Sequence record: OQ031073
DNA: 39,356 nucleotides
Origin: Shigella phage SFP21B
Reading direction: 5' to 3' (one strand)
Both the position numbers and the translations under genes were made by a program. Below are positions 1-39,356 of the stretch, piece by piece. How positions within the stretch are numbered: the first letter of the stretch is position 1; the number at the start of each line of letters is the position of its first letter. Below the pieces are notes generated by a model. The model was not told the DNA's origin, made no database searches, and saw only the letters and a list, made by a program, of their open reading frames with translations.

Positions 1-1050
1 ATGGCAAACGTTCCGGGTCAGAAAATTGGTGCAGACCAAGGTAAGGGCAAATCTAGTGCAGACCAGCTCGCACTGTTCCTTAAGGTCTTCGCTGGTGAAG
101 TCCTGACAGCTTTCACCCGTCGTTCTGTTACCGCTGACAAGCATATTGTCCGCACCATTCAGAACGGTAAGTCCGCACAGTTCCCGGTAATGGGTCGCAC
201 CTCTGGTGTGTATCTGGCTCCGGGTGAGCGCCTGAGCGATAAGCGTAAGGGCATCAAACACACCGAGAAGGTTATCACCATTGATGGTCTGCTGACCGCT
301 GACGTGATGATTTTCGACATCGAAGACGCTATGAACCACTACGATGTGGCTGGCGAGTATTCCAACCAGTTGGGCGAGGCGCTGGCTATCGCTGCTGATG
401 GCGCTGTACTGGCTGAGATGGCGATTCTGTGTAACCTCCCGGCTGCATCCGACGAGAACATCGCTGGTCTGGGCAAGGCGTCCGTGCTGGAAGTTGGTAC
501 TAAAGCAGACCTGAACACTCCAGCCAAGCTGGGTGAGGCGATTATCGGTCAACTGACCATCGCACGTGCTAAGCTGACTGCCAACTACGTGCCTGCTGGC
601 GACCGCTACTTCTACACCACCCCTGACAACTACTCCGCGATTCTGGCGGCTCTGATGCCTAACGCTGCTAACTACGCTGCGCTGATTGACCCTGAGACGG
701 GCAACATCCGTAACGTAATGGGCTTCGTTGTGGTTGAAGTTCCTCACCTGACTCAGGGCGGTGCTGGTGAAACTCGTGGTGACGATGGCATCTCCATTGC
801 TTCCGGTCAGAAACACGCATTCCCGGCTACCTCCAGCCCTACCGTTAAGGTTGCTCTGGACAACGTTGTGGGCCTGTTCTCTCACCGTTCTGCCGTTGGT
901 ACTGTTAAGCTGCGTGACTTGGCGCTGGAACGTGACCGCGACGTCGATGCTCAGGGCGACCTGATTGTCGGTAAGTACGCTATGGGTCACGGCGGTCTGC
1001 GTCCAGAAGCGGCAGGCGCACTGGTTTTCAAGGCAGCGTCAGCGGGTTAA
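1..1050 (+). CDS. 10A: major capsid protein (gene 10A)
   Basis: 349 aa, collinear with T7 gp10A as remembered (LALFLKVF, KHTEKVITIDGLLTADV, AANYAALIDPE, SAVGTVKLRDLALER, AMGHGGLRPEAAG); strong Shine-Dalgarno (SD) supplied by the window end (AGGAGAATTATCAT|ATG). Confidence 0.97.
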   Translation: MANVPGQKIGADQGKGKSSADQLALFLKVFAGEVLTAFTRRSVTADKHIVRTIQNGKSAQFPVMGRTSGVYLAPGERLSDKRKGIKHTEKVITIDGLLTADVMIFDIEDAMNHYDVAGEYSNQLGEALAIAADGAVLAEMAILCNLPAASDENIAGLGKASVLEVGTKADLNTPAKLGEAIIGQLTIARAKLTANYVPAGDRYFYTTPDNYSAILAALMPNAANYAALIDPETGNIRNVMGFVVVEVPHLTQGGAGETRGDDGISIASGQKHAFPATSSPTVKVALDNVVGLFSHRSAVGTVKLRDLALERDRDVDAQGDLIVGKYAMGHGGLRPEAAGALVFKAASAG

Positions 1051-1313
1051 TGACCTTTAAGGCCCTCTCTACAGAGGGTCCTACCTTAGAGACATACAGT
1101 TCTACGGTGGGAACCAGCTTGAAGGTTGACTTCCCTGAGCTTTCAGACGTGACCGATTGGTCGCTGCTTGAGGTGACTACGCCTGATGGTGTTAGCTACT
1201 CCCGTAGAACCAACAGTCTCTACTTCAAGGCCACCTCTGGCGTGGAAGGTCTGGTGATTGTTGGGTATGACGGTACGCCTGTGCGTTCCTTCAACGTATC
1301 TTTCACAAACTAA
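1..1313 (+). CDS. 10B: minor capsid protein 10B, predicted product of -1 programmed frameshift near 1023-1029 continuing in the -1 frame to TAA at 1311-1313
   Basis: G GTT TTC heptamer at 1023-1029 in the 10A frame, same as the T7 gene 10 slip site; -1 frame open for ~94 codons past it (ORF 1050..1313 is the tail of that frame). Confidence 0.55.
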
Positions 1314-1316
1314 TTG

Positions 1317-1357
1317 AAACCCCTTGGGTGCCTTCGGGTGCTTGAGGGGTTTTTTGC
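1317..1357 (+). terminator. rho-independent / phage RNAP terminator (T-phi-like) after capsid gene
   Basis: AACCCCTTGGGTGCCTTCGGGTGCTTGAGGGGTTTTTTG: GC stem ACCCCT/AGGGGT followed by T6; near-identical in form to T7 T-phi. Confidence 0.85.
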
Positions 1358-1370
1358 TTAAGGAGGGCCT

Positions 1371-1937
1371 ATGGCTCAATACATTCCGCTTAACGCTAAC
1401 GACGACTTGGATGCTGTTAACGATATGCTGGCTGCTATCGGTGAACCAGCAGTCCTACAGCTTGACGAAGGTAACGCAGACGTATCAAACGCACAGCGCA
1501 TCCTGCATCGAGTCAATCGTCAGGTCCAAGCTAAAGGCTGGAACTTTAACATCAACGAGTCTGCCATACTCACACCGGATGTCCAAGACCAAAGGATTCG
1601 ATTCTTACCGTCTTACCTCCGGGTCATGACTGCTGGTGCTACCAGCTACTACAGTAACATGGGTGGCTATCTCTACGACCTCAGTACTCAGTCGACAACC
1701 TTCACTGGGCCGATTACAGTCGAGCTGGTTGAGATGAAGCCGTTCTCAGAGATGCCTGTGGTCTTCCGGGACTACATCGTTACCAAGGCAAGCCGAGAGT
1801 TCAACGCTAAGTTCTTCGGCAGCCCTGAGTCTGAAGCCTATCTGCGCGAGCAGGAATCTGAGCTGTACCAGCAGGTGATGGAGTACGAGATGGACACCGG
1901 GCGCTACAACATGATGTCTGACATTGGTCGAGACTAA
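1371..1937 (+). CDS. 11: tail tubular protein A (gp11)
   Basis: 188 aa; similar to T7 gp11 (AVNDMLAAIGEP, WNFNINE, IVTKASREFNAKFFG, MEYEMD); SD AAGGAGG. Confidence 0.93.
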   Translation: MAQYIPLNANDDLDAVNDMLAAIGEPAVLQLDEGNADVSNAQRILHRVNRQVQAKGWNFNINESAILTPDVQDQRIRFLPSYLRVMTAGATSYYSNMGGYLYDLSTQSTTFTGPITVELVEMKPFSEMPVVFRDYIVTKASREFNAKFFGSPESEAYLREQESELYQQVMEYEMDTGRYNMMSDIGRD

Positions 1938-1948
1938 TAGGAGGTGAT

Positions 1949-4318
1949 ATGCCACTTTACACGCAATCAATCAAGAACCTGAAGGGTGGCATTAGCCAAC
2001 AGCCGGACATCCTGAGGTTCTCTGACCAAGGTGAACAGCAGATTAACGGCTGGTCATCCGAGAGTGACGGGCTTCAGAAGCGACCACCGACCGTCTGGAA
2101 GAAAAGACTTTCAGCCGTGAACTGGGTCATCCCGAACAACGCTAAGTTCCATCTGATTAACAGGGATGAGAACGAGCAGTATTATATCGTCTTCACAGGA
2201 AAGGAAATCATGGTCTTTGACCTTGAGGGTAACCAGTACGCTGTTTCAGGTGTAACGGACTACGTGAACACTTCCAAGCCACGTGACGACATCCGGGTCA
2301 TTACAGTAGCTGACTACACGTTCGTAGTGAATCGGCGCACTGTGGTGGCTCAGGGGACAAATAAGGCAAACCCTACTTACAACATGAAGAACCGCGCTTT
2401 GATTAACCTTCGTGGTGGTCAGTACGGTAGATTGCTGAAGGTAGGAATTAATGGCGGTACAAAGGTTGAGCACCAGCTTCCTCCGGGAGATAACGCCAAA
2501 GATGACCCACCTAAAGTCGACGCTCAGGCTATCGGTAAGGCGTTGGTGGACCTGCTTGTCGTGGCCTATCCGAACTACACGTTCACCCTTGGGTCTGGCT
2601 ACATCGAGATTAAAGCCCCAGCAGGGACCAACATCAACTCGGTGGAGACTGAGGATGGCTATGCCAACCAGCTAATCAATGCGGTACTTGATACTGTGCA
2701 GACCATCAGTAAGCTACCTCTGGCAGCACCTGAAGGCTACATCATCCGTATTCAGGGTGAGACCAACAGCTCAGCCGATGAGTATTTCGTGAAGTATGAC
2801 TCCGCGAAGAAGACTTGGCGCGAGACTGTGGAGCCGGGGACCGTAACTGGTTTCGATGCGTCGACCATGCCACACGCTCTGGTCAGACAGGCAGATGGGA
2901 ACTTTACGTTCCAGACTCTCGATTGGTCTGAGCGGGGAGCAGGGAACGATGAAACCAACCCGATGCCGAGCTTCGTGGACTCTACGATTAACGATGTGTT
3001 CTTCTATCGTAACCGCTTAGGGTTCCTCTCTGGCGAGAACGTCATTATGTCCCGGTCGGCTGGCTACTTTGCGTTCTTCCCTAAAAGCGTGGCGACCCTC
3101 AGTGATGACGACCCGATTGATGTGGCTGTGAGTCACCCTCGAATCTCCATCCTGAAGTATGCCGTGCCGTTCGCTGAACAGCTCCTGCTGTGGTCTGATG
3201 AGGTACAGTTCGTGATGACCAGCTCTGGGGTCCTGACCGCCAAGTCCATTCAGCTTGACGTAGGCTCTGAGTTCGCTGTGAGTGATAACGCTCGACCGTT
3301 CGCTATCGGACGCTCAGTCTTCTTCGCGGCTCCTCGCGGCTCGTTCACCAGCATTAACCGTTACTTTGCGGTGGCCGACGTGACTGACGTGAAGGACGCA
3401 GACGATACGACCGGGCATGTGCTGTCCTACATTCCTAACGGAGTGTTCGACATCCAAGGGTCCTCGACTGAGAACTTCATCACGGTGTCGACTGAAGGTG
3501 CTCCGAACAAGCTGTTCATCTACAAGTTCCTCTTCAAGGATGGCGTACAGCTTCAAGCCTCGTGGTCACACTGGGAGCTGGAGCAGGGCGAGCAGATTAT
3601 AGCCTCAGCCTGTATCGGGTCCGCTATGTACATCGTGCGTAAGCATGGCTATGGCGTGGACTTGGAGAAGCTGGAGTTCATCAAGGAGACTGTGGACATC
3701 GCTGGCGAACCGTACCGTCTACACCTTGATGGCAAAACAACTATGGTCATCCCGACTAACGCATTCAACCCTAACACATACACATCATCCTTCGACGTTG
3801 GTGCGGCTTACGGTGGAGTTTTCCCACCAGCAGGGAAGTACGTCATGGTCGACTCAAGTGGGCGCTTCGTGCAACTGCCGGACACCGTATGGTCCAACAC
3901 TCGGTGGGTGACTGTGAAGGGAGATTGGTCAGGCAAGACAGTGTTCCTCGGTCGCGTCTACAAGTTCACCTACGCCTTCTCTCGGTTCCTCATCAAGTAT
4001 GAAGACCAGAATGGGACGGTAACGGAAGACTCCGGTCGACTACAGCTTCGCCGCGCTTGGGTGAACTATCAGCGTACTGGCGCTCTGGTGATGCGTGTCG
4101 TAAACCAACAGCGTGAGTTTCTGAACACCCTGAACGGCTACAAGCTGGGACTACAGGACATCGGTCAGGTCAACATTGGTGATGGTCAGTTCCGGTTCCC
4201 AATGAACGGTGACGCTCTGCACACTCGGTTAATCCTTGAGTCAGACTATCCGACTCCATTGTCCATCGTTGGTTGCGGCTGGGAGGCTTCATACGCCCGT
4301 AAAGCCAAAGCTATCTAA
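1949..4318 (+). CDS. 12: tail tubular protein B (gp12)
   Basis: 789 aa; T7 gp12-like (QSIKNLKGGISQQPDILR, MPHALVR, INDVFFYRNRLGFLSGEN, RLQLRRAWVNY, IVGCGWE); SD AGGAGGT. Confidence 0.95.
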   Translation: MPLYTQSIKNLKGGISQQPDILRFSDQGEQQINGWSSESDGLQKRPPTVWKKRLSAVNWVIPNNAKFHLINRDENEQYYIVFTGKEIMVFDLEGNQYAVSGVTDYVNTSKPRDDIRVITVADYTFVVNRRTVVAQGTNKANPTYNMKNRALINLRGGQYGRLLKVGINGGTKVEHQLPPGDNAKDDPPKVDAQAIGKALVDLLVVAYPNYTFTLGSGYIEIKAPAGTNINSVETEDGYANQLINAVLDTVQTISKLPLAAPEGYIIRIQGETNSSADEYFVKYDSAKKTWRETVEPGTVTGFDASTMPHALVRQADGNFTFQTLDWSERGAGNDETNPMPSFVDSTINDVFFYRNRLGFLSGENVIMSRSAGYFAFFPKSVATLSDDDPIDVAVSHPRISILKYAVPFAEQLLLWSDEVQFVMTSSGVLTAKSIQLDVGSEFAVSDNARPFAIGRSVFFAAPRGSFTSINRYFAVADVTDVKDADDTTGHVLSYIPNGVFDIQGSSTENFITVSTEGAPNKLFIYKFLFKDGVQLQASWSHWELEQGEQIIASACIGSAMYIVRKHGYGVDLEKLEFIKETVDIAGEPYRLHLDGKTTMVIPTNAFNPNTYTSSFDVGAAYGGVFPPAGKYVMVDSSGRFVQLPDTVWSNTRWVTVKGDWSGKTVFLGRVYKFTYAFSRFLIKYEDQNGTVTEDSGRLQLRRAWVNYQRTGALVMRVVNQQREFLNTLNGYKLGLQDIGQVNIGDGQFRFPMNGDALHTRLILESDYPTPLSIVGCGWEASYARKAKAI

Positions 4319-4342
4319 CTCATTGAATGGCCTATAGAAACT

Positions 4343-4365
4343 ATTACACCCTCACTATAGGGACT
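4343..4365 (+). promoter_or_regulatory. phage RNAP promoter (phi13-like), ATTACACCCTCACTATAGGGACT
   Basis: 23-nt match to the window promoter consensus (core CCTCACTATAGG), flanked by inverted repeat GGCCTATAG/CTATAGGCC. Confidence 0.8.
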
Positions 4366-4393
4366 ATAGGCCCTTTAAGTTATAGGAGACTTT

Positions 4394-4864
4394 ATGTATA
4401 TTCGTAAGGCTACTGAACCTGATGTCCACTACTTATTGTGGCATCTCTCACAAGATGACGTTAAAGAGTGCCGAGCAAACTTCGGGTCGACTAAAGGTCT
4501 GACTGATAGAATGCTTAGCCACCTCACTCCGTCATCTGTGGTTTTGACGAATGGTGTAGGCGAAGTGTTTGCCTATGGCGGGAACCAAGGTGATAACGTG
4601 TGGTTCCTGACTTCAAGTCTTGTCGAAAGGTTAAGACCGAAAGACAAGCGGGAGTTTATTCAGCGTATCTCTGAGTACAGGGACTTAATGTTAGACCAAT
4701 ACGGGACCATCTGGAACTACGTGTGGTCAGGCAATAAGTCTCACATTAGATTCTTGCGGTTGCTGGGCGCTAAGTTTCACCCTGAGGTGACTATCAGTCC
4801 GGTAACAGGTGAGCGTTTTCAATTATTCACAATCTCTAAGGAGGACGTATGTGCGAACCCGTAA
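4394..4864 (+). CDS. internal virion protein A-like (gp13 position)
   Basis: 156 aa ORF with SD TATAGGAGAC; assigned by synteny between gp12 and gp14, sequence not independently recognised. Confidence 0.6.
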   Translation: MYIRKATEPDVHYLLWHLSQDDVKECRANFGSTKGLTDRMLSHLTPSSVVLTNGVGEVFAYGGNQGDNVWFLTSSLVERLRPKDKREFIQRISEYRDLMLDQYGTIWNYVWSGNKSHIRFLRLLGAKFHPEVTISPVTGERFQLFTISKEDVCANP

Positions 4865-5436
4865 GTATCGGCATGGGTATCATGGCTGTAGCCGGGGCCA
4901 CTATGTCCGCATCCCAACAGGCAAAGGCTGAGGGTGCTGCTATTGACGCTCAGAACCGACAGGCTCAGGAGATGATTAAGCAGATGAACTACTCTGACGC
5001 CAACCTGAGGATGCAGGAGCGAGACCTTAAGGAACAGCAGGTCGCTGAACTGACCGAGACGACTCTGAACGGTATTCGTAATCAGGGCATGGTCCGTGCA
5101 GCAGTGGCTGAGTCTGGTCTGGAAGGTAACTCCATGAACCGCATTGAGCGCTCAGTGGAAGGCGACACCGTGAAGGAACGTGCTGGCATCACCGAAAGCT
5201 ACAACCGCGACTATGCGGCTATCTTCGGAAACCGTATTGCCAACATTGAGAACACCAAGTCTGCCATCAAGGGTCAGGCTAAAATCATCAAGACCAGCCC
5301 TCTGGCTCACGCACTTAACGTCACATCTGCTGGTATGCAGGGCTACATGGCTGGCGAGTCTCTCGCTGGGTCCAAGCCGTCAGGCGGTGCAGCTCCAATT
5401 AGTGCCGCTAAAGGCACACCTACAGGTCATAGCTAA
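4849..5436 (+). CDS. 14: internal virion protein B (gp14)
   Basis: 195 aa; matches T7 gp14 pattern (MC start, NRIERSVEGD, ESYNRDYAAIF, APISAAKGT); SD TAAGGAGGA. Confidence 0.88.
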   Translation: MCEPVSIGMGIMAVAGATMSASQQAKAEGAAIDAQNRQAQEMIKQMNYSDANLRMQERDLKEQQVAELTETTLNGIRNQGMVRAAVAESGLEGNSMNRIERSVEGDTVKERAGITESYNRDYAAIFGNRIANIENTKSAIKGQAKIIKTSPLAHALNVTSAGMQGYMAGESLAGSKPSGGAAPISAAKGTPTGHS

Positions 5437-5447
5437 CAGGAGGACCA

Positions 5448-7730
5448 ATGGCTAGTAATATCGAATCAGCTTTAGCTAACCGGACTATGGGCCGTGGTCG
5501 CGCTCCGGGCAAAGCTATCAGTGTAGACTATCAAGCGGCTAACGTTCAGGGGCAGACTGGGGACTCCGGTCTTGCCCGTGCGTTCACCAACTTCGTGGAG
5601 TCCGGCACTGGCCTGTACAAGCAGTTTCAAGAGAAGGCCAAGAACCTTGGGGATGAGCGGTCTAACGAGATTATCCGTAAGCTGACTCCCCAGCAACGGC
5701 GTGAGGCCATCCAGAATGGGACCCTTCTGTATCAGGACGACCCGTATGCGATGGAGGCACTGAAAGTCAAGACTGGTCGCAACGCTGCCTATGCGGTGGA
5801 CGATGAGATTAACGTCAAGATTCAGAACGGTGAGTTCCGCACCCGTCAGGACATGGAGGAGTACCGACACCAGCGACTTCAGGATGCCGCTAAGTCCTAT
5901 GCTGATGAGGCTGGGATTAACCCGAACGATGAGCATTTCCAGCGTGGCTTTAACGCAGACATCACGGACCGCAACGTAGCCATCTATGGGTCGTTCAATA
6001 AGTATTTCTCTAAGCAGTCCGAGAATACCGCTATGCTGAACACCCGTGTCGAGCTGAACTCGTTCCTGAACGATGGGGACCTGATGCGTTCACCTGAGGC
6101 TGGCAAGTCGTTCATGGCCTACCTACGTGATGGACTTACCACTGCCGCCATTCCGTCTGACCAAAGGGCTACCGAAGTCATCTCTCAGACGGTGCGTGAT
6201 GCAATCCAGAAGTCCGGTGGCGCTAACTTCCTCCAGCAGATTCGACAGGAACGCATCACCCTTAACGGGGTGGACGCCACGGTCGAGGAGATTGTGGGAC
6301 CTGAGGTCTTCAATGCTGCCGTGGTTGAGGCTCAAGGCACCGAGTACAAGCTGGTAGCTAAGTATCAGGAAGACTTGTCGCTGGGCGTTCAGTCTGCCCT
6401 GCTTCAGGACGACCCGACCATTGGTCTGGCCCAAATCCAGAAACTCAAGGCTCAAAACAACCAGCTCCAGCCGGGTGAGGAAATGACACCACAGCGTCAG
6501 ATGCTCATTAATGCCGAAGCCAGCCTCTTAGAGTCCGTGAAGCGCAAGTCCGCTGAGCAGGCTAAGGAGAACACTAAGCTCATCCAGACGCAGAACAAGC
6601 AACTGGTCATAGACCAAGTGTATCAGCGACGACTGGCTGGTGACAACGTGTCCACCAACTATGAGGACCTCCCGGTATCCGAGGCCACTGGCGAGTTCAA
6701 GCGTTCGGACATGAACAACTACGCTATGGGTAAACTACAGCAGATTGACCAGATGGACATCCCGCAAGCTGCGAAGGATGCTCAGAAGGTGGCACTGCTG
6801 CGGGCTGACACCAACAATGGACCGTTCCGTAATGCCTTCCAGACGCTGACTCAGGATGCTGCTGGTGAGTGGCAGGCTGCGGTAATCCGTGGTCAATACG
6901 ACCCGGACAAGATGCAGCGCTTCGAGGCTCTGCGTAAGGTCTACACTCAGGACCCTTCCAGCTTCGCGGCTCTATACCCTGACCAAGCCCAATTGTTCAC
7001 GACTTTCGAGCAGATGGACAAGATGGGTCTGGACCCTCAGACTATGATTGACGCTGACAAACAGGCTGCAAGTCAGTCCCGTGAGATGCGCATTGAGTCT
7101 GACAAAGCGTGGCAGGAGCTTAAGAACGACTCGAAGAACAAGGACCTCTCGCGGCTACCGACGAGTCTGGACGCAAGTGCTCGTAAGGTCTGGGACTCAT
7201 GGTACTACCGCACAGGTAACGCCGATGCAGCTACCCAGAACACTCAGAAGTGGCTGAACGAGAACACCGTGACTTTCAGTGATGATGGTCAGGACGGTAA
7301 GTCCATCGGCATGGTGTCCAAGCACCAGCTTATGGTAGGGGATAACCCTGAGTCTTGGCAGGTTGGTCGAGACATTATCGACACAGCCCGCAAGCAGCTC
7401 ATCAAGACTAACCCTTGGGTCGTGAACTCTCAGCTCTCTGTAGTTGAGCAGAACGGCTCGGTCTTCCTGCAAGACGCCACTGGGACCATTCGTATTCGCT
7501 ACGATAAGGAACTGGTTGGTAAACTGTACCGTGAACAGCAGAAACAAGCCGAGGATAAAGCCTACGCTGAAGCTGAACGTAAAGCCAACACCCGCGCTCG
7601 CATTGTCGAGACTAAAGCGGCTGGTGATAAACGTCGAGCGGAGCGTGAAGGTAACATCCAGAAACGCGGCGGTATGTACAGTGATGTCTCGCTGGAGGGT
7701 ATCGCAAACACCTTAATCGGTAAGGAGTAA
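5448..7730 (+). CDS. 15: internal virion protein C (gp15)
   Basis: 760 aa, size and position of T7 gp15; SD AGGAGGA. Confidence 0.88.
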   Translation: MASNIESALANRTMGRGRAPGKAISVDYQAANVQGQTGDSGLARAFTNFVESGTGLYKQFQEKAKNLGDERSNEIIRKLTPQQRREAIQNGTLLYQDDPYAMEALKVKTGRNAAYAVDDEINVKIQNGEFRTRQDMEEYRHQRLQDAAKSYADEAGINPNDEHFQRGFNADITDRNVAIYGSFNKYFSKQSENTAMLNTRVELNSFLNDGDLMRSPEAGKSFMAYLRDGLTTAAIPSDQRATEVISQTVRDAIQKSGGANFLQQIRQERITLNGVDATVEEIVGPEVFNAAVVEAQGTEYKLVAKYQEDLSLGVQSALLQDDPTIGLAQIQKLKAQNNQLQPGEEMTPQRQMLINAEASLLESVKRKSAEQAKENTKLIQTQNKQLVIDQVYQRRLAGDNVSTNYEDLPVSEATGEFKRSDMNNYAMGKLQQIDQMDIPQAAKDAQKVALLRADTNNGPFRNAFQTLTQDAAGEWQAAVIRGQYDPDKMQRFEALRKVYTQDPSSFAALYPDQAQLFTTFEQMDKMGLDPQTMIDADKQAASQSREMRIESDKAWQELKNDSKNKDLSRLPTSLDASARKVWDSWYYRTGNADAATQNTQKWLNENTVTFSDDGQDGKSIGMVSKHQLMVGDNPESWQVGRDIIDTARKQLIKTNPWVVNSQLSVVEQNGSVFLQDATGTIRIRYDKELVGKLYREQQKQAEDKAYAEAERKANTRARIVETKAAGDKRRAEREGNIQKRGGMYSDVSLEGIANTLIGKE

Positions 7731-7735
7731 TAACA

Positions 7736-10700
7736 ATGGCGACTCGTGGTATTCGCAACAATAACATCGGGAACATTCGTGTTTCCAAAGACCAGTGGGA
7801 AGGAGCTACAGGGGACGATGGGTCTTTCGTAACGTTCGACACTCCTGACTCTGGCGTCCGCGCTCTGGCGAAGAACCTGATGTCCTACGGTCGCCAAGGC
7901 TACGACTCAATCGAGAAGATTATCAACCGATGGGCACCACCTAGCGAGAACGACACTCAGTCTTACATCGACTCTGTGGTGGCTGCTACTGGCATCCCGG
8001 CGACCCAAAGTATCGACCTGACGAACCCTGATGTCCTCGCCTCTCTGTCTGAGGCTATCGGCTACCACGAGACTGGTTCCCGGTATGACCCTGAGGTCTA
8101 CAAGCTCGGAGTCTCTCGCGCCTTAAGTGGTGCGGGAGGCATCACCCAAAAGACTCCACCAGTAAGCGCTAACGTCTTCGACGCTCTCACGGAGGGCTTG
8201 AAGGCTAAACCTAAAGTCGCTCTTGGAGAGAACCTTCCGGGCGTTACTGGTATGAACATCGAAGGTCAGGAACCTGAGGCTCCTAACGAGTCTTTCGGAG
8301 AGATGTTCTATAAGTCAACTGGCGAGACGCTGGACCAAAGAGCTGACCGCTCTACATGGTTCGGCTTCGGTGGAGCTGCTGAGGCTGAAGTGAAGAACTC
8401 TCTGGTTGGCGTGGCTGTCCGCGCTGGTCAGACTGAGGACTCACTCGATGTCATTGGCGATGTGTTTAACCCTACCCGCTGGAATAACCACAAGTGGTCC
8501 CGCGAGGAGTTAGACCAGATTCGTAACGCTGGGGTACTTCCTCAGTATTACGGAGTCATCACTGGTGGTTCGCCTCAGAATCTGACCGAGCTGATTAACT
8601 TGGCGCTGGAGAACCAGAAGTTAGACGCTGAGAAGGCTAAGGCCGGGACTGGCGCTCAACTGGCGGCTGGTGTGATTGGTGCTGGCGTGGACCCACTGAC
8701 CTATGTTCCTATTGCCGGACAGGTAGGTAAAGGAGGGAAGCTGGTCAACAAGATGTTCACCGTGGCTGCTCAGTCTGGTGCGTTGGCTGGCGCGTCTGAG
8801 ATTGCTCGTACCTCTGTTGCTGGTGGTGATGCTCACGTTGCCGAGGCAATTATGGGCGGTGCTCTCTTCGGTGGTGGCATGACTGCTATCGGGGACGCTC
8901 TTGGCAAGGTTCTTGGAAAGTCGACCAATGAGTTCGCTGGTCCAGCTACACGTCTTGAGGCACGTGAGACTGCTCGCAACGTTGATGGTCAGGACCTGTC
9001 GCGTCTACCAATCCGTGAAGGAGAGGAGACCTTCAGTCACCAAGGCGTTAAGTTTGCTGACGTTCCTAACGAGCAGGGAAGTGTGCGACTGGAAGATGGT
9101 TCAATCCTTATTGGCGAGAACCCGCTGAACCCTAAGACACGTCAAGTCTTCGACGAGGTGATTGAGCCTGAACGTGCGGCTGCTGGTATCAACCTTGGAG
9201 GTCTAACCGAGATTGGACTGAAGCTCCTGAGGTCTGAGAACCCTGAGATTCGCGGACTTGCCGCTGACTTGGTGCGCTCGCCTACAGGTATGCAGTCAGG
9301 TGCGAGCGGGAAGATTGGGACTACAGCGTCAGACGTGTTCGAGCGACTTCGTGCAGTGGACCATCGGTTCTACAACGACATCGACGATGCGGTGACTGAG
9401 GCCCTGAAGGACCCGTACTTCCAGACCAACTTCAACCGTGACACTGGTGCTTTCCGTCAGGACATCTACCAGCGTGTAGCTCTGGCTATCGAGGACGGAA
9501 GTGGGAACCTGAAGTCTGAGCTGACTCCGGGAGAACTGAAGGTCTACGACCTGCTGAAGAACCAGTTCGACGCCAAGCGTGAGATGATGGAGAACCCTGC
9601 GATGTTCGGTCGGGTGGACGCTAAGTCTATCTTCCCCGGCAGCCGCTTCAAGGGGACATACGTTCCTCACGTTTACAGCAACCAGATGAAGGAGCTGTAC
9701 ATCAAGGAGCTTGGAAGCCCTGAGGCGCTGCAAGAAGCAATCAAGAAGTCGTGGCTCACGAGCTATGCGTCAAGACCTGAGGTCAAAGCGCGGGTGGACG
9801 AGGCCCTGATGGAAGCTGACCCTAATCTGACTCCAGAAGGACTTGCGGCTGCGGTCGATAAGTACGCCAACGATAAGGCTTATGGTATCTCTCACACCGA
9901 CCTCTTCGAGCGCTCGTCTGTCATGGAAGAGAACATCAACGGTCTGGTGGGTCTGGAGAACAACAACTTCCTTGAGGCTCGCAACCTGTTCGATAGCGAT
10001 ATGTCTATCATCCTGCCAAACGGTCAGCCGTTCAGTGTGAACAGTCTCCGCGAGTGGGACATGGATAAGATTGTCCCGGCGTACAACCGTCGAGTCAATG
10101 GCGACATTGCTATCATGGCTGGGACCGGGAAGACCACGAAGGAGATGAAGGACGCAGTAGAGACCCTGATGAACCGTGCGGGTGATGACGGTAAACTGAA
10201 GGGTGAAGTCTCAACACTGCGTGACACCCTGAAGATTCTGACTGGTCGTGCTCGACGTGATGGTGCAGACGATGCCGCCTTCTCTACTGTGATGCGTACC
10301 ATGACCGACCTGTCCTTCTTCGCCAAGAACGCCTATATGGGCGTACAGAACTTGACGGAGATTGGCGGTATGCTGGCACGTGGTAACGTCCGTGCGATGC
10401 TGCATGGCATTCCTATCTTCCGTGACCTCGCCTTCCGTAGTAAGAAGATGGGAGCCTCGGAGATTAAGGAACTTCACAACGTTGTCTTCGGTAAGGAGCT
10501 TGACGACTCAATCCGTCCGTCCAAACAGGATGTCATCGACCGCCTGCGAGCGTACAGCGACCTGAGTAAGCCTGTCGCCACCGCTTTAGGTTCTGCCAAG
10601 TATTACACTGGGGAACTTGCGGTCCGCTCTCCGTTTACGAAGGTCCTGAACGGCACGACGAACTACCTGCTGGATGCTGGACGTCAGGGCTTCTTGTCTG

Positions 10701-11632
10701 ACATCGTGGAACACAGCCTGACAGGAAGTAAGCGTAAGTTTGATGACCGCTGGTTGAAGACCGCTGGTATTTCGGACGAGCAGTGGAAAGGCATTAAGTC
10801 CCTCATCCGTGAGTCAGTGACTCGTGGTCCAGACGGGAAGTACACCATCAAGGATAAGAAGGCGTTCAGTCAGGACCCAAGGTCTATGGACCTCTGGCGT
10901 ATGGGTGATGCCATCGCTGACGAGACACTTCTCCGTCCGCACAAGCTGAGCAACATGGATGCCAAGGCGTATGGGCCTCTGGCGAAGACTGTCTTGCAGT
11001 TTAAGAACTTCGTCATCAAGTCCATCAACGGTCGAACCATGCGTACCTTCTACAACGCCACCAAGAACAACCGAGCGATGGACGCTGCACTGTCAACGGT
11101 CATGTCTATGGGTCTGGCTGGAATGTACTACATGGCTCAGGCGCACATCAAGGCTTACGCTATGCAGGATGGTCGTGACCGGGAGTATCTGAAACAAGCC
11201 CTTAACCCGACGATGATTGGCTATGCGGCTCTGTCCCGTAGCTCCCACTTGGGTGGGCCACTTGGGGTAGCCAACATTCTGGGTGGCATCGCTGGGTATG
11301 AGGACACTAAGATGCTCCGCTCGTCAATCCTTCCGCGCTCACCTACCGAGAAACCTGAACGTGCTATTACCTATGGTGCTGCGAAGAGTGACCCGGTGAT
11401 GAATGTGGTCGGTAACTTCCTTGAGCAGGTCCCGGCTTTCGGCTATGCTGCTAACGTTGGCGCTTCGGCTTACAACTTGGCTGGCTACCTGAAGGCTGAT
11501 ACCCGTGTGAATGAACGAGACTACATGACCGGGATGTATAACACTTTCCGCGAGCTGGTCCCTAACGACCCAATCACTCAGAAGCTGCTGTTAGGCACCT
11601 TTGAGGAGCAAGGCATTCACATCAAGGATTAA
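7736..11632 (+). CDS. 16: internal virion protein D (gp16), ejection/core protein; N-terminal ~130 aa module atypical
   Basis: 1298 aa; residues ~200 onward collinear with T7 gp16 (TWFGFGGAAEAE, GVDPLTYVPIAG, RLEARETARN, RSPTGMQSGASGK, FPGSRFKGTYVPHVY, GISHTDLFERSS, NGTTNYLLDAGRQG); N-terminus lacks the T7 transglycosylase motifs. Confidence 0.93.
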   Translation: MATRGIRNNNIGNIRVSKDQWEGATGDDGSFVTFDTPDSGVRALAKNLMSYGRQGYDSIEKIINRWAPPSENDTQSYIDSVVAATGIPATQSIDLTNPDVLASLSEAIGYHETGSRYDPEVYKLGVSRALSGAGGITQKTPPVSANVFDALTEGLKAKPKVALGENLPGVTGMNIEGQEPEAPNESFGEMFYKSTGETLDQRADRSTWFGFGGAAEAEVKNSLVGVAVRAGQTEDSLDVIGDVFNPTRWNNHKWSREELDQIRNAGVLPQYYGVITGGSPQNLTELINLALENQKLDAEKAKAGTGAQLAAGVIGAGVDPLTYVPIAGQVGKGGKLVNKMFTVAAQSGALAGASEIARTSVAGGDAHVAEAIMGGALFGGGMTAIGDALGKVLGKSTNEFAGPATRLEARETARNVDGQDLSRLPIREGEETFSHQGVKFADVPNEQGSVRLEDGSILIGENPLNPKTRQVFDEVIEPERAAAGINLGGLTEIGLKLLRSENPEIRGLAADLVRSPTGMQSGASGKIGTTASDVFERLRAVDHRFYNDIDDAVTEALKDPYFQTNFNRDTGAFRQDIYQRVALAIEDGSGNLKSELTPGELKVYDLLKNQFDAKREMMENPAMFGRVDAKSIFPGSRFKGTYVPHVYSNQMKELYIKELGSPEALQEAIKKSWLTSYASRPEVKARVDEALMEADPNLTPEGLAAAVDKYANDKAYGISHTDLFERSSVMEENINGLVGLENNNFLEARNLFDSDMSIILPNGQPFSVNSLREWDMDKIVPAYNRRVNGDIAIMAGTGKTTKEMKDAVETLMNRAGDDGKLKGEVSTLRDTLKILTGRARRDGADDAAFSTVMRTMTDLSFFAKNAYMGVQNLTEIGGMLARGNVRAMLHGIPIFRDLAFRSKKMGASEIKELHNVVFGKELDDSIRPSKQDVIDRLRAYSDLSKPVATALGSAKYYTGELAVRSPFTKVLNGTTNYLLDAGRQGFLSDIVEHSLTGSKRKFDDRWLKTAGISDEQWKGIKSLIRESVTRGPDGKYTIKDKKAFSQDPRSMDLWRMGDAIADETLLRPHKLSNMDAKAYGPLAKTVLQFKNFVIKSINGRTMRTFYNATKNNRAMDAALSTVMSMGLAGMYYMAQAHIKAYAMQDGRDREYLKQALNPTMIGYAALSRSSHLGGPLGVANILGGIAGYEDTKMLRSSILPRSPTEKPERAITYGAAKSDPVMNVVGNFLEQVPAFGYAANVGASAYNLAGYLKADTRVNERDYMTGMYNTFRELVPNDPITQKLLLGTFEEQGIHIKD

Positions 11633-11650
11633 ACCCTCACTATAGGAAAC
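11628..11650 (+). promoter_or_regulatory. phage RNAP promoter (phi17-like), ATTAAACCCTCACTATAGGAAAC
   Basis: consensus match immediately upstream of tail fiber gene. Confidence 0.85.
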
Positions 11651-11688
11651 GGGGCGCTACCACAGGTCCCATTTAACTCAACACTTAA

Positions 11689-14196
<2,508 letters not shown>

Positions 14197-14242
14197 CCGA
14201 TAACTTTGGGTCAAGGACGACCCGTTTAACAATGGAGGTATT

Positions 14243-14437
14243 ATGATTGAGTTCGACTTCAAGAATGAGGTCCTCAAAGCCTCGCCTATCGTCGGGACCG
14301 CTGCGGCTGATGGTGCCAGTCGGTTCTTCTTTGGGTTAACACTCAACGAATGGTTCTACGTCGCTGCTATCGCGTATACCGTGGTTCAGATTGGCGTACT
14401 GATTTACAAGACGATTAAGAGCGGAGGTAAGAAATGA
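14243..14437 (+). CDS. 17.5: holin (gp17.5, class II)
   Basis: 64 aa; near-identical core to T7 gp17.5 (APIVGT, FFFGLTLNEWFYVAAIAYTVVQIG); SD GGAGGT. Confidence 0.9.
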   Translation: MIEFDFKNEVLKASPIVGTAAADGASRFFFGLTLNEWFYVAAIAYTVVQIGVLIYKTIKSGGKK

Positions 14438-14697
14438 CGCAGATGGACTTAGAGAAGTTCCTGTTAATGCTGGACACCGAACGTGCTCGACTCATGTTGC
14501 AAGACCTGCGGGATGACTCTAAGCGTTCGCCACAGCTTTACAACGCCATCGAGAAGCTGCTGGCTCGTCACAACTTTGTACTGAGCAAGGTGTCGGTGGA
14601 CGAGAAGCAACTGGCTGACATGGAGGCGCTGAACCGAGAGTACGACAAGGTGCTATCAGCGACCGAGGATAATGACACCGGGTATGGTGTTCAGTAA
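14434..14697 (+). CDS. 18: terminase small subunit (gp18)
   Basis: 87 aa; T7 gp18-like (FLLMLDTERA, RSPQLYNAIEKLLARHNF); ATGA overlap with holin stop. Confidence 0.85.
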   Translation: MTQMDLEKFLLMLDTERARLMLQDLRDDSKRSPQLYNAIEKLLARHNFVLSKVSVDEKQLADMEALNREYDKVLSATEDNDTGYGVQ

Positions 14698-14700
14698 GTG

Positions 14701-14748
14701 TTAGACTCAAGGTCATTACCACTATATGTAGTGGCCTTTATGATTAAC
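14701..14748 (+). other. RNase III-type processing stem-loop (R18.5-like), copy 1 of a conserved motif
   Basis: TTAGACTCAAGGTC...GGCCTTTATGATTAAC; same motif recurs at 24351 and 31403. Confidence 0.45.
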
Positions 14749-14801
14749 ACACACTACGAGCGGTGACGCTACGTGGATTCTGAGAAATGAGGAGGGCAAC
14801 T

Positions 14802-15251
14802 ATGCTCGAACTTTTACGTAAAGCAATCCCGTGGCTGGTTGCAGGACTCCTGTTCTGCTCTGGCTATTGGGTAGCTGATAATAAGTGGGAGGCGAAGGTA
14901 AACAATGAGTACATCACGAAACTTGAGGCACGAGAGAATCAACGGGCTGCTGTCCAAGGTGAAATCGACAAAGTGTCAGCAGAGTGGCAAGACAAGATGT
15001 CCGCGCTGGAAGGCTCTACTGATAGGATTATTGCTGACCTTAACCGCGATAACAAGCGGCTGCGCATCCGAGTCAAACCCACCAGTGGAACAGTCCAGAC
15101 TGACGGTCGATGCGTCATTGATGGTTACGCCGAACTTGACGAACGAGATGCTAAGCGTCTTATCGCCATCGGACTGAAAGGTGACGAATGGATTAAGGCC
15201 CTCCAGAAGACCGTGAGAGCCATGCAGCAAGAGAAGGAGGTGAAACCTTGA
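14802..15251 (+). CDS. 18.5: Rz-like i-spanin (gp18.5)
   Basis: start chosen at second ATG (SD GAGGAGGG 5 nt upstream); [19 protein letters not shown]-terminal TM, T7 gp18.5-like ([26 protein letters not shown]); ORF track start 14787 is an in-frame alternative. Confidence 0.85.
14905..15177 (+). CDS. 18.7: Rz1-like o-spanin (gp18.7) embedded in the +1 frame of Rz
   Basis: lipoprotein signal [16 protein letters not shown]|C (lipobox) and proline-rich mature part; T7 18.7-like N-terminus MST..; functional start may be internal. Confidence 0.7.
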   Translation: MSTSRNLRHERINGLLSKVKSTKCQQSGKTRCPRWKALLIGLLLTLTAITSGCASESNPPVEQSRLTVDASLMVTPNLTNEMLSVLSPSD

Positions 15252-17011
15252 GTCAAGACTTAGCAGCGCGTCAGGCGCTTATGACTGCCCGTATGAAGGC
15301 AGACTTCGTGTTCTTCCTGTTCGTTCTGTGGAAAGCTCTGTCACTTCCCGTTCCGACTCGCTGTCAGATTGACATGGCGAAGAAGCTATCGGCTGGGGAC
15401 AACAGGCGCTTCATCTTGCAGGCGTTCCGTGGTATCGGGAAGTCCTTCATTACGTGTGCCTTCGTGGTCTGGAAGCTATGGAATAACCCGGACTTGAAGT
15501 TCATGATTGTGTCGGCCTCAAAGGAACGAGCCGATGCGAACTCAATCTTCATCAAGCGTATCATCGACCTCATGCCTCAGCTCCAAGAGTTGAAGCCTAA
15601 GCAGGGGCAGCGAGACGCAGTAATCAGCTTTGACGTAGGACCTGCCAAGCCTGACCACTCTCCTTCGGTTAAGTCCGTTGGTATCACTGGTCAGTTAACT
15701 GGTAGCCGTGCTGACATCCTGATTGCCGATGACGTAGAGGTCCCCGGTAACTCCGCTACTCAGGCAGCACGGGACCGACTGTCAGAGCTGGTGAAAGAGT
15801 TCGACGCAATCCTGAAGCCGGGTGGTACGGTTATCTATCTGGGTACTCCTCAGACCGAGATGACCTTGTATCGACAGCTTGAAGGTCGTGGTTACTCAAC
15901 TACCATCTGGCCTGCCCGCTACCCACGTGATGAGAAGGACTGGAAGTCTTACGGCGACCGTCTGGCCCCGATGCTTCAGGCCGAGCTTGAGTCCGACCCT
16001 GAGGGCTACTACTGGCTCCCTACCGATGAGGTTCGATTCGACGATGAGGACTTGAGGGAACGTGAGCTGTCTTACGGTAAGGCTGGCTTCGCTCTCCAGT
16101 TCATGCTCAACCCGAACCTTGGTGATGCCGAGAAATACCCGCTGAAGCTGCGTGACCTTATCGTAGCGGACTTGGACCCTGAGTCAAGCCCTATGGTCTA
16201 CCAGTGGCTCCCGAACCTTCAGAACAAGCGTGAGGACGTTCCTAACGTGGGACTCATGGGTGATTCCTACCACACGTATCAGACTGTAGGTTCTGCCTTC
16301 AGTTCGTACACCCAGAAGATTCTGGTCATTGACCCCAGTGGTCGTGGTAAGGATGAGACCGGGTATGCGGTACTGTATCAGCTCAACGGCTACATCTTCG
16401 TGATGGAAGCTGGTGGTATGCGCGGTGGCTATGAGGACTCTACGCTGGAGTCTCTGGCGAAGATTGGTCGCAAGTGGAAGATTAACGAGTACGTCATTGA
16501 GGGTAACTTCGGTGATGGTATGTATCTCGAACTCTTCAAGCCTGTGGCGGCTCGTATTCACCCGGCAGCAGTAACTGAGGTCAAGAGCAAGGGTCAGAAG
16601 GAACTACGCATCTGTGACGTTCTGGAGCCTATCATGGGGTCCCACAGACTCATCGTGAACTCCTCGACCATTGTGTCTGACTACCAGACTGCCGCTGACA
16701 AGGATGGCGTCCGTAACCCTATCTACTCCCTGTTCTACCAGATGACCCGTATCAGCCGTGAACGTGGGGCCTTGGCACACGATGACCGACTTGATGCTCT
16801 GGCTATCGGTGTACAGTTCTTCGTAGAGTCTATGGCTAAGGATGCCGTTAAGGGACAGCGTGAAGTCACCGAGGAGTGGCTGGAGGAACAGATGGAAGAC
16901 CCACGGAAAGGCTTTAAGTCCATCGAGACGGACTACTGGGACAATGGGGTCCGGGTCCAGTTCAATACAGATGATGACTTGGGCTTAGGGTCCTACGTAC
17001 AGTTCCACTAG
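15248..17011 (+). CDS. 19: terminase large subunit (gp19)
   Basis: 587 aa; T7 gp19-like (CQIDMAKKL, Walker [67 protein letters not shown]); apparent TTG start with SD AAGGAGGTGA 7 nt upstream, overlapping Rz stop. Confidence 0.95.
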
Positions 17012-17103
17012 CAGTTTGCATAAAGTACCGCATTAGTTGCATGAATACGCACTATGTAAGTCGGTACATAACGCTCGTAACTCTATGTATTCCTTAGGAA
17101 AAT

Positions 17104-17126
17104 CTTATACCCTCACTATAGGAAAG
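17104..17126 (+). promoter_or_regulatory. phage RNAP promoter (phiOR-like), CTTATACCCTCACTATAGGAAAG
   Basis: consensus core; located between terminase and gene 19.5 as in T7. Confidence 0.8.
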
Positions 17127-17300
17127 ACCCCCGGTTACTTATAGTAAAGACTCAATGAATAATCATATGCACACTTTATGCAAGACCTTAGGAGGCAGAC
17201 TCCTGAGTTCTTACCTAAGGCTAGCACCGATGGAGAGGGTGATTGTAATCATCACACCCTCATAACTTAAGTAGACCCTAAGCGACAGGAGGTATGTAGC

Positions 17301-17459
17301 ATGGGTAAGACCAAAGCTGTTCTCAAAGCTCTGGCGACCAATAGAGCTACATACAGGTTTCTTGCTGCTGTTCTACTTGCTGCTGGCGTTACTGCTGGAA
17401 GTCAGTGGGTCGGGTGGGTCGAGACTCTCGTATGTACTCTGGTGTCTGAGTGTAATTAA
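17301..17459 (+). CDS. 19.5: gp19.5-like small protein
   Basis: 52 aa ORF not in the supplied track (<60 aa); SD AGGAGGT; resembles T7 gp19.5 as remembered (ATYRFLAAVLLAAG ... ETLVCTLVSEC). Confidence 0.65.
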   Translation: MGKTKAVLKALATNRATYRFLAAVLLAAGVTAGSQWVGWVETLVCTLVSECN

Positions 17460-17697
17460 CGCCATCATGGTAACAATCAACGAAAGACGGACCTAAGGTC
17501 AGTTCATAGCTGACGCTGCTCTACTGACCTTAGCTACTGTAGTCAAGGACTTTAGGTAACACCTTAAGAGAAGCTCACTTAGGGTCATCCTACTCACTGG
17601 TCTACCCTAGTGTCGCCTGACCTACGGTCCTTGACCTACAGTGGCTGAGGCCTACAGTAGGGACGATGAGTTTTGGACCAAAAGTTTGAGACCACAT

Positions 17698-17900
17698 CTC
17701 ACAGTTCAAGAACCTCAAGTCTCCCCCATAGGCCCTCTTTCAGTCTCGACCAAAGGCCCTACCCCTAGACCTTCGGTCTAAACCTCAAGTCTTTGACCCG
17801 AAGTCGACCCGAAGTCTGGACCGATAGGGCCTATATCTTGTGGTTGGGACGATGGGTCGGGACTATATGTTGTGTCCTTGAGTCGCTATCTGTAACAGCC
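17698..17900 (+). repeat. inferred genome terminus and terminal-repeat region (single collapsed copy); boundaries approximate
   Basis: TCTCACAGT...CCCCCATAGG at 17698 matches the start of the T7 left end as remembered; right edge near TATCTGTAACAG...CCTACAGT by analogy to T7 terminal repeat end. Confidence 0.4.
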
Positions 17901-17904
17901 TCAA

Positions 17905-18010
17905 GTCATCACCTACAGTCAACCAGCCTACAGTCAATCCCTAAGTGATGGCCTACCTACAGTCTAACAACATACAGTCAATAGACACCATGTCGACCTA
18001 CAGTTTATCA
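17905..18010 (+). repeat. array of short direct repeats (CTACAGT heptamer, at least 5 copies) adjacent to terminal repeat
   Basis: CACCTACAGTCAA, AGCCTACAGTCAA, CCTACCTACAGTCTAA, AACATACAGTCAA, CGACCTACAGTTTA; analogous to T7 CCTAAAG repeats. Confidence 0.55.
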
Positions 18011-18217
18011 GAGTCCTAAGGTCTAGACTCACAGGTTATCACATCCGGTCTCTTTAGCAGTCAGTGACCATTGCTGACTAGGGTTATTGTTGTTGGTGTC
18101 TGCCAACTGGACTCTTATTATCAATAGTCCAGACCTAAAGTCAATCATCTGTAGTCGATAATGGTCTTCCTTATATAGTCATTGGACTACTGTATAAATT
18201 AACATGATAAATAGTTG

Positions 18218-18246
18218 TTGACAGTAGGTCTAACTTTTGGTTTAAT
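18218..18246 (+). promoter_or_regulatory. host sigma70-type early promoter (A1-like)
   Basis: TTGACA -35, 17-nt spacer containing GTCTAAC as in T7 A1, -10 TTTAAT. Confidence 0.5.
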
Positions 18247-18373
18247 AGCTTCCGTCAACACGACACGGCAACAACCGGATAGTGAAGACGCCGGGTCGGT
18301 CCGGTTAAGTAGTCAGCCTGTAAGACATACGAAAAACAGGCAACCGACAGCTAGGCGACTAGCGACAAAGTAG

Positions 18374-18403
18374 TTGACAAGCAGTAACGACTTAAAGTAG
18401 TAT
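18374..18403 (+). promoter_or_regulatory. host sigma70-type early promoter (A3-like)
   Basis: TTGACA -35, 18-nt spacer, -10 TAGTAT, followed by GTACCACAT as in T7 A3. Confidence 0.5.
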
Positions 18404-18610
18404 GTACCACATCAAAACGGTGAGGCCCAACACTGAAACGGGATAGCAAGGCGACGACAGTCATTGCGAATGCTCTTTAACAATCTGGATAAACTCTTAA
18501 TGTGCGCCGATAGCGACTAACTACAGGGTCTTTGAGTCTACCGCGAGACGGGCCTGACTTGAGCGACTGAAGGCCCTGACTGATAGTCACTAACTTAAAG
18601 GATACACATC

Positions 18611-19063
18611 ATGATTTACACTAACGAACCAGCCAACGTTTTCTATGTGCTCGTGTCTGCCGCTCGTGCTAACCTGTCTGATATGGCTAACATGGCCCGT
18701 CAGTTAGACCTTAAGGCACTGCTGCAAGCAGAACCTGAATACTACGGTGTGCTCGAATGCACTGGGCTTACAGGCTGCTACCGCGAGGAGGGACAAGAGG
18801 TCGCCACTGAAGAGAGAACCTACCGTGTGCGCTGTGAGTCCAAGGCTCAAGCTATCAACGTTGCACGACTGGCCTGCAATGACTTTGAGCAAGACTGCGT
18901 GATGGTCTACAAGTCTCAGACTCACACGGCTGGCCTGATGTTCTGCAAAGGCTTGGACGGCTACAAGACCACACGTCTGAACGGGTCATTCCAGCAAGTC
19001 GATGCACCAAAGGGCGAATGCTTCACGAAAGACGCTGAAGGGCGCTTCTGGGAGGTTGTGTAA
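18611..19063 (+). CDS. 0.3: S-adenosylmethionine lyase/hydrolase (T3 gene 0.3 type anti-restriction protein)
   Basis: 150 aa; strongly resembles T3 SAMase as remembered (EPANVFYVLVSA, TGCYRE, RVRCESKAQAINVARLACN, CVMVYKSQTHTAGL); SD AAGGA. Confidence 0.88.
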   Translation: MIYTNEPANVFYVLVSAARANLSDMANMARQLDLKALLQAEPEYYGVLECTGLTGCYREEGQEVATEERTYRVRCESKAQAINVARLACNDFEQDCVMVYKSQTHTAGLMFCKGLDGYKTTRLNGSFQQVDAPKGECFTKDAEGRFWEVV

Positions 19064-19064
19064 G

Positions 19065-19268
19065 ATGGTTAACTCATACCCTAATCACATCAAGCCATGG
19101 ATAACGGTTGATATTGAGACCGTGGGCGACTCCAAGTTTGTGACCATACGGTCAAGTATACACGTTAACAAGGAGTTCAAACTTCCGCATAGCTATAGCC
19201 TGAGCTGGGGAGACTGGGAGATTCTGCGTGATGGCGCTTTCCTCAAGTACGCAAGGAGGTTCTACTGA
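19065..19268 (+). CDS. hypothetical early protein
   Basis: 68 aa from first ATG after 0.3 stop (TAAGATG); ORF track 19002 start overlaps 0.3 and is less likely. Confidence 0.45.
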   Translation: MVNSYPNHIKPWITVDIETVGDSKFVTIRSSIHVNKEFKLPHSYSLSWGDWEILRDGAFLKYARRFY

Positions 19269-19393
19269 TGTACACGATAAGCTACAGCAGCGAGCAGGCG
19301 TTCTATGATGGTCTCGTCGAGCTGATGAAGCGCGGGGCCTGCTACACGGCTAACCACCATGCGCTAACCATAACGCTGACAGGCGGGTACTGA
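19268..19393 (+). CDS. hypothetical small early protein (41 aa)
   Basis: ATG overlapping upstream stop (TGATG); translation MYTISYSSEQAFYDGLVELMKRGACYTANHHALTITLTGGY; below track cutoff. Confidence 0.3.
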   Translation: MYTISYSSEQAFYDGLVELMKRGACYTANHHALTITLTGGY

Positions 19394-19487
19394 TGGCGTA
19401 AGCCAGCTTAACGAGTGCCAGACTACAGGTCATCCATGCGGGTGGCCTGACTGATTGTCACTTAACCACAAGAAGGAAACACACGTA

Positions 19488-20222
19488 ATGAACGCACACG
19501 ATAAAGTAATCATGAATAACCTGATGTCCCAGCTTCACGCTATCATCTGTCAGGCTGACTACAAGGTGGAGTCGCTGGGGTCTGGCATAGCTGCGCAAGA
19601 CCGCTGGGGAGCCTTTGAGATACTGGCGAGGGAACATGGTTACAGGCTGTTAGGACTGGGACACTTCGCCGCTGCCTTTGAGCATGAGGACCTGCCGGGA
19701 TATGCAATCAAGGTGGGCTTCAAGAAGGATGACTCAGGCGCTGCATATGCGGCCTTCTGCCGAGAGAATGAGGGTCTGGCTGGACTACCAGTCATCCATC
19801 TGGTCAAGCGCTTCAGCAGGGCGTACATGGTGGCTATGGACAAGTACCGCTCACTAAATGACATCGGCGGGGACTACTGCCGGGACGGTGAGACCTACGA
19901 GCAACGAGTCTTAAGCGTGTCATGGCGTGTAGTCAATGCGGTGATAGACCACTGCGAGCCACCATCTGAGGCCCTGAGCTGGTGGTTGGACCAAGACGCG
20001 CGAGCTGAGTTTGCACACGTCGAGACTCAATATATTAAAGACCTTGCGCAGACTGCACGTAAGATTCACACGTTCTTCTACGGTCTGGCATCGTTCGACA
20101 CGCACCGAGCTAACGTGATGGTCGATAACAACGGGCGCTTGATAATCACAGACCCAGTGTCTTGGACTCAGGCAGACCATCAAGACGAGCTGCAAGGCAG
20201 GCTGAACGCAATAGCTGAGTGA
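19488..20222 (+). CDS. 0.7: serine/threonine protein kinase (gp0.7), kinase domain only
   Basis: T7 gp0.7 kinase-domain similarity (GHFAAAFEH, VGFKKDDSGAAYAAFCR, ITDPVS); first ATG with SD AGAAGGAAA; track start 19455 is TTG upstream in frame. Confidence 0.88.
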   Translation: MNAHDKVIMNNLMSQLHAIICQADYKVESLGSGIAAQDRWGAFEILAREHGYRLLGLGHFAAAFEHEDLPGYAIKVGFKKDDSGAAYAAFCRENEGLAGLPVIHLVKRFSRAYMVAMDKYRSLNDIGGDYCRDGETYEQRVLSVSWRVVNAVIDHCEPPSEALSWWLDQDARAEFAHVETQYIKDLAQTARKIHTFFYGLASFDTHRANVMVDNNGRLIITDPVSWTQADHQDELQGRLNAIAE

Positions 20223-20289
20223 TAGACGAGAGGCCACTACATCTAGTGGTCTCAAAGATTATTTCTCACAACATATAGGCAGGTGAGCA

Positions 20290-20484
20290 ATGGGCTGGAT
20301 ACTTCTGGTCATCGGCTACGGGTTAATACTCGCAGTCATCACGAAAGACATCGTGAAGGCACGTAAAGTCTACCGCTTCCAGTATGTATCACTGGGGCGC
20401 TGGACTGTAAGACAACCGAACGGACGATTCATGCGCAACCTCGCAAACGTCTGGGACATCGCAACCTTAGGGAGTAAACTGTAA
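20290..20484 (+). CDS. hypothetical small membrane protein
   Basis: 64 aa; N-terminal hydrophobic helix GWILLVIGYGLILAVI then basic region. Confidence 0.45.
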   Translation: MGWILLVIGYGLILAVITKDIVKARKVYRFQYVSLGRWTVRQPNGRFMRNLANVWDIATLGSKL

Positions 20485-20810
20485 TGAACAAGTCATACGG
20501 CATCAATCTGGTTCACGCACTGGACGCCGACCTTAACCTGCTTTCATCACTGGCTACAGGCTACCGACACGGGAACTCAAGTCACACCGTTCGTCAACAG
20601 CAGGAGCGCGACCGGGTACTACAAGCAAGACTCCGGGCCGAGGGCAACAAGACCGAGCTGATGTGTCTGGCCTACGGTGGACGACCACGCACTGACGATG
20701 GTAAACTTCTGGTCTCAGGCTGGAAGGCGATAGACCAGCGGTCAGGCATCAAGCACACGACACGCGGTGACTTCAGTCATCTCCACGCTAACCCACTGAT
20801 ATGCAAGTAG
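20484..20810 (+). CDS. hypothetical early protein
   Basis: 108 aa; SD GGGAGT 8 nt upstream; TAATG overlap with previous ORF; no recognised homolog. Confidence 0.5.
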   Translation: MNKSYGINLVHALDADLNLLSSLATGYRHGNSSHTVRQQQERDRVLQARLRAEGNKTELMCLAYGGRPRTDDGKLLVSGWKAIDQRSGIKHTTRGDFSHLHANPLICK

Positions 20811-20815
20811 TATTG

Positions 20816-20838
20816 ATTAAACCCTCACTATAGGACTC
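20816..20838 (+). promoter_or_regulatory. phage RNAP promoter located upstream of the RNAP gene, GATTAAACCCTCACTATAGGACT
   Basis: full consensus match 70 nt upstream of gene 1 ATG, followed by stem-loop GGTCT...AGACC. Confidence 0.75.
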
Positions 20839-20908
20839 AAGGTCTAAGACTCCAGTTTAAAGACCAAAGAGACTTTAAGTGAAAGACTAACAAACAAGGA
20901 CTTTAAGT

Positions 20909-23575
20909 ATGAGCGTCATTCAGCTTGAGAAGCACGACTTCTCGGACATCTCCAACGCAATCGAGCCATTCAACATTCTGGCTGACCACTACGGTCAGGA
21001 CCTCGCAGTAAAACAGCTTCAGCTAGAGCATGAGGCATACACTGAAGGCGAGCGTCGTTTCATTAAGAACCTTGAGCGTCAGGCTGAGCGCGGGGAGCTG
21101 GCTGATAATCAGGTCGCAAGACCATTGATGCAAACTCTGGTCCCAAAGCTGGCGCAAGCCGTCAAGGAATGGCATGAGACCCAAGGGTCAACCCGTGGGA
21201 AACCTCAGGTCGCCTTCCTGAAGCTGAGCACTGAGAACAAGCCTCGTGAGCTTCTGGTCAAGCCTGAGTCGGTGGCAGTCATCGTCCTGAAGATTGCACT
21301 TAGCAAGCTGGTCAAGCCTGAAGGCGTACCGATTACGCCGATGGCCTCCGCTATAGGCCGCACACTGGAAGATGAAATCCGCTTCGGTCGCATCCGTGAC
21401 CAAGAGCAGGAGCACTTCAAGAAGACCATAGCTGAGAACCTGAAGAAACGCGCTGGCGTGGCCTACAAGAAAGCCTACATGCAAGCGGTCGAGGCCTCCA
21501 TGCTGGACCAGAAGCAACTGGCTGATGCGTGGGGGACTTGGAGTCCTGACGAGGCAGTACACGTAGGCATCAAGATGCTTGAGCTGCTGATTCAGTCCAC
21601 ACAACTGGTTGAGCTGAAGCGTCACAACGCCGGGAACGTAGCGTCAGACGTAGAAATGGTCCACCTGTCAGACTTCTGGGCCAAGAAGATGGCTCAGCGT
21701 GGTTACAGCCTTGCGGGTATCGCTCCGGTCTACCAACCTTGTGTCGTGCCTCCACGTCCTTGGAACTCGGTGGTCGGTGGCGGGTACTGGGCTAAAGGTC
21801 GCAGACCTCTCCCGCTGATGCGCTTAGGGTCGAAGGCCGCTATCGCTCGCTACGAGGAAGTTTACATGCCTGAAGTCTACGAGGCAGTGAACATCATTCA
21901 GCAGACTCCTTGGAAGGTGAACAAGAAGGTGCTGGACGTGGTTAACATGGTCGAGAAGCTGAACAATACTCCTATCGCAGACATCCCTCAGATGGACCCG
22001 ATGAAGCCTGAAGACTACAACGGGGAGACTGAAGAGGAGCTGAAGGCGTGGAAGAAAGCTGCTGCTGGCATCTACCGCCGCGAGAAGGCCCGACAGTCCC
22101 GCCGTTTGTCTCTGAGCTTCATCGTAGGACAGGCGAACAAGTTCTCTCAGTTCAAGGCCATTTGGTTCCCGTACAACATGGACTGGCGCGGTCGCGTCTA
22201 CGCTGTCCCGATGTTCAACCCACAAGGCAACGATATGCAGAAGGGTCTGCTGACTCTGGCAGTCGGTAAGCCAATTGGTGCGGACGGCTTCAAGTGGCTG
22301 AAGGTCCACGGTGCAAACTGTGCGGGTGTCGATAAAGTCACCTTCGAGGAGCGCATCAAGTGGGTAGAAGACAACCACGACAACATCCTCGCGGCTGCTA
22401 AGAGTCCGATGGATAGTATCGACTGGTGGGGCAAGCTGGACTCTCCGTTCTGCTTCCTCGCGTTCTGCTTCGAGTATGCTGGGGTCATGCACCACGGGCT
22501 GAGCTACTCCTGCTCTCTACCTATCGCGTTCGATGGGTCCTGCTCCGGGATTCAGCACTTCAGCGCGATGCTTCGTGACCACGTTGGTGGACATGCGGTT
22601 AACCTGACGCCAAGCGGGAAGGTTCAAGACATCTACCGCATTGTGTCCGACCGTGTGGAAGAACAGCTTAAGGAACTGCTGGTCAACGGTAGCGACAACG
22701 AGGTGAAGACTTTCGAGGACAAGAAGACAGGCGAGATTACTGAACGTATGGTCCTTGGAACTCGTGAGCTGGCCCGTCAGTGGTTGACCTACGGTATGTC
22801 ACGCTCGGTCACTAAACGCTCGGTAATGACTCTGGCATACGGGTCGAAAGAGTACGGGTTCGCGGACCAAGTGTTTGAGGACACCGTGATGCCAGCGATT
22901 GACAATGGCAAGGGTGCGATGTTCACAGACCCAAGCCAAGCGTCCCGCTTCATGGCTAAGATGATTTGGGATGCAGTAAGCGTGACCGTGGTTGCTGCGG
23001 TAGACGCGATGAAGTGGCTGCAAGGTGCGGCTAAACTGCTGGCTTCTGAGGTCAAGGACAAGAAGACCAAAGAGGTCCTGAAGCCTTGCCTCCCGGTACA
23101 CTGGGTCACGCCTGATGGGTTCCCGGTCTGGCAGGAGTACCGCAAGAAGGACACCACACGTCTGGACCTGATGTTCCTCGGTACTTTCCGTCTGCAACCT
23201 ACCGTCAACAAAAGCGGGAGCAAGGAGCTGGACAAACACAAGCAGGAGTCAGGCATTAGCCCGAACTTTGTACACTCACAAGACGGCAGTCACCTGAGGA
23301 AGACTGTGGTCCACACTCACCGCAAGTATGGCGTGATGTCCTTCGCAGTGATTCACGATAGCTTCGGGACCATCCCGGCTGACGCTGAGTTCCTGTTCAA
23401 AGGTGTCCGTGAGACGATGGTCGAGACCTACCGCGACAACGATGTGCTGCAAGACTTCTACGAGCAGTTCGCGGACCAGCTTCATGAGAGTCAGCGCGAC
23501 AAGTTGCCTGAGCTTCCGAAGCGCGGTAAACTGAACATCGAAGACATTCTGTTATCTGACTTTGCATTCGCCTAA
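20909..23575 (+). CDS. 1: single-subunit DNA-directed RNA polymerase (gp1)
   Basis: 888 aa; collinear with T7 RNAP (FSDI, PFNILADHYG, PCVVPPRPW, AIWFPYNMDWRGRVYAV, DGSCSGIQHFSAMLRD, RSVTKRSVMTLAYGS, HDSFGT, SDFAFA C-terminus). Confidence 0.98.
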   Translation: MSVIQLEKHDFSDISNAIEPFNILADHYGQDLAVKQLQLEHEAYTEGERRFIKNLERQAERGELADNQVARPLMQTLVPKLAQAVKEWHETQGSTRGKPQVAFLKLSTENKPRELLVKPESVAVIVLKIALSKLVKPEGVPITPMASAIGRTLEDEIRFGRIRDQEQEHFKKTIAENLKKRAGVAYKKAYMQAVEASMLDQKQLADAWGTWSPDEAVHVGIKMLELLIQSTQLVELKRHNAGNVASDVEMVHLSDFWAKKMAQRGYSLAGIAPVYQPCVVPPRPWNSVVGGGYWAKGRRPLPLMRLGSKAAIARYEEVYMPEVYEAVNIIQQTPWKVNKKVLDVVNMVEKLNNTPIADIPQMDPMKPEDYNGETEEELKAWKKAAAGIYRREKARQSRRLSLSFIVGQANKFSQFKAIWFPYNMDWRGRVYAVPMFNPQGNDMQKGLLTLAVGKPIGADGFKWLKVHGANCAGVDKVTFEERIKWVEDNHDNILAAAKSPMDSIDWWGKLDSPFCFLAFCFEYAGVMHHGLSYSCSLPIAFDGSCSGIQHFSAMLRDHVGGHAVNLTPSGKVQDIYRIVSDRVEEQLKELLVNGSDNEVKTFEDKKTGEITERMVLGTRELARQWLTYGMSRSVTKRSVMTLAYGSKEYGFADQVFEDTVMPAIDNGKGAMFTDPSQASRFMAKMIWDAVSVTVVAAVDAMKWLQGAAKLLASEVKDKKTKEVLKPCLPVHWVTPDGFPVWQEYRKKDTTRLDLMFLGTFRLQPTVNKSGSKELDKHKQESGISPNFVHSQDGSHLRKTVVHTHRKYGVMSFAVIHDSFGTIPADAEFLFKGVRETMVETYRDNDVLQDFYEQFADQLHESQRDKLPELPKRGKLNIEDILLSDFAFA

Positions 23576-23588
23576 GGAGGCACCTAGT

Positions 23589-23789
23589 ATGAAATTCGCA
23601 CACAAGCAAACTGGCGTTAAGGGTGGCACTCAAATCGTGACCGTTACCGAACACAATGGCAAGGGTCTTGTGAAGACCACGGTCATCCCAACCGAGATGT
23701 CAAAACAGCTTAATGTCCCATTCAAATGGCTGGTGAAGCAGGTTGAGAAGTCACACGAACAGGCCCTGACTAAGGCAGCAGCGAAATGA
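23589..23789 (+). CDS. hypothetical protein
   Basis: 66 aa from ATG with SD AAGGAGG; track start 23562 overlaps RNAP. Confidence 0.5.
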   Translation: MKFAHKQTGVKGGTQIVTVTEHNGKGLVKTTVIPTEMSKQLNVPFKWLVKQVEKSHEQALTKAAAK

Positions 23790-23867
23790 CAGACTTACAG
23801 TGGCTGGGAGTGTGGCTCCTAGCTTTAGCAGTTTACACTTTAATCCAACGCAGAAGAGGTTAACCAT

Positions 23868-24332
23868 ATGTTCGGTAAGTCAAAACTTAAAGCACAAATC
23901 AAAGAGTTGAGCGTGAAGGCAGCATACTTGGAGCGAGCCGTAGCGGTCCGGGACAAGGACAACGAGCGGCTGAAGGATAAACTTGCTGAATCCGAGCGCA
24001 GACGCTTAACGCCGCCAGAGCCTGTGACTGTGAAGCGTATGGTTGGCCTGAAGTTCCGAGCGCTGTTCAATGGTCTCTACCAGCCGACTGAGTTCAAGAC
24101 CGGGCCGGGGACATGTGGCAAGACAGTGACACACTTCACCACGAGTCGGACCGAGCGCGAGCTGACCATCCACCAGCACCATACGGATGGCTCTCAGAAG
24201 GACTTCGAGTATCGACTGAGCGACATCGACGGTCGCATCCAGTACGACTACGAGCAAGTTAAGGTCTACGGCGAAGAGGCAGAACGCGAGCGAGCGCTGA
24301 GGCAGTTCGTAGTTCGACCGCGCTATGCTTAA
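23868..24332 (+). CDS. hypothetical protein with N-terminal coiled-coil-like segment
   Basis: 154 aa, clean ORF with ATG and upstream GAAGAGG; no recognised homolog. Confidence 0.55.
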   Translation: MFGKSKLKAQIKELSVKAAYLERAVAVRDKDNERLKDKLAESERRRLTPPEPVTVKRMVGLKFRALFNGLYQPTEFKTGPGTCGKTVTHFTTSRTERELTIHQHHTDGSQKDFEYRLSDIDGRIQYDYEQVKVYGEEAERERALRQFVVRPRYA

Positions 24333-24350
24333 ACCCTCACTATAGGATTA
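24328..24350 (+). promoter_or_regulatory. phage RNAP promoter (phi1.1-like), GCTTAAACCCTCACTATAGGATT
   Basis: consensus match. Confidence 0.85.
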
Positions 24351-24394
24351 GACTCAAGGTCATGACTCAAAGTCGTGGCCTTCATGATTAACCC
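24351..24394 (+). other. RNase III-type processing stem-loop (R1.1-like), copy 2
   Basis: GACTCAAGGTCATGACTCAAAGTCGTGGCCTTCATGATTAACCC. Confidence 0.45.
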
Positions 24395-24420
24395 TAACTC
24401 AAACTACTGGAGATTTAACC

Positions 24421-24600
24421 ATGTATCAGAACACCGTCAACTTCGAGCGCATCCGTGAACGTCAGCAGACTGAAGGCTACATGCCTAAAGGCCGCAAGCT
24501 GAACAAGCCTAAACGTGGTGGTGGCGTGAAGGGTGCTTTCCGTAACGCTGAGGGTAAAGACTCTCTGGTCAACCAAGAGAAGTATTTCTTAGGAGCATAA
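24421..24600 (+). CDS. 1.1: gp1.1-like small basic protein
   Basis: 59 aa, not in track; KGRKLNKPKR resembles T7 gp1.1. Confidence 0.6.
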   Translation: MYQNTVNFERIRERQQTEGYMPKGRKLNKPKRGGGVKGAFRNAEGKDSLVNQEKYFLGA

Positions 24601-24604
24601 CCAA

Positions 24605-24868
24605 ATGGGCCGACTTTATAGTGGCAACCTCAACGCTTTCAGAGCAGCGTGTAACAGACTTTATCAGTTAGACTTCTGCGTGATACAGCAGGACTGGTAC
24701 GAGGCGCATCTTCGGAAAGAGTGCATGAGACTTCAAGTCGAGGACCGAGCCGGTAACATCTTCGCGCTTGAGACCTTCGCACACTACGACGAAGACGTAC
24801 TGTATAATACTGCAACCACATTCCTTAACGGTCTCGCTGACCAACTCGACACATGGAGAAAAATATAA
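24605..24868 (+). CDS. 1.2: gp1.2-like protein (host dGTPase inhibitor family)
   Basis: 87 aa; MGRLYSGNL..., YDEDVL resemble T7 gp1.2. Confidence 0.85.
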   Translation: MGRLYSGNLNAFRAACNRLYQLDFCVIQQDWYEAHLRKECMRLQVEDRAGNIFALETFAHYDEDVLYNTATTFLNGLADQLDTWRKI

Positions 24869-25944
24869 TGACAACTATCAAAACCAATCCACATCGCGCT
24901 GTAGATTACTCTGAGTCCGGCGTTAAGAAAGCACTGGACGCAGCCGGGTCGCTGGAAGCTGAAGTGAAGTACGACGGTGTGCGTCTCAACATCCCGGTCC
25001 TTCGTGAAGGTGAGACCTACTGGCTGAGCCGTGAGTCGAAACCTCTGCCAGCCTTGGAGTGGATGAACTCTGAGTTAGGAAATGCTTGGACCCAAGCTGA
25101 CTGGCGTTGGTTCCTGCGTCAAGCTGGCTACGAAGGTGTGGGCCTGATGATTGACGGCGAGGTCATGGTCAAAGGCGTGGACTTCAACACCTCCTCAGGT
25201 CTCATCCGAACGAAGTGGCTGAAGCCTAACAACGAGGCGTTCGCTGAATGCTATCCGGGCCGTGGCAAGAAGGTCCCGTTCTGGGTCGCCCGGTCCCGAC
25301 TTCAGGTTGTGGTCTACGGTGTCGTCGACATGACGACCATAGCCGACCCGAAAGCCGAAGGTCCTATCCATAGCGTCACCCGCCTGAAAGCCGAAGCTAT
25401 CGTCCCTCTCCTCCAGAAATACTTCCCTGAAATCGACTGGGTTCTGTCTGAGTCACACACGGTCTTTGACCTTGAGTCGCTCAACTCCCTCTACGAAGAG
25501 AAGCGTCTGGAAGGACACGAGGGTCTGGTAGTCAAGGACCCACTGGGCAAATACAAGCGTGGAAAGAAGTCAGGCATGTGGAAGATGAAGCCTGAAGACA
25601 CCATCGACGGGACCGTATGTGGCCTCGTGTGGGGAACTCCGGGAAAGGCCAACGAAGGCAAGGTCATCGGCTTTGAGGTACTCTTGGAGGATGGCATGGT
25701 GGTCAACGCCTGCGGTCTGACTGAAGAACAGAAGGGCGAGTTCACAGCTAAAGTCGCTGAATCTAGCGGTTATACCTTGTCTGGCGGCCCTGTGGTTATT
25801 CAGGATGGGACCGAGAAGACCAACCCCTACCACGGCTGGCAGTGTGAAGTCCTCTTCATGGAGCGGTTCCCTGACGGCTCCCTTCGTCATCCTAGCTTCA
25901 AGTGCTGGCGTGGAACCGAAGACAACCCAACGGTGAAGTCATGA
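24868..25944 (+). CDS. 1.3: ATP-dependent DNA ligase (gp1.3)
   Basis: T7 ligase-like (IKTNP, adenylation motif EVKYDGVR, YWLSR, MIDGEVMVKGVDFNTSSGLIRTKW, EGHEGLVVKDP, YKRGKKSGMWKMKPE, DGSLRHPSF); start at ATG 24868 (TAATG overlap), in-frame alternative 24853. Confidence 0.95.
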   Translation: MTTIKTNPHRAVDYSESGVKKALDAAGSLEAEVKYDGVRLNIPVLREGETYWLSRESKPLPALEWMNSELGNAWTQADWRWFLRQAGYEGVGLMIDGEVMVKGVDFNTSSGLIRTKWLKPNNEAFAECYPGRGKKVPFWVARSRLQVVVYGVVDMTTIADPKAEGPIHSVTRLKAEAIVPLLQKYFPEIDWVLSESHTVFDLESLNSLYEEKRLEGHEGLVVKDPLGKYKRGKKSGMWKMKPEDTIDGTVCGLVWGTPGKANEGKVIGFEVLLEDGMVVNACGLTEEQKGEFTAKVAESSGYTLSGGPVVIQDGTEKTNPYHGWQCEVLFMERFPDGSLRHPSFKCWRGTEDNPTVKS

Positions 25945-26120
25945 GTACGCAACTTTATATCAACACAGCAAGTGGTCAACTCTACGCTGTGGTAAATGGT
26001 GAGCTGTGGTATCGTAAACTCAAGAAGTGGGCCAAGTCCTACTACGATGAAGAGACAATATCAACCATGAGTCATCGCTACCGTAAGGCTGCGAAGGTGA
26101 ACAACTTTAAGATGCGTTAA
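25941..26120 (+). CDS. hypothetical small protein
   Basis: 59 aa from ATG overlapping ligase stop (ATGA). Confidence 0.45.
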   Translation: MSTQLYINTASGQLYAVVNGELWYRKLKKWAKSYYDEETISTMSHRYRKAAKVNNFKMR

Positions 26121-26123
26121 CGT

Positions 26124-26158
26124 CAACCCAGTGGTCTTCTGACTGCTGGGTTTCTTTG
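26124..26158 (+). terminator. rho-independent terminator (early terminator TE-like)
   Basis: stem ACCCAGTGG/CTGCTGGGT followed by TTCTTTG; located after the ligase region where T7 has TE. Confidence 0.6.
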
Positions 26159-26177
26159 CGTTTAGGCCCGGTCCAGA

Positions 26178-26200
26178 TTTAAACCCTCACTATAGGACCA
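26178..26200 (+). promoter_or_regulatory. phage RNAP promoter, GATTTAAACCCTCACTATAGGAC
   Basis: consensus match. Confidence 0.85.
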
Positions 26201-26234
26201 CATCCGGTCCACAAACTTTAAGAGGAGTGACCTT

Positions 26235-26495
26235 ATGTTTAAGAACTTAATGTTCAATCGCTACAGCAATACCTTCCACCTGTCCCACAATCCGTTTGCT
26301 TGCATTAAGCGTAACGAGAAGGTGGGCTTCTTCGGGAAGGCCGTTAAGCTGGCACCTACAGTCTACGCTCTGATTACCCCGGTCAAAGTGGAAGAGGCTC
26401 GCCAGAAGCGTGAGACCAACGTACCTGTGGTCTACACCAAGTGGCCTCGTGTTCGCCTGTTCGTTGAGTTCGTGAAGGAGGTGGTCAATGATTAA
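26235..26495 (+). CDS. gp1.6-like protein
   Basis: 86 aa; SD AAGAGGAG; assigned by position and MF.NL.FN.Y..TFHLS N-terminus. Confidence 0.55.
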   Translation: MFKNLMFNRYSNTFHLSHNPFACIKRNEKVGFFGKAVKLAPTVYALITPVKVEEARQKRETNVPVVYTKWPRVRLFVEFVKEVVND

Positions 26496-26796
26496 AAATG
26501 AACAGCCTATCTACACTGGCGGTTCGTCTGACTACTATCAGGTACACATAAAGAGCACCACCACTCCGGGTCGGCCTGAGTACATCGCTGAGTGCAACGA
26601 CATCATCGAGGCTCTGGGTATGAACTTTGCGGAAGGAAATGCGTTCAAGGCCCTGTGGCGTAGAGCAGCCCAAAGGACTTTAGGTCTGCGTAAAGCGGGC
26701 GCTAAAGACGATGGCCTGTACGATGCTGAGAAAGTTGAGTTCTTCGGTGCGCGTCTGGTAGCTCAGAGTAAGGCTGGTGGTTATGACTCCGAGTGA
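26488..26796 (+). CDS. gp1.7-like protein (short form)
   Basis: 102 aa; SD GAAGGAGGTGG; C-terminal half resembles the C-terminal part of T7 gp1.7 nucleotide kinase as remembered. Confidence 0.5.
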   Translation: MIKNEQPIYTGGSSDYYQVHIKSTTTPGRPEYIAECNDIIEALGMNFAEGNAFKALWRRAAQRTLGLRKAGAKDDGLYDAEKVEFFGARLVAQSKAGGYDSE

Positions 26797-26874
26797 ATGG
26801 TGCGAGATGATGTTCGAGAAGACAGGAAATACTGACTACCTTGAACTATATAACCAATGGAAAGGGAGAGGACT

Positions 26875-27039
26875 ATGAGCCTTGAAGAAAAGAAGTACAT
26901 CGTGGAGCTTGAGGGTCGAGTTCAGTCCTTTGAGGTCCCGGTCTACGCTAAGTCTCTGGACGAGGCGACCCTGAAGGCTCAGGAATACGAGGACGCTGGC
27001 TTTGTTGTCGGACGCATTCACCCTGAGCGCAAGCAATAA
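26875..27039 (+). CDS. 2: gp2-like inhibitor of host RNA polymerase
   Basis: [14 protein letters not shown] ... AGFVVGRI resembles T7 gp2; start 26875 (SD GGGAGAGG), in-frame alternative 26857. Confidence 0.8.
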
Positions 27040-27057
27040 ACCCTCACTGTAGGACAA
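27035..27057 (+). promoter_or_regulatory. phage RNAP promoter variant (phi2.5-like), AATAAACCCTCACTGTAGGACAA
   Basis: core CCTCACTGTAGG (G at -3). Confidence 0.7.
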
Positions 27058-27082
27058 CCATTAACTTTAGGAGATTTACCCA

Positions 27083-27781
27083 ATGGCTAAAGAGCAACTG
27101 AAAACTTTCACCACTCCGGTAGCTGGTCTAGTAGAGCCGTATAGCTGGCTGAACAAGGCAGACACCAAGTTCAACGAGCGCGGTGAGCATAAAGTCAACC
27201 TGACGTTCGACCTGAGCGACCCGAAAGTCCGTAAGATGATTGACGTCTTACAGAAGATTCACGACGATGCGTATGCGAAAGCACTCGCAGACCACGAGAA
27301 GAACCCGCCTCAGGTTCAGCGTGGCAAGAAGCCTATCGAACCGCGTGAAGGCGACATGCCGTGGATTGAGAACGGTGACGGTACTGTTACCCTGAAGTTC
27401 AAATGCTTTGCGTCTTACTTGAAAGATGGCAAGTCCGAGCCTATCGTATTACGGTTCTACGACACCGATGCTAAACTCATCCGTGACGTCCCGAATATTG
27501 GCACCGGGTCTAAGCTGAAGGTCAAGTTCAAAGTCCTGCCGTTCAAGTGGAACGCTGCGACTGGTGCAAGCGTTAAGCTGCAACTTGAATCCTGCCTGCT
27601 GGTCGAGCTGAAAGAGTGGTCCGGCGATGGCACTGGTGGTGATGGTGGCTGGGGTGACGATGAAGACATCGGCTCTGGTGGCTACAAAGCGTCTACTGAC
27701 GGTGACTTCGGGTCTGACGACTTCAGCGAAGATGCCGATGGTGGTGATGACTCTGCGTCCGGTGGCGACTACGACTTCTAA
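27083..27781 (+). CDS. 2.5: single-stranded DNA-binding protein (gp2.5)
   Basis: 232 aa; T7 gp2.5-like (RGKKPIEPREGDMPW, NGDGT, KFKC, ASVKLQLESCLLVEL) with acidic C-terminal tail ending DF. Confidence 0.95.
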   Translation: MAKEQLKTFTTPVAGLVEPYSWLNKADTKFNERGEHKVNLTFDLSDPKVRKMIDVLQKIHDDAYAKALADHEKNPPQVQRGKKPIEPREGDMPWIENGDGTVTLKFKCFASYLKDGKSEPIVLRFYDTDAKLIRDVPNIGTGSKLKVKFKVLPFKWNAATGASVKLQLESCLLVELKEWSGDGTGGDGGWGDDEDIGSGGYKASTDGDFGSDDFSEDADGGDDSASGGDYDF

Positions 27782-27783
27782 TC

Positions 27784-28236
27784 GTGGCTGCATGGACACC
27801 AAAACGGGGGCACTCTGTGGGTGCCTACCGCTCTGGACTTGAGGCTAAGAACCAGCAGTGGCTGGAACAGAACGGCGTCAAAGCGGAGTACGAAAGCCAT
27901 TATATCAACTATGTGATTCCGGCTTCCGACCACAAGTATACACCAGACTTCATCCTTCCGAATGGCATCATCGTCGAGACCAAAGGTATCTTCGACAGTG
28001 AGGACCGCAAGAAGCATATGCTGGTGCGCGAGCAACACCCTGAGCTGGACATCCGGTTCGTGTTCTCGTCCTCCCGCTCCAAGTTGTACAAAGGGTCTCC
28101 GACCACGTATGGCGCATGGTGCGAAAAGAACGGCTTTAAGTTTGCCGACAAGTTTATCCCGGTTGAGTGGCTGAAAGAGGCGACTGTACGTCTGCCTTCC
28201 GGTATCCTCATCCCGAAGAAAGGAGCTAAGAAATGA
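27784..28236 (+). CDS. 3: endonuclease I, Holliday junction resolvase (gp3)
   Basis: T7 gp3-like (GAYRSGLE, YVIPAS, YTPDFILPNGIIVETKG, RKKHMLVREQHPELDIRFVFSSSRSKLYKGSPT); GTG start, N-terminal length aligns with T7. Confidence 0.9.
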   Translation: MAAWTPKRGHSVGAYRSGLEAKNQQWLEQNGVKAEYESHYINYVIPASDHKYTPDFILPNGIIVETKGIFDSEDRKKHMLVREQHPELDIRFVFSSSRSKLYKGSPTTYGAWCEKNGFKFADKFIPVEWLKEATVRLPSGILIPKKGAKK

Positions 28237-28457
28237 CTAAAGAAGTGCAGGTAGTACGCGAGCGCCTGACCATTGACAAAATCCCGGTGGGCTATGCGTT
28301 CATCGTTCATGGTCGCCCGGACGAAGTGTACGTGAAGATTAGCAACTCGCACGTCTTCAACCATAAGCGCCTCCAGATGCACACGACTGTGAGTGAACGC
28401 TTCAAGTATCACCTGAATCTCGTTATCGTCGAGCTGGTGGTGTACAATGGTAAGTAA
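28233..28457 (+). CDS. hypothetical protein
   Basis: 74 aa; ATGA overlap with gene 3 stop. Confidence 0.5.
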   Translation: MTKEVQVVRERLTIDKIPVGYAFIVHGRPDEVYVKISNSHVFNHKRLQMHTTVSERFKYHLNLVIVELVVYNGK

Positions 28458-28905
28458 GGTTCAGTTCAAACCCCGTACAGTCACTGACGCAATCTTCGTC
28501 CACTGTAGTGCAACCCAACCGTCTCAGGACATCGGGGTAGACACTATCCGCATGTGGCACAAGCAGCAAGGCTGGCTGGACGTAGGCTATCACTTCGTCA
28601 TCAAGCGCGATGGCACCGTGGAGTCTGGACGTCCAGTCGATGTCGTAGGGTCACACGTTAAGGATTGGAACTCCCGGTCCGTAGGCGTCTGCCTTGTAGG
28701 TGGAATTGACGCTAAGGGCAAGTTTGAAGCTAACTTCACGCCTGCTCAGATGAACGCCCTCCGCAACAAGCTGGCGGAACTGAAGGCCCTGTACCCTCAG
28801 GCAGACATCAAGGCGCACCACGATGTAGCACCAAAGGCCTGCCCAAGTTTTGACTTGCAGCGCTGGCTGAACACTAACGAAATGGTCACTTCCGACCGAG
28901 GCTAA
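28447..28905 (+). CDS. 3.5: lysozyme / N-acetylmuramoyl-L-alanine amidase (gp3.5)
   Basis: 152 aa; T7 lysozyme-like including zinc ligands (AIFVHCSAT, GWLDVGYHF, SIGVCLVGGID, HHDVAPKACPSFD, VTSDRG). Confidence 0.96.
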   Translation: MVSKVQFKPRTVTDAIFVHCSATQPSQDIGVDTIRMWHKQQGWLDVGYHFVIKRDGTVESGRPVDVVGSHVKDWNSRSVGVCLVGGIDAKGKFEANFTPAQMNALRNKLAELKALYPQADIKAHHDVAPKACPSFDLQRWLNTNEMVTSDRG

Positions 28906-29023
28906 GGGTGCGGAAGCGGCTGCTGCGGAAGCGGATAGCCTGCGCATCAAGTCTCTGGACGCTGGCCTCCGTGCGCGTGGTCTGGACAAGAAGGCTGAAC
29001 AACTGAAGGGATTCTTCAGCTAA

Positions 29024-29046
29024 CTTAAACACTCACTAAAGGGATG
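29024..29046 (+). promoter_or_regulatory. phage RNAP promoter variant upstream of primase-helicase, CTTAAACACTCACTAAAGGGATG
   Basis: core ACTCACTAAAGGGA (A at -10, A at -3; T3-like -3). Confidence 0.65.
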
Positions 29047-29092
29047 ACCACTTTCGGTTGTCCCTTCGTTCGCATTATTGATTAAGGAGTGA

Positions 29093-30852
<1,760 letters not shown>

Positions 30853-30875
<23 letters not shown>

Positions 30876-31386
30876 GACCCTGACCGAAGCTCAGCTTGAG
30901 CTTGGCCCGAAGGAGGGACTTGAAGTCTTCACCTCTCGCTGCACGGGCCGAACTCTTGGTAGGGCGCTGCTGTTCATCTCCACGGCTATGGTCCAAGGGT
31001 CGATTGACATTGGGCCGCTGCGTGGCAACTTGGGAGACCAAGAGGTTGACAGCACGAAGTACCAAATCACTCAGCGTCTCGACCAGATGGGCCTCGTAGG
31101 GTTCAAGCTGGAAGGTGACGTTCTGTCCTATTATCCATTCGAGGAGCACCAAGATGTTAAAGAGGTTGTGCGAGAAGTTAAAGTCCAAGTATCACCTTTC
31201 TCTGGCGAAGTGGTATCACCACGAAGCTACAGTGTTAAGCAACATCCTGAAGGACCAGCGGTTCCAGTCAGCGGCATGGAACAAATCTACTCAGAAGTGC
31301 GCGTATCATCTGGCGCGAGTCCTGTAGTTGAACCAATGGAGACTATCGAGCCTCTGGTTCCAGACATGACGCCATCCAAGCAATAA
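30853..31386 (+). CDS. hypothetical protein (gene 4.3-4.7 region); extent uncertain
   Basis: ATG with SD GAGGAG; N-terminal ~100 codons have gene-like codon usage; a second frame (31154..31327, SD GAGGAG) looks more gene-like downstream. Confidence 0.4.
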
Positions 31387-31404
31387 GCCCTCACTGTAGG
31401 ATAG
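31382..31404 (+). promoter_or_regulatory. phage RNAP promoter variant upstream of DNA polymerase, AATAAGCCCTCACTGTAGGATAG
   Basis: core CCTCACTGTAGG (G at -3). Confidence 0.7.
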
Positions 31405-31443
31405 ACTCAAGGTCGTTAATACTAGCGGCCTTTATGATTAGAC
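31403..31443 (+). other. RNase III-type processing stem-loop (R4.7-like), copy 3
   Basis: AGACTCAAGGTCGTTAATACTAGCGGCCTTTATGATTAGAC. Confidence 0.45.
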
Positions 31444-31456
31444 TATAGGAGACATT

Positions 31457-33628
31457 ATGATTGACTTACAGAACATCTGGGGTTCGGACATTGAGACCAA
31501 CGGTCTTCTTGATACCGTCTCTCAGTTCCACTGTGGGGTCCTGATTAACGCCGAGTCGAATGAGACCCTGAAGTATGGGGTAGCTCCGATGGTAGGTATC
31601 GTCGGTGGCTTCAAAGAGTATGTGCAGAAGGTCGAAGAGATTGCAGCCACACCGCATGGGCTTCTGGTCTTCCACAACGGGATTAACTACGACGTCCCGG
31701 CTATTGACATTCTGAAGCGTAAGTATTTCGGCAAACGTTTCAACTTCCCGAAACACAAGATGATTGACACGCTGGTCATGGGCCGATTGATGTGCCCGAA
31801 CATTAAGTTCTCGGACATCGGGGCCGTGAAAGCTGGTCGTCTTCCGCCGAAGATGATGGGCCGACAGTCGCTTGAAGCGTGGGGCTATCGTCTCGGTGAG
31901 ATGAAGGGTGAGTATAAGACGGACTACATTGCCAAGTGCAAGGCTGACGGTATCGAATATAAGGCCGGGGACGAGTGGTTGTTCCCAAGCCAAGAGATGC
32001 TGGACTATAACGTCCAAGACGTTGTGGTCACTCTGGCCCTGTTCAAGAAGTTCCTGACCGATAAGTTCTACTTTGGGTCCCCTGAAGCAGGACTTGAGGC
32101 TGTTTACGCATTGCGTCTCGAACACGATGCTGCATGGACCTGTGCGAAGATGGAACGTAACGGCTACCCGATGAACTCGGAGATAGTCGAAGGCTTGTAT
32201 CGTGAGCTGTCTGTCAAACGTGCTGAGCTTCTGGATAAGCTGAGGTCGACGTTCGGTAGCTGGTATTCACCGAAAGGTGGCAAGGAGTTCTTCAGGCACC
32301 CACGAACCGGGGCAGACCTGCCGAAATACCCGCGAGTCATCTACCCAAAGGTAGGGGCAATCTTCAAGAAGCCGAAGAACAAAGCTCAGCGCTTAGGTCT
32401 GGAGCCTTGCGAACGAGACTCACGAGATACGATGGAAGGCGCACCGTTCACACCGATTACCTTCGTTGAGTTCAATCCGGGGAGTGGCGACCACTTAGCT
32501 AAGGTTCTGATGGACCGTGGCTGGGAGCCTACTGAGTTCACGGATACAGGGAAGCCTAAGTGTGATGACGAAGTGCTGGAGAACGTACATCTGGCTGACC
32601 CTGAGGCACAGGCTTGCGTAGAGCTGGTCCGTGAGTATCTGGTGGTACAGAAGCGCATTGGTCAGGCGGCTGAAGGTAAGAACGCATGGCTGCGACTGGT
32701 GGGTCCTGACGGAAGGATGCACGGGTCGATTAACCCTTGTGGTGCTGTAACCGGACGTGCGACCCATAGTTCACCGAACATGGCTCAGGTCCCGGCTAAC
32801 GGTGCTCCTTGGGGTGAAATCTGCCGTAGTGCTTTCGGTGCTCAGTGGAACAAGAACTACGGCAAGGACGAACCGTGGATTCAAGTTGGGGTCGATGCCT
32901 CAGGCCTTGAACTCCGTTGTCTGGGGAACCGTGCGTCCCCGTTCGATGGTGGTGAATATGCGAAGACTGTGGTCGAGGGAGACATCCACTGGGCTAATGC
33001 GGTCAACGCCGGGTTAGCACCTAACGTCCCACGCGACAAGTCTAACCACGACCACGATGCTTTCCGTAACAACGCCAAGACGTTCATCTATGCGTTCCTT
33101 TATGGTGCAGGGGCCTCGAAGATTGGGCTGATAGTTGGCGGTGGTAAGAAGGAAGGTTCCGCCCTGATGAAGAAATTCATTGAGGGTACACCAGCTATCA
33201 AGGACCTGCGAGAGGCGGTGCAGAACACGCTCATCTCCGAGTCCAAGTGGGTAGACGGTGAGAACATCGTGAAGTGGAAACGCCGCTGGCTTAAAGGTCT
33301 GGACGGTAGACGCATCCACATCCGGTCTCCGCACTCAGCACTTAACGCCTTACTTCAGGGCGATGGTGCGGTAGTATGTAAGCACTGGATTGTCGAGACT
33401 GAACGTATGCTCGAAGATGCCGGGTATGTCCACGGCTGGGAAGGAGACTTTGCGTACATGGCATGGGTCCACGACGAATTGCAGATTGCGTGTCGTACTC
33501 AGGAGATTGCCGAAGAAGTCGTCAAGATTGCTCAACTTGCTATGCGCAAGGTGGGTGAGTTCTATAACTTTAAATGTGTCCTTGATACCGAAGGTAAGAT
33601 TGGACCAACGTGGAAGGAGTGTCACTAA
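31457..33628 (+). CDS. 5: DNA polymerase (gp5), family A with 3'-5' exonuclease
   Basis: 723 aa; T7 gp5-like (exo motif DIETNGLL, FHCGV, LVFHNGINYDVPA, LEAWGYRLGEMKGEYK, YNVQDVVVT, GAVTGRATHS, DASGLELRC, KTFIYAFLYGAG, FAYMAWVHDE). Confidence 0.97.
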   Translation: MIDLQNIWGSDIETNGLLDTVSQFHCGVLINAESNETLKYGVAPMVGIVGGFKEYVQKVEEIAATPHGLLVFHNGINYDVPAIDILKRKYFGKRFNFPKHKMIDTLVMGRLMCPNIKFSDIGAVKAGRLPPKMMGRQSLEAWGYRLGEMKGEYKTDYIAKCKADGIEYKAGDEWLFPSQEMLDYNVQDVVVTLALFKKFLTDKFYFGSPEAGLEAVYALRLEHDAAWTCAKMERNGYPMNSEIVEGLYRELSVKRAELLDKLRSTFGSWYSPKGGKEFFRHPRTGADLPKYPRVIYPKVGAIFKKPKNKAQRLGLEPCERDSRDTMEGAPFTPITFVEFNPGSGDHLAKVLMDRGWEPTEFTDTGKPKCDDEVLENVHLADPEAQACVELVREYLVVQKRIGQAAEGKNAWLRLVGPDGRMHGSINPCGAVTGRATHSSPNMAQVPANGAPWGEICRSAFGAQWNKNYGKDEPWIQVGVDASGLELRCLGNRASPFDGGEYAKTVVEGDIHWANAVNAGLAPNVPRDKSNHDHDAFRNNAKTFIYAFLYGAGASKIGLIVGGGKKEGSALMKKFIEGTPAIKDLREAVQNTLISESKWVDGENIVKWKRRWLKGLDGRRIHIRSPHSALNALLQGDGAVVCKHWIVETERMLEDAGYVHGWEGDFAYMAWVHDELQIACRTQEIAEEVVKIAQLAMRKVGEFYNFKCVLDTEGKIGPTWKECH

Positions 33629-33918
33629 TGGCTATGACCAAACGTATGCGAGTTTCGTTCTCGCTGGGTGCTGTACTGTCCACCGAAGATGTGGAGAACT
33701 TCAAGAAGACTCTCTGCGAGCTGAGCCGTAAGGTCCTCAACGGTGAGAAGACAACTGGCTTTGAGCGTAAGATGGTTGAAGTTGGCGTGACTGAAGGTCT
33801 GGAAGCTGTAGTTGAGCTGGTCTTCAAGAAAGGTATCGTCGACGGGCTGAAAGAAGACCTGCGGCATTACGCTGACCAGCCGAGCTTCGGTGACTTCCGG
33901 GTGGAGTTCAAACGATGA
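33628..33918 (+). CDS. 5.5: gp5.5-like protein (H-NS binding family)
   Basis: MAMTKRMRVSF start resembles T7 gp5.5; TAATG overlap with polymerase stop. Confidence 0.8.
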   Translation: MAMTKRMRVSFSLGAVLSTEDVENFKKTLCELSRKVLNGEKTTGFERKMVEVGVTEGLEAVVELVFKKGIVDGLKEDLRHYADQPSFGDFRVEFKR

Positions 33919-34124
33919 GTGAATACCTGCGGGTCCTTGCGGCCCTCAAGTCCTGCCCGAAGACCTTTCAGTCAAACTATGTGCGCAATAATGCTGCACT
34001 GGTGGCTGAGGCGGCGAGTCGTGGACATCTGAGCTGCCTGTCTATGGACGGGCGTAACAACGGTGCGTGGGAGATTACCGCTGCTGGCACCAAGTTCCTG
34101 AACCAACACGGAGGCTGTCTATGA
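33915..34124 (+). CDS. 5.7: gp5.7-like protein
   Basis: 69 aa; close to T7 gp5.7 (LKSCPKTFQSNYVRNNA.LVAEAASRGH.SCLS, GAWEITA.GT.FL). Confidence 0.85.
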   Translation: MSEYLRVLAALKSCPKTFQSNYVRNNAALVAEAASRGHLSCLSMDGRNNGAWEITAAGTKFLNQHGGCL

Positions 34125-34453
34125 GCTTACTTGAAACTTTACAATCACTGCTGCGCGAGAACCCTTGGTCAGACGAGCTGCCAGACGAGTGGGAAATCCT
34201 TGAGGATGGAGACTGGTGTGACAACCATAAGTCCGAGGCCAAAGAGGACATCGTTAAGCACCTGCCTTCAGGTAAAATCTTCCGCGTGTCTCTGGGTCGA
34301 ACTGGGGACTACTGGCAGGGCTACGAGACCGAGTTCTATGATGCTGAAGAGGTTGAACCTTATGAAGCGGTCGTGGTTCTGTACCGTCCTGTGAAACTTC
34401 TGGATGTCACCATCCCGGCAATGAGTAAAGCCAAGGCGGTGAGCAATGGGTGA
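34121..34453 (+). CDS. acidic hypothetical protein in gene 5.9 position
   Basis: 110 aa from ATG overlapping 5.7 stop (ATGA); acidic (DELPDEWEILEDGDW); functional equivalence to T7 gp5.9 not established. Confidence 0.5.
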   Translation: MSLLETLQSLLRENPWSDELPDEWEILEDGDWCDNHKSEAKEDIVKHLPSGKIFRVSLGRTGDYWQGYETEFYDAEEVEPYEAVVVLYRPVKLLDVTIPAMSKAKAVSNG

Positions 34454-35312
34454 TAAGAAGATTGCTCTGGTTCTTGACGGAGACTATCTGGTCTTCTCTT
34501 CTATGGCTGCTGCCGAGGACGAGACTGACTGGGGTGATGATATTTATACCCTTATCTGCGACCACGCCAAGGCTCGTCGTATCCTTGAGAACACCATCGC
34601 TGAAATCGTCAAGAAGCGCAAGGCGTGGAAAGACGCTAAGATTGTGATGTGCTTCACCGATGACGATAACTGGCGCAAAGATGTACTGCCCACCTATAAG
34701 GCCAACCGTAAAGGTTCCCGTAAGCCTGTGGGATACAAGAAGTTCGTAGCCGAAGTAATGGCTGACCCACGGTTCAACAGCTTCCTGCGTCCTACGCTTG
34801 AGGGCGATGACTGTATGGGCATCATCGGGACACGACCTCAGATTGTGGGTTGTGACCGTGCGGTGCTGGTGTCCTGTGATAAGGACTTCAAGACCATCCC
34901 GAACTGTGAGTTCTACTGGTTGACCACTGGTGAAATCCTGAGTCATACGACTGCCGAGGCAGACTACTGGCACATGGAGCAGACCATTAAGGGCGACACT
35001 ACAGATGGCTACGGCGGGATTCCGGGGATGGGTGAGGACACCACTCGTGCGTTCCTTGACGAGCCGTACTACTTCGTGCAGGAGAGCCGCGAGCTTAAGA
35101 CTGGCAAGAACAAAGGCCAGATTAAGACTGAGTGGAAGAAGTATCCTAAGCGCGAAGACCAGACGCTATGGGACTGCATGGTGACTCTGGCTGCTAAAGC
35201 TGGGATGACCGAACAGGAACTACTGGTCCAAGCTCAGGTCGCTCGCATCTGTCGGGCATCTGACTACGACCCTAAGTCGAAGGAGGTCATTCTGTGGACT
35301 CCCTACATGTAA
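34446..35312 (+). CDS. 6: 5'-3' exonuclease (gp6)
   Basis: 288 aa; T7 gp6-like (LDGDYLVF, CDHAKAR.ILE, YKANRK, KKPVGY, LEGDD.MG.I, SCDKDFKTIPNC, TIKGD.TDGY.GI.G, TLWDC). Confidence 0.95.
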   Translation: MGDKKIALVLDGDYLVFSSMAAAEDETDWGDDIYTLICDHAKARRILENTIAEIVKKRKAWKDAKIVMCFTDDDNWRKDVLPTYKANRKGSRKPVGYKKFVAEVMADPRFNSFLRPTLEGDDCMGIIGTRPQIVGCDRAVLVSCDKDFKTIPNCEFYWLTTGEILSHTTAEADYWHMEQTIKGDTTDGYGGIPGMGEDTTRAFLDEPYYFVQESRELKTGKNKGQIKTEWKKYPKREDQTLWDCMVTLAAKAGMTEQELLVQAQVARICRASDYDPKSKEVILWTPYM

Positions 35313-35433
35313 TCTATTGGGCCGGACTTCTGGCCCTTTACGTGATGTACACAATCAGTGGGTCTAACCGACCTAAGCACTGAGTCTAACCAATAGTCTT
35401 ATCCTATCAGTCCATAATCATCCATAGGTGAAT

Positions 35434-35456
35434 AATAAACCCTCACTATAGGGATT
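35434..35456 (+). promoter_or_regulatory. phage RNAP promoter (phi6.5-like), AATAAACCCTCACTATAGGGATT
   Basis: consensus match. Confidence 0.85.
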
Positions 35457-35517
35457 TTGGACCAAAGATAAGACTATAAGATAGACTTTAGTCATAACTT
35501 TAAGAGGAGACTCTAAG

Positions 35518-35790
35518 ATGGGCCTGAAAGCCATTGATGATATTGTTAACCAGCAACTCGATGAGAGACTTAAGGTCCCTGCATTCTCCGAGTCCGCTAT
35601 CCAATTCCTTCACGTTCTGTTCAATGAGCGGTACGTCTCCCGTTGTGGGACCATCCGTGACCTGAAGGCTGCTGGCTACAGTGATGCCTACATTGCCGGG
35701 TTCATCGCTGGTCTGGGCTATGCCTCTGAGTCTGTGGACTCTGCGCTGGCTAAGCGTCAGAACCTGAAGGATAACATCCAGTTCGACTAA
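35518..35790 (+). CDS. gp6.5-like protein
   Basis: 90 aa; SD AAGAGGAG; assigned by synteny. Confidence 0.6.
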   Translation: MGLKAIDDIVNQQLDERLKVPAFSESAIQFLHVLFNERYVSRCGTIRDLKAAGYSDAYIAGFIAGLGYASESVDSALAKRQNLKDNIQFD

Positions 35791-35799
35791 GGAGGGACT

Positions 35800-36024
35800 A
35801 TGTGTTTCAGTCCGAAGATTAGCACTCCGAAGCCATCGACCGCCGCACCTGAGCCTGCACCTCTGAGCGAGGAAGTAGCCAGTGTCGACATCGGGGCCGA
35901 GGCTGACGCAGACACCAACGAGACCAAAGGCATTTCAGACCTGAAGGTCAAGAAGGGTTCTGCACCGAAAGATAAATCGTCCGTGAGCCGCGCTATGCGA
36001 GCTTCCGGCGTGAACATGGGGTAA
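35800..36024 (+). CDS. 6.7: gp6.7-like virion protein
   Basis: 74 aa; MCFSPKI.TPK ... EPAPL..EV.SV resembles T7 gp6.7; SD AAGGAGGG. Confidence 0.8.
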   Translation: MCFSPKISTPKPSTAAPEPAPLSEEVASVDIGAEADADTNETKGISDLKVKKGSAPKDKSSVSRAMRASGVNMG

Positions 36025-36028
36025 GACT

Positions 36029-36430
36029 ATGCTCCACTACCGAAACTCAAGCGACGGTCGCCGCATGGCTGCTGAGCGCCTCTGGGAAGACGGACAGTCT
36101 GACTTCGCCTCCTTCTCTGAGTTCAAACAGCATACCTTCCGTATGGCTGATGAGCTTGAGGGTGAGGAGTACACAATCTACGATGATGAGTGTAAGCCTG
36201 TAGCCTACCTCTACATGCTGGCTTCATCGTCTTGGCACCGAAAGACTCCCGGTCTTGACCTTTCCATTCTCGCTATCCGTAGTGACTCGCAGTCCTCCCG
36301 CAAGGTTCTTGAGACTGTCAGACACATTATTGACGGAGAGTGCAGACGATGGGGTCTAAACTGGTGGTCCCGTGTCAAGCACAATGGGCCAGTAGACATC
36401 GTTATAACCAAGGAGATTAACCGTGGGTAA
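36029..36430 (+). CDS. gp7-like protein (host-range/virion protein position)
   Basis: 133 aa, same length and position as T7 gp7; not independently recognised. Confidence 0.6.
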   Translation: MLHYRNSSDGRRMAAERLWEDGQSDFASFSEFKQHTFRMADELEGEEYTIYDDECKPVAYLYMLASSSWHRKTPGLDLSILAIRSDSQSSRKVLETVRHIIDGECRRWGLNWWSRVKHNGPVDIVITKEINRG

Positions 36431-36674
36431 ATCCATTAGCAAAGCCTTTAAGAAAGTTGTCGGAGGCGCTCTGAATACCGTGGGTCTGGGACCATCCGCT
36501 CCTCAGCCTAAAGCTGCTGACACTCAGGTAGCTGCTGCTCCGGTAGAAGTGCCTCAGGACCAAGTGACTGACGTTGAGACCGATGTGACCGAGACCGATA
36601 AGAAGAAGGTCAAGGCGACTGGTAAGCGTGGACTTCAGGTCTCTCGTACCTCCGGTGGCGGTATCTCAATTTAA
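36423..36674 (+). CDS. 7.3: tail assembly protein (gp7.3)
   Basis: 83 aa; T7 gp7.3-like (MGK basic start, EVPQ, VSRTSGGGISI C-terminus); GTG start with SD AAGGAGA 8 nt upstream. Confidence 0.8.
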   Translation: MGKSISKAFKKVVGGALNTVGLGPSAPQPKAADTQVAAAPVEVPQDQVTDVETDVTETDKKKVKATGKRGLQVSRTSGGGISI

Positions 36675-36688
36675 GCAGGAGGTGACAA

Positions 36689-38257
36689 ATGGCTGAACGT
36701 GAAGGCTTCGCTGCTGAAGGAGCCAAAGCGGTCTATGACCGACTGAAGAACGGACGACAGCCGTATGAGACCCGTGCTCAGAACTGCGCTGCTGTCACCA
36801 TCCCGTCACTGTTCCCGAAAGAGTCTGACAACTCCTCAACCGAGTATACGACTCCGTGGCAGGCTGTGGGTGCTCGCTGCCTGAACAACCTCGCTGCTAA
36901 ACTGATGCTGGCCCTGTTCCCTCAAGCCCCGTGGATGAGACTCACCGTCTCTGAATACGAGGCCAAGACCCTGAGTCAAGACTCTGAGGCCGCTGCTCGT
37001 GTGGATGAGGGGCTGGCTATGGTCGAGCGTGTTCTGATGGCCTACATGGAGACTAACAGTTTCCGTGTCCCACTGTTCGAGGCTCTGAAGCAACTTATCG
37101 TCTCAGGCAACTGTCTGCTGTACATTCCTGAACCTGAGCAGGGGACCTACAGTCCTATGCGCATGTATCGTCTGGTCTCATATGTGGTCCAGCGCGATGC
37201 GTTTGGTAACGTGCTACAGATTGTCACCCTCGACAAGGTTGCGTACAGCGCACTCCCGGAAGACGTTAAGTCACAGCTCAACGCTGATGACTACGAGCCG
37301 GACACTGAGCTGGAAGTTTACACGCACATCTATCGTCAGGACGACGAGTACCTGCGTTATGAGGAAGTGGAAGGAGTAGAGGTTAAGGGGACCGATGGTT
37401 CCTACCCGCTTACCGCCTGTCCTTACATCCCGGTACGAATGGTTCGACTGGACGGTGAAGACTATGGTCGTTCTTACTGCGAGGAGTATCTGGGCGACCT
37501 GAACTCGCTGGAGACGATTACAGAAGCTATCACCAAAATGGCTAAGGTAGCCTCCAAAGTGGTGGGTCTCGTTAACCCGAACGGCATCACGCAACCTCGA
37601 CGTCTGAACAAGGCGGCTACAGGTGAGTTCGTGGCTGGTCGCGTAGAGGACATCAACTTCTTGCAACTGACGAAAGGTCAGGACTTTACGATTGCCAAGT
37701 CGGTGGCTGACGCTATCGAGCAACGTTTAGGCTGGGCCTTCCTTCTTAATAGTGCTGTTCAGCGTAATGCTGAGCGAGTGACTGCTGAAGAGATTCGTTA
37801 TGTTGCTGGAGAACTGGAGGCGACCTTAGGTGGCGTGTACTCCGTGCAGTCTCAGGAGATGCAGTTACCTCTGGTCCGTGTGCTGCTGAACCAGCTTCAG
37901 TCTGCTGGCATGATTCCTGACCTTCCGAAAGAAGCAGTAGAGCCTACGGTCTCCACTGGTCTGGAAGCTCTGGGTCGTGGTCAGGACTTGGAGAAGCTGA
38001 CTCAGGCGGTTAACATGATGACTGGACTTCAGCCTCTGGCTCAGGACCCGGACATCAACTTACCGACCCTTAAGCTGCGACTCCTTAACGCTCTGGGCAT
38101 CGACACCGCTGGTCTGCTCCTGACGCAAGACGAGAAGATTCAGCGTATGGCTGAGCAGTCGTCTCAACAGGCAGTCGTACAAGGCGCTGGTGCTGCTGGT
38201 GCCAATATGGGCGCTGCTGTGGGTCAGGGCGCTGGCGAGGATATGGCTCAGGCTTAA
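36689..38257 (+). CDS. 8: head-to-tail connector / portal protein (gp8)
   Basis: 522 aa; highly similar to T7 gp8 (YETRAQNCA, IPSLFPK, TPWQAVGARCLNNLAAKLMLALFP, YRLVSYVVQRDAFGNVLQ, RLDGEDYGRSY, VTAEEIRYVAGELE, LPLVRVLL). Confidence 0.97.
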   Translation: MAEREGFAAEGAKAVYDRLKNGRQPYETRAQNCAAVTIPSLFPKESDNSSTEYTTPWQAVGARCLNNLAAKLMLALFPQAPWMRLTVSEYEAKTLSQDSEAAARVDEGLAMVERVLMAYMETNSFRVPLFEALKQLIVSGNCLLYIPEPEQGTYSPMRMYRLVSYVVQRDAFGNVLQIVTLDKVAYSALPEDVKSQLNADDYEPDTELEVYTHIYRQDDEYLRYEEVEGVEVKGTDGSYPLTACPYIPVRMVRLDGEDYGRSYCEEYLGDLNSLETITEAITKMAKVASKVVGLVNPNGITQPRRLNKAATGEFVAGRVEDINFLQLTKGQDFTIAKSVADAIEQRLGWAFLLNSAVQRNAERVTAEEIRYVAGELEATLGGVYSVQSQEMQLPLVRVLLNQLQSAGMIPDLPKEAVEPTVSTGLEALGRGQDLEKLTQAVNMMTGLQPLAQDPDINLPTLKLRLLNALGIDTAGLLLTQDEKIQRMAEQSSQQAVVQGAGAAGANMGAAVGQGAGEDMAQA

Positions 38258-38274
38258 ACCCTCACTATAGGAAC
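38252..38274 (+). promoter_or_regulatory. phage RNAP promoter (phi9-like), GCTTAAACCCTCACTATAGGAAC
   Basis: consensus match; transcript would begin with an 11-bp inverted repeat hairpin (TAGGAACAACG/CGTTGTTCCTA, 38268-38319). Confidence 0.85.
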
Positions 38275-38345
38275 AACGTCTGGTCTACAATTTGTAGGTT
38301 TCTAGTCCCGTTGTTCCTATCAACAACCATCAAAGGAGAGACTTA

Positions 38346-39230
38346 ATGTCCCAATCAGTTTATGCCGAGTTCGGCGTTAGTCCTAATGCAATCACTGGTT
38401 CCGTTGAGGACCTGAACGAACACCAACAGTCTATGCTGGAGAAGGACGTAGCTGTCCGTGATGGCGATGATGCCATTACCTTCAAGCAACTGGAAGCCGA
38501 GCAACAGGAAGAGGCGACCGAAGAAGGCGAGAACGTCGAAGAGGCTGAAGGCGAAGAAACCGAAGGCAACGACGATGAGTCCGATACCGAAGGCGATGAC
38601 CAAGAGTTCGTTGAGCTGGGCGAAACCCCGAAAGAGCTGACCGAAAGTGTAACCGCTCTTGACGAGAATGAAGCTGCGTTCGACGACATGGTGTCTGCTG
38701 CTGTAGAAGCTGGTAAGGTCACTGCTGATGACATAACCACTATCAAGGCTGAGTACGCCTCTAAAGGTGAACTGTCCGAGGCATCCTACGCTAAGCTGGC
38801 TGAAGCTGGATACACCAAGCGTTTCGTCGATTCGTTCGTCCGTGGTCAGGAAGCTCTGGCTGAGCAGTATGCTGCGGGTGTGGTTCGCTACGCTGGTGGT
38901 GCTGAGCAGTTCAACCGCATCCTGTCTCACCTTGAGTCCAACGATAAGTCAACCAAGGAAGCCCTTGAGTCTGCAATCATCCGTAAGGACCTTGCGACCG
39001 CTAAGGCCATCCTGAATCTGGCTGGTCGTAACCTCGGCAAGACCCGTGGCGTTGCACCTCAGCGCACCCTGACGACCCAAGGTAAGCCAGCAGTCGCTGC
39101 ACCGAAGGTCCAGACCGAAGGCTTCAGCTCCAAGGCTGACATGATTAAGGCCATGAGCGACCCGCGCTATCTGCGTGATGCTGCTTACACCAACTCTGTC
39201 CGCACGAAGGTTGCTGCTTCCAACTTCTAA
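38346..39230 (+). CDS. 9: capsid assembly (scaffolding) protein (gp9)
   Basis: 294 aa; T7 gp9-like (VYAEFGV, ARDGDDAI, acidic middle, SYAKLAEAGYTKRFVDSFVRGQEAL, DLATAKAILNLAG, MIKAMSDPRY, SNF end). Confidence 0.93.
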   Translation: MSQSVYAEFGVSPNAITGSVEDLNEHQQSMLEKDVAVRDGDDAITFKQLEAEQQEEATEEGENVEEAEGEETEGNDDESDTEGDDQEFVELGETPKELTESVTALDENEAAFDDMVSAAVEAGKVTADDITTIKAEYASKGELSEASYAKLAEAGYTKRFVDSFVRGQEALAEQYAAGVVRYAGGAEQFNRILSHLESNDKSTKEALESAIIRKDLATAKAILNLAGRNLGKTRGVAPQRTLTTQGKPAVAAPKVQTEGFSSKADMIKAMSDPRYLRDAAYTNSVRTKVAASNF

Positions 39231-39251
39231 TATACCCTCACTATAGGGAGA
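39229..39251 (+). promoter_or_regulatory. phage RNAP promoter (phi10-like, strongest consensus), AATATACCCTCACTATAGGGAGA
   Basis: only site with full ...TATAGGGAGA initiation region; its leader runs to the window end and joins the capsid ATG at position 1. Confidence 0.9.
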
Positions 39252-39356
39252 CCAAGAGTTACGACTCAAGGTTTCCCTGTAACTTCAGTCCATACGGATT
39301 GGGCACAACGAAGTCACTAAACTTTATTTCTTTCATTCGAATAGGAGAATTATCAT

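What the first reader, a model, noticed from the sequence alone, without database searches (positions are those of the whole stretch)
1023..1313. T7-type -1 frameshift signal at the end of the capsid gene
The heptamer G GTT TTC sits at 1023-1029 in the 10A frame, 21 nt before the 10A stop, and the -1 frame stays open for ~94 codons to TAA at 1311-1313, immediately before the terminator hairpin. This predicts a longer minor capsid protein (~437 aa) alongside the 349-aa major form, as in T7 10A/10B.
Basis: partly seen in the sequence, partly recalled or inferred. Interest (0 to 1): 0.45.

Follow-up and report, generated by a model that had tools for sequence, protein, structure and literature searches.

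The report
T7-type capsid gene −1 frameshift

Summary
G GTT TTC lies at 1023-1029 in the capsid (gene 10A) frame, and the -1 frame is open from 975 to the TAA at 1311-1313, four bases before a T7 Tphi-like terminator. The predicted products are 349 aa and 437 aa (36.4 and 46.0 kDa).

- All 55 loci with a homologous -1 extension encode Val-Phe as GTT TTC, although neighbouring synonymous sites vary.
- In 19 loci with no extension, the Val codon is mostly GTC, GTG or GTA.
- The ATG at 1050, which could start an independent 87-aa ORF, is ACG in most of the closest relatives and has no Shine-Dalgarno sequence.
- The extension is under purifying selection (dN/dS 0.18 at dS 0.92).
- It is predicted to fold as a 7-strand Ig-like beta-sandwich.

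The window is a Kayfunavirus-like phage. The same frameshift is established in T7, used for display in K1F, shown by mass spectrometry in Kvp1, and annotated as a joined CDS in phage Peacock, which carries the same 94-aa extension.

The modest additions are that the extension belongs to no Pfam family and that it is usually annotated as a separate truncated "hypothetical protein". No stimulatory RNA element could be established.

The parts
1..1050 (+). Gene 10A, major capsid protein, 349 aa, 0 frame, stop TAA at 1048-1050
   Evidence: ORF list. Pfam Gp10A-like, E 1e-104, covers residues 60-342. PDB matches: 9vvq E 5e-210 and T7 10A 2xvr E 7e-144.
1023..1029 (+). Slip site G GTT TTC (X XXY YYZ type with G_GU, as in T7). 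tRNA-Phe can re-pair from UUC to UUU; tRNA-Val re-pairs from GUU to GGU at 2 of 3 positions.
   Evidence: Sequence. It is the only copy in the window. T7 has the identical heptamer in the identical frame. GTT and TTC are each 55/55 in loci with a -1 extension, while neighbouring codons vary.
1029..1313 (+). -1 frame extension of the predicted minor capsid protein (10B-like): 94 codons plus TAA at 1311-1313. The fusion protein is 437 aa, 46.0 kDa.
   Evidence: Translation. dN/dS 0.18 against L012 at dS 0.92. PHROG 7473, E 7e-37. The domain occurs in 454 phage records.
1029..1085 (+). Linker part of the extension (QGSVSGLMTFKALSTEGPT), low-confidence and probably flexible. It contains the non-conserved ATG at 1050-1052, which overlaps the 0-frame TAA.
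   Evidence: AF2 pLDDT is about 50 for residues 1-19. The ATG is replaced by ACG, AAC, AAT or similar in 26 of 29 family members.
1086..1310 (+). Predicted Ig-like beta-sandwich domain (extension residues 20-94, seven strands)
1062..1082 (+). Local RNA hairpin GGCCCUCU-CUAC-AGAGGGUCC, starting 32 nt after the slip site and 11 nt after the 0-frame stop; role unknown
   Evidence: Folds. This is the most stable 36-nt stretch near the slip site compared with capsid-gene blocks. No cross-family consensus structure was found.
1317..1356 (+). T7 Tphi-like transcription terminator (AAACCCCTTGGGTGCC-TTCG-GGTGCTTGAGGGGTTTTTT), starting 4 nt after the -1 frame stop. Its CCCC lies at 1320-1323, 291 nt 3' of the slip site.
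   Evidence: Terminator scan and fold. The same motif follows the -1 stop in all relatives that carry an extension. The T7 record marks Tphi at the homologous place.

Best explanation
Programmed -1 ribosomal frameshifting of the T7 gene 10 type. Most ribosomes translating the capsid mRNA read through G GUU UUC and terminate at UAA 1048-1050, giving the 349-aa major capsid protein. A minority slip back one base at the heptamer, with tRNA-Phe moving from UUC to UUU and tRNA-Val from GUU to GGU. These continue with CAA at 1029 in the -1 frame for 94 more codons to UAA 1311-1313.

The result is a 437-aa minor capsid protein with the complete HK97-fold capsid body, a flexible linker of about 19 residues and a C-terminal Ig-like beta-sandwich. 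This protein would co-assemble into the shell and display the Ig-like domain on the capsid surface in a minority of subunits.

Shown here:
- the slip site, the frames and the open -1 ORF;
- conservation of the slip site at synonymous positions;
- purifying selection on the extension;
- absence of a conserved start codon;
- the predicted fold of the extension.

Inferred from T7, K1F and Kvp1:
- that slippage actually happens;
- its efficiency (about 10% in T7);
- incorporation of the long form into virions.

Inferred only by analogy with other phage Ig-like domains: a surface-adhesion role.
For: 1. Sequence anatomy is confirmed.
2. T7 carries the same heptamer, in the same frame, at the homologous Val-Phe codons, and its record annotates a joined 10B CDS.
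3. In 84 related loci, GTTTTC is present in 55. Of these, 52 have a recognisable -1 extension: 29 of the window type, 22 of the T7/K1F type and 1 Big_2. The other 3 have disrupted copies. None of the 29 loci without GTTTTC has a window-type or T7-type extension.
4. Codon table: Val is GTT 55/55 and Phe is TTC 55/55 in loci with an extension, whereas the Ala and Gly codons just upstream vary (GCG 25/GCA 24/GCT 6; GGT 30/GGC 24). Loci without an extension use GTC 10, GTG 3, GTA 2 and GTT 2 for Val.
5. The extension is coding: dN/dS is 0.18-0.45, and the 112-codon open run exceeds every -1 run inside this genome's ORFs.
6. There is no independent initiation signal. ATG 1050 is absent in 26 of 29 family members and has no SD. 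The first alternative start in the closest relatives is a GTG at extension codon 27, inside predicted strand 1. Gene callers give 54-87-aa ORFs with inconsistent starts.
7. The Pfam capsid domain ends at residue 342, exactly at the slip site.
8. Literature: Atkins et al. 2016 list T7 gene 10 as X_XX = G_GU (PMC5009743). T7 10B is made in about 10% of translations (PMC1635266). K1F gene10b is made by -1 frameshift and tolerates GFP fusion (PMC6277420). Mass spectrometry of Kvp1 Gp10B shows -1 shifting at TTTTCA (PMC2579914).
9. Phage Peacock (95.6% identical here, same 94-aa extension) is deposited with a joined minor capsid CDS.
Against: - There is no protein-level evidence for this phage, or, as far as I could find, for this particular (window-type) extension.
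- No canonical stimulator exists 5-9 nt 3' of the slip site. The nearest stable structure starts 22-32 nt downstream, and there is no consensus structure across subfamilies.
- The heptamer is a weak one (G_GU) and is not enriched in the genome.
- The 84 loci are phylogenetically related, so the codon correlation overstates the number of independent events.
- Two relatives (L024, L025) have C GTT TTC, so re-pairing of the P-site tRNA at the first position is not conserved.
Confidence: 0.9

Rival explanations
1. The -1 ORF is an independent small gene (87 aa). It would start at ATG 1050-1052, which overlaps the capsid stop (TAATG), and be translated by termination-reinitiation coupling. The product would be a free decoration protein rather than a capsid fusion.
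For: The window does have TAATG, and T7 has the same overlap. Many GenBank records annotate a separate 'hypothetical protein' or 'minor capsid protein' ORF here.
Against: - The ATG is ACG in 9 of the 11 closest relatives and absent in 26 of 29 family members, and no SD-like sequence precedes it.
- The residues upstream of every possible start are conserved as protein (TF.A/TLK motif).
- Annotated starts differ from record to record (1119 in SFP20 and Dev2; products of 54-87 aa), and such starts would cut predicted strand 1.
- This model does not explain why GTT TTC is fixed only when the ORF is present.
Confidence: 0.05
2. A frameshift does occur, but at another site closer to the stop. For example, P-site slippage of tRNA-Gly on C GGG U (GGT 1045-1047) could occur while the UAA is in the A site, by analogy with the lysyl-codon sites next to the stop in T3-like phages.
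For: T3 and phiYeO3-12 are reported to shift at lysyl residues near the stop (PMC2579914). Relatives with Big_2 extensions have A_AAG or C_CCA_AAG just before the stop and lack GTTTTC.
Against: The last sense codons before the stop are not conserved among phages with the window-type extension (GGT, GGC, CCG, GCG, GTC), and most offer no re-pairing. GTTTTC is invariant in all of them. There is no A_AAG in the window.
Confidence: 0.03
3. There is no recoding. Either the open -1 frame is a relic or an assembly artefact, or the long form arises from transcriptional slippage on the T run.
For: Three relatives carry disrupted extensions (L016, L019, L035), so the extension can be lost.
Against: - The same frame arrangement recurs in hundreds of independently sequenced genomes.
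- The extension is under purifying selection and gives a confident fold.
- By general knowledge, a run of four T is far shorter than the homopolymers known to cause RNA polymerase slippage.
Confidence: 0.02

Closest known systems
Bacteriophage T7 gene 10A/10B programmed -1 frameshift (Condron, Atkins & Gesteland 1991; reviewed in PMC5009743)
   Same: - Homologous capsid gene.
- Identical heptamer G GTT TTC at the homologous Val-Phe codons a few codons before the 10A stop.
- A TAATG overlap.
- The -1 ORF ends just before a Tphi-type terminator containing the CCCC motif.
   Different: - The extension is 94 aa and predicted to be an Ig-like domain. The T7 tail is 56 aa, low-complexity and not Ig-like, and there is no sequence similarity.
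- The terminator is 291 nt from the slip site, against about 215 nt in T7.
- The complementarity test for long-range pairing did not exceed background in the window.
Escherichia phage K1F gene10b (type species of Kayfunavirus; PMC6277420, PMC13370021)
   Same: Same genus-level lineage: capsid about 95% identical, same heptamer and same terminator. The frameshift product is accepted as the minor capsid protein and is used for display.
   Different: K1F has the short T7-like extension of 44-48 codons ('LTPQQKAARTRAAN'), whereas the window has the 94-aa beta-domain. The two cargo types are exchanged within one genus.
Kluyvera phage Kvp1 Gp10B (PMC2579914)
   Same: -1 shift at TTTTCA, demonstrated by MALDI MS/MS of the larger capsid band. 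The authors also found no canonical stimulator.
   Different: I did not compare the Kvp1 extension with the window directly. It was reported as 42.1 kDa, smaller than the 46.0 kDa predicted here.
T3 / phiYeO3-12 10B and other Ig-like domains appended by frameshifting (Fraser et al. 2006 class, as summarised in PMC5009743)
   Same: An Ig-like domain is added to the C-terminus of a capsid protein in a minority of subunits through a -1 frameshift. Such domains are proposed to act as accessory adhesion modules.
   Different: - T3-type phages are reported to shift at lysyl codons next to the stop.
- In this comparison, the extensions that follow A_AAG-type sites just before the stop carry Pfam Big_2 domains.
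- The window domain matches no Pfam family and shows no profile similarity to those Big_2 domains (hhalign probability 0.3%).

Membership tests
T7-type gene 10A/10B -1 programmed ribosomal frameshift | The host gene is a homologue of the T7 major capsid gene 10 | tested here: met
   Pfam Gp10A-like, E 1e-104. T7 10A structure 2xvr, E 7e-144.
T7-type gene 10A/10B -1 programmed ribosomal frameshift | Heptamer G GUU UUC in the 0 frame a few codons before the 10A stop | tested here: met
   At 1023-1029, in the correct frame and six codons before TAA. It is aligned with the T7 heptamer and invariant in 55/55 relatives with an extension.
T7-type gene 10A/10B -1 programmed ribosomal frameshift | An overlapping -1 ORF that is open from the slip site, is coding, and lacks its own initiation signal | tested here: met
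   Open from 975 to 1310. dN/dS 0.18-0.45. The ATG is not conserved and has no SD.
T7-type gene 10A/10B -1 programmed ribosomal frameshift | A distant 3' stimulator involving CCCC in the 5' arm of the Tphi terminator (PMC5009743) | tested here: inconclusive
   A Tphi-like terminator with CCCC is present at 1320-1323 and conserved in all relatives. Its complementarity to the slip-proximal region is no better than to capsid-gene background. Function cannot be tested in silico.
T7-type gene 10A/10B -1 programmed ribosomal frameshift | Two capsid proteins with a common N-terminus are present in virions | not testable with these tools
   Needs SDS-PAGE and mass spectrometry. It has been shown for T7, K1F (GFP display) and Kvp1.
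T7 10B-type C-terminal extension (sequence family 'LTPQQKAARTRAAN') | Sequence homology of the extension to the T7/K1F 10B tail | tested here: not met
   The window extension belongs to a different family ('VTDWS...RRTNSLYFK', PHROG 7473).
Pfam Big_2 (PF02368) bacterial Ig-like domain | A significant match to the Big_2 profile | tested here: not met
   No Pfam hit for the window-type extension. hhalign against the Big_2 capsid extensions gives probability 0.3%. The profile search of PDB sequences was empty.
Ig-like beta-sandwich fold (structural class) | A seven-strand two-sheet sandwich resembling solved Ig-like domains | tested here: met

The most novel reading that the evidence does not exclude
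A stable hairpin recurs 14-35 nt 3' of the slip site, with unrelated sequences in the different lineages. In 11 of 15 lineages, including T7, it is at least as stable as nearly every comparable block of the capsid gene. This hairpin could be a conserved frameshift stimulator at a non-canonical spacing. That might help explain the long-unexplained 3' requirements of T7 gene 10 frameshifting. Separately, the window-type extension would be an undescribed Ig-like capsid adhesin family shared by Kayfunavirus, Przondovirus and Pectobacterium phages.
Probability: 0.15. Interest if true: 0.45.

Novelty: already known. Interest (0 to 1): 0.2.

Why it matters
The main value is for annotation. The window-type extension occurs in 454 deposited phage genomes. 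In most of the records listed or opened it is called a separate, variably truncated "hypothetical protein" rather than the C-terminus of a frameshifted minor capsid protein.

It also shows that one conserved slip site serves exchangeable cargo in T7-like phages: a short T7/K1F-type tail, the window-type Ig-like domain, or a Big_2 domain. That is relevant to phage display engineering and to ideas about capsid-mediated adhesion. It does not change the current understanding of frameshifting.

Tried and rejected
1. Independent ORF from ATG 1050. Rejected on conservation.
2. An alternative shift site at the last sense codon. Rejected because those codons are not conserved.
3. A canonical 3' stimulator. 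The single-sequence fold gives a structure starting 22 nt downstream (z -2.5). RNAalifold across three subfamilies gives essentially no consensus (-0.9 kcal/mol). Comparing the window-type hairpin with L012 shows only one-sided changes, so there is no covariation evidence.
4. Long-range pairing of the terminator 5' arm (CCCC) with the slip-proximal 80 nt. For the window, 44% of capsid-gene background blocks pair at least as well. This gives no support, although T7, L026 and K1F score well.
5. An upstream SD-like stimulator. Only an AGG lies 6 nt upstream, and it is not conserved among relatives (GCAGGC versus GCTGGT). Not pursued.
6. Rfam search of 950-1400. Only chance-level hits were found.
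7. Pfam, and a profile search of PDB sequences, for the extension. Nothing was found. A profile-profile comparison with the Big_2 extensions was negative.
8. The original Condron 1991 and Sipley 1991 papers are not in the held library. T7 details are therefore taken from the reviews and papers cited.
9. A clustering script for phylogenetic independence timed out and was not repeated.

Full report
**What is in the sequence.** The window is a complete T7-like phage genome of about 39 kb, rotated to start at the capsid gene. The region 900-1400 is 99-99.8% identical to Shigella phages ESh23 and SFP21A and Cronobacter phage Dev2, and 95-98% identical to many Kayfunavirus genomes.

The ORF 1..1050 encodes a 349-aa protein. 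It matches Pfam Gp10A-like at E 1e-104 and the solved T7 10A capsid protein at E 7e-144.

In its frame the codons read CTG GTT TTC AAG GCA GCG TCA GCG GGT TAA. The heptamer G GTT TTC therefore occupies 1023-1029, six codons before the stop.

The -1 frame carries a stop on average every ~41 nt through the gene. It is then open from 975 to 1310 and ends at TAA 1311-1313. A shift after Phe343 gives a 437-aa, 46.0 kDa protein against 36.4 kDa. A Tphi-like terminator (AAACCCCTTGGG...GAGGGGTTTTTT) starts four bases after that stop. Every factual element of the finding is correct.

**Is it more than chance?**
- The heptamer alone is not. It occurs once on both strands against 4.1 expected.
- The open frame is. 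Among 833 stop-free runs in the -1 frame inside this genome's + strand ORFs the longest is 90 codons and the median is 8, whereas this run is 112 codons.
- The decisive evidence is comparative, from 80 related capsid loci in IMG/VR plus three GenBank records fetched with flanks and K1F.
- GTTTTC is present at the homologous Val-Phe codons in 55 of 84 loci. Of these, 52 have a recognisable -1 extension. The other three (L016, L019, L035) have obviously disrupted copies.
- None of the 29 loci without GTTTTC has a window-type or T7-type extension.
- In the 55 loci, Val is GTT 55/55 and Phe is TTC 55/55, while the fourfold-degenerate codons just upstream vary freely (Ala GCG 25/GCA 24/GCT 6; Gly GGT 30/GGC 24).
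- In the 19 loci with no extension, Val is GTC 10, GTG 3, GTA 2 and GTT 2.
- This synonymous constraint, tied to the presence of the -1 ORF, is what a functional slip site predicts. The loci are related, so these counts are not independent events.

**The extension is coding and has no start of its own.**
- Against a relative with saturating synonymous divergence (L012, dS 0.92), dN/dS is 0.18. Against the two more distant subfamilies it is 0.2-0.45.
- The window's ATG at 1050 overlaps the capsid stop (TAATG) and could in principle give an independent 87-aa product. That codon is ACG in 9 of the 11 closest relatives and is absent in 26 of 29 family members.
- Nothing SD-like precedes it. The next candidate start in the closest relatives is a GTG at extension codon 27, which lies inside the first predicted beta strand.
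- Automatic gene callers give products of 54, 63, 64, 68, 75 and 83-87 aa for this ORF in different genomes. GenBank records start it at different places.
- The Pfam capsid domain ends at residue 342, exactly at the slip site.

**What the extension is.** It hits PHROG 7473 (function unknown, E 7e-37) and no Pfam family.

AlphaFold2 with a 17-sequence alignment gives pLDDT of about 90 for residues 20-94 as seven beta strands. A low-confidence linker of 19 residues precedes them.

It is not detectably related in sequence to the Big_2 domains that other T7-like phages append to their capsid protein (hhalign probability 0.3%). No solved structure contains it.

By tblastn the domain occurs in 454 phage records, always next to the capsid gene in the records examined. 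These are Kayfunavirus-type phages of Escherichia, Salmonella, Enterobacter, Citrobacter, Shigella and Cronobacter, plus Klebsiella phages (285 records, including Przondovirus K11 and KP32 isolates) and Pectobacterium phages.

**Mechanism.** T7 has the same heptamer in the same frame at the homologous codons, and its reference record joins 10A to the -1 ORF.

Atkins et al. list T7 gene 10 as an X_XXY_YYZ site with X_XX = G_GU. They note an unexplained requirement for a CCCC in the transcription terminator more than 200 nt downstream (PMC5009743). Frameshifting in T7 is about 10% (PMC1635266).

In the window, tRNA-Phe can re-pair perfectly from UUC to UUU. tRNA-Val can re-pair from GUU to GGU at two of three positions (read from the sequence, combined with general knowledge of anticodons).

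I could not establish a stimulator:
- There is no structure at the canonical 5-9 nt spacing. The MFE structure of 1030-1130 begins 22 nt downstream (z -2.5).
- RNAalifold across the three subfamilies finds essentially nothing.
- The terminator's 5' arm pairs with the slip-proximal 80 nt no better than with random capsid-gene blocks.

One feature does recur. In 11 of 15 lineage representatives, T7 included, the most stable 36-nt stretch within 76 nt after the slip site is as stable as, or more stable than, nearly every comparable block of the capsid gene. The sequences are unrelated (folds). Its distance from the slip site (14-35 nt) is not canonical, and its role is open.

**Comparison with what is known.** This is the T7 10A/10B device.
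- In K1F, the type species of the genus, gene10b is produced by a -1 frameshift that adds 44 codons. A GFP fusion to it yields stable fluorescent phage (PMC6277420; also PMC13370021).
- Kvp1 Gp10B was shown by MS/MS to arise by a -1 shift at TTTTCA (PMC2579914).
- Phage Peacock, 95.6% identical here and carrying the same 94-aa extension, is deposited with a joined minor capsid CDS.
- Appending Ig-like domains to capsid proteins by frameshifting is a described theme (PMC5009743; bioRxiv 10.64898/2026.06.25.734500).

What differs from T7 and K1F is only the cargo: a folded 75-residue Ig-like domain instead of a short low-complexity tail. The same slip site serves three unrelated cargo types among close relatives.

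**Verdict.** The finding is already known in kind and in this genus. Its residual value lies in correcting a widespread annotation error and in noting a domain family that Pfam does not cover. Direct protein evidence for this phage is missing, and the tests are listed under next steps.

Noticed in passing
L038, L043, L044, L051, L052, L056, L071, L074, L079, L082 (last ~15 nt of the capsid gene, about 2490-2540 in each locus): Ten relatives lack GTTTTC but have a -1 frame Big_2 Ig-like extension (Pfam E 1e-8 to 3e-18). Each has A_AAG or C_CCA_AAG one or two codons before the capsid stop. This fits the report that T3-type phages shift at lysyl codons, so there is a second, independent slip-site solution in the same gene.
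   Followed up: partly
L062 1233-2678 (IMGVR_UViG_3300034349_000001): The capsid gene ends with G GTT TTT, and the -1 frame stays open for 475 codons. The extension starts with a Big_2 domain (Pfam E 5e-11). The remaining ~390 residues have no Pfam match. They contain motifs that by eye resemble an SGNH-type hydrolase (FIHCGTNN, DGTHSN), but this is not confirmed. It may be a very large frameshift-appended capsid cargo.
   Followed up: partly
window 1044-1105; equivalent +14..+60 nt after the slip site in L011, L013, L024, L026, L042, L054, L063, L077 and T7 (L085 1100-1140): A strong local hairpin recurs shortly after the slip site and capsid stop in most lineages, although the sequences are unrelated. 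It is more stable than almost all blocks of the capsid gene in 11 of 15 representatives. It is not at the canonical stimulator spacing, and its function is unknown.
   Followed up: partly
L024 and L025, 2511-2517: Two phages with a window-type extension have C GTT TTC instead of G GTT TTC (Leu codon CTC). Re-pairing of the upstream tRNA at the first position is therefore dispensable, and the conserved core is GTTTTC.
   Followed up: no
L016 (~2660), L019 (stop region 2542), L035 (~2588): Three relatives keep GGTTTTC but have a disrupted extension: an internal frameshift, a 1-nt deletion at the stop, and a premature stop. These may be sequencing errors, or evidence that the long form is dispensable, as I recall 10B being non-essential in T7.
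   Followed up: no
L032 2493-3197 and L075 2493-3185: [quoted passage not shown] This gives apparent 224-228-codon 'extensions'. It is probably a coincidence of frame, but it would mislead an ORF-length screen.
   Followed up: no
window 1-39356: GGTTTTC occurs only once on both strands, against 4.1 expected from dinucleotide shuffles; 99 of 100 shuffles have at least one copy. This may be mild avoidance of the slippery heptamer elsewhere. It is not significant on its own.
   Followed up: no
GenBank records under window 1050-1313 (e.g. OQ031076 1119-1313, NC_023558 22088-22282, MN715150 22172-22366, PP889482 25097-25351; ON528733 36014-36513): Annotation of this ORF is inconsistent. In the records examined it appears as separate truncated CDSs called 'hypothetical protein', 'minor capsid protein' or 'major head protein'; Peacock is the only one examined that joins it to gene 10. 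The best-matching record, ESh23, lists unrelated 'nonfunctional Ocr' features under the match.
   Followed up: partly
window 1; OQ031074.1 and OQ031076.1: The window starts exactly at the capsid ATG, as do the deposited Shigella phages SFP21A and SFP20, where the match coordinates are identical. The genome is therefore rotated relative to the T7 convention, and the real ends and terminal repeats lie inside the window.
   Followed up: no

What the first reader, a model, noticed from the sequence alone, without database searches (positions are those of the whole stretch)
17460..18610. Window is a circular permutation; physical genome end and repeat-rich terminal region lie mid-window
The window begins at the capsid ATG and ends in the gene 10 leader, so the two window ends join. 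The only long non-coding stretch (17460-18610) holds TCTCACAGT...CCCCCATAGG at 17698, matching the T7 left terminus as remembered, then a probable terminal repeat, tandem GACCCGAAGTC x2 (17798-17819), two ACCTCAAGTCT copies, at least five CTACAGT heptamers (17905-18010), two sigma70-type promoters, and CTCTTTAACAATCTGG (18474-18489), identical to a sequence near the T7 0.3 RNase III site. The linear genome therefore probably starts near 17698, with the terminal repeat collapsed to one copy.
Basis: partly seen in the sequence, partly recalled or inferred. Interest (0 to 1): 0.45.

Follow-up and report, generated by a model that had tools for sequence, protein, structure and literature searches.

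The report
T7-type genome ends, mid-window
The window is a complete T7-like (K1F-group) phage genome written from an arbitrary start, so its true DNA ends, one collapsed copy of a 191-base terminal repeat and the early-gene control signals sit mid-window; this is correct but ordinary, well-described phage biology.

Summary

**Permutation.** The window is a Kayfunavirus-like (T7 group) genome that starts at the capsid ATG. Its end-to-start join is contiguous in 212 phage records.

**Terminal repeat.** The repeat is window 17697-17887 (191 bp) and is present once, so predicted virion DNA is 39,547 bp.
- The left end, TCTCACAGT at 17697, is base 1 of 19 of 60 sampled related records. These include T7, T3, phiYeO3-12, Ro45lw, Pisces (PhageTerm) and SH4, whose ends were mapped by run-off sequencing; K1F, checked separately, also starts there.
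- In all eight reference phages with a defined repeat, the repeat is followed at once by ATCTGT(T/A). In T7 this is the concatemer-junction pause signal for the phage RNA polymerase.

**Flanks.**
- Oriented CCTACAGT-type short repeats lie on both sides of the repeat.
- An 11-bp inverted repeat, 184 bp to the left, is invariant in 11 relatives.
- A phiOR-type phage promoter sits at 17104-17126.

**Early control region.** To the right are homologues of the T7 host promoters A1 and A3, with no A2 and no phiOL, as in K1F-like relatives. The "T7-identical" 16-mer contains the rrn-type boxA sequence (18472-18483). It is followed by the R0.3 RNase III hairpin (18511-18592) and a T3-type SAM hydrolase gene.

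Nothing here is new in kind. The physical ends are inferred by homology, not measured.

The parts
17104..17126 (+). Phage-RNA-polymerase promoter, the positional homologue of T7/T3 phiOR. It is the last phage promoter before the genome end.
   Evidence: The core ACCCTCACTATAGG matches exactly at 17109-17122. It is one of 12 plus-strand promoter-type matches (9 exact, 3 with 1-2 mismatches), and none lies between it and 20821. It aligns with T7 phiOR, and T3 annotates phiOR at the same place.
17301..17459 (+). Gene 19.5 (52 aa), the last gene of the genome.
   Evidence: ORF. It shows weak but positional similarity to T7 gp19.5 (30% over 33 aa). It is 97% conserved in 11 relatives. The same 52-aa gp19.5 is described for SH4 and Dev2.
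17493..17533 (.). Perfect 11-bp inverted repeat CTAAGGTCAGT / ACTGACCTTAG with a 19-nt loop, centred 184 bp left of the repeat. It is a candidate hairpin site for concatemer processing.
   Evidence: Found, and it forms in the DNA fold. Both arms are 100% conserved in 11 relatives while the loop is 75% conserved, and MBBL139 has a different loop. T7 has an imperfect palindrome at the aligned position, centred at nt 39588, 190 bp left of its repeat. T3 has the same palindrome with paired changes.
17491..17660 (+). Short-repeat array left of the repeat, the counterpart of T7 SRR. It holds ACCTNNRGTC / CCTACAGT units at 17491, 17620, 17635 and 17651, plus an inverted copy at 17548-17557.
   Evidence: CCTNNRGT occurs 4 times against 0.40 expected.
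17697..17887 (+). Direct terminal repeat, a single collapsed copy of 191 bp. 17697 is the mature left end and 17887 the mature right end.
   Evidence: Alignment A1 with both ends of Ro45lw and MBBL139. Repeat-length and boundary table for 7 reference phages, and K1F. 19 of 60 sampled related records begin within 3 nt of 17697. No second copy in the window.
17888..17894 (+). ATCTGTA, abutting the right edge of the repeat. It is the counterpart of the T7 concatemer-junction class II pause/termination signal ATCTGTT.
   Evidence: ATCTGT(T/A) is the first sequence after the repeat in T7, T3, K1F, Ro45lw, MBBL139, Pisces, SH4, MopsHU1 and the window. It is 100% conserved in 11 relatives. The T7 CJ class II signal is described in bioRxiv 10.64898/2026.02.12.705533.
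17897..18022 (+). Short-repeat array right of the repeat, the counterpart of T7 SRL. CCTACAGT sits at 17912, 17927, 17956 and 17997, with related units at 17899, 17972 and 18015, all in one orientation.
   Evidence: Four CCTACAGT copies against 0.02 expected, and none on the minus strand.
18117..18144 (-). Leftward sigma-70-like site (TTGACT, 16 nt, GATAAT). It is possibly the counterpart of the leftward promoter A0 of T7/T3.
   Evidence: 10 of 12 consensus matches. Both hexamers are kept in Ro45lw and MBBL139 with spacer changes, but the site is absent from K1F. It is not at the T7/T3 A0 position, so this is only a lead.
18147..18153 (+). Second plus-strand ATCTGTA, at the place where T7 and T3 carry promoter phiOL.
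   Evidence: It is present in Ro45lw and MBBL139 but not K1F, and 92% conserved in 11 relatives. Its function is unknown.
18218..18246 (+). Host (sigma-70) early promoter, the homologue of T7/T3 A1. It has TTGACA, a 17-nt spacer and TTTAAT preceded by TGG (extended -10 type).
   Evidence: It aligns with the annotated A1 of T7 and T3. The -35 is 97% conserved. The consensus scan missed it because the -10 lacks A at position 2.
18374..18403 (+). Host early promoter, the homologue of T7/T3 A3. It has TTGACA, an 18-nt spacer and TAGTAT.
   Evidence: Found by the scan with 10 of 12 matches. It aligns with the annotated A3 of T7 and T3, including the downstream GTACCACAT. The -35 is 100% conserved.
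18472..18483 (+). boxA-type element GCTCTTTAACAA within the early leader RNA.
   Evidence: The 16-mer CTCTTTAACAATCTGG, which contains most of the element, is identical in T7 (nt 814-829) and T3, and the element is 99% conserved in 11 relatives. The same 12-mer occurs in a primer for an enhancer that PMC2176067 calls 'the boxA sequence of rrnB'.
18511..18592 (+). RNase III processing hairpin R0.3, with a longer apical part than in T3, T7 or K1F.
   Evidence: It is homologous to the stem-loop annotated as 'RNase III recognition site R0.3' in T3 (822-875). The consensus fold of six phages keeps the lower stem, with both-sided changes at 4 pairs. The folding energy alone is not significant.
18611..19063 (+). 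Gene 0.3, the first gene of the genome, encoding a T3-type S-adenosylmethionine hydrolase (anti-restriction).
   Evidence: 65% identical to T3 gp0.3. PHROG 2226 matches at E=3e-47.

Best explanation
The 1.15-kb non-coding stretch is the concatemer junction plus early control region of a T7-group phage of the K1F type (Kayfunavirus). It appears mid-window because the assembly was circularised and opened at the capsid gene.

**Ends.** Mature virion DNA is predicted to run from 17697 rightwards, around the window join, to 17887. It would carry the 191-bp segment 17697-17887 at both ends, for 39,547 bp in total.

**Infection** (by analogy with T7; from my own knowledge, not looked up in the library).
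- The left end enters the cell first.
- The two host promoters lie 522 and 678 bp from that end (A1-like at 18218, A3-like at 18374). They are transcribed by E. coli RNA polymerase, which also helps draw the DNA in.
- The leader RNA carries an rrn-type boxA.
- RNase III cuts the leader at the R0.3 hairpin, giving the mRNA for the SAM hydrolase that disarms host restriction.

**Late in infection.**
- Genomes are joined head to tail through the repeat, so each junction holds one copy, exactly as in the window.
- The phage RNA polymerase, starting at the phiOR-type promoter (17104), reads through gene 19.5 and the repeat. It is expected to pause at ATCTGTA (17888), marking the junction for the terminase.
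- The conserved inverted repeat 184 bp to the left is the likely hairpin site used to regenerate the second repeat copy.

**What is shown and what is inferred.** Shown here: the permutation, the homology and boundaries of the repeat, the conservation of each element, and the R0.3 pairing. Inferred from T7/T3 biology: pausing, hairpin priming, boxA function and promoter activity. The role of the flanking heptamer arrays is, to my knowledge, unknown even in T7.
For: **Permutation.** The joined window ends align in one piece in 212 records. The window is collinear with SFP20 (95.6%) and with the SH4 right arm (95.7%).

**Left end.** TCTCACAGT is unique in the window. It aligns to base 1 of 19 of 60 sampled related records. 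Annotated repeats include Ro45lw 190 bp, Pisces 190 bp by PhageTerm, SH4 191 bp, MopsHU1 195 bp and T3 231 bp. The SH4/SH5 ends were mapped by run-off sequencing of virion DNA (PMC4925675).

**Right boundary.** Both ends of Ro45lw and MBBL139 stop opposite window 17887. The repeat is followed by ATCTGT(T/A) in all eight reference phages.

**Gene context.** Terminase, 19.5 and then 0.3, kinase and RNA polymerase are in T7 order.

**Landmarks.** The region aligns landmark by landmark with T7 and T3.

**Conservation in 11 relatives**:
- inverted-repeat arms 100%, against 75% for the loop;
- ATCTGTA 100%;
- A3 -35 100%;
- boxA 99%;
- last 36 bp before the repeat 97%;
- first 35 bp of the repeat 95%.

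**R0.3.** The lower stem is kept with compensatory changes.
Against: - No reads or virion DNA were available, so the ends of this particular phage are inferred by homology only.
- The pause motif differs from T7's ATCTGTT at its seventh base. That motif is described as strictly conserved for T7 RNA polymerase, so pausing by this phage's polymerase is untested.
- The A1-like -10 (TTTAAT) lacks the usual A at position 2.
- The R0.3 fold is no more stable than shuffled sequence (z = -0.3 to -1.7).
- Rfam has no matching family.
- The link between the inverted repeat and the T7 'hairpin end' rests on position and on my recollection of Chung, Nardone & Hinkle 1990, which I could not read. In T7 a simple hairpin scan ranks a different palindrome higher.
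Confidence: 0.9

Rival explanations
1. The ends are of the T7 type, but the repeat boundaries in this phage differ from 17697-17887. For example, the repeat could be shorter, as in K1F (178-179 bp), or longer, as in T3 (231 bp).
For: Repeat length varies in the group from 160 to 242 bp. The interior of the repeat is its least conserved part, at 81-87%. The Dev2 record stops about 17 bases earlier in the alignment.
Against: Both boundary sequences are conserved: TCTCACAGT on the left, and GAGTC(N)CT followed by ATCTGTA on the right. They bound the repeat in every reference genome, including the closest ones with mapped ends.
Confidence: 0.06
2. The stretch is only an intergenic regulatory or origin region. 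The virion DNA would be circularly permuted (headful packaging), or would end elsewhere, so the mid-window 'end' would be a homology relic.
For: Many related records are deposited as circular or arbitrarily opened, with no repeat annotated, for example SFPH2, EP1, GW1 and SFP20. The short iterated repeats superficially resemble origin iterons.
Against: The terminase is of the T7 gp19 type. Relatives with 83-98% identical repeat sequence have experimentally or computationally mapped fixed ends at these positions. The arbitrary openings of other records are explained by assembly practice. The processing-associated motifs are invariant.
Confidence: 0.03
3. The heptamer arrays and the inverted repeat are binding sites for a host or phage protein unrelated to packaging. 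Possible roles are control of DNA entry or nucleoid-protein binding at the leading end.
For: The arrays are strongly oriented and enriched on both sides of the repeat. To my knowledge their function is unknown even in T7, and the leading end is the first DNA seen by the cell.
Against: Nothing here tests this directly. The array sequences are among the less conserved parts (78%), whereas the elements next to the cut sites are invariant. This rival concerns a sub-feature and is compatible with the main explanation.
Confidence: 0.15

Closest known systems
Genome ends of K1F-like phages (genus Kayfunavirus): K1F, SH4/SH5, Ro45lw, Pisces, Dev2
   Same: - The first 35 nt are identical or nearly so (TCTCACAGTTCAAGAACCTCAAGTCTCCCCCATAGG).
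- The repeat is 178-195 bp and is followed by ATCTGTA.
- The 11-bp inverted repeat lies 184-185 bp to the left.
- There are only two host early promoters and no phiOL.
- boxA and the R0.3 hairpin are present.
   Different: - The non-coding stretch is only 63-91% identical to individual relatives.
- The apical part of the R0.3 hairpin is longer than in K1F.
- Gene 0.3 is a T3-type SAM hydrolase, whereas K1F has an ocr-like gene and Ro45lw an unrelated gene.
- The record is permuted and the repeat is not duplicated.
Bacteriophage T7 concatemer junction and early region (NC_001604)
   Same: The order of elements is the same:
- phiOR, gene 19.5, palindrome, short repeats;
- repeat starting TCTCACAGT;
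- ATCTGT pause motif, short repeats;
- A1, A3, identical boxA 16-mer, R0.3, gene 0.3.

Distances from the left end are similar (A1 -35 at 522 against 462, 0.3 ATG at 915 against 925).
   Different: - The repeat is 191 bp against 160 bp.
- The heptamer is CCTACAGT against CCTAAAG.
- The pause motif is ATCTGTA against ATCTGTT.
- There is no A2 and no phiOL.
- Gene 0.3 encodes a SAM hydrolase rather than Ocr.
- Overall nucleotide identity is low outside the landmarks.
Bacteriophage T3 ends and early region (NC_003298)
   Same: - The left end is similar (TCTCATAGTTCAAGAACC...).
- ATCTGTT follows the repeat.
- boxA is present, and the annotated R0.3 stem-loop is homologous to 18511-18592.
- The SAM hydrolase gene 0.3 is 65% identical.
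   Different: - The T3 repeat is 231 bp.
- T3 has three early promoters plus phiOL.
- The promoter specificity of its RNA polymerase differs.

Membership tests
T7-group (Studiervirinae) short direct terminal repeat / concatemer junction | Lies between the last gene (19.5, downstream of terminase gene 19) and the first gene (0.3). | tested here: met
   Terminase at 15248-17011, gene 19.5 at 17301-17459 and gene 0.3 at 18611-19063.
T7-group (Studiervirinae) short direct terminal repeat / concatemer junction | Conserved left-terminal sequence TCTCA(C/T)AGT at the first base of the repeat. | tested here: met
   The sequence is unique at 17697. It aligns with base 1 of T7, T3, K1F, SH4, Ro45lw, Pisces, MopsHU1 and others.
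T7-group (Studiervirinae) short direct terminal repeat / concatemer junction | A repeat of roughly 150-250 bp whose right edge abuts the ATCTGTT-type pause signal for the phage RNA polymerase. | tested here: met
   The repeat is 191 bp. ATCTGTA sits at 17888-17894, as in all K1F-like references, while T7 and T3 have ATCTGTT. The activity of the variant motif was not tested.
T7-group (Studiervirinae) short direct terminal repeat / concatemer junction | Oriented arrays of short repeats on both flanks of the repeat (SRR and SRL). | tested here: met
   CCTACAGT-type units are enriched at 17491-17660 and 17897-18022.
T7-group (Studiervirinae) short direct terminal repeat / concatemer junction | A phage promoter (phiOR) directing transcription across the junction. 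| tested here: met
   The promoter at 17104-17126 has an exact core match and aligns with T7 phiOR.
T7-group (Studiervirinae) short direct terminal repeat / concatemer junction | The same sequence is physically present at both ends of virion DNA (sharp termini, about 2x read depth). | not testable with these tools
   No reads or virion DNA are available. The window holds one copy only.
T7/T3 early control region | Strong host promoters A1, A2 and A3 within the first ~850 bp of the left end. | tested here: inconclusive
   A1 and A3 homologues are present, 522 and 678 bp from the end. A2 is absent through a deletion of about 120 bp relative to T7/T3, as in K1F, Ro45lw and MBBL139. Promoter activity was not tested.
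T7/T3 early control region | Phage promoter phiOL between the repeat and A1. | tested here: not met
   No phage-promoter match lies between 17122 and 20821. It is also absent in K1F, Ro45lw and MBBL139.
T7/T3 early control region | boxA sequence and the RNase III site R0.3 in the leader of gene 0.3. | tested here: met
   GCTCTTTAACAA lies at 18472-18483. The hairpin at 18511-18592 is homologous to T3's annotated R0.3 and shows 4 covarying pairs. Cleavage was not tested.
Genus Kayfunavirus (K1F-like phages) | High nucleotide identity and collinearity with members of the genus. | tested here: met
   Over the 25-kb query (window 1-25000) identity is 95.6% to SFP20 and 93% to SFPH2; over the 71% of that query that SH4 covers (window 1-17828) it is 95.7%. 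The best hits are all classified as Kayfunavirus.

The most novel reading that the evidence does not exclude
In K1F-like phages the two invariant elements that bracket the repeat may be the actual cis-acting signals for cutting concatemers and duplicating the repeat. These elements are the 11-bp inverted repeat 184 bp to its left and ATCTGTA immediately to its right.

If so, ATCTGTA would be a functional variant of the class II pause signal that T7's 'strictly conserved' ATCTGTT rule does not predict. The second ATCTGTA, at the place where T7/T3 have phiOL, might then serve as a second pause point in a lineage that has lost phiOL and A2.
Probability: 0.3. Interest if true: 0.3.

Novelty: already known. 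Interest (0 to 1): 0.1.

Why it matters
The value is mainly practical. It tells an annotator how to orient this genome: start at 17697 and add a second copy of 17697-17887, giving 39,547 bp. It also shows that the short 'hypothetical protein' ORFs some related records call in this stretch (for example 7 in CHRF_30116.1) overlie conserved non-coding signals and look like annotation artefacts.

Biologically it shows that the T7 end architecture is kept element by element in a K1F-like phage, with three lineage-typical differences: no A2, no phiOL, and ATCTGTA instead of ATCTGTT. It opens no new question.

Tried and rejected
- **Rfam.** A scan of 16900-19100 at E<=1 gave no match. Rfam matched no family for these phage leader elements.
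- **Terminators.** The consensus scan found none in the region.
- **A1 promoter.** The consensus promoter scan missed it because its -10 lacks A at position 2. It was recovered by alignment instead.
- **R0.3 stability.** Single-sequence RNA folds of the R0.3 region were no more stable than shuffles, so I relied on homology to T3's annotated site and on covariation.
- **Gene 19.5 scan.** My PHROG scan used the wrong frame (17302-17460 instead of 17301-17459). Its '0 families' result should be ignored; one search gives the comparison in the right frame.
- **Literature.** Searches for a statement that T7 carries boxA, and for details of the T7 hairpin intermediate, found nothing usable. Those points rest on the rrnB boxA primer sequence and on my own recollection.
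- **Hairpin scan.** A simple hairpin scan ranks another palindrome first in T7. The equivalence of the window's inverted repeat with the T7 hairpin site is therefore positional only.
- **Rejected readings.** Headful or permuted packaging, and a second repeat copy elsewhere in the window, were both considered and rejected.
Full report
**What the window is.** The window carries the T7 gene order:
- capsid gene at 1-1050;
- tail and internal-virion genes;
- terminase large subunit at 15248-17011;
- then a SAM hydrolase (18611-19063), a protein kinase and a single-subunit RNA polymerase (20909-23575), through to the head-assembly gene at 38346-39230.

It also holds 12 plus-strand promoter-type matches to the core ACCCTCACTATAGG, 9 of them exact. 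Its closest records are Kayfunavirus members. Over window 1-25000 it is 95.6% identical to Shigella phage SFP20, which is opened at the same capsid ATG. Over window 1-17828 it is 95.7% identical to Citrobacter phage SH4.

**Check of the observation.**
- TCTCACAGT is at 17697 and is unique in the window.
- CCCCCATAGG is at 17723.
- GACCCGAAGTC is at 17795 and 17806.
- ACCTCAAGTCT is at 17712 and 17782.
- CTACAGT is at 17913, 17928, 17957 and 17998, with ATACAGT at 17972. Two more copies lie at 17636 and 17652.
- CTCTTTAACAATCTGG is at 18473 and is identical to T7 nt 814-829.
- TTGACA is at 18218 and 18374.

Gene 19.5 ends at 17459 and gene 0.3 starts at 18611. So 17460-18610 is non-coding and is the longest such stretch. 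The heptamers are not chance: 6 of the 8 plus-strand CCTACAGT copies lie in 17635-18004, and 4 fall in 148 bp where 0.02 are expected (the motif was defined after looking).

**Circular permutation.** I joined the last 300 and first 300 bases of the window. The join aligns as a single piece in 212 phage records, for example GW1 at 98.5% over all 600 bases, spanning the head-assembly gene, the promoter and leader, and the capsid gene.

**Where the genome ends are.**
- Aligned with both ends of Ro45lw (annotated 190-bp terminal repeats) and MBBL139 (identical 190 bp at both ends), the left ends start opposite window 17697 and the right ends stop opposite 17887.
- A search with 17697-17887 found 272 records. 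In an evenly spaced sample of 60, 19 begin within 3 nt of window 17697. These include T3, T7M, phiYeO3-12, phiSG-JL2, EcoDS1, Vec13, SH4, Pisces and MopsHU1.
- The annotated repeats are 190 bp (Pisces, by PhageTerm), 191 bp (SH4), 195 bp (MopsHU1) and 231 bp (T3). K1F's record has 178 bp at both ends.
- For SH4 and SH5 the ends were mapped by run-off Sanger sequencing of virion DNA (PMC4925675).
- In all eight reference genomes the repeat is immediately followed by ATCTGT(T/A), and the window has ATCTGTA at 17888.
- No second copy of the segment exists in the window.

The repeat is therefore 17697-17887 (191 bp), collapsed to one copy, and the predicted virion DNA is 39,356 + 191 = 39,547 bp.

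**Anatomy left of the repeat.**
- A phage promoter at 17104-17126 aligns with T7 phiOR.
- After gene 19.5 comes a perfect 11-bp inverted repeat (17493-17503 / 17523-17533) centred 184 bp left of the repeat.
- Its arms are invariant in 11 relatives, while its loop is 75% conserved and is replaced in MBBL139.
- T7 has an imperfect palindrome at the aligned position, centred at nt 39588, 190 bp left of its repeat. T3 has the same palindrome with paired changes.
- From my own recollection, this is about where Chung, Nardone & Hinkle (1990) mapped the hairpin end seen on T7 concatemers. I could not read that paper. A citing paper only confirms that a hairpin containing the repeat is found during T7 infection (PMC4281155).
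- Oriented ACCTNNRGTC / CCTACAGT units follow, and the last 36 bp before the repeat are 97% conserved.

**Anatomy right of the repeat.**
- ATCTGTA (17888-17894) is invariant in 11 relatives.
- In T7 the corresponding sequence at the concatemer junction is a class II pause/termination signal for T7 RNA polymerase, with a strictly conserved seven-base motif (bioRxiv 10.64898/2026.02.12.705533). From my own knowledge that motif is ATCTGTT, and pausing there is linked to concatemer processing. The K1F-like phages and the window differ at its seventh base.
- Next comes the heptamer array (17897-18022).
- A leftward sigma-70-like site (18144 to 18117) is conserved in two relatives.
- A second ATCTGTA (18147) sits at the place where T7 and T3 carry phiOL, which is absent here.

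**Early control region.** By alignment with the annotated T7 and T3 records:
- 18218-18246 is the A1 homologue (TTGACA, 17 nt, TGG-TTTAAT);
- 18374-18403 is the A3 homologue (TTGACA, 18 nt, TAGTAT).

A2 is missing through a deletion of about 120 bp. The same two-promoter, no-phiOL layout is found in K1F, Ro45lw and MBBL139, so it is normal for the genus.

That sequence is 99% conserved. It occurs in a primer for an enhancer that PMC2176067 describes as the boxA sequence of rrnB. It is therefore best read as an rrn-type boxA in the early leader, upstream of the RNase III site rather than part of it.

The RNase III site itself is the hairpin 18511-18592. It is homologous to the stem-loop annotated R0.3 in T3. 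Its lower stem is kept in six phages, with both-sided changes at 4 pairs, and its apical part is variable (56% conserved). Stability alone is unremarkable, and Rfam has no matching family.

**Mechanism.** The best reading is the T7 scheme described under the best explanation.
- The left end at 17697 enters first.
- Host polymerase starts at the A1 and A3 homologues.
- The leader carries boxA and is cut at R0.3 to release the SAM hydrolase mRNA.
- Late in infection, head-to-tail concatemers with one repeat per junction are transcribed from phiOR.
- The polymerase is expected to pause at ATCTGTA, the terminase cuts, and the repeat is duplicated, possibly through the conserved hairpin.

Shown here are the structure, homology, boundaries and conservation. 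The activities are inferred from T7 and T3.

**Verdict.** The feature is a textbook T7-group concatemer junction and early region in its K1F-type form, and related records already annotate it. Interest is low. The use is in orienting and annotating the genome correctly.

Noticed in passing
window 18595-18615, compared with L012 (K1F), L001 (Ro45lw) and L004 (MBBL139): The first gene differs between close relatives. The window, MBBL139, SFP20 and GW1 carry a T3-type SAM hydrolase, K1F an ocr-like gene, and Ro45lw an unrelated ORF. K1F shares the window's sequence through the R0.3 hairpin and partly into the ribosome-binding site and then diverges, whereas Ro45lw diverges right after the hairpin. 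This looks like module exchange of the anti-restriction gene at a fixed breakpoint.
   Followed up: partly
window 18147-18153: A second plus-strand ATCTGTA, preceded by C, sits where T7/T3 have promoter phiOL. It is conserved in Ro45lw and MBBL139 but not in K1F. Only three plus-strand ATCTGT[AT] copies occur in the whole window, and two of them lie within 260 bp here.
   Followed up: partly
window 18117-18144, minus strand: A leftward sigma-70-like site (TTGACT, 16 nt, GATAAT) has both hexamers conserved and a variable spacer in Ro45lw and MBBL139. It may be a counterpart of the leftward promoter A0 of T7/T3, but it lies at a different position.
   Followed up: partly
related records L015, L017, L019 and L020, matching window 17460-18610: Several GenBank relatives annotate short 'hypothetical protein' CDSs across this stretch, up to seven in CHRF_30116.1. 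They overlie the terminal repeat, promoters and boxA. They look like gene-caller artefacts in non-coding DNA.
   Followed up: no
records OR786095.1 (L003/L004) and PQ520054.1: Records named 'Staphylococcus phage MBBL139' and 'Enterococcus phage IME_EF3' are Kayfunavirus-type sequences close to this enterobacterial phage. The host labels are probably wrong, or the samples were contaminated.
   Followed up: no
window 17673-17685: A small palindrome, TTTTGG-A-CCAAAA, lies 12-24 bp left of the left-end cut site. It is identical in K1F, Ro45lw and MBBL139, and the surrounding 36 bp are 97% conserved. T7 has no such palindrome at that place.
   Followed up: no

What the first reader, a model, noticed from the sequence alone, without database searches (positions are those of the whole stretch)
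18611..19063. T3-type SAM lyase instead of an Ocr-type DNA mimic at gene 0.3
The first early gene encodes a 150-aa protein closely resembling T3 SAMase (EPANVFYVLVSA, TGCYRE, VYKSQTHTAGL), not the acidic Ocr of T7. This implies anti-restriction by depleting the methyl donor, and also marks the phage as a T3/T7 mosaic: T3-type 0.3 with T7-like -3 promoter positions in most promoters.
Basis: partly seen in the sequence, partly recalled or inferred. Interest (0 to 1): 0.45.

Follow-up and report, generated by a model that had tools for sequence, protein, structure and literature searches.

The report
T3-type SAM lyase, already annotated
The first gene this phage expresses is an ordinary, already catalogued copy of the phage T3 enzyme that destroys the host's methyl donor SAM to disarm restriction and BREX defences, but the phage is a K1F-like virus, not a T3/T7 hybrid.

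Summary
Window 18611-19063 (+) is a 150-aa ORF matching Pfam S-AdoMet_lyase (E=3e-40) and the solved T3 SAM lyase (E=2e-57, 63% identity; predicted fold TM 0.91 to 8BB1). All tested SAM-binding residues (G55, Y57, E68, Q94, D95) and the conserved MetK-contact residues (T4, N9, Q103, T104, H105) are retained, and dN/dS is about 0.05-0.07. It is the first gene after the physical left end (17697), behind two host-type promoters and an R0.3-like RNase III hairpin.

The functional reading, defence evasion by SAM depletion, is well supported by homology. It should be updated to lyase activity plus probable MetK inhibition, acting against type I R-M and BREX.

The "T3/T7 mosaic" reading is not supported. 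The window is a permuted Kayfunavirus genome whose RNA polymerase is 89% identical to K1F's but only 64% to both T3's and T7's. The SAM lyase is as far from T3's as the polymerase is. The promoter difference lies at -2, not -3.

Slot 0.3 is exchangeable within the genus: K1F, Ro45lw and Ro103C3lw carry Ocr there, with sharp boundaries. The exact protein is already deposited (WBF69710.1, Shigella phage SFP21B). Ordinary, low interest.

The parts
17697..17886 (.). Physical left end of the phage genome and the approximately 190-bp direct terminal repeat. The window is a circularly permuted assembly.
   Evidence: Window 17697 aligns to base 1 of the Ro45lw, K1F, T3, Pisces and Ro103C3lw records. 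Those records annotate a 190-bp terminal repeat. The repeat's extent in the window is inferred by homology only.
18218..18246 (+). Host sigma-70-type early promoter (A1-like): TTGACA, 17 nt, TTTAAT
   Evidence: Relaxed consensus scan, 11 of 12 matches. It lies in the same region as the annotated A1-A3 promoters of T3. Function is inferred.
18374..18403 (+). Host sigma-70-type early promoter (A2/A3-like): TTGACA, 18 nt, TAGTAT, followed by GTACCACAT as in T3 A2
   Evidence: Found by the tool scan with 10 of 12 matches and by my own scan. The sequence after the -10 element, GTACCACAT, is identical to T3 A2.
18511..18592 (+). R0.3-like RNase III processing hairpin: lower stem, internal loop, upper stem
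   Evidence: MFE -30.3 kcal/mol, z=-3.27, with 1 of 200 shuffles folding as well. It has the same architecture and similar flanking sequence as the annotated T3 R0.3 site (z=-3.43), and it is conserved in Ro45lw (z=-3.78). No Rfam family matches.
18598..18602 (+). Shine-Dalgarno AAGGA, 8 nt upstream of the ATG
   Evidence: Read directly from the sequence.
18611..19063 (+). Gene 0.3: T3-type S-adenosylmethionine lyase, 150 aa
   Evidence: Sequence and fold: Pfam PF23780 E=3.4e-40; T3 SAM lyase chains of PDB 7OCK/8BB1 E=1.6e-57; AlphaFold2 pLDDT 89.8 with TM 0.91 to 8BB1_E. Residues and selection: catalytic and MetK-contact residues conserved; dN/dS 0.05-0.07 against SFP20 and GW1. Database status: the exact sequence is WBF69710.1 of Shigella phage SFP21B.
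19065..19268 (+). 67-aa DUF7300 ORF, replaced together with the SAM lyase in Ocr-carrying relatives. It is probably an independent early-gene module.
   Evidence: Pfam PF23974 E=1.4e-26. Similarity to Ro45lw and Ro103C3lw is lost from about 18595 to 19267 and resumes at 19268. Homologues occur in Acinetobacter, Pseudomonas and Vibrio phages that are absent from the SAM lyase hit tallies, and the ORF diverges independently of the lyase in relatives.

Best explanation
Gene 0.3 of this Kayfunavirus encodes a functional T3-type SAM lyase. It is the first gene to enter the cell. Host RNA polymerase transcribes it from two sigma-70 promoters near the left end, and the transcript is probably trimmed at an RNase III hairpin before translation from an AAGGA ribosome-binding site. 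The protein cleaves S-adenosylmethionine into 5'-methylthioadenosine and homoserine lactone by positioning SAM for intramolecular attack. It probably also clamps onto the host SAM synthase MetK through its N-terminal tail and beta4-beta5 loop, which blocks resynthesis of SAM and stabilises the lyase. The resulting drop in SAM disables SAM-dependent defences (type I restriction-modification and BREX) before the rest of the unmodified genome enters.

What is shown here is the homology, the fold, the residue conservation, purifying selection and the early-gene context. The catalysis, the MetK binding and the anti-defence effect are inferred from experiments on the T3 orthologue.
For: Family and fold:
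- Pfam S-AdoMet_lyase E=3.4e-40 over residues 13-149.
- T3 SAM lyase chains of 7OCK/8BB1 at E=1.6e-57, and E=9e-79 with a family profile.
- Predicted structure pLDDT 89.8, pTM 0.84. Its best PDB match is 8BB1_E, the T3 SAM lyase bound to MetK, at TM 0.91, rmsd 1.9 A, E=1e-20.

Residues:
- The T3 residues whose mutation lowers or abolishes activity, E68 and Q94 together with D95, are identical here. So are G55 and Y57, which I infer to be equivalent to Svi3-3 G56 and Y58 (mutant data from bioRxiv 10.1101/2023.02.27.530186 and PMC7877911).
- In a 37-sequence family alignment, G55, Q94 and D95 are invariant, E68 is 36/37, and Y57 is Y or F.
- The MetK contacts reported as strictly conserved (T4, N9, Q103, T104, H105) plus M1, I2, E6, A8 and T106 are identical. 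F3Y and K5N fall within natural family variation.

Selection: dN/dS is 0.047 against SFP20 and 0.068 against GW1.

Context: first ORF after the left end, two sigma-70-type promoters, an R0.3-like hairpin with z=-3.3, and no phage promoter between the left end and the gene.

Mechanistic precedent: T3 SAMase is a lyase (PMC7877911). It inhibits MetK (PMC8406200) and counters BREX (10.1101/2023.02.27.530186).
Against: - There is no biochemical or genetic test on this protein.
- It is only 63% identical to T3's enzyme, and its predicted pI is 4.96 against 8.22 for T3, so kinetics, oligomeric state or partner affinity could differ.
- Two N-tail MetK contacts differ (F3Y, K5N).
- The equivalence of G55/Y57 to Svi3-3 G56/Y58 is my inference from the motif. 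Svi3-3 could not be aligned by sequence and matched only weakly by fold (6ZM9, E=0.014, TM about 0.4).
- The T3 internal start 0.3B keeps its Met28 but has lost its GAGGTG Shine-Dalgarno, so a second product is unlikely here.
- The host and its defence repertoire are not known from the window.
Confidence: 0.88

Rival explanations
1. It is a SAM-dependent methyltransferase, as the PHROG family label and RefSeq product names for orthologues say.
For: phrog_2226 carries the description 'SAM-dependent methyltransferase'. RefSeq copies of GW1, SFPH2, IMM-002 and T3 use that product name.
Against: The label is propagated annotation, and even T3 gp0.3 itself carries it. Pfam gives only S-AdoMet_lyase and no methyltransferase domain. 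The predicted fold is the T3 SAM lyase beta-barrel, and no methyltransferase appears in the top 50 PDB matches. T3 gp0.3 was shown experimentally to cleave SAM (PMC7877911).
Confidence: 0.01
2. It is a SAM hydrolase producing MTA and homoserine, as GenBank records for SFP20, SFP21B and GW1 state.
For: The product name 'S-adenosyl-L-methionine hydrolase' appears in many records.
Against: TLC and NMR showed that T3 SAMase, Svi3-3 and Orf1 form homoserine lactone. Homoserine arises later by spontaneous hydrolysis (PMC7877911). The SAM-positioning residues are the same here.
Confidence: 0.03
3. It is catalytically weak or dead and acts mainly as a stoichiometric MetK inhibitor or binder.
For: The catalytically dead T3 E68Q/Q94A mutant keeps partial anti-BREX activity through MetK binding. 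The N-terminal MetK-binding tail is the most conserved segment, and it is kept even in the 38%-identical Pisces protein and in the truncated Dev2 protein.
Against: All known SAM-binding residues are intact and are invariant or nearly so across the family. Purifying selection acts over the whole length.
Confidence: 0.05
4. The gene was recently acquired from a T3-like phage, making this genome a T3/T7 mosaic.
For: The promoters combine T3-like C at -10/-11 with a T7-like T at -2. The 0.3 slot is demonstrably exchangeable within the genus.
Against: The SAM lyase is 63% identical to T3's, no closer than the RNA polymerase at 64.5%. At nucleotide level only a 174-nt stretch aligns to T3, at 74%. 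The polymerase is equidistant from T3 and T7 and 89% identical to K1F's. The whole genome is 86-93% identical to many Kayfunaviruses. At least 30 phage records carry this same allele at 80% or more.
Confidence: 0.03

Closest known systems
Bacteriophage T3 gp0.3 SAM lyase (SAMase; PDB 7OCK, 8BB1; Pfam PF23780)
   Same: Same family, same predicted fold (TM 0.91), same length class (150 vs 152 aa). Identical SAM-binding residues (G55, Y57, E68, Q94, D95) and identical conserved MetK contacts (T4, N9, Q103, T104, H105). Same genomic position as the first early gene, behind host promoters and an RNase III site.
   Different: 63% identity and one 2-residue deletion near residue 130. Predicted pI 4.96 against 8.22. 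F3Y and K5N in the MetK-binding tail. Two rather than three strong host promoters were detected. The Shine-Dalgarno of the internal 0.3B start is not conserved. It resides in a different genus (Kayfunavirus rather than Teetrevirus).
Orthologues in Kayfunavirus phages: SFP21B (identical, WBF69710.1), SFP20 (99.3%), CHRF_30030, phi1_146013, EV136_1, GW1 (96.7%)
   Same: Same allele, same flanking genes (DUF7300, a 41-aa ORF, short kinase, RNA polymerase), and already annotated as S-adenosyl-L-methionine hydrolase.
   Different: Essentially nothing. There are 0-5% amino-acid differences, mostly conservative.
Ocr DNA mimic (T7 gp0.3; K1F, Ro45lw, Ro103C3lw gp0.3; Pfam PF08684)
   Same: Occupies the same slot and has the same timing of expression. 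It serves the same end, neutralising type I R-M and BREX.
   Different: Unrelated sequence and fold. Ocr is a stoichiometric DNA mimic that binds the defence enzymes, whereas this protein is an enzyme acting on a metabolite. No Ocr homologue is present in this window.
Svi3-3 / Orf1-type trimeric PII-like SAM lyases (PDB 6ZM9, 6ZMG) and SAM-AMP lyases (PDB 9GAD)
   Same: Same reaction chemistry and, according to the literature's structure-guided alignment, the same few SAM-positioning residues.
   Different: Not detectable by a sequence profile. The fold match is only weak (E=0.014, TM 0.37-0.42). Those enzymes are trimers with active sites at the subunit interfaces, and they lack the MetK-binding residues.

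Membership tests
T3-type SAM lyase (Pfam PF23780 S-AdoMet_lyase) | Sequence match to the family model above its curated threshold | tested here: met
   137.5 bits against a cutoff of 28, E=3.4e-40, covering model positions 1-132 of 133. T3 enzyme in the PDB at E=1.6e-57.
T3-type SAM lyase (Pfam PF23780 S-AdoMet_lyase) | Beta-barrel fold with two outer helices, as in the solved T3 enzyme | tested here: met
   AlphaFold2 model with pLDDT 89.8. Foldseek top hit 8BB1_E at TM 0.91/0.92 and rmsd 1.9 A. This is a predicted structure, not an experimental one.
T3-type SAM lyase (Pfam PF23780 S-AdoMet_lyase) | SAM-positioning residues: T3 E68 and Q94 (both mutationally validated), D95, and the G-x-Y motif (G55, Y57) | tested here: met
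   All five are identical. Across 37 family members, G55, Q94 and D95 are invariant, E68 is 36/37 and Y57 is Y or F.
T3-type SAM lyase (Pfam PF23780 S-AdoMet_lyase) | MetK-contact residues reported as strictly conserved among T3-like SAMases (T4, N9, Q103, T104, H105) | tested here: met
   All are identical, and all are invariant in the 37-sequence alignment. The residue list comes from bioRxiv 10.1101/2023.02.27.530186.
T3-type SAM lyase (Pfam PF23780 S-AdoMet_lyase) | Class I (early) gene at the genome left end, transcribed by host RNA polymerase | tested here: met
   First ORF, 915 nt from the left end. Two sigma-70-type promoters and an R0.3-like hairpin. No phage promoter lies upstream. 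Transcription itself was not measured.
T3-type SAM lyase (Pfam PF23780 S-AdoMet_lyase) | Enzymatic cleavage of SAM to MTA and homoserine lactone | not testable with these tools
   Requires an in vitro assay (HPLC, TLC or NMR) on the purified protein.
T3-type SAM lyase (Pfam PF23780 S-AdoMet_lyase) | Physical binding to and inhibition of host MetK | not testable with these tools
   Requires a pull-down or an activity assay. Only conservation of the interface residues could be checked.
Ocr DNA mimic (Pfam PF08684) | Sequence match to the Ocr model | tested here: not met
   No PF08684 hit for this protein at E<=1. The same scan gives E=1.5e-30 for Ro45lw gp0.3 and E=3.6e-32 for K1F gp0.3. tblastn of three Ocr proteins against the window gives a best E of 0.12.
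Svi3-3-type trimeric PII-like SAM lyase | Detectable sequence or fold similarity to Svi3-3 (PDB 6ZM9, 6ZMG) | tested here: inconclusive
   The profile search of the PDB does not reach it at E<=10. Foldseek places 6ZM9 at rank 6 with E=0.014, TM 0.37/0.42 and rmsd 8.1 A. This is consistent with the distant relationship claimed in PMC7877911 but not with membership of that subfamily.
SAM-dependent methyltransferase (database label) | Methyltransferase domain or fold | tested here: not met
   No methyltransferase Pfam family hits at E<=1, and there is no methyltransferase among the top 50 PDB fold matches.

The most novel reading that the evidence does not exclude
The most novel reading that remains open is that this Kayfunavirus allele is functionally tuned away from T3's enzyme. 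It is acidic (pI about 5 against about 8) and carries F3Y and K5N in the MetK-binding tail. It might therefore be matched to the MetK of a different host range (Shigella, Enterobacter, Cronobacter, Salmonella), or it might have different partners. In that case, the frequent swapping of SAM lyase, divergent SAM lyase and Ocr alleles at slot 0.3 between near-identical backbones would be a host-defence-driven determinant of host range. The swap junctions lie just downstream of the R0.3 hairpin, upstream of the ribosome-binding site, and at the conserved 41-aa ORF.
Probability: 0.12. Interest if true: 0.35.

Novelty: already known. Interest (0 to 1): 0.1.

Why it matters
For annotation, it confirms that this phage counters SAM-dependent defences (type I R-M and BREX) enzymatically rather than with a DNA mimic. 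That is relevant when choosing or engineering such phages for therapy against Shigella and other Enterobacteriaceae. It also flags two stale database labels for this family, "SAM-dependent methyltransferase" and "hydrolase". It opens no new question: the identical protein is already deposited and named, the family has a Pfam model and solved structures, and the mechanism was worked out on T3. The one modestly useful by-product is the documented within-genus alternation of SAM lyase and Ocr at one slot with sharp junctions.

Tried and rejected
1. A 37-sequence profile search of the PDB found only the T3 enzyme. By fold, 6ZM9 appears only weakly. Residue equivalences to Svi3-3 therefore rest on the published structure-guided alignment, not on my own test.

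2. A two-gene "SAM lyase + DUF7300" anti-defence cassette. I rejected this as a dedicated pair. DUF7300 homologues occur in Acinetobacter, Pseudomonas and Vibrio phages, and Acinetobacter and Pseudomonas do not appear among the listed genera of SAM lyase hits. In relatives with a 98%-identical lyase, such as ENT2, EV136_1 and phi1_146013, the DUF7300 protein is only 55-68% identical.

3. Recent import from T3. Rejected on the distances.

4. A hidden Ocr elsewhere in the window. None found.

5. An Rfam match for the upstream leader or hairpin. None found.

6. A T3-like internal start 0.3B. Met28 is kept, but the upstream GAGGTG is replaced by ATGGCT, so I do not propose a second product.

7. 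A full cross-tabulation of SAM lyase against Ocr among all Kayfunaviruses. Output lists are capped at 60 rows, so only lower bounds were obtained.

8. Folding the 176-nt leader as a whole gave no signal (z=-0.36). Only the 90-nt hairpin is significant.

Full report
**Observation**

The window holds an ATG-initiated ORF at 18611-19063 on the + strand, encoding 150 aa.

- It matches Pfam PF23780, S-AdoMet_lyase, at E=3.4e-40. That is 137.5 bits against a curated cutoff of 28, over nearly the whole model.
- It matches the T3 SAM lyase chains of PDB entries 7OCK and 8BB1 at E=1.6e-57.
- A global alignment with T3 gp0.3 gives 95 identities over 150 aligned positions (63%), with a single 2-residue gap.
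- It has no similarity to Ocr. PF08684 does not hit it, although the same model scores E=1e-30 to 1e-32 on the gene 0.3 proteins of Ro45lw and K1F.
- Three Ocr proteins searched against the whole window give nothing better than E=0.12.

**What the window is**

The window is a circularly permuted, complete genome of a Kayfunavirus, the K1F-like genus of Studiervirinae.

- Its right-hand 22 kb is 93% identical to Cronobacter phage GW1 and 92% to Shigella phage SFP20. It is 86-91% identical to dozens of Shigella, Enterobacter, Salmonella, Escherichia and Klebsiella phages, and SFP20, GW1, Dev2, Ro45lw, K1F, Ro103C3lw and Pisces are recorded as Kayfunavirus.
- The physical left end maps to window 17697, which aligns to base 1 of five linear records.
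- Gene 0.3 therefore starts 915 nt from the end, compared with 901 nt in T3, and it is the first gene.
- The exact 150-aa sequence is already in NCBI as WBF69710.1, "S-adenosyl-L-methionine hydrolase [Shigella phage SFP21B]". The current taxonomy places that phage in the species Kayfunavirus SFP21B.
- The identical protein also sits in the same gene neighbourhood on roughly 40-kb contigs from human gut and other metagenomes.

**Is it a working SAM lyase?**

The literature on the T3 enzyme and on Svi3-3 identifies a very small set of SAM-positioning residues. Svi3-3 G56, Y58, E69, Q104 and E105 are the ones named (PMC7877911).

- T3 E68 and Q94 are their validated equivalents. E68Q and Q94A each lower activity about five-fold, and the double mutant is dead. 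D95 was also targeted (bioRxiv 10.1101/2023.02.27.530186).
- Here E68, Q94 and D95 are identical. So are G55 and Y57 of the TGCYRE motif, whose equivalence to Svi3-3 G56/Y58 is my inference.
- In a 37-member alignment spanning 49-97% identity, G55, Q94 and D95 are invariant, E68 is 36/37, and Y57 is Y or F.
- An AlphaFold2 model is confident (pLDDT 89.8, pTM 0.84). Its best PDB match is the T3 SAM lyase bound to MetK, 8BB1_E, at TM 0.91 and rmsd 1.9 A. Svi3-3 (6ZM9) appears only at rank 6 with TM about 0.4.
- The gene is under strong purifying selection: dN/dS is 0.047 against SFP20 and 0.068 against GW1, with dS up to 0.32.

T3 SAMase was shown to be a lyase giving MTA and homoserine lactone, not a hydrolase (PMC7877911). 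The GenBank label "hydrolase" and the RefSeq/PHROG label "SAM-dependent methyltransferase" are therefore outdated or wrong.

**Second mechanism**

T3 SAMase also binds the host SAM synthase MetK, inhibits it, is stabilised by it, and thereby also defeats BREX (PMC8406200; 10.1101/2023.02.27.530186).

- The contacts come from the N-terminal tail (M1-K5, A8, N9) and the beta4-beta5 loop (Q103, T104, T106). H105-E6 stabilises the tail.
- T4, N9, Q103, T104 and H105 were reported as strictly conserved among T3-like enzymes.
- All of these are identical here and invariant in my alignment. Only F3Y and K5N differ, and both lie within natural variation: Y/F/H at position 3 and K/N/R at position 5.

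MetK binding is therefore likely but untested. One difference of unknown meaning is the predicted pI, 4.96 here against 8.22 in T3.

**Expression context**

- Upstream on the + strand lie two strong sigma-70-type promoters. One is TTGACA-17-TTTAAT at 18218-18246. The other is TTGACA-18-TAGTAT at 18374-18403, followed by the same GTACCACAT as T3's A2.
- A 82-nt hairpin at 18511-18592 has the architecture and flanks of T3's annotated R0.3 RNase III site. Its z-score is -3.27, against -3.43 for T3, and it is conserved in Ro45lw.
- An AAGGA Shine-Dalgarno sits 8 nt before the ATG.
- No phage-type promoter lies between the left end and the gene. The first one fires at 20833, just before the RNA polymerase gene.
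- T3's internal start 0.3B keeps its Met28, but its GAGGTG ribosome-binding site is lost.

**The mosaic claim**

Twelve phage promoters fit the consensus TTAAACCCTCACTATAGG.

- They carry C at -9/-10/-11 (11 of 12) and A at -12 (11 of 12), which is T3-like at the -10 to -12 specificity positions. They carry T at -2 in 11 of 12, which is T7-like.
- The same consensus occurs in GW1, SFP20 and Ro103C3lw.
- The window's RNA polymerase has Asp at the position of T7 N748, as T3 does, whereas K1F has Asn and ACTATCACTATAGG promoters. This looks like a co-evolved enzyme-promoter pair inside the genus.
- The polymerase is 88.7% identical to K1F's and equidistant from T3's (64.5%) and T7's (64.0%).
- The SAM lyase is 63% identical to T3's, so it is no closer than the backbone. 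Only 174 nt align to T3, at 74%.

The genome is therefore not a T3/T7 mosaic, and the gene is not a recent T3 import.

**What is true about modularity**

Slot 0.3 is exchangeable within the genus.

- Ro45lw matches the window at 90% from the left end to 18594, 17 nt before the ATG. It then carries a 166-aa Ocr plus a 51-aa ORF, and similarity resumes at 19268.
- Ro103C3lw has a polymerase 98.5% identical to the window's and 92% nt identity from 20289 onward. It carries a 110-aa Ocr in the slot.
- K1F carries a 169-aa Ocr.
- Pisces carries a third SAM lyase lineage, 38% identical to both this protein and T3's, yet it keeps the N-terminal MIYTNE.ANVFYV.
- Dev2 keeps only the first 47 or so residues, fused to unrelated sequence.
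- Among the 60 best polymerase matches, at least 17 distinct phages carry this SAM lyase allele and at least 6 carry an Ocr. Capped lists leave the rest undetermined.

The 67-aa DUF7300 ORF that is swapped along with the lyase is not a dedicated partner.

**Verdict**

The finding is real and its core functional interpretation is right. However, it describes a known, already-annotated gene in a known genus, and the mosaic inference is wrong. Novelty: already known. Interest: low.

Noticed in passing
window 20909-23575 (RNA polymerase) and promoters with +1 at 4360, 11645, 17121, 20833, 24345, 26195, 27052, 31399, 35451, 38270, 39246: Polymerase and promoters co-vary inside Kayfunavirus. This phage, GW1, SFP20 and Ro103C3lw use AAACCCTCACTATAGG, and the window's polymerase has Asp at the T7-N748 position (RLDLMF, as in T3). 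K1F, Ro45lw, Pisces and Dev2 use AACTATCACTA(A/T)AGG, and the K1F polymerase has Asn (RLNLMF, as in T7).
   Followed up: partly
window 29025-29047 (+1 at 29041): One deviant phage promoter, CTTAAACACTCACTAAAGGGATG, has A at -10 and A at -2, unlike the other eleven.
   Followed up: no
window 20817-20839, upstream of the RNA polymerase gene at 20909: A consensus phage promoter sits immediately upstream of the phage RNA polymerase gene itself, which would allow positive feedback. K1F, Ro45lw, Ro103C3lw, Pisces and Dev2 have one at the same place.
   Followed up: partly
window 19488-20222: The gene 0.7-type protein kinase is short, 244 aa against 369 aa in T3. This suggests it lacks most of the C-terminal region present in the T3/T7 protein. 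The gene is absent altogether from Ro45lw, Ro103C3lw and K1F. My Pfam copy gave no hit, but precomputed hits on identical contigs list PF27024 Phage_T7_kinase.
   Followed up: partly
L004 (Cronobacter phage Dev2) 759-1076: Dev2 gp0.2 is a 105-aa protein. It keeps the first 47 or so residues of this SAM lyase, including the MetK-binding tail, fused to unrelated sequence, and it lacks all catalytic residues. It could be a remnant or a MetK-binding-only protein.
   Followed up: no
L009 (Escherichia phage Pisces) 922-1386: A third SAM lyase lineage occupies the same slot. It is 38% identical to both this protein and T3's, but its N-terminal 13 residues are nearly identical. Nucleotide similarity to the window runs 39 nt into the gene and then stops.
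   Followed up: partly
window 19065-19268: A 67-aa DUF7300 protein (Pfam E=1.4e-26) of unknown function. Homologues occur in the early regions of Acinetobacter Friunavirus-like phages and Vibrio VP3/VP4, and in Pseudomonas siphophages.
   Followed up: partly
window 17011-17697 and 1-1050: The record is circularly permuted. It starts at the major capsid gene, and the true genome ends lie at 17696/17697. The roughly 190-bp terminal repeat appears to be present once only. The metagenome contigs carrying the identical protein show the same junction, with the terminase gene directly preceding the left-end region.
   Followed up: partly
window 18671-18700: T3's in-frame internal initiation site 0.3B (GAGGTG, 5 nt, ATG at Met28) is not conserved. 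The Met is kept but the Shine-Dalgarno is replaced by ATGGCT.
   Followed up: partly

What the first reader, a model, noticed from the sequence alone, without database searches (positions are those of the whole stretch)
19488..20810. Short gp0.7 kinase followed by two extra ORFs
The gp0.7 homolog ends at 20222 (244 aa) and appears to contain only the kinase domain; the ~115-aa C-terminal host-shutoff region I recall in T7 gp0.7 is absent. In its place are a 64-aa membrane-anchored ORF (20290..20484) and a 108-aa ORF (20484..20810) with no recognisable similarity. They may replace the shutoff function or be unrelated accessory genes.
Basis: partly seen in the sequence, partly recalled or inferred. 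Interest (0 to 1): 0.45.

Follow-up and report, generated by a model that had tools for sequence, protein, structure and literature searches.

The report
Kinase-only gp0.7 plus two backbone genes
This T7-like phage carries a naturally short version of the T7 protein kinase that lacks the DNA-binding "shutoff" tail, and the two small genes after it are ordinary conserved early genes of this phage genus (also found in relatives with no kinase), not replacements or leftovers of the missing tail.

Summary
The window is a permuted Kayfunavirus genome with a 244-aa gp0.7-type kinase (19488-20222), a 64-aa membrane-anchored ORF (20290-20484) and a 108-aa ORF (20484-20810) before gene 1. The kinase ends at the column of T7 R242, the experimentally defined kinase|shutoff (SO) boundary. 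It keeps every invariant motif and models as one compact kinase domain. No SO-like sequence was found in any frame of the genome.

The two ORFs are neither SO remnants nor likely SO substitutes. ORF64 belongs to the T3 gene 0.6 family, which in T3, Berlinvirus and a Teseptimavirus lies upstream of full-length kinases. ORF108 is "gp0.38", a narrow orphan family. The translationally coupled 0.6-0.38 pair precedes the phage promoter and gene 1 in relatives; 16 of 23 such loci have no kinase.

The kinase is the optional part. It is an ~822-bp unit carrying its own T7-type RNase III site, inserted just upstream of a second, conserved RNase III site.

The short kinases form a deep clade of their own, so this gene is not a truncated T7 gp0.7. 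The layout is already annotated in dozens of GenBank genomes. Interest is modest: these are natural SO-less T7-type kinases.

The parts
19411..19466 (+). T7/T3-type RNase III processing hairpin preceding the kinase cistron; part of the optional kinase unit
   Evidence: Covariance model R1, 65.9 bits, E 1.9e-12, though this site is a training sequence. It has the same shape and the ACAGGTCATC...GGTGGCCTGA core as the annotated T3 R1 site.
19488..20222 (+). SO-less gp0.7-type Ser/Thr/Tyr protein kinase, 244 aa, kinase domain only
   Evidence: Matches PHROG 15752 over its full length, 1.1e-109. 32% and 40% identity to the T7 and T3 kinase domains. Ends at the T7 R242 column; glycine loop, IKVGFKK, FDxHxxN and DPVS motifs are invariant. 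AF2 pLDDT 89, pTM 0.86. Kinase-like fold hits in the PDB. dN/dS 0.11-0.15.
19394..20215 (+). Extent of the kinase unit (RNase III site, RBS and kinase ORF up to its penultimate codons) that is absent from kinase-less Kayfunaviruses. CTGA occurs at both edges (19390-19393 and 20215-20218).
   Evidence: In blastn against L019 and L020, window 19268-19393 abuts directly on window 20216 onward.
20215..20270 (+). Conserved RNase III processing hairpin upstream of gene 0.6. Its 5' flank (CTGAGTGATAG) supplies the kinase's tandem stop codons.
   Evidence: Present in all Kayfunavirus loci with or without the kinase, and in CR8, with compensatory stem changes. Model R1 scores it 56.9 bits, as a training sequence. 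MFE -22 kcal/mol, z -2.1. Positive control: the model recovers five T7 early-region sites that were not in training.
20290..20484 (+). ORF64: T3-type gene 0.6 family member, with an N-terminal membrane anchor and a basic tail carrying the conserved R-x-TVR-x-x-NGRF motif
   Evidence: PHROG 2385, 1.7e-27. 79% identity to EcoDS1 gp0.6, 75% to CR8 gp0.71, 44% to PYPS50_043, 39% to JeanTinguely bas64_0011, 38% to T3 gp0.6 (alignment A4). TM segment at residues 1-17. dN/dS 0.15-0.34.
20484..20810 (+). ORF108: 'gp0.38', a lineage-restricted small basic helical protein of unknown function, translationally coupled to ORF64 (TAATG)
   Evidence: PHROG 7066, 2e-42. 86% identity to EcoDS1 gp0.38 and 46% to CR8 gp0.38. 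143 homologs of 83-139 aa, all listed named hits from T7-like phages and many on ~40-kb contigs. Only 14 representatives among 1.84 billion proteins. AF2 helical core 33-88 at pLDDT ~83. No PDB fold match; BFVD hits are its own family only. dN/dS 0.15-0.34.
20820..20835 (+). Phage RNA polymerase promoter core (AACCCTCACTATAGGA) between ORF108 and gene 1
   Evidence: 12 matches in the window against 0.23 expected, with an exact copy here. A promoter is annotated at the same position in EcoDS1 and CR8.
20909..23575 (+). Gene 1, T7-type single-subunit RNA polymerase (888 aa); downstream boundary of the early block
   Evidence: ORF list. 99% identity to the GW1 RNAP N-terminus.
18611..19393 (+). 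Upstream early genes: SAM lyase (18611-19063), DUF7300 protein (probable start 19065, end 19268) and a 41-aa ORF (19268-19393)
   Evidence: Pfam PF23780 3.4e-40 and PF23974 2e-26. PHROGs 2226, 4445 and 33188. GW1 and P7124 annotation.

Best explanation
The region is the standard class I (early, host-RNAP-transcribed) block of a Kayfunavirus.

Shown:
1. The 244-aa protein is a complete, self-contained T7-type kinase domain. It belongs to a distinct, deep-branching clade (Kayfunavirus plus Caroctavirus) in which no member examined has the SO domain. It is not a recent truncation of a T7-like gp0.7.
2. It sits on an optional ~822-bp unit with its own RNase III site. The unit is inserted immediately 5' of a second, conserved RNase III site, and that backbone sequence supplies the kinase's stop codons.
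3. ORF64 (T3 gene 0.6 family) and ORF108 (gp0.38) form a translationally coupled pair. The pair is part of the conserved backbone (RNase III site, 0.6, 0.38, phage promoter, gene 1) whether or not a kinase is present.

Inferred:
- After infection, host RNAP transcribes the block and RNase III releases a monocistronic kinase mRNA and a 0.6-0.38(-gene 1) mRNA.
- The kinase probably phosphorylates host proteins promiscuously, like T7K. Without DNA tethering it should behave like the T7 delta-SO mutant: less total phosphorylation, no bias toward nucleic-acid-binding proteins, faster self-inactivation, lower toxicity, and no kinase-independent transcription shutoff.
- Host RNAP inhibition is left to the gp2 homolog (26872-27024).
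- ORF64 is most likely a small inner-membrane-anchored host-takeover factor with a cytoplasmic basic tail. ORF108 is most likely a small soluble basic helical host-factor binder. Both act independently of the kinase.
For: Kinase domain complete, SO absent:
- BLASTP to T7 and T3.
- Alignment ends at the T7 R242 column with all invariant motifs kept.
- AF2 pLDDT 89, pTM 0.86, with a terminal helix at 229-242.
- 89 kinase-fold PDB hits at E<=1e-3.
- No SO signal in the six-frame window by tblastn or by HMM (best E 1.1, against a Przondovirus control at 1e-15).
- Tandem stops followed by a hairpin.

Distinct clade:
- All homologs at >=54% identity are 229-244 aa apart from four shorter partial entries (135-174 aa); those at <=46% are mostly 320-400 aa.
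- The short clade has 100% bootstrap and lies outside the long clade. The outgroups lack an SO-length or recognisably SO-like tail by inspection (not scored with the SO HMM).
- dN/dS 0.11-0.15.

Optional unit:
- blastn junctions and base-level alignment.
- Kinase present in 7 of 23 gp0.38-bearing IMG/VR loci.
- About 47 GenBank records carry the short kinase at >=60% identity, against 223 with gp0.38.

RNase III sites:
- Similarity to annotated T3 R sites.
- 20 pairs, 10 with compensatory changes.
- The covariance model recovers five untrained T7 early-region sites.

Backbone pair:
- Synteny.
- Homology.
- Phage promoter.

Expected delta-SO behaviour and the kinase|SO boundary come from PMC13645617 and PMC12345140.
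Against: - No experiment bears on this protein. Kinase activity, promiscuity and delta-SO-like behaviour are extrapolated from T7 and JSS1.
- Deep nodes of the tree are weak (44-66% bootstrap, NJ on 161 columns). 'Ancestrally SO-less' versus 'lost once in the Kayfunavirus/Caroctavirus ancestor' is therefore not settled.
- The SO HMM was built from only four sequences and missed the divergent Ningirsuvirus tail. A very divergent SO analogue could escape detection.
- The functions proposed for ORF64 and ORF108 rest only on composition, topology and position. ORF108's model is of modest quality (pLDDT 64.7).
- RNase III cleavage is inferred from structure and sequence similarity, not shown.
- The direction of the indel (insertion or deletion) is unknown.
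Confidence: 0.78

Rival explanations
1. One reading: ORF108 and/or ORF64 supply the missing shutoff or DNA-targeting function in trans, so the kinase plus small ORFs amount to a split version of T7 gp0.7.
For: Both ORFs are basic (pI 11.0 and 9.75, against 11.3 for the T7 and T3 SO domains). ORF108 has a confident helical core, and the T7 SO domain binds DNA through a basic helix (PMC13645617). In this genome they lie directly downstream of the kinase.
Against: - There is no sequence or profile similarity to SO.
- The pair is present in 16 of 23 loci with no kinase, including EcoDS1.
- ORF64 homologs coexist with full-length kinases.
- ORF108 is much less basic than SO (16 K+R to 10 D+E, against 30 to 16) and is not depleted in S/T/Y (15.7% against 2.6%).
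- The kinase is separated from them by an RNase III site.
- Another SO-less lineage has no such ORFs.
Confidence: 0.07
2. The two ORFs are frameshifted or decayed remnants of the 3' part of a longer 0.7 gene.
For: Their combined length (172 aa) and position downstream of the kinase are superficially compatible.
Against: - tblastn of the T7 and T3 C-terminal parts against all frames gives nothing better than E~2, and the HMM best is E 1.1.
- Both ORFs are under purifying selection (dN/dS 0.15-0.34).
- Each has its own RBS and belongs to an independent family with hundreds of members.
- A conserved RNase III hairpin separates them from the kinase.
Confidence: 0.01
3. The short kinase is a secondary loss. 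A full-length gp0.7 lost its SO domain once in the common ancestor of Kayfunavirus and Caroctavirus (for example through the recombination that placed it next to the conserved RNase III site), rather than being ancestrally SO-less.
For: - The ORF ends exactly at the kinase|SO boundary, and its stop codons lie in backbone sequence, as expected if a recombination junction cut off the 3' part.
- Partial SO truncations do occur inside the long clade: P0186 (289 aa) and P0203 (286 aa) sit next to 354- and 392-aa sisters.
- Deep tree nodes are weakly supported.
Against: - The short clade branches outside all long kinases.
- The outgroups (Colwellvirinae AS51, Brevundimonas phage Babayka, a jumbophage) lack an SO-length or recognisably SO-like tail by inspection. 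PMC13645617 also reports jumbophage and prophage homologs without SO.
- The short kinases differ throughout: they lack ~24 N-terminal residues and have a ~20-aa internal insert.
Confidence: 0.3
4. The short kinase is an inactive, decaying pseudo-kinase.
For: It lacks the SO domain and the T7 222-230 segment that contains the Ser227 autophosphorylation site. The gene is dispensable in most relatives.
Against: All 38 columns invariant across 42 diverse homologs are retained, including G56/G58/F60, K75, D204/H206/N209 and D222-P223-V224-S225. dN/dS is 0.11-0.15. The fold prediction is confident and compact.
Confidence: 0.03

Closest known systems
T7 gp0.7 (T7K) and JSS1_004: bifunctional early kinase with a C-terminal shutoff (SO) domain
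   Same: Homologous kinase domain (32-40% identity) with the glycine loop, catalytic HxxN, the DPV motif and the conserved Ser after it. It is an early gene upstream of gene 1 and is followed at once by an RNase III site, as with T7 and T3 R1.
   Different: - No SO domain; the protein stops at the T7 R242 equivalent.
- It lacks ~24 N-terminal residues and the Ser227 segment, and has a ~20-aa insert at residues ~127-150.
- It is not adjacent to gene 1.
- It belongs to a separate clade (PHROG 15752 rather than 2828).
- It is optional within its genus.
T3 gene 0.6 protein and its orthologs in Berlinvirus (PYPS50_043) and Teseptimavirus JeanTinguely (bas64_0011)
   Same: ORF64 shares the length (64-66 aa), the N-terminal transmembrane segment, the basic tail and the invariant R-x-TVR-x-x-NGRF-x-x-N...AT motif. 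It is preceded by an RNase III site, as T3 gene 0.6 is preceded by R0.5.
   Different: It lies downstream of the kinase rather than immediately upstream. It lacks a 5-residue segment and has a different C-terminal end (WDIATLGSKL). It is not related to T7 gp0.6A, the reported MreB inhibitor, despite the shared gene number.
gp0.38 of Escherichia phage EcoDS1 and Citrobacter phage CR8 (PHROG 7066)
   Same: ORF108 shares the conserved ~84-aa C-terminal core, the position immediately before the phage promoter and gene 1, and the one-base stop/start overlap with the 0.6-like gene.
   Different: The N-terminal region varies across the family (83-86, 108 and 130-139-aa forms). The window has the 108-aa form. 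No function is known for any member.
RNase III processing sites of T7 and T3 early mRNAs (R0.3, R0.5, R1, R1.1, R1.3)
   Same: The hairpins at 19411-19466 and 20215-20270 have the same lower stem, asymmetric internal loop and upper stem, with the AGGTCA...TGGCCT core.
   Different: The 20215 site has a variant upper stem (GGCCACT/AGTGGTC) with compensatory changes. Cleavage has not been shown.

Membership tests
T7 gp0.7-type protein kinase (PHROG 2828/15752; Pfam PF27024 Phage_T7_kinase) | Sequence homology to the T7K kinase domain (residues 1-242) | tested here: met
   BLASTP 1e-36 to T7 and 1e-40 to T3. PHROG 15752 at 1.1e-109 and PHROG 2828 at 5e-53. Close homologs carry a precomputed PF27024 hit.
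T7 gp0.7-type protein kinase (PHROG 2828/15752; Pfam PF27024 Phage_T7_kinase) | Catalytic motifs: glycine loop (LGxGHF), IKVGFKK lysine, FDxHxxN, the DPV motif and the following Ser | tested here: met
   G56, G58, F60, K75, D204, H206, N209, D222, P223, V224 and S225 all fall in columns invariant across 42 homologs. The DPV and Ser216 roles are from PMC13645617.
T7 gp0.7-type protein kinase (PHROG 2828/15752; Pfam PF27024 Phage_T7_kinase) | Protein-kinase-like fold | tested here: met
   AF2 pLDDT 89, pTM 0.86. Foldseek against the PDB gives APH(2'')-Ia, MSK1, MELK, ULK1 and PknB at probability ~1.0, with 89 hits at E<=1e-3 but low TM scores (~0.35).
T7 gp0.7-type protein kinase (PHROG 2828/15752; Pfam PF27024 Phage_T7_kinase) | [quoted passage not shown] | tested here: not met
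   The protein ends at the T7 R242 column. There is no SO hit anywhere in the window. It is therefore a member of the kinase-domain family but not of the bifunctional T7K architecture.
T7 gp0.7-type protein kinase (PHROG 2828/15752; Pfam PF27024 Phage_T7_kinase) | Ser/Thr/Tyr kinase activity on host proteins | not testable with these tools
   Requires biochemistry or phosphoproteomics.
T7K shutoff (SO) domain, tested as a candidate identity for ORF64 or ORF108 | Sequence or profile similarity to the SO domains of T7, T3, JeanTinguely and PYPS50 | tested here: not met
   hhalign probability 0.1% for the ORF108 family and 2.5% for the ORF64 family. BLASTP E>=0.03 on short basic stretches only. 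The ORF108 profile search of 1.84 billion proteins hit no ~360-aa kinase.
T3 gene 0.6 family (PHROG 2385) | Homology plus an N-terminal TM helix and a basic tail with the RxTVRxxNGRF motif | tested here: met
   PHROG 2385 at 1.7e-27. BLASTP 3e-13 to PYPS50_043 and 6e-5 to T3 gp0.6. 16 invariant columns in A4. TM segment at residues 1-17.
T3 gene 0.6 family (PHROG 2385) | Position immediately upstream of gene 0.7 | tested here: not met
   Here, and in GW1, P7124 and CR8, it lies downstream of the kinase. It lies upstream in T3, PYPS50, JeanTinguely and pEp_SNUABM_04. Position is not a strict family criterion.
gp0.38 family (PHROG 7066) | Homology to EcoDS1/CR8 gp0.38 and a position directly before the phage promoter and gene 1, overlapping the stop of the 0.6-like gene | tested here: met
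   PHROG 7066 at 2e-42. 86% and 46% identity. Synteny holds in all 23 loci. BFVD Foldseek hit to EcoDS1 Gp0.38.
T7/T3-type RNase III processing sites | Bipartite hairpin with an asymmetric internal loop and a conserved upper-stem core, located between early cistrons | tested here: met
   RNAalifold gives 20 pairs, 10 with compensatory changes. A covariance model built on T3, window, L020 and CR8 sites finds five sites in T7's early region that were not in training.
T7/T3-type RNase III processing sites | Cleavage by host RNase III | not testable with these tools
   Needs RNA-end mapping in wild-type and rnc hosts.

The most novel reading that the evidence does not exclude
gp0.38 (ORF108), a basic helical orphan protein kept directly in front of gene 1 in all Kayfunavirus and Caroctavirus genomes, could be a free-standing host-shutoff or nucleic-acid-binding factor. 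In that reading it does in trans what the fused SO domain does in T7-like phages. In kinase-bearing members it could also tether or prolong the SO-less kinase. This lineage would then show the unfused state of a two-function system that T7 has fused into one protein.
Probability: 0.07. Interest if true: 0.6.

Novelty: new member of a known kind. Interest (0 to 1): 0.27.

Why it matters
Recent work shows that the SO domain of the T7 kinase binds DNA. It steers an otherwise hyper-promiscuous kinase toward nucleic-acid-binding defence proteins and delays the kinase's self-inactivation (PMC13645617). It is also needed, together with the kinase domain, to defeat DndFGH (PMC12345140).

That study states that Autographiviridae homologues mostly keep the SO domain. 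The Kayfunavirus/Caroctavirus clade seen here is a sizeable natural set of SO-less kinases inside the same family. About 47 GenBank genomes carry it, along with many metagenomic contigs. It offers a ready-made comparison for what the kinase domain does alone, and for whether the SO domain was gained or lost.

The practical lesson for annotation is that many records label these 244-aa proteins 'inhibitor of host transcription'. That function belongs to a domain they do not have.

The kinase cistron is also a clean presence/absence polymorphism next to a conserved RNase III site. This gives near-isogenic natural pairs for testing its anti-defence value.

Beyond that, the locus is ordinary for its genus.

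Tried and rejected
- **Frameshifted SO remnant.** tblastn of the full-length and C-terminal parts of T7 and T3 gp0.7 against the whole window in all frames found only the kinase domain. The best C-terminal hit was E 1.9, outside the region.
- **SO domain elsewhere in the genome.** An HMM of four SO domains searched against 823 six-frame segments gave a best E of 1.1. The control Przondovirus kinase scored 1e-15, but the divergent Ningirsuvirus tail was missed, so sensitivity is limited.
- **Remote homology of ORF108 or ORF64 to SO.** hhalign gave probabilities of 0.1% and 2.5%.
- **Function of ORF108 from databases.** Pfam, NCBIfam and PADLOC gave no hits. The PHROG family has unknown function. 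A profile search of 1.84 billion representatives returned only 14 family members plus one repetitive 1594-aa chance-like hit. Foldseek against the PDB found nothing, and against BFVD only its own family. The model quality is modest (pLDDT 64.7).
- **ORF64 as T7 gp0.6A (MreB inhibitor).** There is no similarity in BLASTP. The shared gene number is misleading.
- **Solved structure of a homolog of the kinase.** None was found by sequence.
- **Intrinsic terminator after the kinase.** None was found; the hairpin lacks a T-run and is better explained as an RNase III site.
- **Literature on gp0.38 or the Kayfunavirus kinase.** Only descriptive genome papers list the same layout, for example phage B1 in PMC12785254. 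The supplementary tables of PMC13645617 were not available.
Full report
**What the window is.** The 39,356-bp window is a complete, circularly permuted T7-like genome. Its early region is 87-93% identical in DNA to Kayfunavirus genomes, including Cronobacter phage GW1, Shigella phage SFPH2 and Klebsiella phage P7124. All long ORFs lie on the + strand. Gene 1 (RNA polymerase, 888 aa) is at 20909-23575. The left genome end of relatives corresponds to about window 17697.

**Check of the observation.**
- The kinase runs 19488-20222. It has an ATG start 9 nt after AAGGA, is 244 aa long and ends in tandem stops TGA TAG.
- ORF64 runs 20290-20484, with a GGTGAG RBS.
- ORF108 runs 20484-20810. It has a GGGAG RBS and starts in a TAATG overlap with the ORF64 stop.

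The kinase aligns with T7 gp0.7 residues 27-219 (32% identity, E 1e-36) and with T3 gp0.7 residues 52-226 (40%, 1e-40). In a multiple alignment with T7, T3, JeanTinguely, PYPS50 and CR8, its last residue E244 falls in the column of T7 R242. The 2026 study of the T7 kinase defines the kinase domain as residues 1-242 and the shutoff (SO) domain as 243-359 (PMC13645617). The natural protein therefore ends at the experimentally used domain boundary, and 117 residues are missing relative to T7.

ORF64 has an uncharged hydrophobic segment at residues 1-17 (mean Kyte-Doolittle 2.46) and a net +8 remainder. All three genes show purifying selection, with pairwise dN/dS of 0.11-0.34. The exception is 'no recognisable similarity' for the small ORFs, which is wrong.

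**The kinase is a complete, conserved, SO-less kinase, not a broken T7 gp0.7.**
- It matches PHROG 15752 (260 positions) from end to end at 1.1e-109. It matches only the N-terminal 48-225 of the 366-position T7-type PHROG 2828.
- All 38 columns invariant across 42 diverse homologs are retained. They include the glycine loop (G56, G58, F60), K75 in IKVGFKK, D204/H206/N209, and D222-P223-V224-S225. The last group corresponds to T7's DPV motif and the inhibitory Ser216 (PMC13645617).
- AlphaFold2 gives one compact domain (pLDDT 89, pTM 0.86) that finishes with a helix at 229-242.
- Foldseek finds only kinase-fold proteins in the PDB, including APH(2'')-Ia, MSK1, MELK, ULK1 and PknB. There are 89 hits at E<=1e-3, though TM scores are low (~0.35).
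- In a 5.8-billion-protein search, homologs at >=54% identity are 229-244 aa apart from four shorter partial entries (135-174 aa), and those at <=46% are mostly 320-400 aa.
- In GenBank phages, 901 records carry a homologous kinase, but only 47 are >=60% identical to this one.

A neighbour-joining tree of the kinase core (161 columns, 200 bootstraps) recovers the Kayfunavirus plus Caroctavirus short kinases as a 100%-supported clade outside the clade of long kinases. The outgroups are Colwellvirinae AS51, Brevundimonas phage Babayka and a jumbophage. By inspection of their C-terminal tails none has an SO-length or recognisably SO-like tail, though Babayka and the jumbophage were not scored with the SO HMM. 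Deep nodes have only 44-66% support. 'Ancestrally SO-less' is therefore favoured but not settled.

The short kinases also differ elsewhere. They lack about 24 N-terminal residues and the T7 222-230 segment that contains Ser227, and they carry an insert of about 20 aa.

**No SO domain anywhere in the genome.** tblastn of the full-length and C-terminal parts of T7 and T3 gp0.7 against all six frames finds only the kinase domain. The best C-terminal hit has E 1.9 and lies elsewhere. An HMM of four SO domains searched against 823 six-frame segments gives a best E of 1.1. It scores an untrained Przondovirus kinase tail at 1e-15 but misses the divergent Ningirsuvirus tail, so its reach is limited.

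**What the two ORFs are.**

*ORF64* belongs to PHROG 2385. Its identities are:
- 79% to EcoDS1 'gp0.6';
- 75% to CR8 'gp0.71';
- 44% to Berlinvirus PYPS50_043 (E 3e-13);
- 39% to Teseptimavirus JeanTinguely bas64_0011;
- 38% to T3 gp0.6 itself (6e-5).

The six proteins share 16 invariant positions, including R-x-TVR-x-x-NGRF. In T3, PYPS50, JeanTinguely and pEp_SNUABM_04 this gene lies immediately upstream of a kinase, full-length (358-369 aa) in the first three. It therefore normally coexists with an SO domain. It is not similar to T7 gp0.6A.

*ORF108* belongs to PHROG 7066. It is 86% identical over residues 25-108 to EcoDS1 'gp0.38' and 46% identical to CR8 'gp0.38'.
- The family is narrow. 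It has 143 proteins of 83-139 aa; all listed named hits are from T7-like phages, and many lie on ~40-kb contigs. It has only 14 representatives at 50% identity among 1.84 billion proteins, and none of them lies inside a kinase.
- A conserved core of about 84 aa is preceded by a variable N-terminus.
- The AF2 model is helical, with a confident core at residues 33-88 (pLDDT ~83) and an overall pLDDT of 64.7.
- It has no PDB match, and in BFVD it matches only its own family.
- Pfam, NCBIfam and PADLOC give nothing.

Profile-profile comparison with the SO domains gives a probability of 0.1% for ORF108 and 2.5% for ORF64.

**Synteny decides the interpretation.** I examined 23 distinct IMG/VR loci found with the ORF108 profile.
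- The ORF108 homolog always lies about 100 nt upstream of gene 1.
- An ORF64 homolog lies just upstream of it in 22 of the 23.
- A kinase is present in only 7. The other 16 have none.

EcoDS1 likewise has 0.6, 0.38, a phage promoter and gene 1, with no kinase. Whenever the kinase is present it stops at the same residue, and no SO hit occurs. The one-base stop/start overlap of the two small genes is conserved in GW1, P7124, EcoDS1, CR8 and phage B1.

A second, unrelated SO-less kinase lineage also exists (P0201, 247 aa, ending 8 residues after DPV). It is followed directly by gene 1 with no intervening ORF. The two ORFs are therefore backbone genes of the genus and the kinase is the variable element. 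They are not stand-ins for the missing domain.

**The kinase is a discrete unit bounded by RNase III sites.** In blastn against the kinase-less loci L019 and L020, the 41-aa ORF (19268-19393) abuts directly on window 20216 onward. Base-level inspection shows that the unit 19394-20215 is absent there, with CTGA at both edges. The kinase's stop codons lie in the motif CTGAGTGATAGACGAGAGG, which is conserved in every Kayfunavirus with or without the kinase and in CR8.

This motif begins a hairpin at 20215-20270 (MFE -22 kcal/mol, z -2.1). The hairpin has the shape and the AGGTCA...TGGCCT core of T3's annotated RNase III sites R0.3, R0.5, R1 and R1.1. A second such hairpin at 19411-19466 precedes the kinase.

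The eight-sequence alignment gives 20 consensus pairs, 10 with compensatory changes. A covariance model was built from it with no T7 sequence in training. The model finds five sites in T7's first 6.5 kb, at 851-904, 1426-1482, 3100-3152, 5846-5901 and 6412-6456. From my own knowledge of Dunn and Studier's map, these are R0.3, R0.5, R1, R1.1 and R1.3. The model also finds three further sites in the window: 14694-14755, 24341-24399 and 31394-31449.

The optional unit is therefore one 'RNase III site plus cistron' module. In T3, gene 0.6 is likewise preceded by R0.5. There is no RNase III site between ORF108 and gene 1. Instead there is an exact copy of the phage promoter core at 20820-20835, one of 12 matches in the window against 0.23 expected. 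EcoDS1 and CR8 annotate a promoter at the same position.

**Most likely mechanism (inferred).** Host RNAP transcribes the block from the early promoters; a TTGACA-18-TAGTAT match lies at 18374-18403. RNase III then yields a monocistronic kinase mRNA and a 0.6-0.38(-gene 1) mRNA.

The kinase probably acts as a promiscuous Ser/Thr/Tyr kinase like T7K. It lacks the DNA-binding SO domain. By analogy with the T7 delta-SO mutant, it should give less overall phosphorylation (~31% of wild-type phosphopeptides in T7), no preference for nucleic-acid-binding proteins, earlier self-inactivation and lower toxicity (PMC13645617). By analogy with JSS1 delta-SO, it should be weaker against DndFGH-type defences (PMC12345140).

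Kinase-independent transcription shutoff cannot come from this protein. A gp2 homolog, the host RNAP inhibitor, is present at 26872-27024 (44% identity, 7.5e-11).

ORF64 is most likely a small inner-membrane-anchored protein with a cytoplasmic basic tail. ORF108 is most likely a small basic helical binder of a host factor. Both act independently of the kinase. These functional assignments are weak.

**Comparison with what is known, and novelty.** The layout (kinase of 243-244 aa, then a 64-aa ORF, a 108-aa ORF and gene 1) is already annotated in many GenBank genomes. It also appears in a published gene table (PMC12785254). This locus is therefore a new member of known families.

What has not, as far as I could find, been spelled out in the literature:
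- these kinases form a separate SO-less clade within Autographiviridae, whereas PMC13645617 says such homologues 'mostly retained' the SO domain;
- the kinase is a presence/absence module next to a conserved RNase III site.

Several records label the 244-aa protein 'inhibitor of host transcription'. That function belongs to a domain these proteins lack.

**Verdict.** The 'replacement' interpretation is not supported, and the 'unrelated accessory genes' alternative is. The locus is ordinary for its genus. It has modest interest as a natural SO-less counterpart of the T7 kinase.

Noticed in passing
window 20820-20835 (also 4347, 11632, 17108, 24332, 26182, 27039, 29028, 31386, 35438, 38257, 39233): The phage RNAP promoter core AACCCTCACTATAGGA has 12 + strand matches against 0.23 expected. 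One exact copy lies directly upstream of gene 1, so the phage polymerase gene can be transcribed by its own product. EcoDS1 and CR8 annotate a promoter at the same position.
   Followed up: partly
window 14694-14755, 24341-24399, 31394-31449: Three more T7-type RNase III hairpins were found by the covariance model (59.5, 50 and 40 bits) and were not in its training set. Two of them lie immediately after phage promoters (24332 and 31386).
   Followed up: partly
window 18611-19063 and 19488-20222; loci L003-L038: In Kayfunavirus loci the SAM lyase (SAMase) gene and the short kinase co-occur. All 6 kinase-bearing IMG/VR Kayfunavirus loci have SAMase, and all 16 kinase-less loci lack it. CR8 pairs the kinase with Ocr instead. 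The left arm of the early region looks mosaic.
   Followed up: partly
P0201/P0191/P0193; locus L044 4001-4744: A second, unrelated SO-less kinase lineage (246-247 aa) ends only 8 residues after the DPV motif. It sits on a 41.3-kb T7-like contig with Ocr upstream and gene 1 directly downstream. P0186 (289 aa) and P0203 (286 aa) look like partial SO truncations next to full-length sisters.
   Followed up: partly
window 19002-19268: The mechanically listed 88-aa ORF overlaps the SAMase gene. Relatives annotate a 67-aa DUF7300 protein, which corresponds to a start at ATG 19065, two bases after the SAMase stop.
   Followed up: partly
L003 (GW1) 2386-2733; L011, L013, L015, L024 between the ORF64 and ORF108 homologs: Relatives carry extra small genes that the window lacks. 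GW1 has a 115-aa ORF between the 41-aa ORF and the kinase. Several loci have inserts of 140-430 bp between the 0.6-like and 0.38 genes; IMM-002 annotates an endonuclease VII in this region.
   Followed up: no
window ~17697: The contig or genome starts of EcoDS1, L019, L020 and L031 align to window 17697. The physical left end of the genome probably lies there, and the window is a circular permutation with the terminal repeat collapsed.
   Followed up: no
GenBank annotations seen (e.g. NC_048025, NC_048161, NC_023548): The 242-244-aa kinases are labelled 'protein kinase; inhibitor of host transcription; positively regulates RNaseIII...'. This label is transferred from full-length T7 gp0.7, but the transcription-shutoff domain is absent from these proteins.
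   Followed up: yes
P0129 (1594 aa): The gp0.38 profile hit seven stretches of a 1594-aa protein (E 3.8e-9, profile positions 16-58). This is probably a repetitive or coiled-coil chance match to the RQQQERDRVLQARLRAEG helix. It was not examined.
   Followed up: no

What the first reader, a model, noticed from the sequence alone, without database searches (positions are those of the whole stretch)
20816..20908. Phage-RNAP promoter directly upstream of the RNAP gene
A full consensus promoter (GATTAAACCCTCACTATAGGACT) lies 70 nt upstream of the gene 1 ATG, followed by a stem-loop. In T7 as I recall it, gene 1 is transcribed only by host RNAP and the first phage promoter lies downstream of gene 1. 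A promoter here would give the polymerase positive feedback on its own gene and a host-independent route into the middle genes.
Basis: partly seen in the sequence, partly recalled or inferred. Interest (0 to 1): 0.55.

Follow-up and report, generated by a model that had tools for sequence, protein, structure and literature searches.

The report
Phage promoter before its own polymerase gene
A perfect copy of this T7-like phage's own promoter sits 76 bases before its RNA polymerase gene, probably letting the polymerase boost its own synthesis, but every relative in the genus (K1F-like phages) has it and public records of two relatives already annotate it, so it is real but ordinary.

Summary
ATTAAACCCTCACTATAGGACTC (20816-20838, +1 G at 20833) is a perfect match to the window's own 12-copy promoter consensus and lies in the 98-nt gap before gene 1 (RNAP, 20909-23575). 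The window is a permuted, complete Kayfunavirus (K1F-like) genome, closest to Cronobacter phage GW1.

The site is not peculiar to this genome.
- All 22 Kayfunavirus-tier IMG/VR loci, K1F, EcoDS1, CR44b and EcpYZU01 have a promoter at about -70 to -102 from gene 1.
- 220 of 221 INPHARED records that match the interval carry at least 80% of it.
- The site follows each genome's own promoter class (three classes), and those classes match differences in the RNAP specificity loop. This argues for use by the cognate polymerase.
- None of about 60 T7-, T3- and K11-type loci has a promoter within 400 nt of gene 1. Most have a phiOL-like site upstream, about 2.2-3.4 kb away in most.

The orthologous site is already annotated in EcoDS1 ("promoter phi") and CR44b. 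The positive-feedback idea has been proposed for LUZ100, with a mapped transcription start, and for phiA318.

The "stem-loop" is weak and shows no covariation. Verdict: a real, probably functional class II-type promoter that makes a natural RNAP autogene. It is already known. Interest is low.

The parts
20816..20838 (+). Phage-RNAP promoter, -17..+6 (ATTAAACCCTCACTATAGGACTC); predicted +1 G at 20833
   Evidence: Perfect 17/17 core match. 33.3 bits under a matrix built from the other 11 sites. Orthologous to the annotated 'promoter phi' of EcoDS1 at 2244-2266.
20833..20908 (+). 76-nt leader of the predicted transcript, 37% G+C. Begins with GACTCAAGGTC, the motif that heads RNase III-like hairpins elsewhere in the genome.
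   Evidence: The motif is exact at 14704, 20834, 24351 and 31404.
20836..20871 (+). Weak interrupted hairpin (CUC..GGUCU...AGACC...GAG); possibly a degenerate counterpart of the T7 R1 RNase III site
   Evidence: MFE z = -0.23 and -0.74. Four conserved pairs and no covariation. T7/T3/K11-type loci have a strong hairpin at the same place.
20896..20900 (+). Shine-Dalgarno AAGGA, 8 nt before the gene 1 ATG
   Evidence: The SD..ATG block has 0.955 mean pairwise identity across the genus.
20909..23575 (+). Gene 1, single-subunit RNA polymerase (888 aa). Specificity-loop residues are R/D/R/Q at T7 positions 746/748/756/758, as in the T3-type locus.
   Evidence: 99% identical to GW1-type loci L015 and L023.
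20484..20810 (+). Upstream 108-aa early ORF of unknown function (gp0.38-like); its stop codon is 5 nt before promoter position -17
   Evidence: PHROG 7066. Annotated as hypothetical in GW1.
24329..24351 (+). Next phage promoter downstream (+1 at 24345), about 770 nt after the gene 1 stop, followed by a strong RNase III-like hairpin
26125..26152 (+). TE-like intrinsic terminator after the ligase gene; the first terminator-like site downstream of the gene 1 promoter on the + strand
   Evidence: EcoDS1 annotates TE at the equivalent place.
17105..17127 (+). phiOR-type promoter (+1 at 17121) after the terminase gene. It is the only other phage promoter between gene 19 and gene 1, so there is no phiOL equivalent.
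   Evidence: EcoDS1 annotates phiOR at 38500 and no phiOL.

Best explanation
The site is a functional class II-type promoter for the phage's own single-subunit RNA polymerase, conserved throughout the genus Kayfunavirus.

Inferred sequence of events:
1. Host RNA polymerase transcribes the early region, gene 1 included, from sigma-70 promoters near the left end.
2. Once some phage polymerase exists, it initiates at G20833 and reads through the 76-nt leader and gene 1. It continues into genes 1.1-1.3, up to or past the TE terminator at 26125.
3. Gene 1 therefore becomes a natural 'autogene'. Polymerase synthesis is amplified and can continue after host RNA polymerase is shut off by the gp0.7-like kinase and gp2.
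4. The loop is presumably held in check by the gp3.5 lysozyme-type inhibitor, as in T7.

Shown here:
- the sequence match
- its position and orientation
- the absence of an intervening terminator
- genus-wide conservation
- co-variation with promoter class and RNAP specificity loop

Inferred, not shown: initiation in vivo, promoter strength, and how much of gene 1 mRNA comes from it.
For: - Match to the genome's own consensus: perfect core match, 12 sites against 0.06 expected. The site scores 33.3 bits under the matrix built from the other 11 promoters, within their range of 22.9-35.1.
- Conservation in IMG/VR and named phages: 22 of 22 Kayfunavirus-tier loci, plus K1F, have a promoter matching their own consensus with +1 at -75 to -102 from the gene 1 ATG. 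EcoDS1, CR44b and the divergent EcpYZU01 have it too.
- Conservation in INPHARED: 220 of 221 matching records carry at least 80% of the interval.
- Three promoter classes, and the site follows the class. The consensus core is AACCCTCACTATAGG in the window/GW1 class, AACTATCACTATAGG in the K1F class and AAGGTACACTATAGG in L016. The gene 1 site always belongs to its genome's class and scores 9-45 bits lower under the other classes.
- The classes match the RNAP specificity loop. The residues are R/D/R/Q (as in the T3-type locus) in the window, R/N/N/Q in K1F and R/K/Q/R in L016.
- The promoter is better conserved than its surroundings. The core -7..+3 has 0.954 mean pairwise identity, against 0.70 for the 5' spacer and 0.79 for the leader. 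Positions -12..-8 are invariant within the K1F class.
- There is no terminator-like site between 20833 and 26125 on the + strand.
- Other annotators reached the same call: EcoDS1 'promoter phi' 2244-2266 and CR44b 'predicted promoter' 1814-1836.
- There is an experimental precedent of the same kind. The phage-specific promoter phi1 directly upstream of the LUZ100 RNAP gene has a transcription start mapped by ONT-cappable-seq, and positive feedback was proposed for it (PMC10134795).
Against: - No transcript, primer-extension or in vitro data for this site, or for any Kayfunavirus, were found in the searchable literature.
- Five relatives (L004, L005, L006, L018, L019) have A instead of T at -2 at this site only. 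That could mean reduced strength.
- Conservation shows selection on the sequence, not which downstream function is selected. That could be gene 1 expression, replication priming or DNA entry.
- An unchecked T7-type autogene is known to be toxic in cloning experiments (my own knowledge: Dubendorff and Studier 1991). Activity in vivo may therefore be modest or tightly limited.
Confidence: 0.8

Rival explanations
1. The promoter is kept mainly for a DNA-level role, with gene 1 autoregulation as a side effect. Kayfunaviruses lack phiOL, so this is the leftmost phage promoter. It could serve as a transcription-activated replication origin, like T7 phi1.1A/B or phiOL with their A+T-rich regions. It could also be the first point where the fast phage polymerase takes over pulling the genome into the cell.
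For: - There is no phiOL-type site in K1F or in the window between phiOR and gene 1, and EcoDS1 annotates none.
- T7/T3/K11-type loci have phiOL plus a promoter immediately after gene 1 (+2677/+2748). In Kayfunavirus the next promoter is 330-790 nt beyond gene 1.
- The leader is A+T-rich: 37% G+C against 53% for the genome.
Against: - Leaders of the other promoters are similarly A+T-rich, at 37-52%.
- There are no GGGTC, TGGTC or GTGTC primase-type sites on the + strand of the leader, and only one on the complement (GACCA at 20862).
- By the time the polymerase exists, this DNA is already inside the cell.
- A DNA-level role does not exclude feedback, because any initiation here necessarily transcribes gene 1.
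Confidence: 0.12
2. The site binds the polymerase but is weak or silent in vivo. It could be occluded by host-RNAP read-through, attenuated by the leader, or poorly productive because of the GGACTC start. In that case it adds little to gene 1 expression and persists mainly by descent.
For: - There are no activity data.
- One sub-clade has A at -2 at this site only.
- The +1..+6 sequence is GGACTC rather than the GGGAGA of the capsid-gene promoter at 39246.
Against: - The specificity positions changed together with all the other promoters in three separate classes. That is hard to explain without selection for recognition by the cognate enzyme.
- 8 of the 12 promoters in the window start with GGA.
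- The core is more conserved than its flanks.
Confidence: 0.07
3. The site is a chance match or an assembly artefact.
For: None found.
Against: 0.06 matches are expected against 12 observed. The same site is present at the same place in independent genomes from many laboratories.
Confidence: 0.01

Closest known systems
Annotated gene 1-proximal phage promoters of other Kayfunavirus genomes: EcoDS1 NC_011042 'promoter phi' 2244-2266, CR44b NC_023576 'predicted promoter' 1814-1836, and the unannotated K1F site at 2475-2497
   Same: Orthologous position: the promoter starts a few bases after the upstream ORF and its +1 lies 75-76 nt before the gene 1 ATG. Same leader (GGACTCAAGGTCTAAGACT...AAGGACTTTAAGTATG) and same orientation.
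   Different: Those phages use the K1F-class specificity region (AACTATCACTATAGG). The window uses the GW1 class (AACCCTCACTATAGG), which has T3-like -11/-10 bases, with a matching T3-like specificity loop in the RNAP.
LUZ100 phi1 (a temperate-like T7-like Pseudomonas phage), PMC10134795
   Same: A phage-specific promoter directly upstream of the RNAP gene. A positive feedback loop primed by host-RNAP read-through was proposed for it.
   Different: - LUZ100 phi1 has an experimentally mapped transcription start.
- It is proposed to be repressed by a MarR-like regulator in a lysogeny switch.
- No integrase- or MarR-annotated gene appears among the early-region ORFs examined (GW1 annotation; PHROG matches).
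- The two phages are only distantly related.
Vibrio phage phiA318 promoter phi-A8, PMC4099482
   Same: A predicted phage promoter upstream of the kinase and RNAP genes, interpreted as autoregulation.
   Different: It lies upstream of the kinase gene as well, it is only predicted, and it belongs to a different lineage with a different consensus.
T7 phiOL (nt 405) and the minor E. coli promoter C (nt 3113)
   Same: phiOL is a phage promoter upstream of gene 1 that could in principle transcribe it. Promoter C occupies the same 0.7-to-gene 1 interval, 58 nt before the gene 1 ATG.
   Different: phiOL is 2.8 kb upstream, next to the left end and ahead of the host promoters. Promoter C is a host-RNAP promoter. 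T7, T3 and K11-type loci have no phage promoter within 400 nt of gene 1.
Engineered T7 autogene (T7 promoter driving T7 gene 1; my own knowledge, Dubendorff and Studier 1991; the term is used in papers listed)
   Same: The same circuit logic: the polymerase gene is placed under its cognate promoter.
   Different: The autogene is artificial and needs lac repression or lysozyme to be tolerated. Here the arrangement is natural and sits within a lytic programme that kills the cell anyway.

Membership tests
T7-group (Studiervirinae) single-subunit phage RNAP promoter | A roughly 23-bp element (-17..+6) matching a consensus repeated about 10-17 times on the coding strand of the same genome | tested here: met
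   12 sites against 0.06 expected, and this one is a perfect 17/17 match. It scores 33.3 bits under the matrix built from the other 11 sites.
T7-group (Studiervirinae) single-subunit phage RNAP promoter | Intergenic or at a gene's end, co-oriented with the genes, ahead of a gene with its own ribosome-binding site | tested here: met
   It lies in the 98-nt gap 20811-20908 on the + strand. AAGGA sits 8 nt before the ATG.
T7-group (Studiervirinae) single-subunit phage RNAP promoter | Positions -12..-8 match the specificity of the RNAP encoded in the same genome | tested here: met
   The window has ACCCT at -12..-8 together with loop residues R/D/R/Q, the same as the T3-type locus L082, whose consensus is AATTAACCCTCACTAAAGGGAGA. 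K1F and L016 differ in both promoter and loop. The residue-to-base rule itself comes from the T7/T3 literature, not from a test here.
T7-group (Studiervirinae) single-subunit phage RNAP promoter | Conserved at the same map position in related genomes | tested here: met
   22 of 22 Kayfunavirus-tier loci, plus K1F, EcoDS1, CR44b and EcpYZU01. 220 of 221 INPHARED records carry the interval.
T7-group (Studiervirinae) single-subunit phage RNAP promoter | Initiation by the cognate RNAP at the +1 G | not testable with these tools
   This needs in vitro run-off transcription or 5'-end mapping. No such data were found.
Natural RNAP autogene / positive-feedback promoter (LUZ100 phi1 type) | A phage-specific promoter directly upstream of the RNAP gene with no terminator in between | tested here: met
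   +1 is 76 nt before the ATG. The first + strand terminator-like site is at 26125.
Natural RNAP autogene / positive-feedback promoter (LUZ100 phi1 type) | Host-RNAP promoters further upstream that prime the loop | tested here: inconclusive
   Sigma-70-like sites lie at 17631-17658 and 18374-18403, but the count in the region is not above the shuffled expectation (7 against 6.7). EcoDS1 annotates three host promoters at the equivalent place.
Natural RNAP autogene / positive-feedback promoter (LUZ100 phi1 type) | A repressor (MarR-like) gating the promoter | tested here: not met
   The early-region ORFs examined match a SAM-hydrolase-like protein, a kinase and unknowns. No MarR or integrase was seen, so the regulatory context differs from LUZ100.
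T7-type RNase III processing site (R1 upstream of gene 1) | A stable hairpin with an internal loop between gene 0.7 and gene 1, conserved with compensatory changes | tested here: inconclusive
   The site shares the GACTCAAGGTC 5' arm with three strong hairpins at 14704, 24351 and 31404 (z = -1.9 to -3.8). Its own hairpin is weak (z = -0.74) and shows no covariation. T7/T3/K11-type loci have strong hairpins there.
T7 phiOL | A phage promoter within a few hundred bp of the left end, upstream of the host early promoters | tested here: not met
   The site is 76 nt from gene 1 and downstream of all other early genes. The K1F copy is at nt 2491 of a genome with defined ends.

The most novel reading that the evidence does not exclude
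Kayfunaviruses may have replaced the T7 arrangement (phiOL at the left end, gene 1 made essentially from host transcripts) with a dedicated autogene.
- The leftmost phage promoter sits directly on gene 1, so polymerase dosage would be set by a positive-feedback loop rather than by the host-RNAP time window.
- This promoter has had to co-switch with the enzyme each time specificity changed. That has happened at least twice within the genus, giving three classes.

If so, the genus would be a natural system for two questions. One is how a self-driving polymerase-promoter pair changes specificity without losing itself. The other is how a lytic phage tolerates an autogene.
Probability: 0.3. Interest if true: 0.45.

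Novelty: already known. Interest (0 to 1): 0.2.

Why it matters
For this window it matters little. It is an orthologue of a promoter already annotated in EcoDS1 and CR44b. The autoregulation idea is already in print for other T7-like phages.

Its modest value is comparative.
- It marks a clean, genus-wide difference in early-gene wiring between K1F-like phages and T7/T3/K11-like phages.
- It gives a natural example of a polymerase gene under its cognate promoter.
- The three promoter classes within one genus, each with a matching RNAP specificity loop and a matching gene 1 promoter, could be useful for orthogonal RNAP-promoter engineering.

Annotation pipelines for Kayfunavirus genomes, GW1 for example, could add this promoter.

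Tried and rejected
- Reading the K1F genome paper (PMC1317022) and Chen and Schneider 2005 (PMC1275584) to see whether the site was discussed. Neither is held, so I cannot say what they state.
- Literature searches for activity or transcription-start data on K1F-like phages found nothing relevant. The Sparklingdew paper lists eight promoter-like repeats, one at the 3' end of the gene numbered just before the RNAP gene (SPD_007 before SPD_008), without comment.
- Treating the leader as a conserved structured RNA gave nothing:
  - MFE z = -0.23 and -0.74.
  - RNAalifold found 4 pairs and no covariation.
  - Rfam had no match anywhere in the window.
- A first seed regex for promoter discovery failed on 8 loci with unusual cores. 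A k-mer-seeded matrix recovered phage-promoter consensi for six of them (L024, L025, L037, L039, L043, L080), and none has a site near gene 1.
- L030, L032 and L038 gave no usable promoter model. L030 and L032 gave only spurious k-mers, and L038 returned a tandem repeat. Those three are uninformative.
- The replication-origin reading got no specific support. The A+T content of the leader is like that of other leaders, and there are essentially no primase-type sites.
- A search of viral contigs for the promoter-leader junction returned essentially the contigs already in hand.

Full report
**What the window is**

All long ORFs are on the + strand and follow T7 gene order, circularly permuted:
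- capsid gene at position 1
- terminase at 15248-17011
- early genes from about 18600
- RNA polymerase at 20909-23575
- ligase at 24853-25944
- DNA polymerase at 31457-33628

Megablast of 20300-21300 hits 218 phage records. The best is Cronobacter phage GW1 (genus Kayfunavirus, the K1F-like phages) at 96.5% identity. PHROG scans confirm the RNAP (PHROG 414, E=0). They also confirm a gp0.7-type kinase at 19455-20222 and two small early ORFs of unknown function just upstream.

**The observation**

The quoted sequence is at 20815-20837.
- In T7 numbering the promoter (-17..+6) is 20816-20838, ATTAAACCCTCACTATAGGACTC, with +1 G at 20833.
- That is 76 nt before the gene 1 ATG and 5 nt after the stop codon of the upstream ORF.
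- The 17-mer core occurs 12 times on the + strand at up to 3 mismatches, against 0.06 expected. Six copies, this one included, are perfect.
- The other eleven lie where EcoDS1 annotates phi promoters or just ahead of a gene. These are phiOR, the site before gene 1.1, phi1.6, phi2.5, the sites before genes 4 and 5, phi6.5, phi9, phi10, phi13 and phi17.
- With the site itself left out, a matrix from the other eleven scores it at 33.3 bits. The others, each left out in turn, score 22.9-35.1.

**The stem-loop**

The predicted structure of the leader is a 3+5 bp interrupted hairpin at 20836-20871.
- It is no more stable than shuffled sequence (z = -0.23 for the whole leader and -0.74 for the hairpin region).
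- Across twelve relatives only four pairs are shared, with no compensatory change.
- Rfam finds nothing in the window.

The leader does begin with GACTCAAGGTC. That motif occurs exactly at three other places (14704, 24351, 31404). There it forms the 5' arm of strong hairpins of the form ...GGTC(N)GGCCTTTATGATTA (z = -1.9 to -3.8). From my own knowledge of T7, these look like T7-type RNase III sites. T7-, T3- and K11-type relatives have a strong hairpin in the interval before gene 1. That hairpin corresponds to T7 R1, again from my own knowledge. The structure here may therefore be a degenerate R1 counterpart, but this is not established.

**Relatives**

A protein-guided scan of IMG/VR with the RNAP returned 80 loci in three tiers. 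For each locus I derived the phage's own promoter matrix de novo and located the sites relative to gene 1.

| Group | Result |
|---|---|
| Kayfunavirus tier (22 loci, RNAP at least 79% identical) and K1F | Every one has a promoter matching its own consensus, with +1 at -75 to -102 from the ATG |
| T7-type, T3-type and K11/KP32-type loci, plus six loci with other consensi recovered | None has a promoter within 400 nt upstream of gene 1. Most have a phiOL-like site, about 2.2-3.4 kb upstream in most, and their next promoter follows gene 1 directly (+2677/+2748) |

Three further loci (L030, L032, L038) gave no usable promoter model and say nothing either way.

The T7 reference record agrees. It has phiOL at 405, phi1.1A at 5848 and, in the 0.7-to-gene 1 gap, only the minor E. 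coli promoter C at 3113. In INPHARED, 220 of the 221 records that match 20800-20915 carry at least 80% of it. The most divergent hit, EcpYZU01, still has GATTAAACCCTCACTGTAGGAC in place, while the flanks have diverged.

**Evidence that the site is used**

Kayfunavirus genomes fall into three promoter classes.

| Class | Members | Consensus core (-13 to +2) | RNAP specificity-loop residues (T7 positions 746/748/756/758) |
|---|---|---|---|
| GW1 class | window, GW1, L015 | AACCCTCACTATAGG | R/D/R/Q, as in the T3-type locus L082 |
| K1F class | 19 loci | AACTATCACTATAGG | R/N/N/Q |
| L016 class | L016 | AAGGTACACTATAGG | R/K/Q/R |

- In every genome the gene 1 site belongs to that genome's class. 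It scores 9-45 bits lower under the other classes' matrices.
- The classes match the RNAP specificity-loop residues. T7 itself has R/N/R/Q.
- The core -7..+3 has 0.954 mean pairwise identity. The 5-nt spacer has 0.70 and the leader 0.79.
- Positions -12..-8 are invariant within the K1F class and differ between classes.

A site that switches specificity together with the enzyme and all the other promoters is under selection for recognition by that enzyme. Which downstream consequence is selected is an inference.

**Mechanism**

There is no terminator-like site on the + strand between 20833 and the TE-like terminator at 26125-26152. Any initiation at 20833 therefore transcribes gene 1.

The first polymerase must come from host-RNAP transcripts.
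- EcoDS1 annotates three host promoters at the left end.
- In the window, sigma-70-like sites at 17631 and 18374 are candidates, but the count is not above chance.

After that the enzyme can amplify its own mRNA. This is the logic of the engineered T7 autogene and of the loop proposed for LUZ100 phi1, which has a mapped transcription start (PMC10134795). Autoregulation was also proposed for phiA318 (PMC4099482). Restraint by the gp3.5 lysozyme is inferred from T7 biology.

K1F, EcoDS1 and the window have no phiOL-type site. This promoter is therefore the leftmost phage promoter on the mature genome. That leaves room for a DNA-level role in replication priming or genome entry. I found no specific support for it.

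**Comparison with what is known, and novelty**

- The orthologous site is annotated as 'promoter phi' in the EcoDS1 record (2244-2266; gene 1 starts at 2336) and as 'predicted promoter' in CR44b (1814-1836).
- A 2026 Kayfunavirus paper lists a promoter repeat at the 3' end of the gene numbered just before the RNAP gene.
It does not hold for 'the first phage promoter lies downstream of gene 1', because phiOL precedes gene 1.
- The K1F genome paper and Chen and Schneider 2005 could not be read.

I rate the finding as already known. It is real, probably functional, a genus-wide trait and of low surprise. The residual interest lies in the natural autogene wiring and in the within-genus specificity switches.

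Noticed in passing
window 20909-23575 (RNAP; specificity loop at about residues 740-780, N-terminal A+T-rich recognition loop at about residues 90-105): The window's RNAP is 88-92% identical to K1F-type enzymes. Its specificity-loop residues are T3-like (R/D/R/Q against K1F R/N/N/Q), and its A+T-rich recognition loop lacks a 2-aa insertion. All 12 promoters have the T3-like ACCCT at -12..-8. This is a promoter-specificity switch within one genus, and L016 shows a third class.
   Followed up: partly
window 14704, 24351, 31404 (also 20834 and 39263): GACTCAAGGTC heads strong hairpins ending in GGCCTTTATGATTA (z = -1.9 to -3.8). They look like T7-type RNase III sites, and two of them directly follow phage promoters. 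The copy after the gene 1 promoter has only a weak hairpin.
   Followed up: partly
window 17121-20833; L003 (K1F) 1-2491; L084 (EcoDS1) 1-2266: Kayfunavirus genomes have no phiOL-type promoter near the left end. The gene 1-proximal promoter is the leftmost phage promoter, and the next one lies 330-790 nt beyond gene 1 instead of directly after it as in T7/T3/K11 types.
   Followed up: partly
L004, L005, L006, L018, L019, at -81 from gene 1: One sub-clade has A at -2 (CACTAAAGG) at the gene 1 promoter only, while its other promoters keep T. It also has a different, longer leader.
   Followed up: no
L109 (T7 NC_001604) 3113: The T7 reference record places the minor E. coli promoter C 58 nt before gene 1. 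The same interval thus carries a host-polymerase promoter in T7 and a phage-polymerase promoter in Kayfunavirus.
   Followed up: no
L038 186-429: Eleven tandem 21-bp repeats (GGAACCACTGAGTATCATTRA) lie about 1.3-1.5 kb upstream of gene 1 in a T7-relative contig.
   Followed up: no
INPHARED records OR786095 (Staphylococcus phage MBBL139), PQ520054 (Enterococcus phage IME_EF3), PV615262 (Acinetobacter phage vB_Aba_01KA): Records with non-enterobacterial host labels match the Kayfunavirus gene 1 upstream region at 78-86% identity. The host labels look doubtful.
   Followed up: no
L037 at about -640 and -1590 from gene 1; L043 at about -980: Some T3-like and other relatives have phage promoters within 1-1.6 kb upstream of gene 1. 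Phage-RNAP transcription into gene 1 may therefore be possible in more lineages than T7 suggests.
   Followed up: no
window 18611-19063: The gene at the 0.3 position matches a family that GW1 annotates as S-adenosyl-L-methionine hydrolase (T3-like), not the Ocr of T7, K1F and EcoDS1. PHROG labels the family 'SAM-dependent methyltransferase'.
   Followed up: no

What the first reader, a model, noticed from the sequence alone, without database searches (positions are those of the whole stretch)
23576..24420. Coding ORFs occupy the gene 1 to gene 1.1 interval
In T7 this interval is the AT-rich primary origin with paired promoters and, as I recall, no genes. Here it holds a 66-aa ORF (23589..23789), a 25-aa hydrophobic mini-ORF (23786..23863, MTDLQWLGVWLLALAVYTLIQRRRG) and a 154-aa ORF with a coiled-coil-like N-terminus (23868..24332), and only one promoter (24328). 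Either the origin is organised differently or accessory genes were inserted.
Basis: partly seen in the sequence, partly recalled or inferred. Interest (0 to 1): 0.45.

Follow-up and report, generated by a model that had tools for sequence, protein, structure and literature searches.

The report
Ordinary early accessory genes after RNAP
The stretch between the RNA polymerase gene and gene 1.1 of this K1F-like (T7-family) phage holds three real but ordinary accessory genes shared with more than 100 related phages; one is a relative of phage T3 gene 1.05, and the only new item is a conserved 25-residue membrane peptide gene that no one annotates.

Summary
All three ORFs and a single phage promoter are at the stated coordinates.

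The premise fails for T3. T3 has gene 1.05 in this interval, and only T7 has no gene there.

**Identity.** The window is the whole genome of Shigella phage SFP21B, a Kayfunavirus. Its record already annotates the 66-aa and 154-aa ORFs as hypothetical proteins SFP21B_022 and SFP21B_023.
- The 66-aa protein (phrog_8082) occurs in 219 phage records.
- The 154-aa protein is a Pfam PF25755 (T3 gene 1.05) member with an added N-terminal helix. It occurs in 116 records and is a present/absent cassette, missing in K1F.
- The 25-aa hydrophobic mini-ORF is intact and the same length in all 21 Kayfunavirus genomes examined. Its pN/pS is 0.33, against about 1.0 in the other frames. It is translationally coupled and annotated nowhere.

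**Downstream elements.** The promoter and hairpin before gene 1.1 are homologous to T3 phi1.1 and its R1.1 RNase III site.

**Origin.** The AT-rich element of the T7 and T3 origins (GC about 0.22) is absent; the minimum here is 0.37. Origin placement in this genus therefore remains open.

**Function.** None could be assigned by family, structure or literature searches. Interest is low.

The parts
20909..23575 (+). Gene 1, phage single-subunit RNA polymerase (888 aa). It is the upstream border of the interval.
   Evidence: ORF. Relatives annotate it as RNA polymerase.
23589..23789 (+). 66-aa early accessory protein (SFP21B_022, phrog_8082). The predicted fold is three beta-strands followed by two helices. 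Function unknown.
   Evidence: - PHROG match at 1.8e-40.
- Found in 219 phage records by tblastn.
- Identical to WBF69717.1.
- AlphaFold2 mean pLDDT 89.8.
- pN/pS 0.28.
- Shine-Dalgarno AAGGAGG at 23574-23580.
23786..23863 (+). Unannotated 25-aa mini-gene: a single hydrophobic helix followed by QRRRG. Its ATG overlaps the stop of the 66-aa gene (ATGA), which suggests translational coupling.
   Evidence: - Intact and exactly 25 codons in all 21 Kayfunavirus genomes examined, including three that lack gene 1.05.
- pN/pS 0.27-0.33 in frame against 1.03 and 1.09 in the other frames.
- At least 103 records by tblastn.
- Not annotated in the two records checked for it, nor in the source record.
- Nine variants are absent from the 15-billion-protein collection.
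23868..24332 (+). 154-aa gp1.05-family protein (SFP21B_023). It has an N-terminal long helix (residues 2-47), a six-stranded beta domain (53-133, the T3 gene 1.05 domain) and a C-terminal helix (135-148).
   Evidence: - Pfam PF25755 at 2e-25, 89 bits against a cut-off of 27.
- 35% identity to T3 gp1.05, E 2e-11.
- 116 phage records.
- AlphaFold2 mean pLDDT 87.5.
- pN/pS 0.25 for the domain and 0.48 for the helix.
- GAGG at 23856-23859 lies 8 nt before the ATG.
24328..24350 (+). Phage RNA polymerase promoter (-17 to +6, +1 at 24345), the positional homologue of T3 phi1.1. It overlaps the stop codon of the 154-aa gene.
   Evidence: - Exact match to the genome's own promoter consensus, 36 bits.
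- Same position and same initially transcribed sequence GGATTAGAC in every relative.
- T3 phi1.1 overlaps the end of gene 1.05 in the same way.
24356..24382 (+). 12-bp hairpin in the leader of gene 1.1, homologous to the annotated RNase III site R1.1 of T3.
   Evidence: - Fold energy -16.1 kcal/mol, z = -4.4.
- Aligns with T3 R1.1: AAGGTCA...TGGCCTT..TGATTAAC.
- Two relatives have different upper-stem sequences that still pair.
24421..24600 (+). Gene 1.1 (59 aa), the downstream border of the interval.
   Evidence: Pfam PF08200 Phage_1_1 at 5e-10. GGAG at 24409-24412.
24605..24868 (+). Gene 1.2, dGTPase inhibitor (context).
   Evidence: Pfam PF10922 at 2e-34 and phrog_2949.
26125..26152 (+). 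TE-like intrinsic terminator after the ligase region (context). It places the interval ORFs inside the early transcription unit.
   Evidence: 12-bp stem followed by a T-run. EcoDS1 annotates terminator TE at the equivalent place.
20820..20835 (+). Phage promoter core about 75 nt upstream of gene 1 (context). It is the nearest phage promoter upstream of the three ORFs.
   Evidence: Exact consensus match. K1F has one at the same place.

Best explanation
The gene 1 to gene 1.1 interval of this Kayfunavirus (Shigella phage SFP21B) carries a compact block of three co-transcribed, translationally coupled early accessory genes.

- **Gene order.** A 66-aa soluble protein comes first. A 25-aa single-helix membrane peptide follows, with its start overlapping the preceding stop. 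A 154-aa protein starts 4 nt later; it is the T3 gene 1.05 domain with an N-terminal long helix in front and a short C-terminal helix behind.
- **Transcription (inferred).** There is no promoter between gene 1 and the end of the block. The three genes would therefore be transcribed as a 3' extension of the gene 1 message. The sources would be host RNA polymerase from the early promoters, up to the terminator at 26125-26152, and phage polymerase from the promoter at 20820.
- **End of the block.** It ends at a promoter and hairpin homologous to T3 phi1.1 and its R1.1 RNase III site. These drive and process the gene 1.1-1.2-1.3 message.
- **Core and cassette.** The 66-aa gene and the mini-gene were found together in every Kayfunavirus genome examined. 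The gene 1.05 homologue is a cassette that is present or cleanly absent.

Shown: the genes are real, conserved, under purifying selection and homologous to known families, and the promoter and hairpin are homologous to those of T3. Inferred: early expression, translational coupling and membrane insertion of the peptide.

The most likely role is host take-over or counter-defence early in infection, as for other non-essential class I/II genes of T7-like phages. No biochemical activity could be assigned.

The promoter at 24328-24350 may still serve as a replication origin, since every T7 origin needs a phage promoter. It lacks the AT-rich element of the T7 and T3 primary origins.
For: **Coordinates and signals.**
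- ORFs, Shine-Dalgarno sites and the ATGA overlap are read directly from the sequence.

**Identity of the genome and its annotation.**
- The closest DNA match is a Kayfunavirus, Escherichia phage Pisces, at 91.6% over 1.25 kb; 219 records match.
- The two larger products are identical to SFP21B_022 and SFP21B_023 on a 39,356-bp contig.

**Family membership.**
- phrog_8082 at 1.8e-40 and phrog_8103 at 4e-58.
- Pfam PF25755 at 2e-25, PF08200 and PF10922.
- Pairwise match to T3 gp1.05 at E 2e-11.

**Distribution.**
- The 66-aa protein occurs in 219 records.
- The gp1.05 homologue occurs in 116 records.
- The mini-ORF occurs in at least 103 records.
- The same gene order is annotated in 15 relatives.

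**Selection.**
- pN/pS is 0.28, 0.33 and 0.36 for the three ORFs, against 0.09 for gene 1.1.
- The off-frame controls for the mini-ORF give about 1.0.

**Cassette behaviour.**
- K1F, LM33_P1 and vB_EcoP_F lack gene 1.05; in K1F the mini-ORF stop abuts the promoter, and the other two have no 1.05 ORF between the mini-ORF and gene 1.1.

**Promoter and hairpin.**
- The promoter and leader are conserved across relatives.
- The leader is homologous to the T3 phi1.1/R1.1 annotation.
- The hairpin is kept with different stem sequences in two relatives.

**Early unit and origin.**
- A terminator downstream places the block in the early unit.
- The origin elements of T7 and T3 have GC 0.22 and 0.23. 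The lowest 60-nt GC after this promoter is 0.37.
- Every T7 origin needs a T7 promoter, and secondary origins exist (PMC8373140).
Against: - There is no expression, proteomic or ribosome-profiling evidence for any of the three products.
- No function was obtained from any search:
  - PADLOC and NCBIfam gave nothing.
  - PDB sequence searches gave nothing.
- The 3' third of the mini-ORF is almost invariant at the nucleotide level. Part of its conservation could therefore reflect an overlapping nucleic-acid signal, such as the Shine-Dalgarno site of the next gene.
- Early timing is inferred from anatomy only.
Confidence: 0.85

Rival explanations
1. Split membrane anchor. The mini-ORF and the 154-aa gene would together be a two-cistron version of the single-chain proteins found in other Autographiviridae, which carry a transmembrane helix, a coiled coil and the 1.05 domain. 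The 25-aa peptide would tether or partner gp1.05 at the inner membrane.
For: - Among 83 family representatives at 50% identity, about 25-30 carry an N-terminal transmembrane helix before the coiled coil and domain.
- Erwinia phage pEp_SNUABM_11 has such a 193-aa protein at the same locus, directly after gene 1. It aligns with the window protein over the helix, the domain and the tail at 35% identity, E 2e-15.
- In the window the membrane peptide gene ends 4 nt before the anchor-less gene.
- Citrobacter phage Citrof5 shows a broken version: a 36-aa membrane piece and a separate 84-aa domain ORF.
Against: - K1F, LM33_P1 and vB_EcoP_F have lost gene 1.05 but keep the mini-ORF intact.
- The mini-ORF is coupled by an ATGA overlap to the 66-aa gene, and it co-occurs with that gene rather than with 1.05.
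- Erwinia phage L1 has an anchor-less coiled-coil form with no membrane mini-ORF upstream.
- The helix is too short for its homology to the fused forms to be tested.
Confidence: 0.1
2. The 25-codon frame is not a gene. The 78-nt spacer would be conserved as an RNA or DNA signal, for example a ribosome-binding region for gene 1.05 or a processing or regulatory site. The open frame would then be incidental.
For: - The last 27 nt are nearly invariant and contain the GAGG used by the next gene.
- No gene caller or annotator has called it.
- No family matches it.
Against: - The frame is open and exactly 25 codons in 19 distinct sequences from 21 genomes, including one at 56% identity.
- Substitutions are biased to synonymous sites only in this frame: 0.27-0.33 against 1.03 and 1.09.
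- In the 15 distinct sequences compared, which exclude the divergent Kosakonia phage, all changes in the conserved 3' part are synonymous.
- Amino-acid changes keep the hydrophobic helix and the QRRRG tail.
- The region is retained where gene 1.05 is absent.
- Rfam found no RNA family, and the repeat search found only short two-copy matches.
Confidence: 0.1
3. The interval is a rearranged primary replication origin. Replication would still start here, at the single promoter and its downstream hairpin region, and the ORFs would simply share the space.
For: - A phage promoter is the one element essential to every T7 origin (PMC8373140).
- The promoter is the positional homologue of T7 phi1.1B and T3 phi1.1.
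- The promoter and its 50-nt leader are more conserved than the flanking coding sequence.
Against: - The AT-rich segment that accompanies the promoter in the T7 and T3 origins has GC 0.22-0.23. Here the minimum is 0.37, no lower than after several other promoters in the genome.
- There are no paired promoters.
- The repeat search found only short two-copy matches, nothing resembling origin repeats.
- Leader conservation is already explained by the RNase III-type hairpin and the gene 1.1 translation signals.
Confidence: 0.3

Closest known systems
Bacteriophage T3 gene 1.05 region (NC_003298: phi1.05, primary origin, gene 1.05, phi1.1, R1.1, gene 1.1)
   Same: - A gene 1.05 homologue lies between gene 1 and gene 1.1.
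- A promoter overlaps its stop codon.
- That promoter is followed by a homologous hairpin, which T3 annotates as RNase III site R1.1, and then by genes 1.1, 1.2 and 1.3.
   Different: - T3 has a promoter (phi1.05) and an AT-rich origin (GC 0.23) directly after gene 1. The window has neither.
- T3 gp1.05 is 90 aa and consists of the domain only. The window protein has an added 50-residue N-terminal helix and a C-terminal helix.
- T3 has no counterpart of the 66-aa gene or the mini-ORF.
Bacteriophage T7 gene 1 to gene 1.1 interval (phi1.1A, phi1.1B, primary origin)
   Same: It has the same flanking genes, and a phage promoter followed by a leader before gene 1.1.
   Different: - T7 has no gene here, two promoters, and an AT-rich block with GC 0.22.
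- The window has 744 nt of coding sequence at GC 0.53, and one promoter.
Kayfunavirus relatives (K1F, EcoDS1, Pisces, SFPH2, ST31 and others)
   Same: - They share the gene order gene 1, 66/71-aa gene, mini-ORF, (gene 1.05), promoter, hairpin, gene 1.1.
- The two larger ORFs are annotated as hypothetical proteins, or as gp1.05 in EcoDS1.
   Different: - K1F, LM33_P1 and vB_EcoP_F lack gene 1.05.
- EcoDS1 and LM33_P1 have an extra 76-aa gene after gene 1.
- Most relatives use the promoter core CTATCACTATAGG, whereas the window uses CCCTCACTATAGG.
Small hydrophobic ORFs of T7 and T3 (T7 genes 1.4 and 1.5, T3 gene 1.5)
   Same: They are very short (25-51 aa), single-hydrophobic-helix products in the early/middle region of the same phage subfamily. 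T3 gp1.5 is also 25 aa.
   Different: - No sequence similarity was detected.
- Those peptides have acidic C-termini and lie after the early terminator.
- The mini-ORF has a basic QRRRG tail and lies before it. Its function is likewise unknown.

Membership tests
Pfam PF25755 Phage_T3_1_05 (T3 gene 1.05 protein family) | Profile match above the curated gathering score | tested here: met
   89 bits against a cut-off of 27, E 2e-25. Residues 58-128 match profile positions 2-73 of 73.
Pfam PF25755 Phage_T3_1_05 (T3 gene 1.05 protein family) | Direct similarity to T3 gp1.05 itself, including the conserved G-x-G-x-C-G-K hairpin motif | tested here: met
   BLASTP gives 35% identity over 77 residues, E 2e-11. 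Invariant columns G79, G81, C83, G84 and K85 are shared with the T3-type sequence P0121.
Pfam PF25755 Phage_T3_1_05 (T3 gene 1.05 protein family) | Genomic position between gene 1 and the phi1.1 promoter / gene 1.1 | tested here: met
   Window order, T3 order. The same position holds in Erwinia phages L1 and pEp_SNUABM_11.
Pfam PF25755 Phage_T3_1_05 (T3 gene 1.05 protein family) | A known biochemical function | not testable with these tools
   None is described. The literature searches found only genome-annotation tables.
T7/T3-type primary origin of replication | A phage RNA polymerase promoter in the gene 1 to gene 1.1 interval | tested here: met
   One promoter at 24328-24350.
T7/T3-type primary origin of replication | An AT-rich segment of about 60-80 nt directly downstream of the promoter | tested here: not met
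   GC is 0.22 in T7 and 0.23 in T3. In the window the lowest 60-nt GC within 160 nt downstream of the promoter is 0.37.
T7/T3-type primary origin of replication | Two tandem promoters (T7 phi1.1A/B) or a promoter directly after gene 1 (T3 phi1.05) | tested here: not met
   No site scores above -1.6 bits in 23500-24320, whereas real promoters score 31 or more.
T7/T3-type primary origin of replication | Initiation of DNA synthesis at the site | not testable with these tools
   This needs marker-frequency sequencing or mapping of replication intermediates.
RNase III processing site R1.1 of T3/T7 | A hairpin immediately downstream of the phi1.1 promoter, homologous in sequence to the annotated T3 site | tested here: met
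   Alignment with T3 L004:3004-3054. The fold has z = -4.4.
RNase III processing site R1.1 of T3/T7 | Structure maintained through sequence change | tested here: met
   Phages vB_CtuP_B1 and Ro103C3lw have different upper-stem sequences and still fold into 10-bp hairpins. This rests on only two independent variants.
RNase III processing site R1.1 of T3/T7 | Cleavage by host RNase III | not testable with these tools
   This needs in vitro cleavage or 5'-end mapping in rnc+ and rnc- hosts. Rfam holds no model that matched.
Pfam PF08200 Phage_1_1 (gene 1.1 protein), as EcoDS1 and Dev2 label the 66/71-aa homologue | Profile or pairwise similarity of the 66-aa protein to gene 1.1 proteins | tested here: not met
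   The 66-aa protein has no Pfam hit. Only the 59-aa product at 24421-24600 matches PF08200. BLASTP of the two gives E = 18. The 'gp1.1' label in those records is therefore a misnomer.

The most novel reading that the evidence does not exclude
The unannotated 25-aa peptide would be a genuine, genus-wide membrane micro-protein that works with its neighbours. In one version it is the detached membrane anchor of the gp1.05-family protein, whose relatives in other Autographiviridae carry the anchor in the same chain. In the other it is the membrane partner of the 66-aa protein, to which it is translationally coupled. Either way it would form an early, inner-membrane-associated host take-over or exclusion module. 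Its presence would also have displaced the T7/T3-type origin from this interval.
Probability: 0.15. Interest if true: 0.4.

Novelty: new member of a known kind. Interest (0 to 1): 0.2.

Why it matters
The practical value is small.
- T7 is a poor template for reading this interval in other Studiervirinae. T3 and the K1F group both carry genes here.
- The 'gp1.1' label on the 66/71-aa gene in some records is wrong.
- A conserved 25-codon gene is systematically missed by annotation pipelines in the Kayfunavirus genomes checked; tblastn finds the peptide in at least 103 phage records. Several of these phages are being developed for therapy, for example against K1-capsule E. coli, Shigella and Salmonella Typhi.

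If the peptide and the gp1.05 family act at the membrane early in infection, they would be candidates for host take-over or anti-defence functions. That remains untested.

The absence of the T7/T3 AT-rich origin element means that origin usage in this genus is an open, easily testable question.

Tried and rejected
**Family searches with no result.**
- PADLOC gave no hit for any product.
- NCBIfam gave only sub-threshold noise.

**Structure searches with no usable result.**
- PDB sequence searches with profiles of both larger proteins gave only chance-level hits or none.
- Foldseek against the PDB gave nothing at E <= 0.001.

**Nucleic-acid searches.**
- Rfam found nothing on 23400-24700.
- The repeat search found only short two-copy matches.

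**Ideas considered and dropped.**
- G-P-G-T-C-G-K-T at residues 79-86 fits the Walker A pattern. It was rejected because the K-T is not conserved in the family. The motif also sits in a beta-hairpin of an all-beta domain.
- A read-through or frameshift fusion of the mini-ORF with either neighbour was rejected. The frames differ, the frame shared by the 66-aa and 154-aa genes contains a stop in the spacer, and the upstream extension of the mini-ORF frame is not conserved.

**Searches that returned too little.**
- A protein search with T3 gp1.05 returned only one cluster.
- tblastn with the K1F-type peptide returned nothing, probably because of the low-complexity filter. The count of 103 records is therefore a lower bound.

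**Literature.** Searches for gene 1.05 / gp1.05, K1F origin, accessory-gene screens and SFP21 found no functional data.
Full report
**What is there**

Gene 1, the 888-aa phage RNA polymerase, ends at 23575.
- A 66-aa ORF runs from ATG 23589 to 23789. It is preceded by AAGGAGG at 23574-23580.
- A 25-aa hydrophobic ORF occupies 23786-23863. Its ATG overlaps the previous stop codon as ATGA.
- A 154-aa ORF occupies 23868-24332. GAGG lies 8 nt upstream of its ATG.

Gene 1.1 follows at 24421-24600 and matches Pfam PF08200. Gene 1.2 (PF10922) and the ligase gene come next.

A weight matrix built from the 12 phage promoters of the window separates them cleanly from everything else. All 12 score 31 bits or more, and the next best site scores 0.7. 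The matrix finds exactly one promoter in the interval, at 24326-24353, with +1 at 24345.

**What genome this is**

The region is 82-92% identical to many Kayfunavirus genomes (K1F-like Studiervirinae); 219 records match. The 66-aa and 154-aa products are identical to 'hypothetical protein SFP21B_022' (WBF69717.1) and 'SFP21B_023' (WBF69718.1). Both belong to Shigella phage SFP21B, on a contig of 39,356 bp, which is the length of the window. The window is therefore a permuted copy of that genome. Its record already annotates two of the three ORFs, with consecutive locus tags, so the mini-ORF is not annotated there.

**Are the ORFs ordinary?**

Yes. The 66-aa protein is phrog_8082 at 1.8e-40 and is found by tblastn in 219 phage records.

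The 154-aa protein is phrog_8103. Residues 58-128 match Pfam PF25755, 'Enterobacteria phage T3 gene 1.05 protein', at 89 bits against a cut-off of 27. It is 35% identical to T3 gp1.05 itself, E 2e-11, and occurs in 116 phage records. EcoDS1 annotates its homologue as gp1.05.

Fifteen relatives that I opened show the same order and annotate both larger ORFs.

T7 indeed has only phi1.1A and phi1.1B in this interval. T3 does not. Its record annotates phi1.05, the primary origin, gene 1.05, phi1.1 and the RNase III site R1.1 there. Its annotation half is met; no expression data exist.

**The mini-ORF**

This is the one item that is not already on record. Every Kayfunavirus genome I examined has it, 21 in all with 19 distinct nucleotide sequences. 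In each it is intact and exactly 25 codons long, with a hydrophobic core and an invariant QRRRG end.
- Kosakonia phage Kc166A has it at only 56% identity.
- K1F, LM33_P1 and vB_EcoP_F have it although they lack gene 1.05.

Pooled pairwise pN/pS is 0.27-0.33 in this frame, and 1.03 and 1.09 in the two other frames. The few changes in its highly conserved 3' third are all synonymous in the 15 sequences, which exclude the divergent Kosakonia phage.

tblastn finds the peptide at full length in at least 103 records. This is a lower bound, because the commoner variant is masked by the low-complexity filter.

It is not annotated in the two records opened to check this, the SFPH2 RefSeq record and vB_EholP_HHH, nor in any other relative opened. 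Nine variants are absent from a collection of 15 billion predicted proteins. The likely reason is that the ORF is shorter than the minimum length of gene callers.

I regard it as a real, translationally coupled gene for a single-pass membrane peptide, with the basic end on the cytoplasmic side. The rival reading, a non-coding spacer, gets about 0.1.

**The gp1.05-family protein**

AlphaFold2 with a 36-sequence alignment gives a confident model, mean pLDDT 87.5. It has one long helix (2-47), a six-stranded beta domain (53-133) and a C-terminal helix (135-148).

The domain is more constrained (pN/pS 0.25) than the helix (0.48). The helix also occurs in several very different sequence versions among close relatives.

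No solved structure resembles the domain.

An exhaustive search with the domain found 83 clusters at 50% identity. They fall into three architectures.
- Domain only, 75-105 aa, as in T3.
- Coiled coil plus domain, as in the window.
- Transmembrane helix plus coiled coil plus domain, in about 25-30 clusters.

Erwinia phage pEp_SNUABM_11 has the third form at the same locus, directly after gene 1. It aligns with the window protein over the helix, the domain and the tail.

This raised the idea that the mini-ORF is the detached anchor of gp1.05. Three findings weaken that idea.
- Phages lacking gene 1.05 keep the mini-ORF.
- The mini-ORF is coupled to the 66-aa gene rather than to gene 1.05.
- Erwinia phage L1 has the anchor-less form with no mini-ORF upstream.

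I give the idea about 0.1-0.15.

**The 66-aa protein**

EcoDS1 and Dev2 label the homologue 'gp1.1'. It has no similarity to gene 1.1 proteins.

**Promoter, hairpin and transcription**

The promoter overlaps the stop codon of the 154-aa gene, exactly as T3 phi1.1 overlaps the end of gene 1.05.

The transcript begins GGATTAGAC in every relative. It forms a 12-bp hairpin at 24356-24382, with z = -4.4. This leader aligns with the annotated T3 R1.1 RNase III site. Two relatives with different upper-stem sequences still form the hairpin.

No promoter lies between gene 1 and 24326. A TE-like terminator lies at 26125-26152. I therefore infer that the three genes are read as the tail of the gene 1 message. 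Host polymerase would transcribe them early, and phage polymerase would transcribe them from the promoter at 20820.

That inference, their non-universal distribution and their moderate constraint fit non-essential early accessory genes. I did not search the literature for host take-over or anti-defence roles of such genes, so that role rests on general knowledge. No activity could be assigned.

**The origin question**

The AT-rich element of the T7 and T3 origins has GC 0.22 and 0.23. Nothing comparable follows the promoter here. The minimum 60-nt GC is 0.37, no lower than after several other promoters in this genome. The interval as a whole has GC 0.53.

There are no paired promoters. The repeat search found only short two-copy matches.

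A phage promoter is the one element every T7 origin needs, and T7 can use secondary origins (PMC8373140). The promoter at 24328-24350 could therefore still serve as an origin. Sequence cannot decide this. I give a retained origin here about 0.3.

It is a property of the whole genus, not of this genome.

**Verdict**

This is an ordinary, genus-typical block of early accessory genes. Two are already annotated, and one belongs to a named Pfam family. The block has a T3-like promoter and RNase III hairpin at its end.

The modest novelty is a conserved, never-annotated 25-codon membrane-peptide gene, plus the finding that many gp1.05-family proteins are membrane-anchored. Interest is 0.2.

Noticed in passing
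window 20820-20835 (gene 1 starts at 20909); K1F locus L003:185: A consensus phage RNA polymerase promoter sits about 75 nt upstream of the phage RNA polymerase gene itself. K1F has one at the same place. The T7 record annotates only an E. coli promoter (C) there. This implies positive autoregulation of gene 1 and phage-polymerase transcription of the three interval ORFs. The downstream leader shows no significant structure (z = -0.2).
   Followed up: partly
window promoters compared with loci L001-L019: The window, vB_CtuP_B1 and Ro103C3lw use the promoter core CCCTCACTATAGG, which is T3-like at positions -11 to -8. They have an 888-aa polymerase. K1F, EcoDS1, Pisces, SFPH2 and most other Kayfunaviruses use CTATCACTATAGG and have an 893-aa polymerase. 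There therefore appear to be two promoter-specificity lineages within one genus.
   Followed up: no
window 24384-24400 (CATGATTAACCCTAACT), conserved in all relatives: Just after the hairpin there is an invariant ATTAACCCTAA. It resembles the upstream half of a T3-type promoter (ATTAACCCTCACTAAAGGGAGA) but lacks the -5 to +1 part. It is conserved even in phages whose own promoters read CTAT at those positions. It could be a relic of a second promoter or part of the processing site.
   Followed up: no
K1F locus L003:3349-3402 (DQ111067 about 5648-5701): In the K1F record the gene 1.1 reading frame stops after 17 codons (…ERQQT*). All relatives continue for 59 codons, and K1F leaves genes 1.1 and 1.2 unannotated. 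This is probably a sequencing error or frameshift in the 2005 record.
   Followed up: no
EcoDS1 L001:1690-1920 and LM33_P1 L024:448-678: An extra 76-aa ORF (MSMKLVAHN…) is inserted between gene 1 and the 71-aa gene in these two phages only. This is further evidence that the site directly after gene 1 is a hot spot for accessory-gene gain and loss.
   Followed up: no
Citrobacter phage Citrof5, L022:508-618 and 773-1027: The membrane-anchored gp1.05-type gene appears broken into a 36-aa membrane-helix ORF and a separate 84-aa domain ORF, with about 150 nt between them. The intact form is represented by P0294 (172 aa). This is either a pseudogene, a sequencing error or a fission in progress.
   Followed up: partly
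window 25942-26120: A 59-codon ORF (MSTQLYINTASGQLYAVVNGELWYRKLKKW…) lies between the ligase gene and the TE-like terminator, overlapping the ligase stop. It was not examined further.
   Followed up: no
window 18131-18250: This is the lowest-GC stretch of the whole genome (GC 0.275 over 80 nt). It lies in the presumed early-promoter region near the left end, next to sigma-70-like promoter matches at 18117-18144 and 18374-18403. It has not been linked to any function.
   Followed up: no
relatives' annotation of the 154-aa homologue: Hafnia phage yong1 and Escherichia phage TM1 annotate the gp1.05 homologue as 'microtubule-binding protein'. No family or structure search here gave any support for that name. 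I suspect it was carried over from a coiled-coil match, but did not check this.
   Followed up: partly
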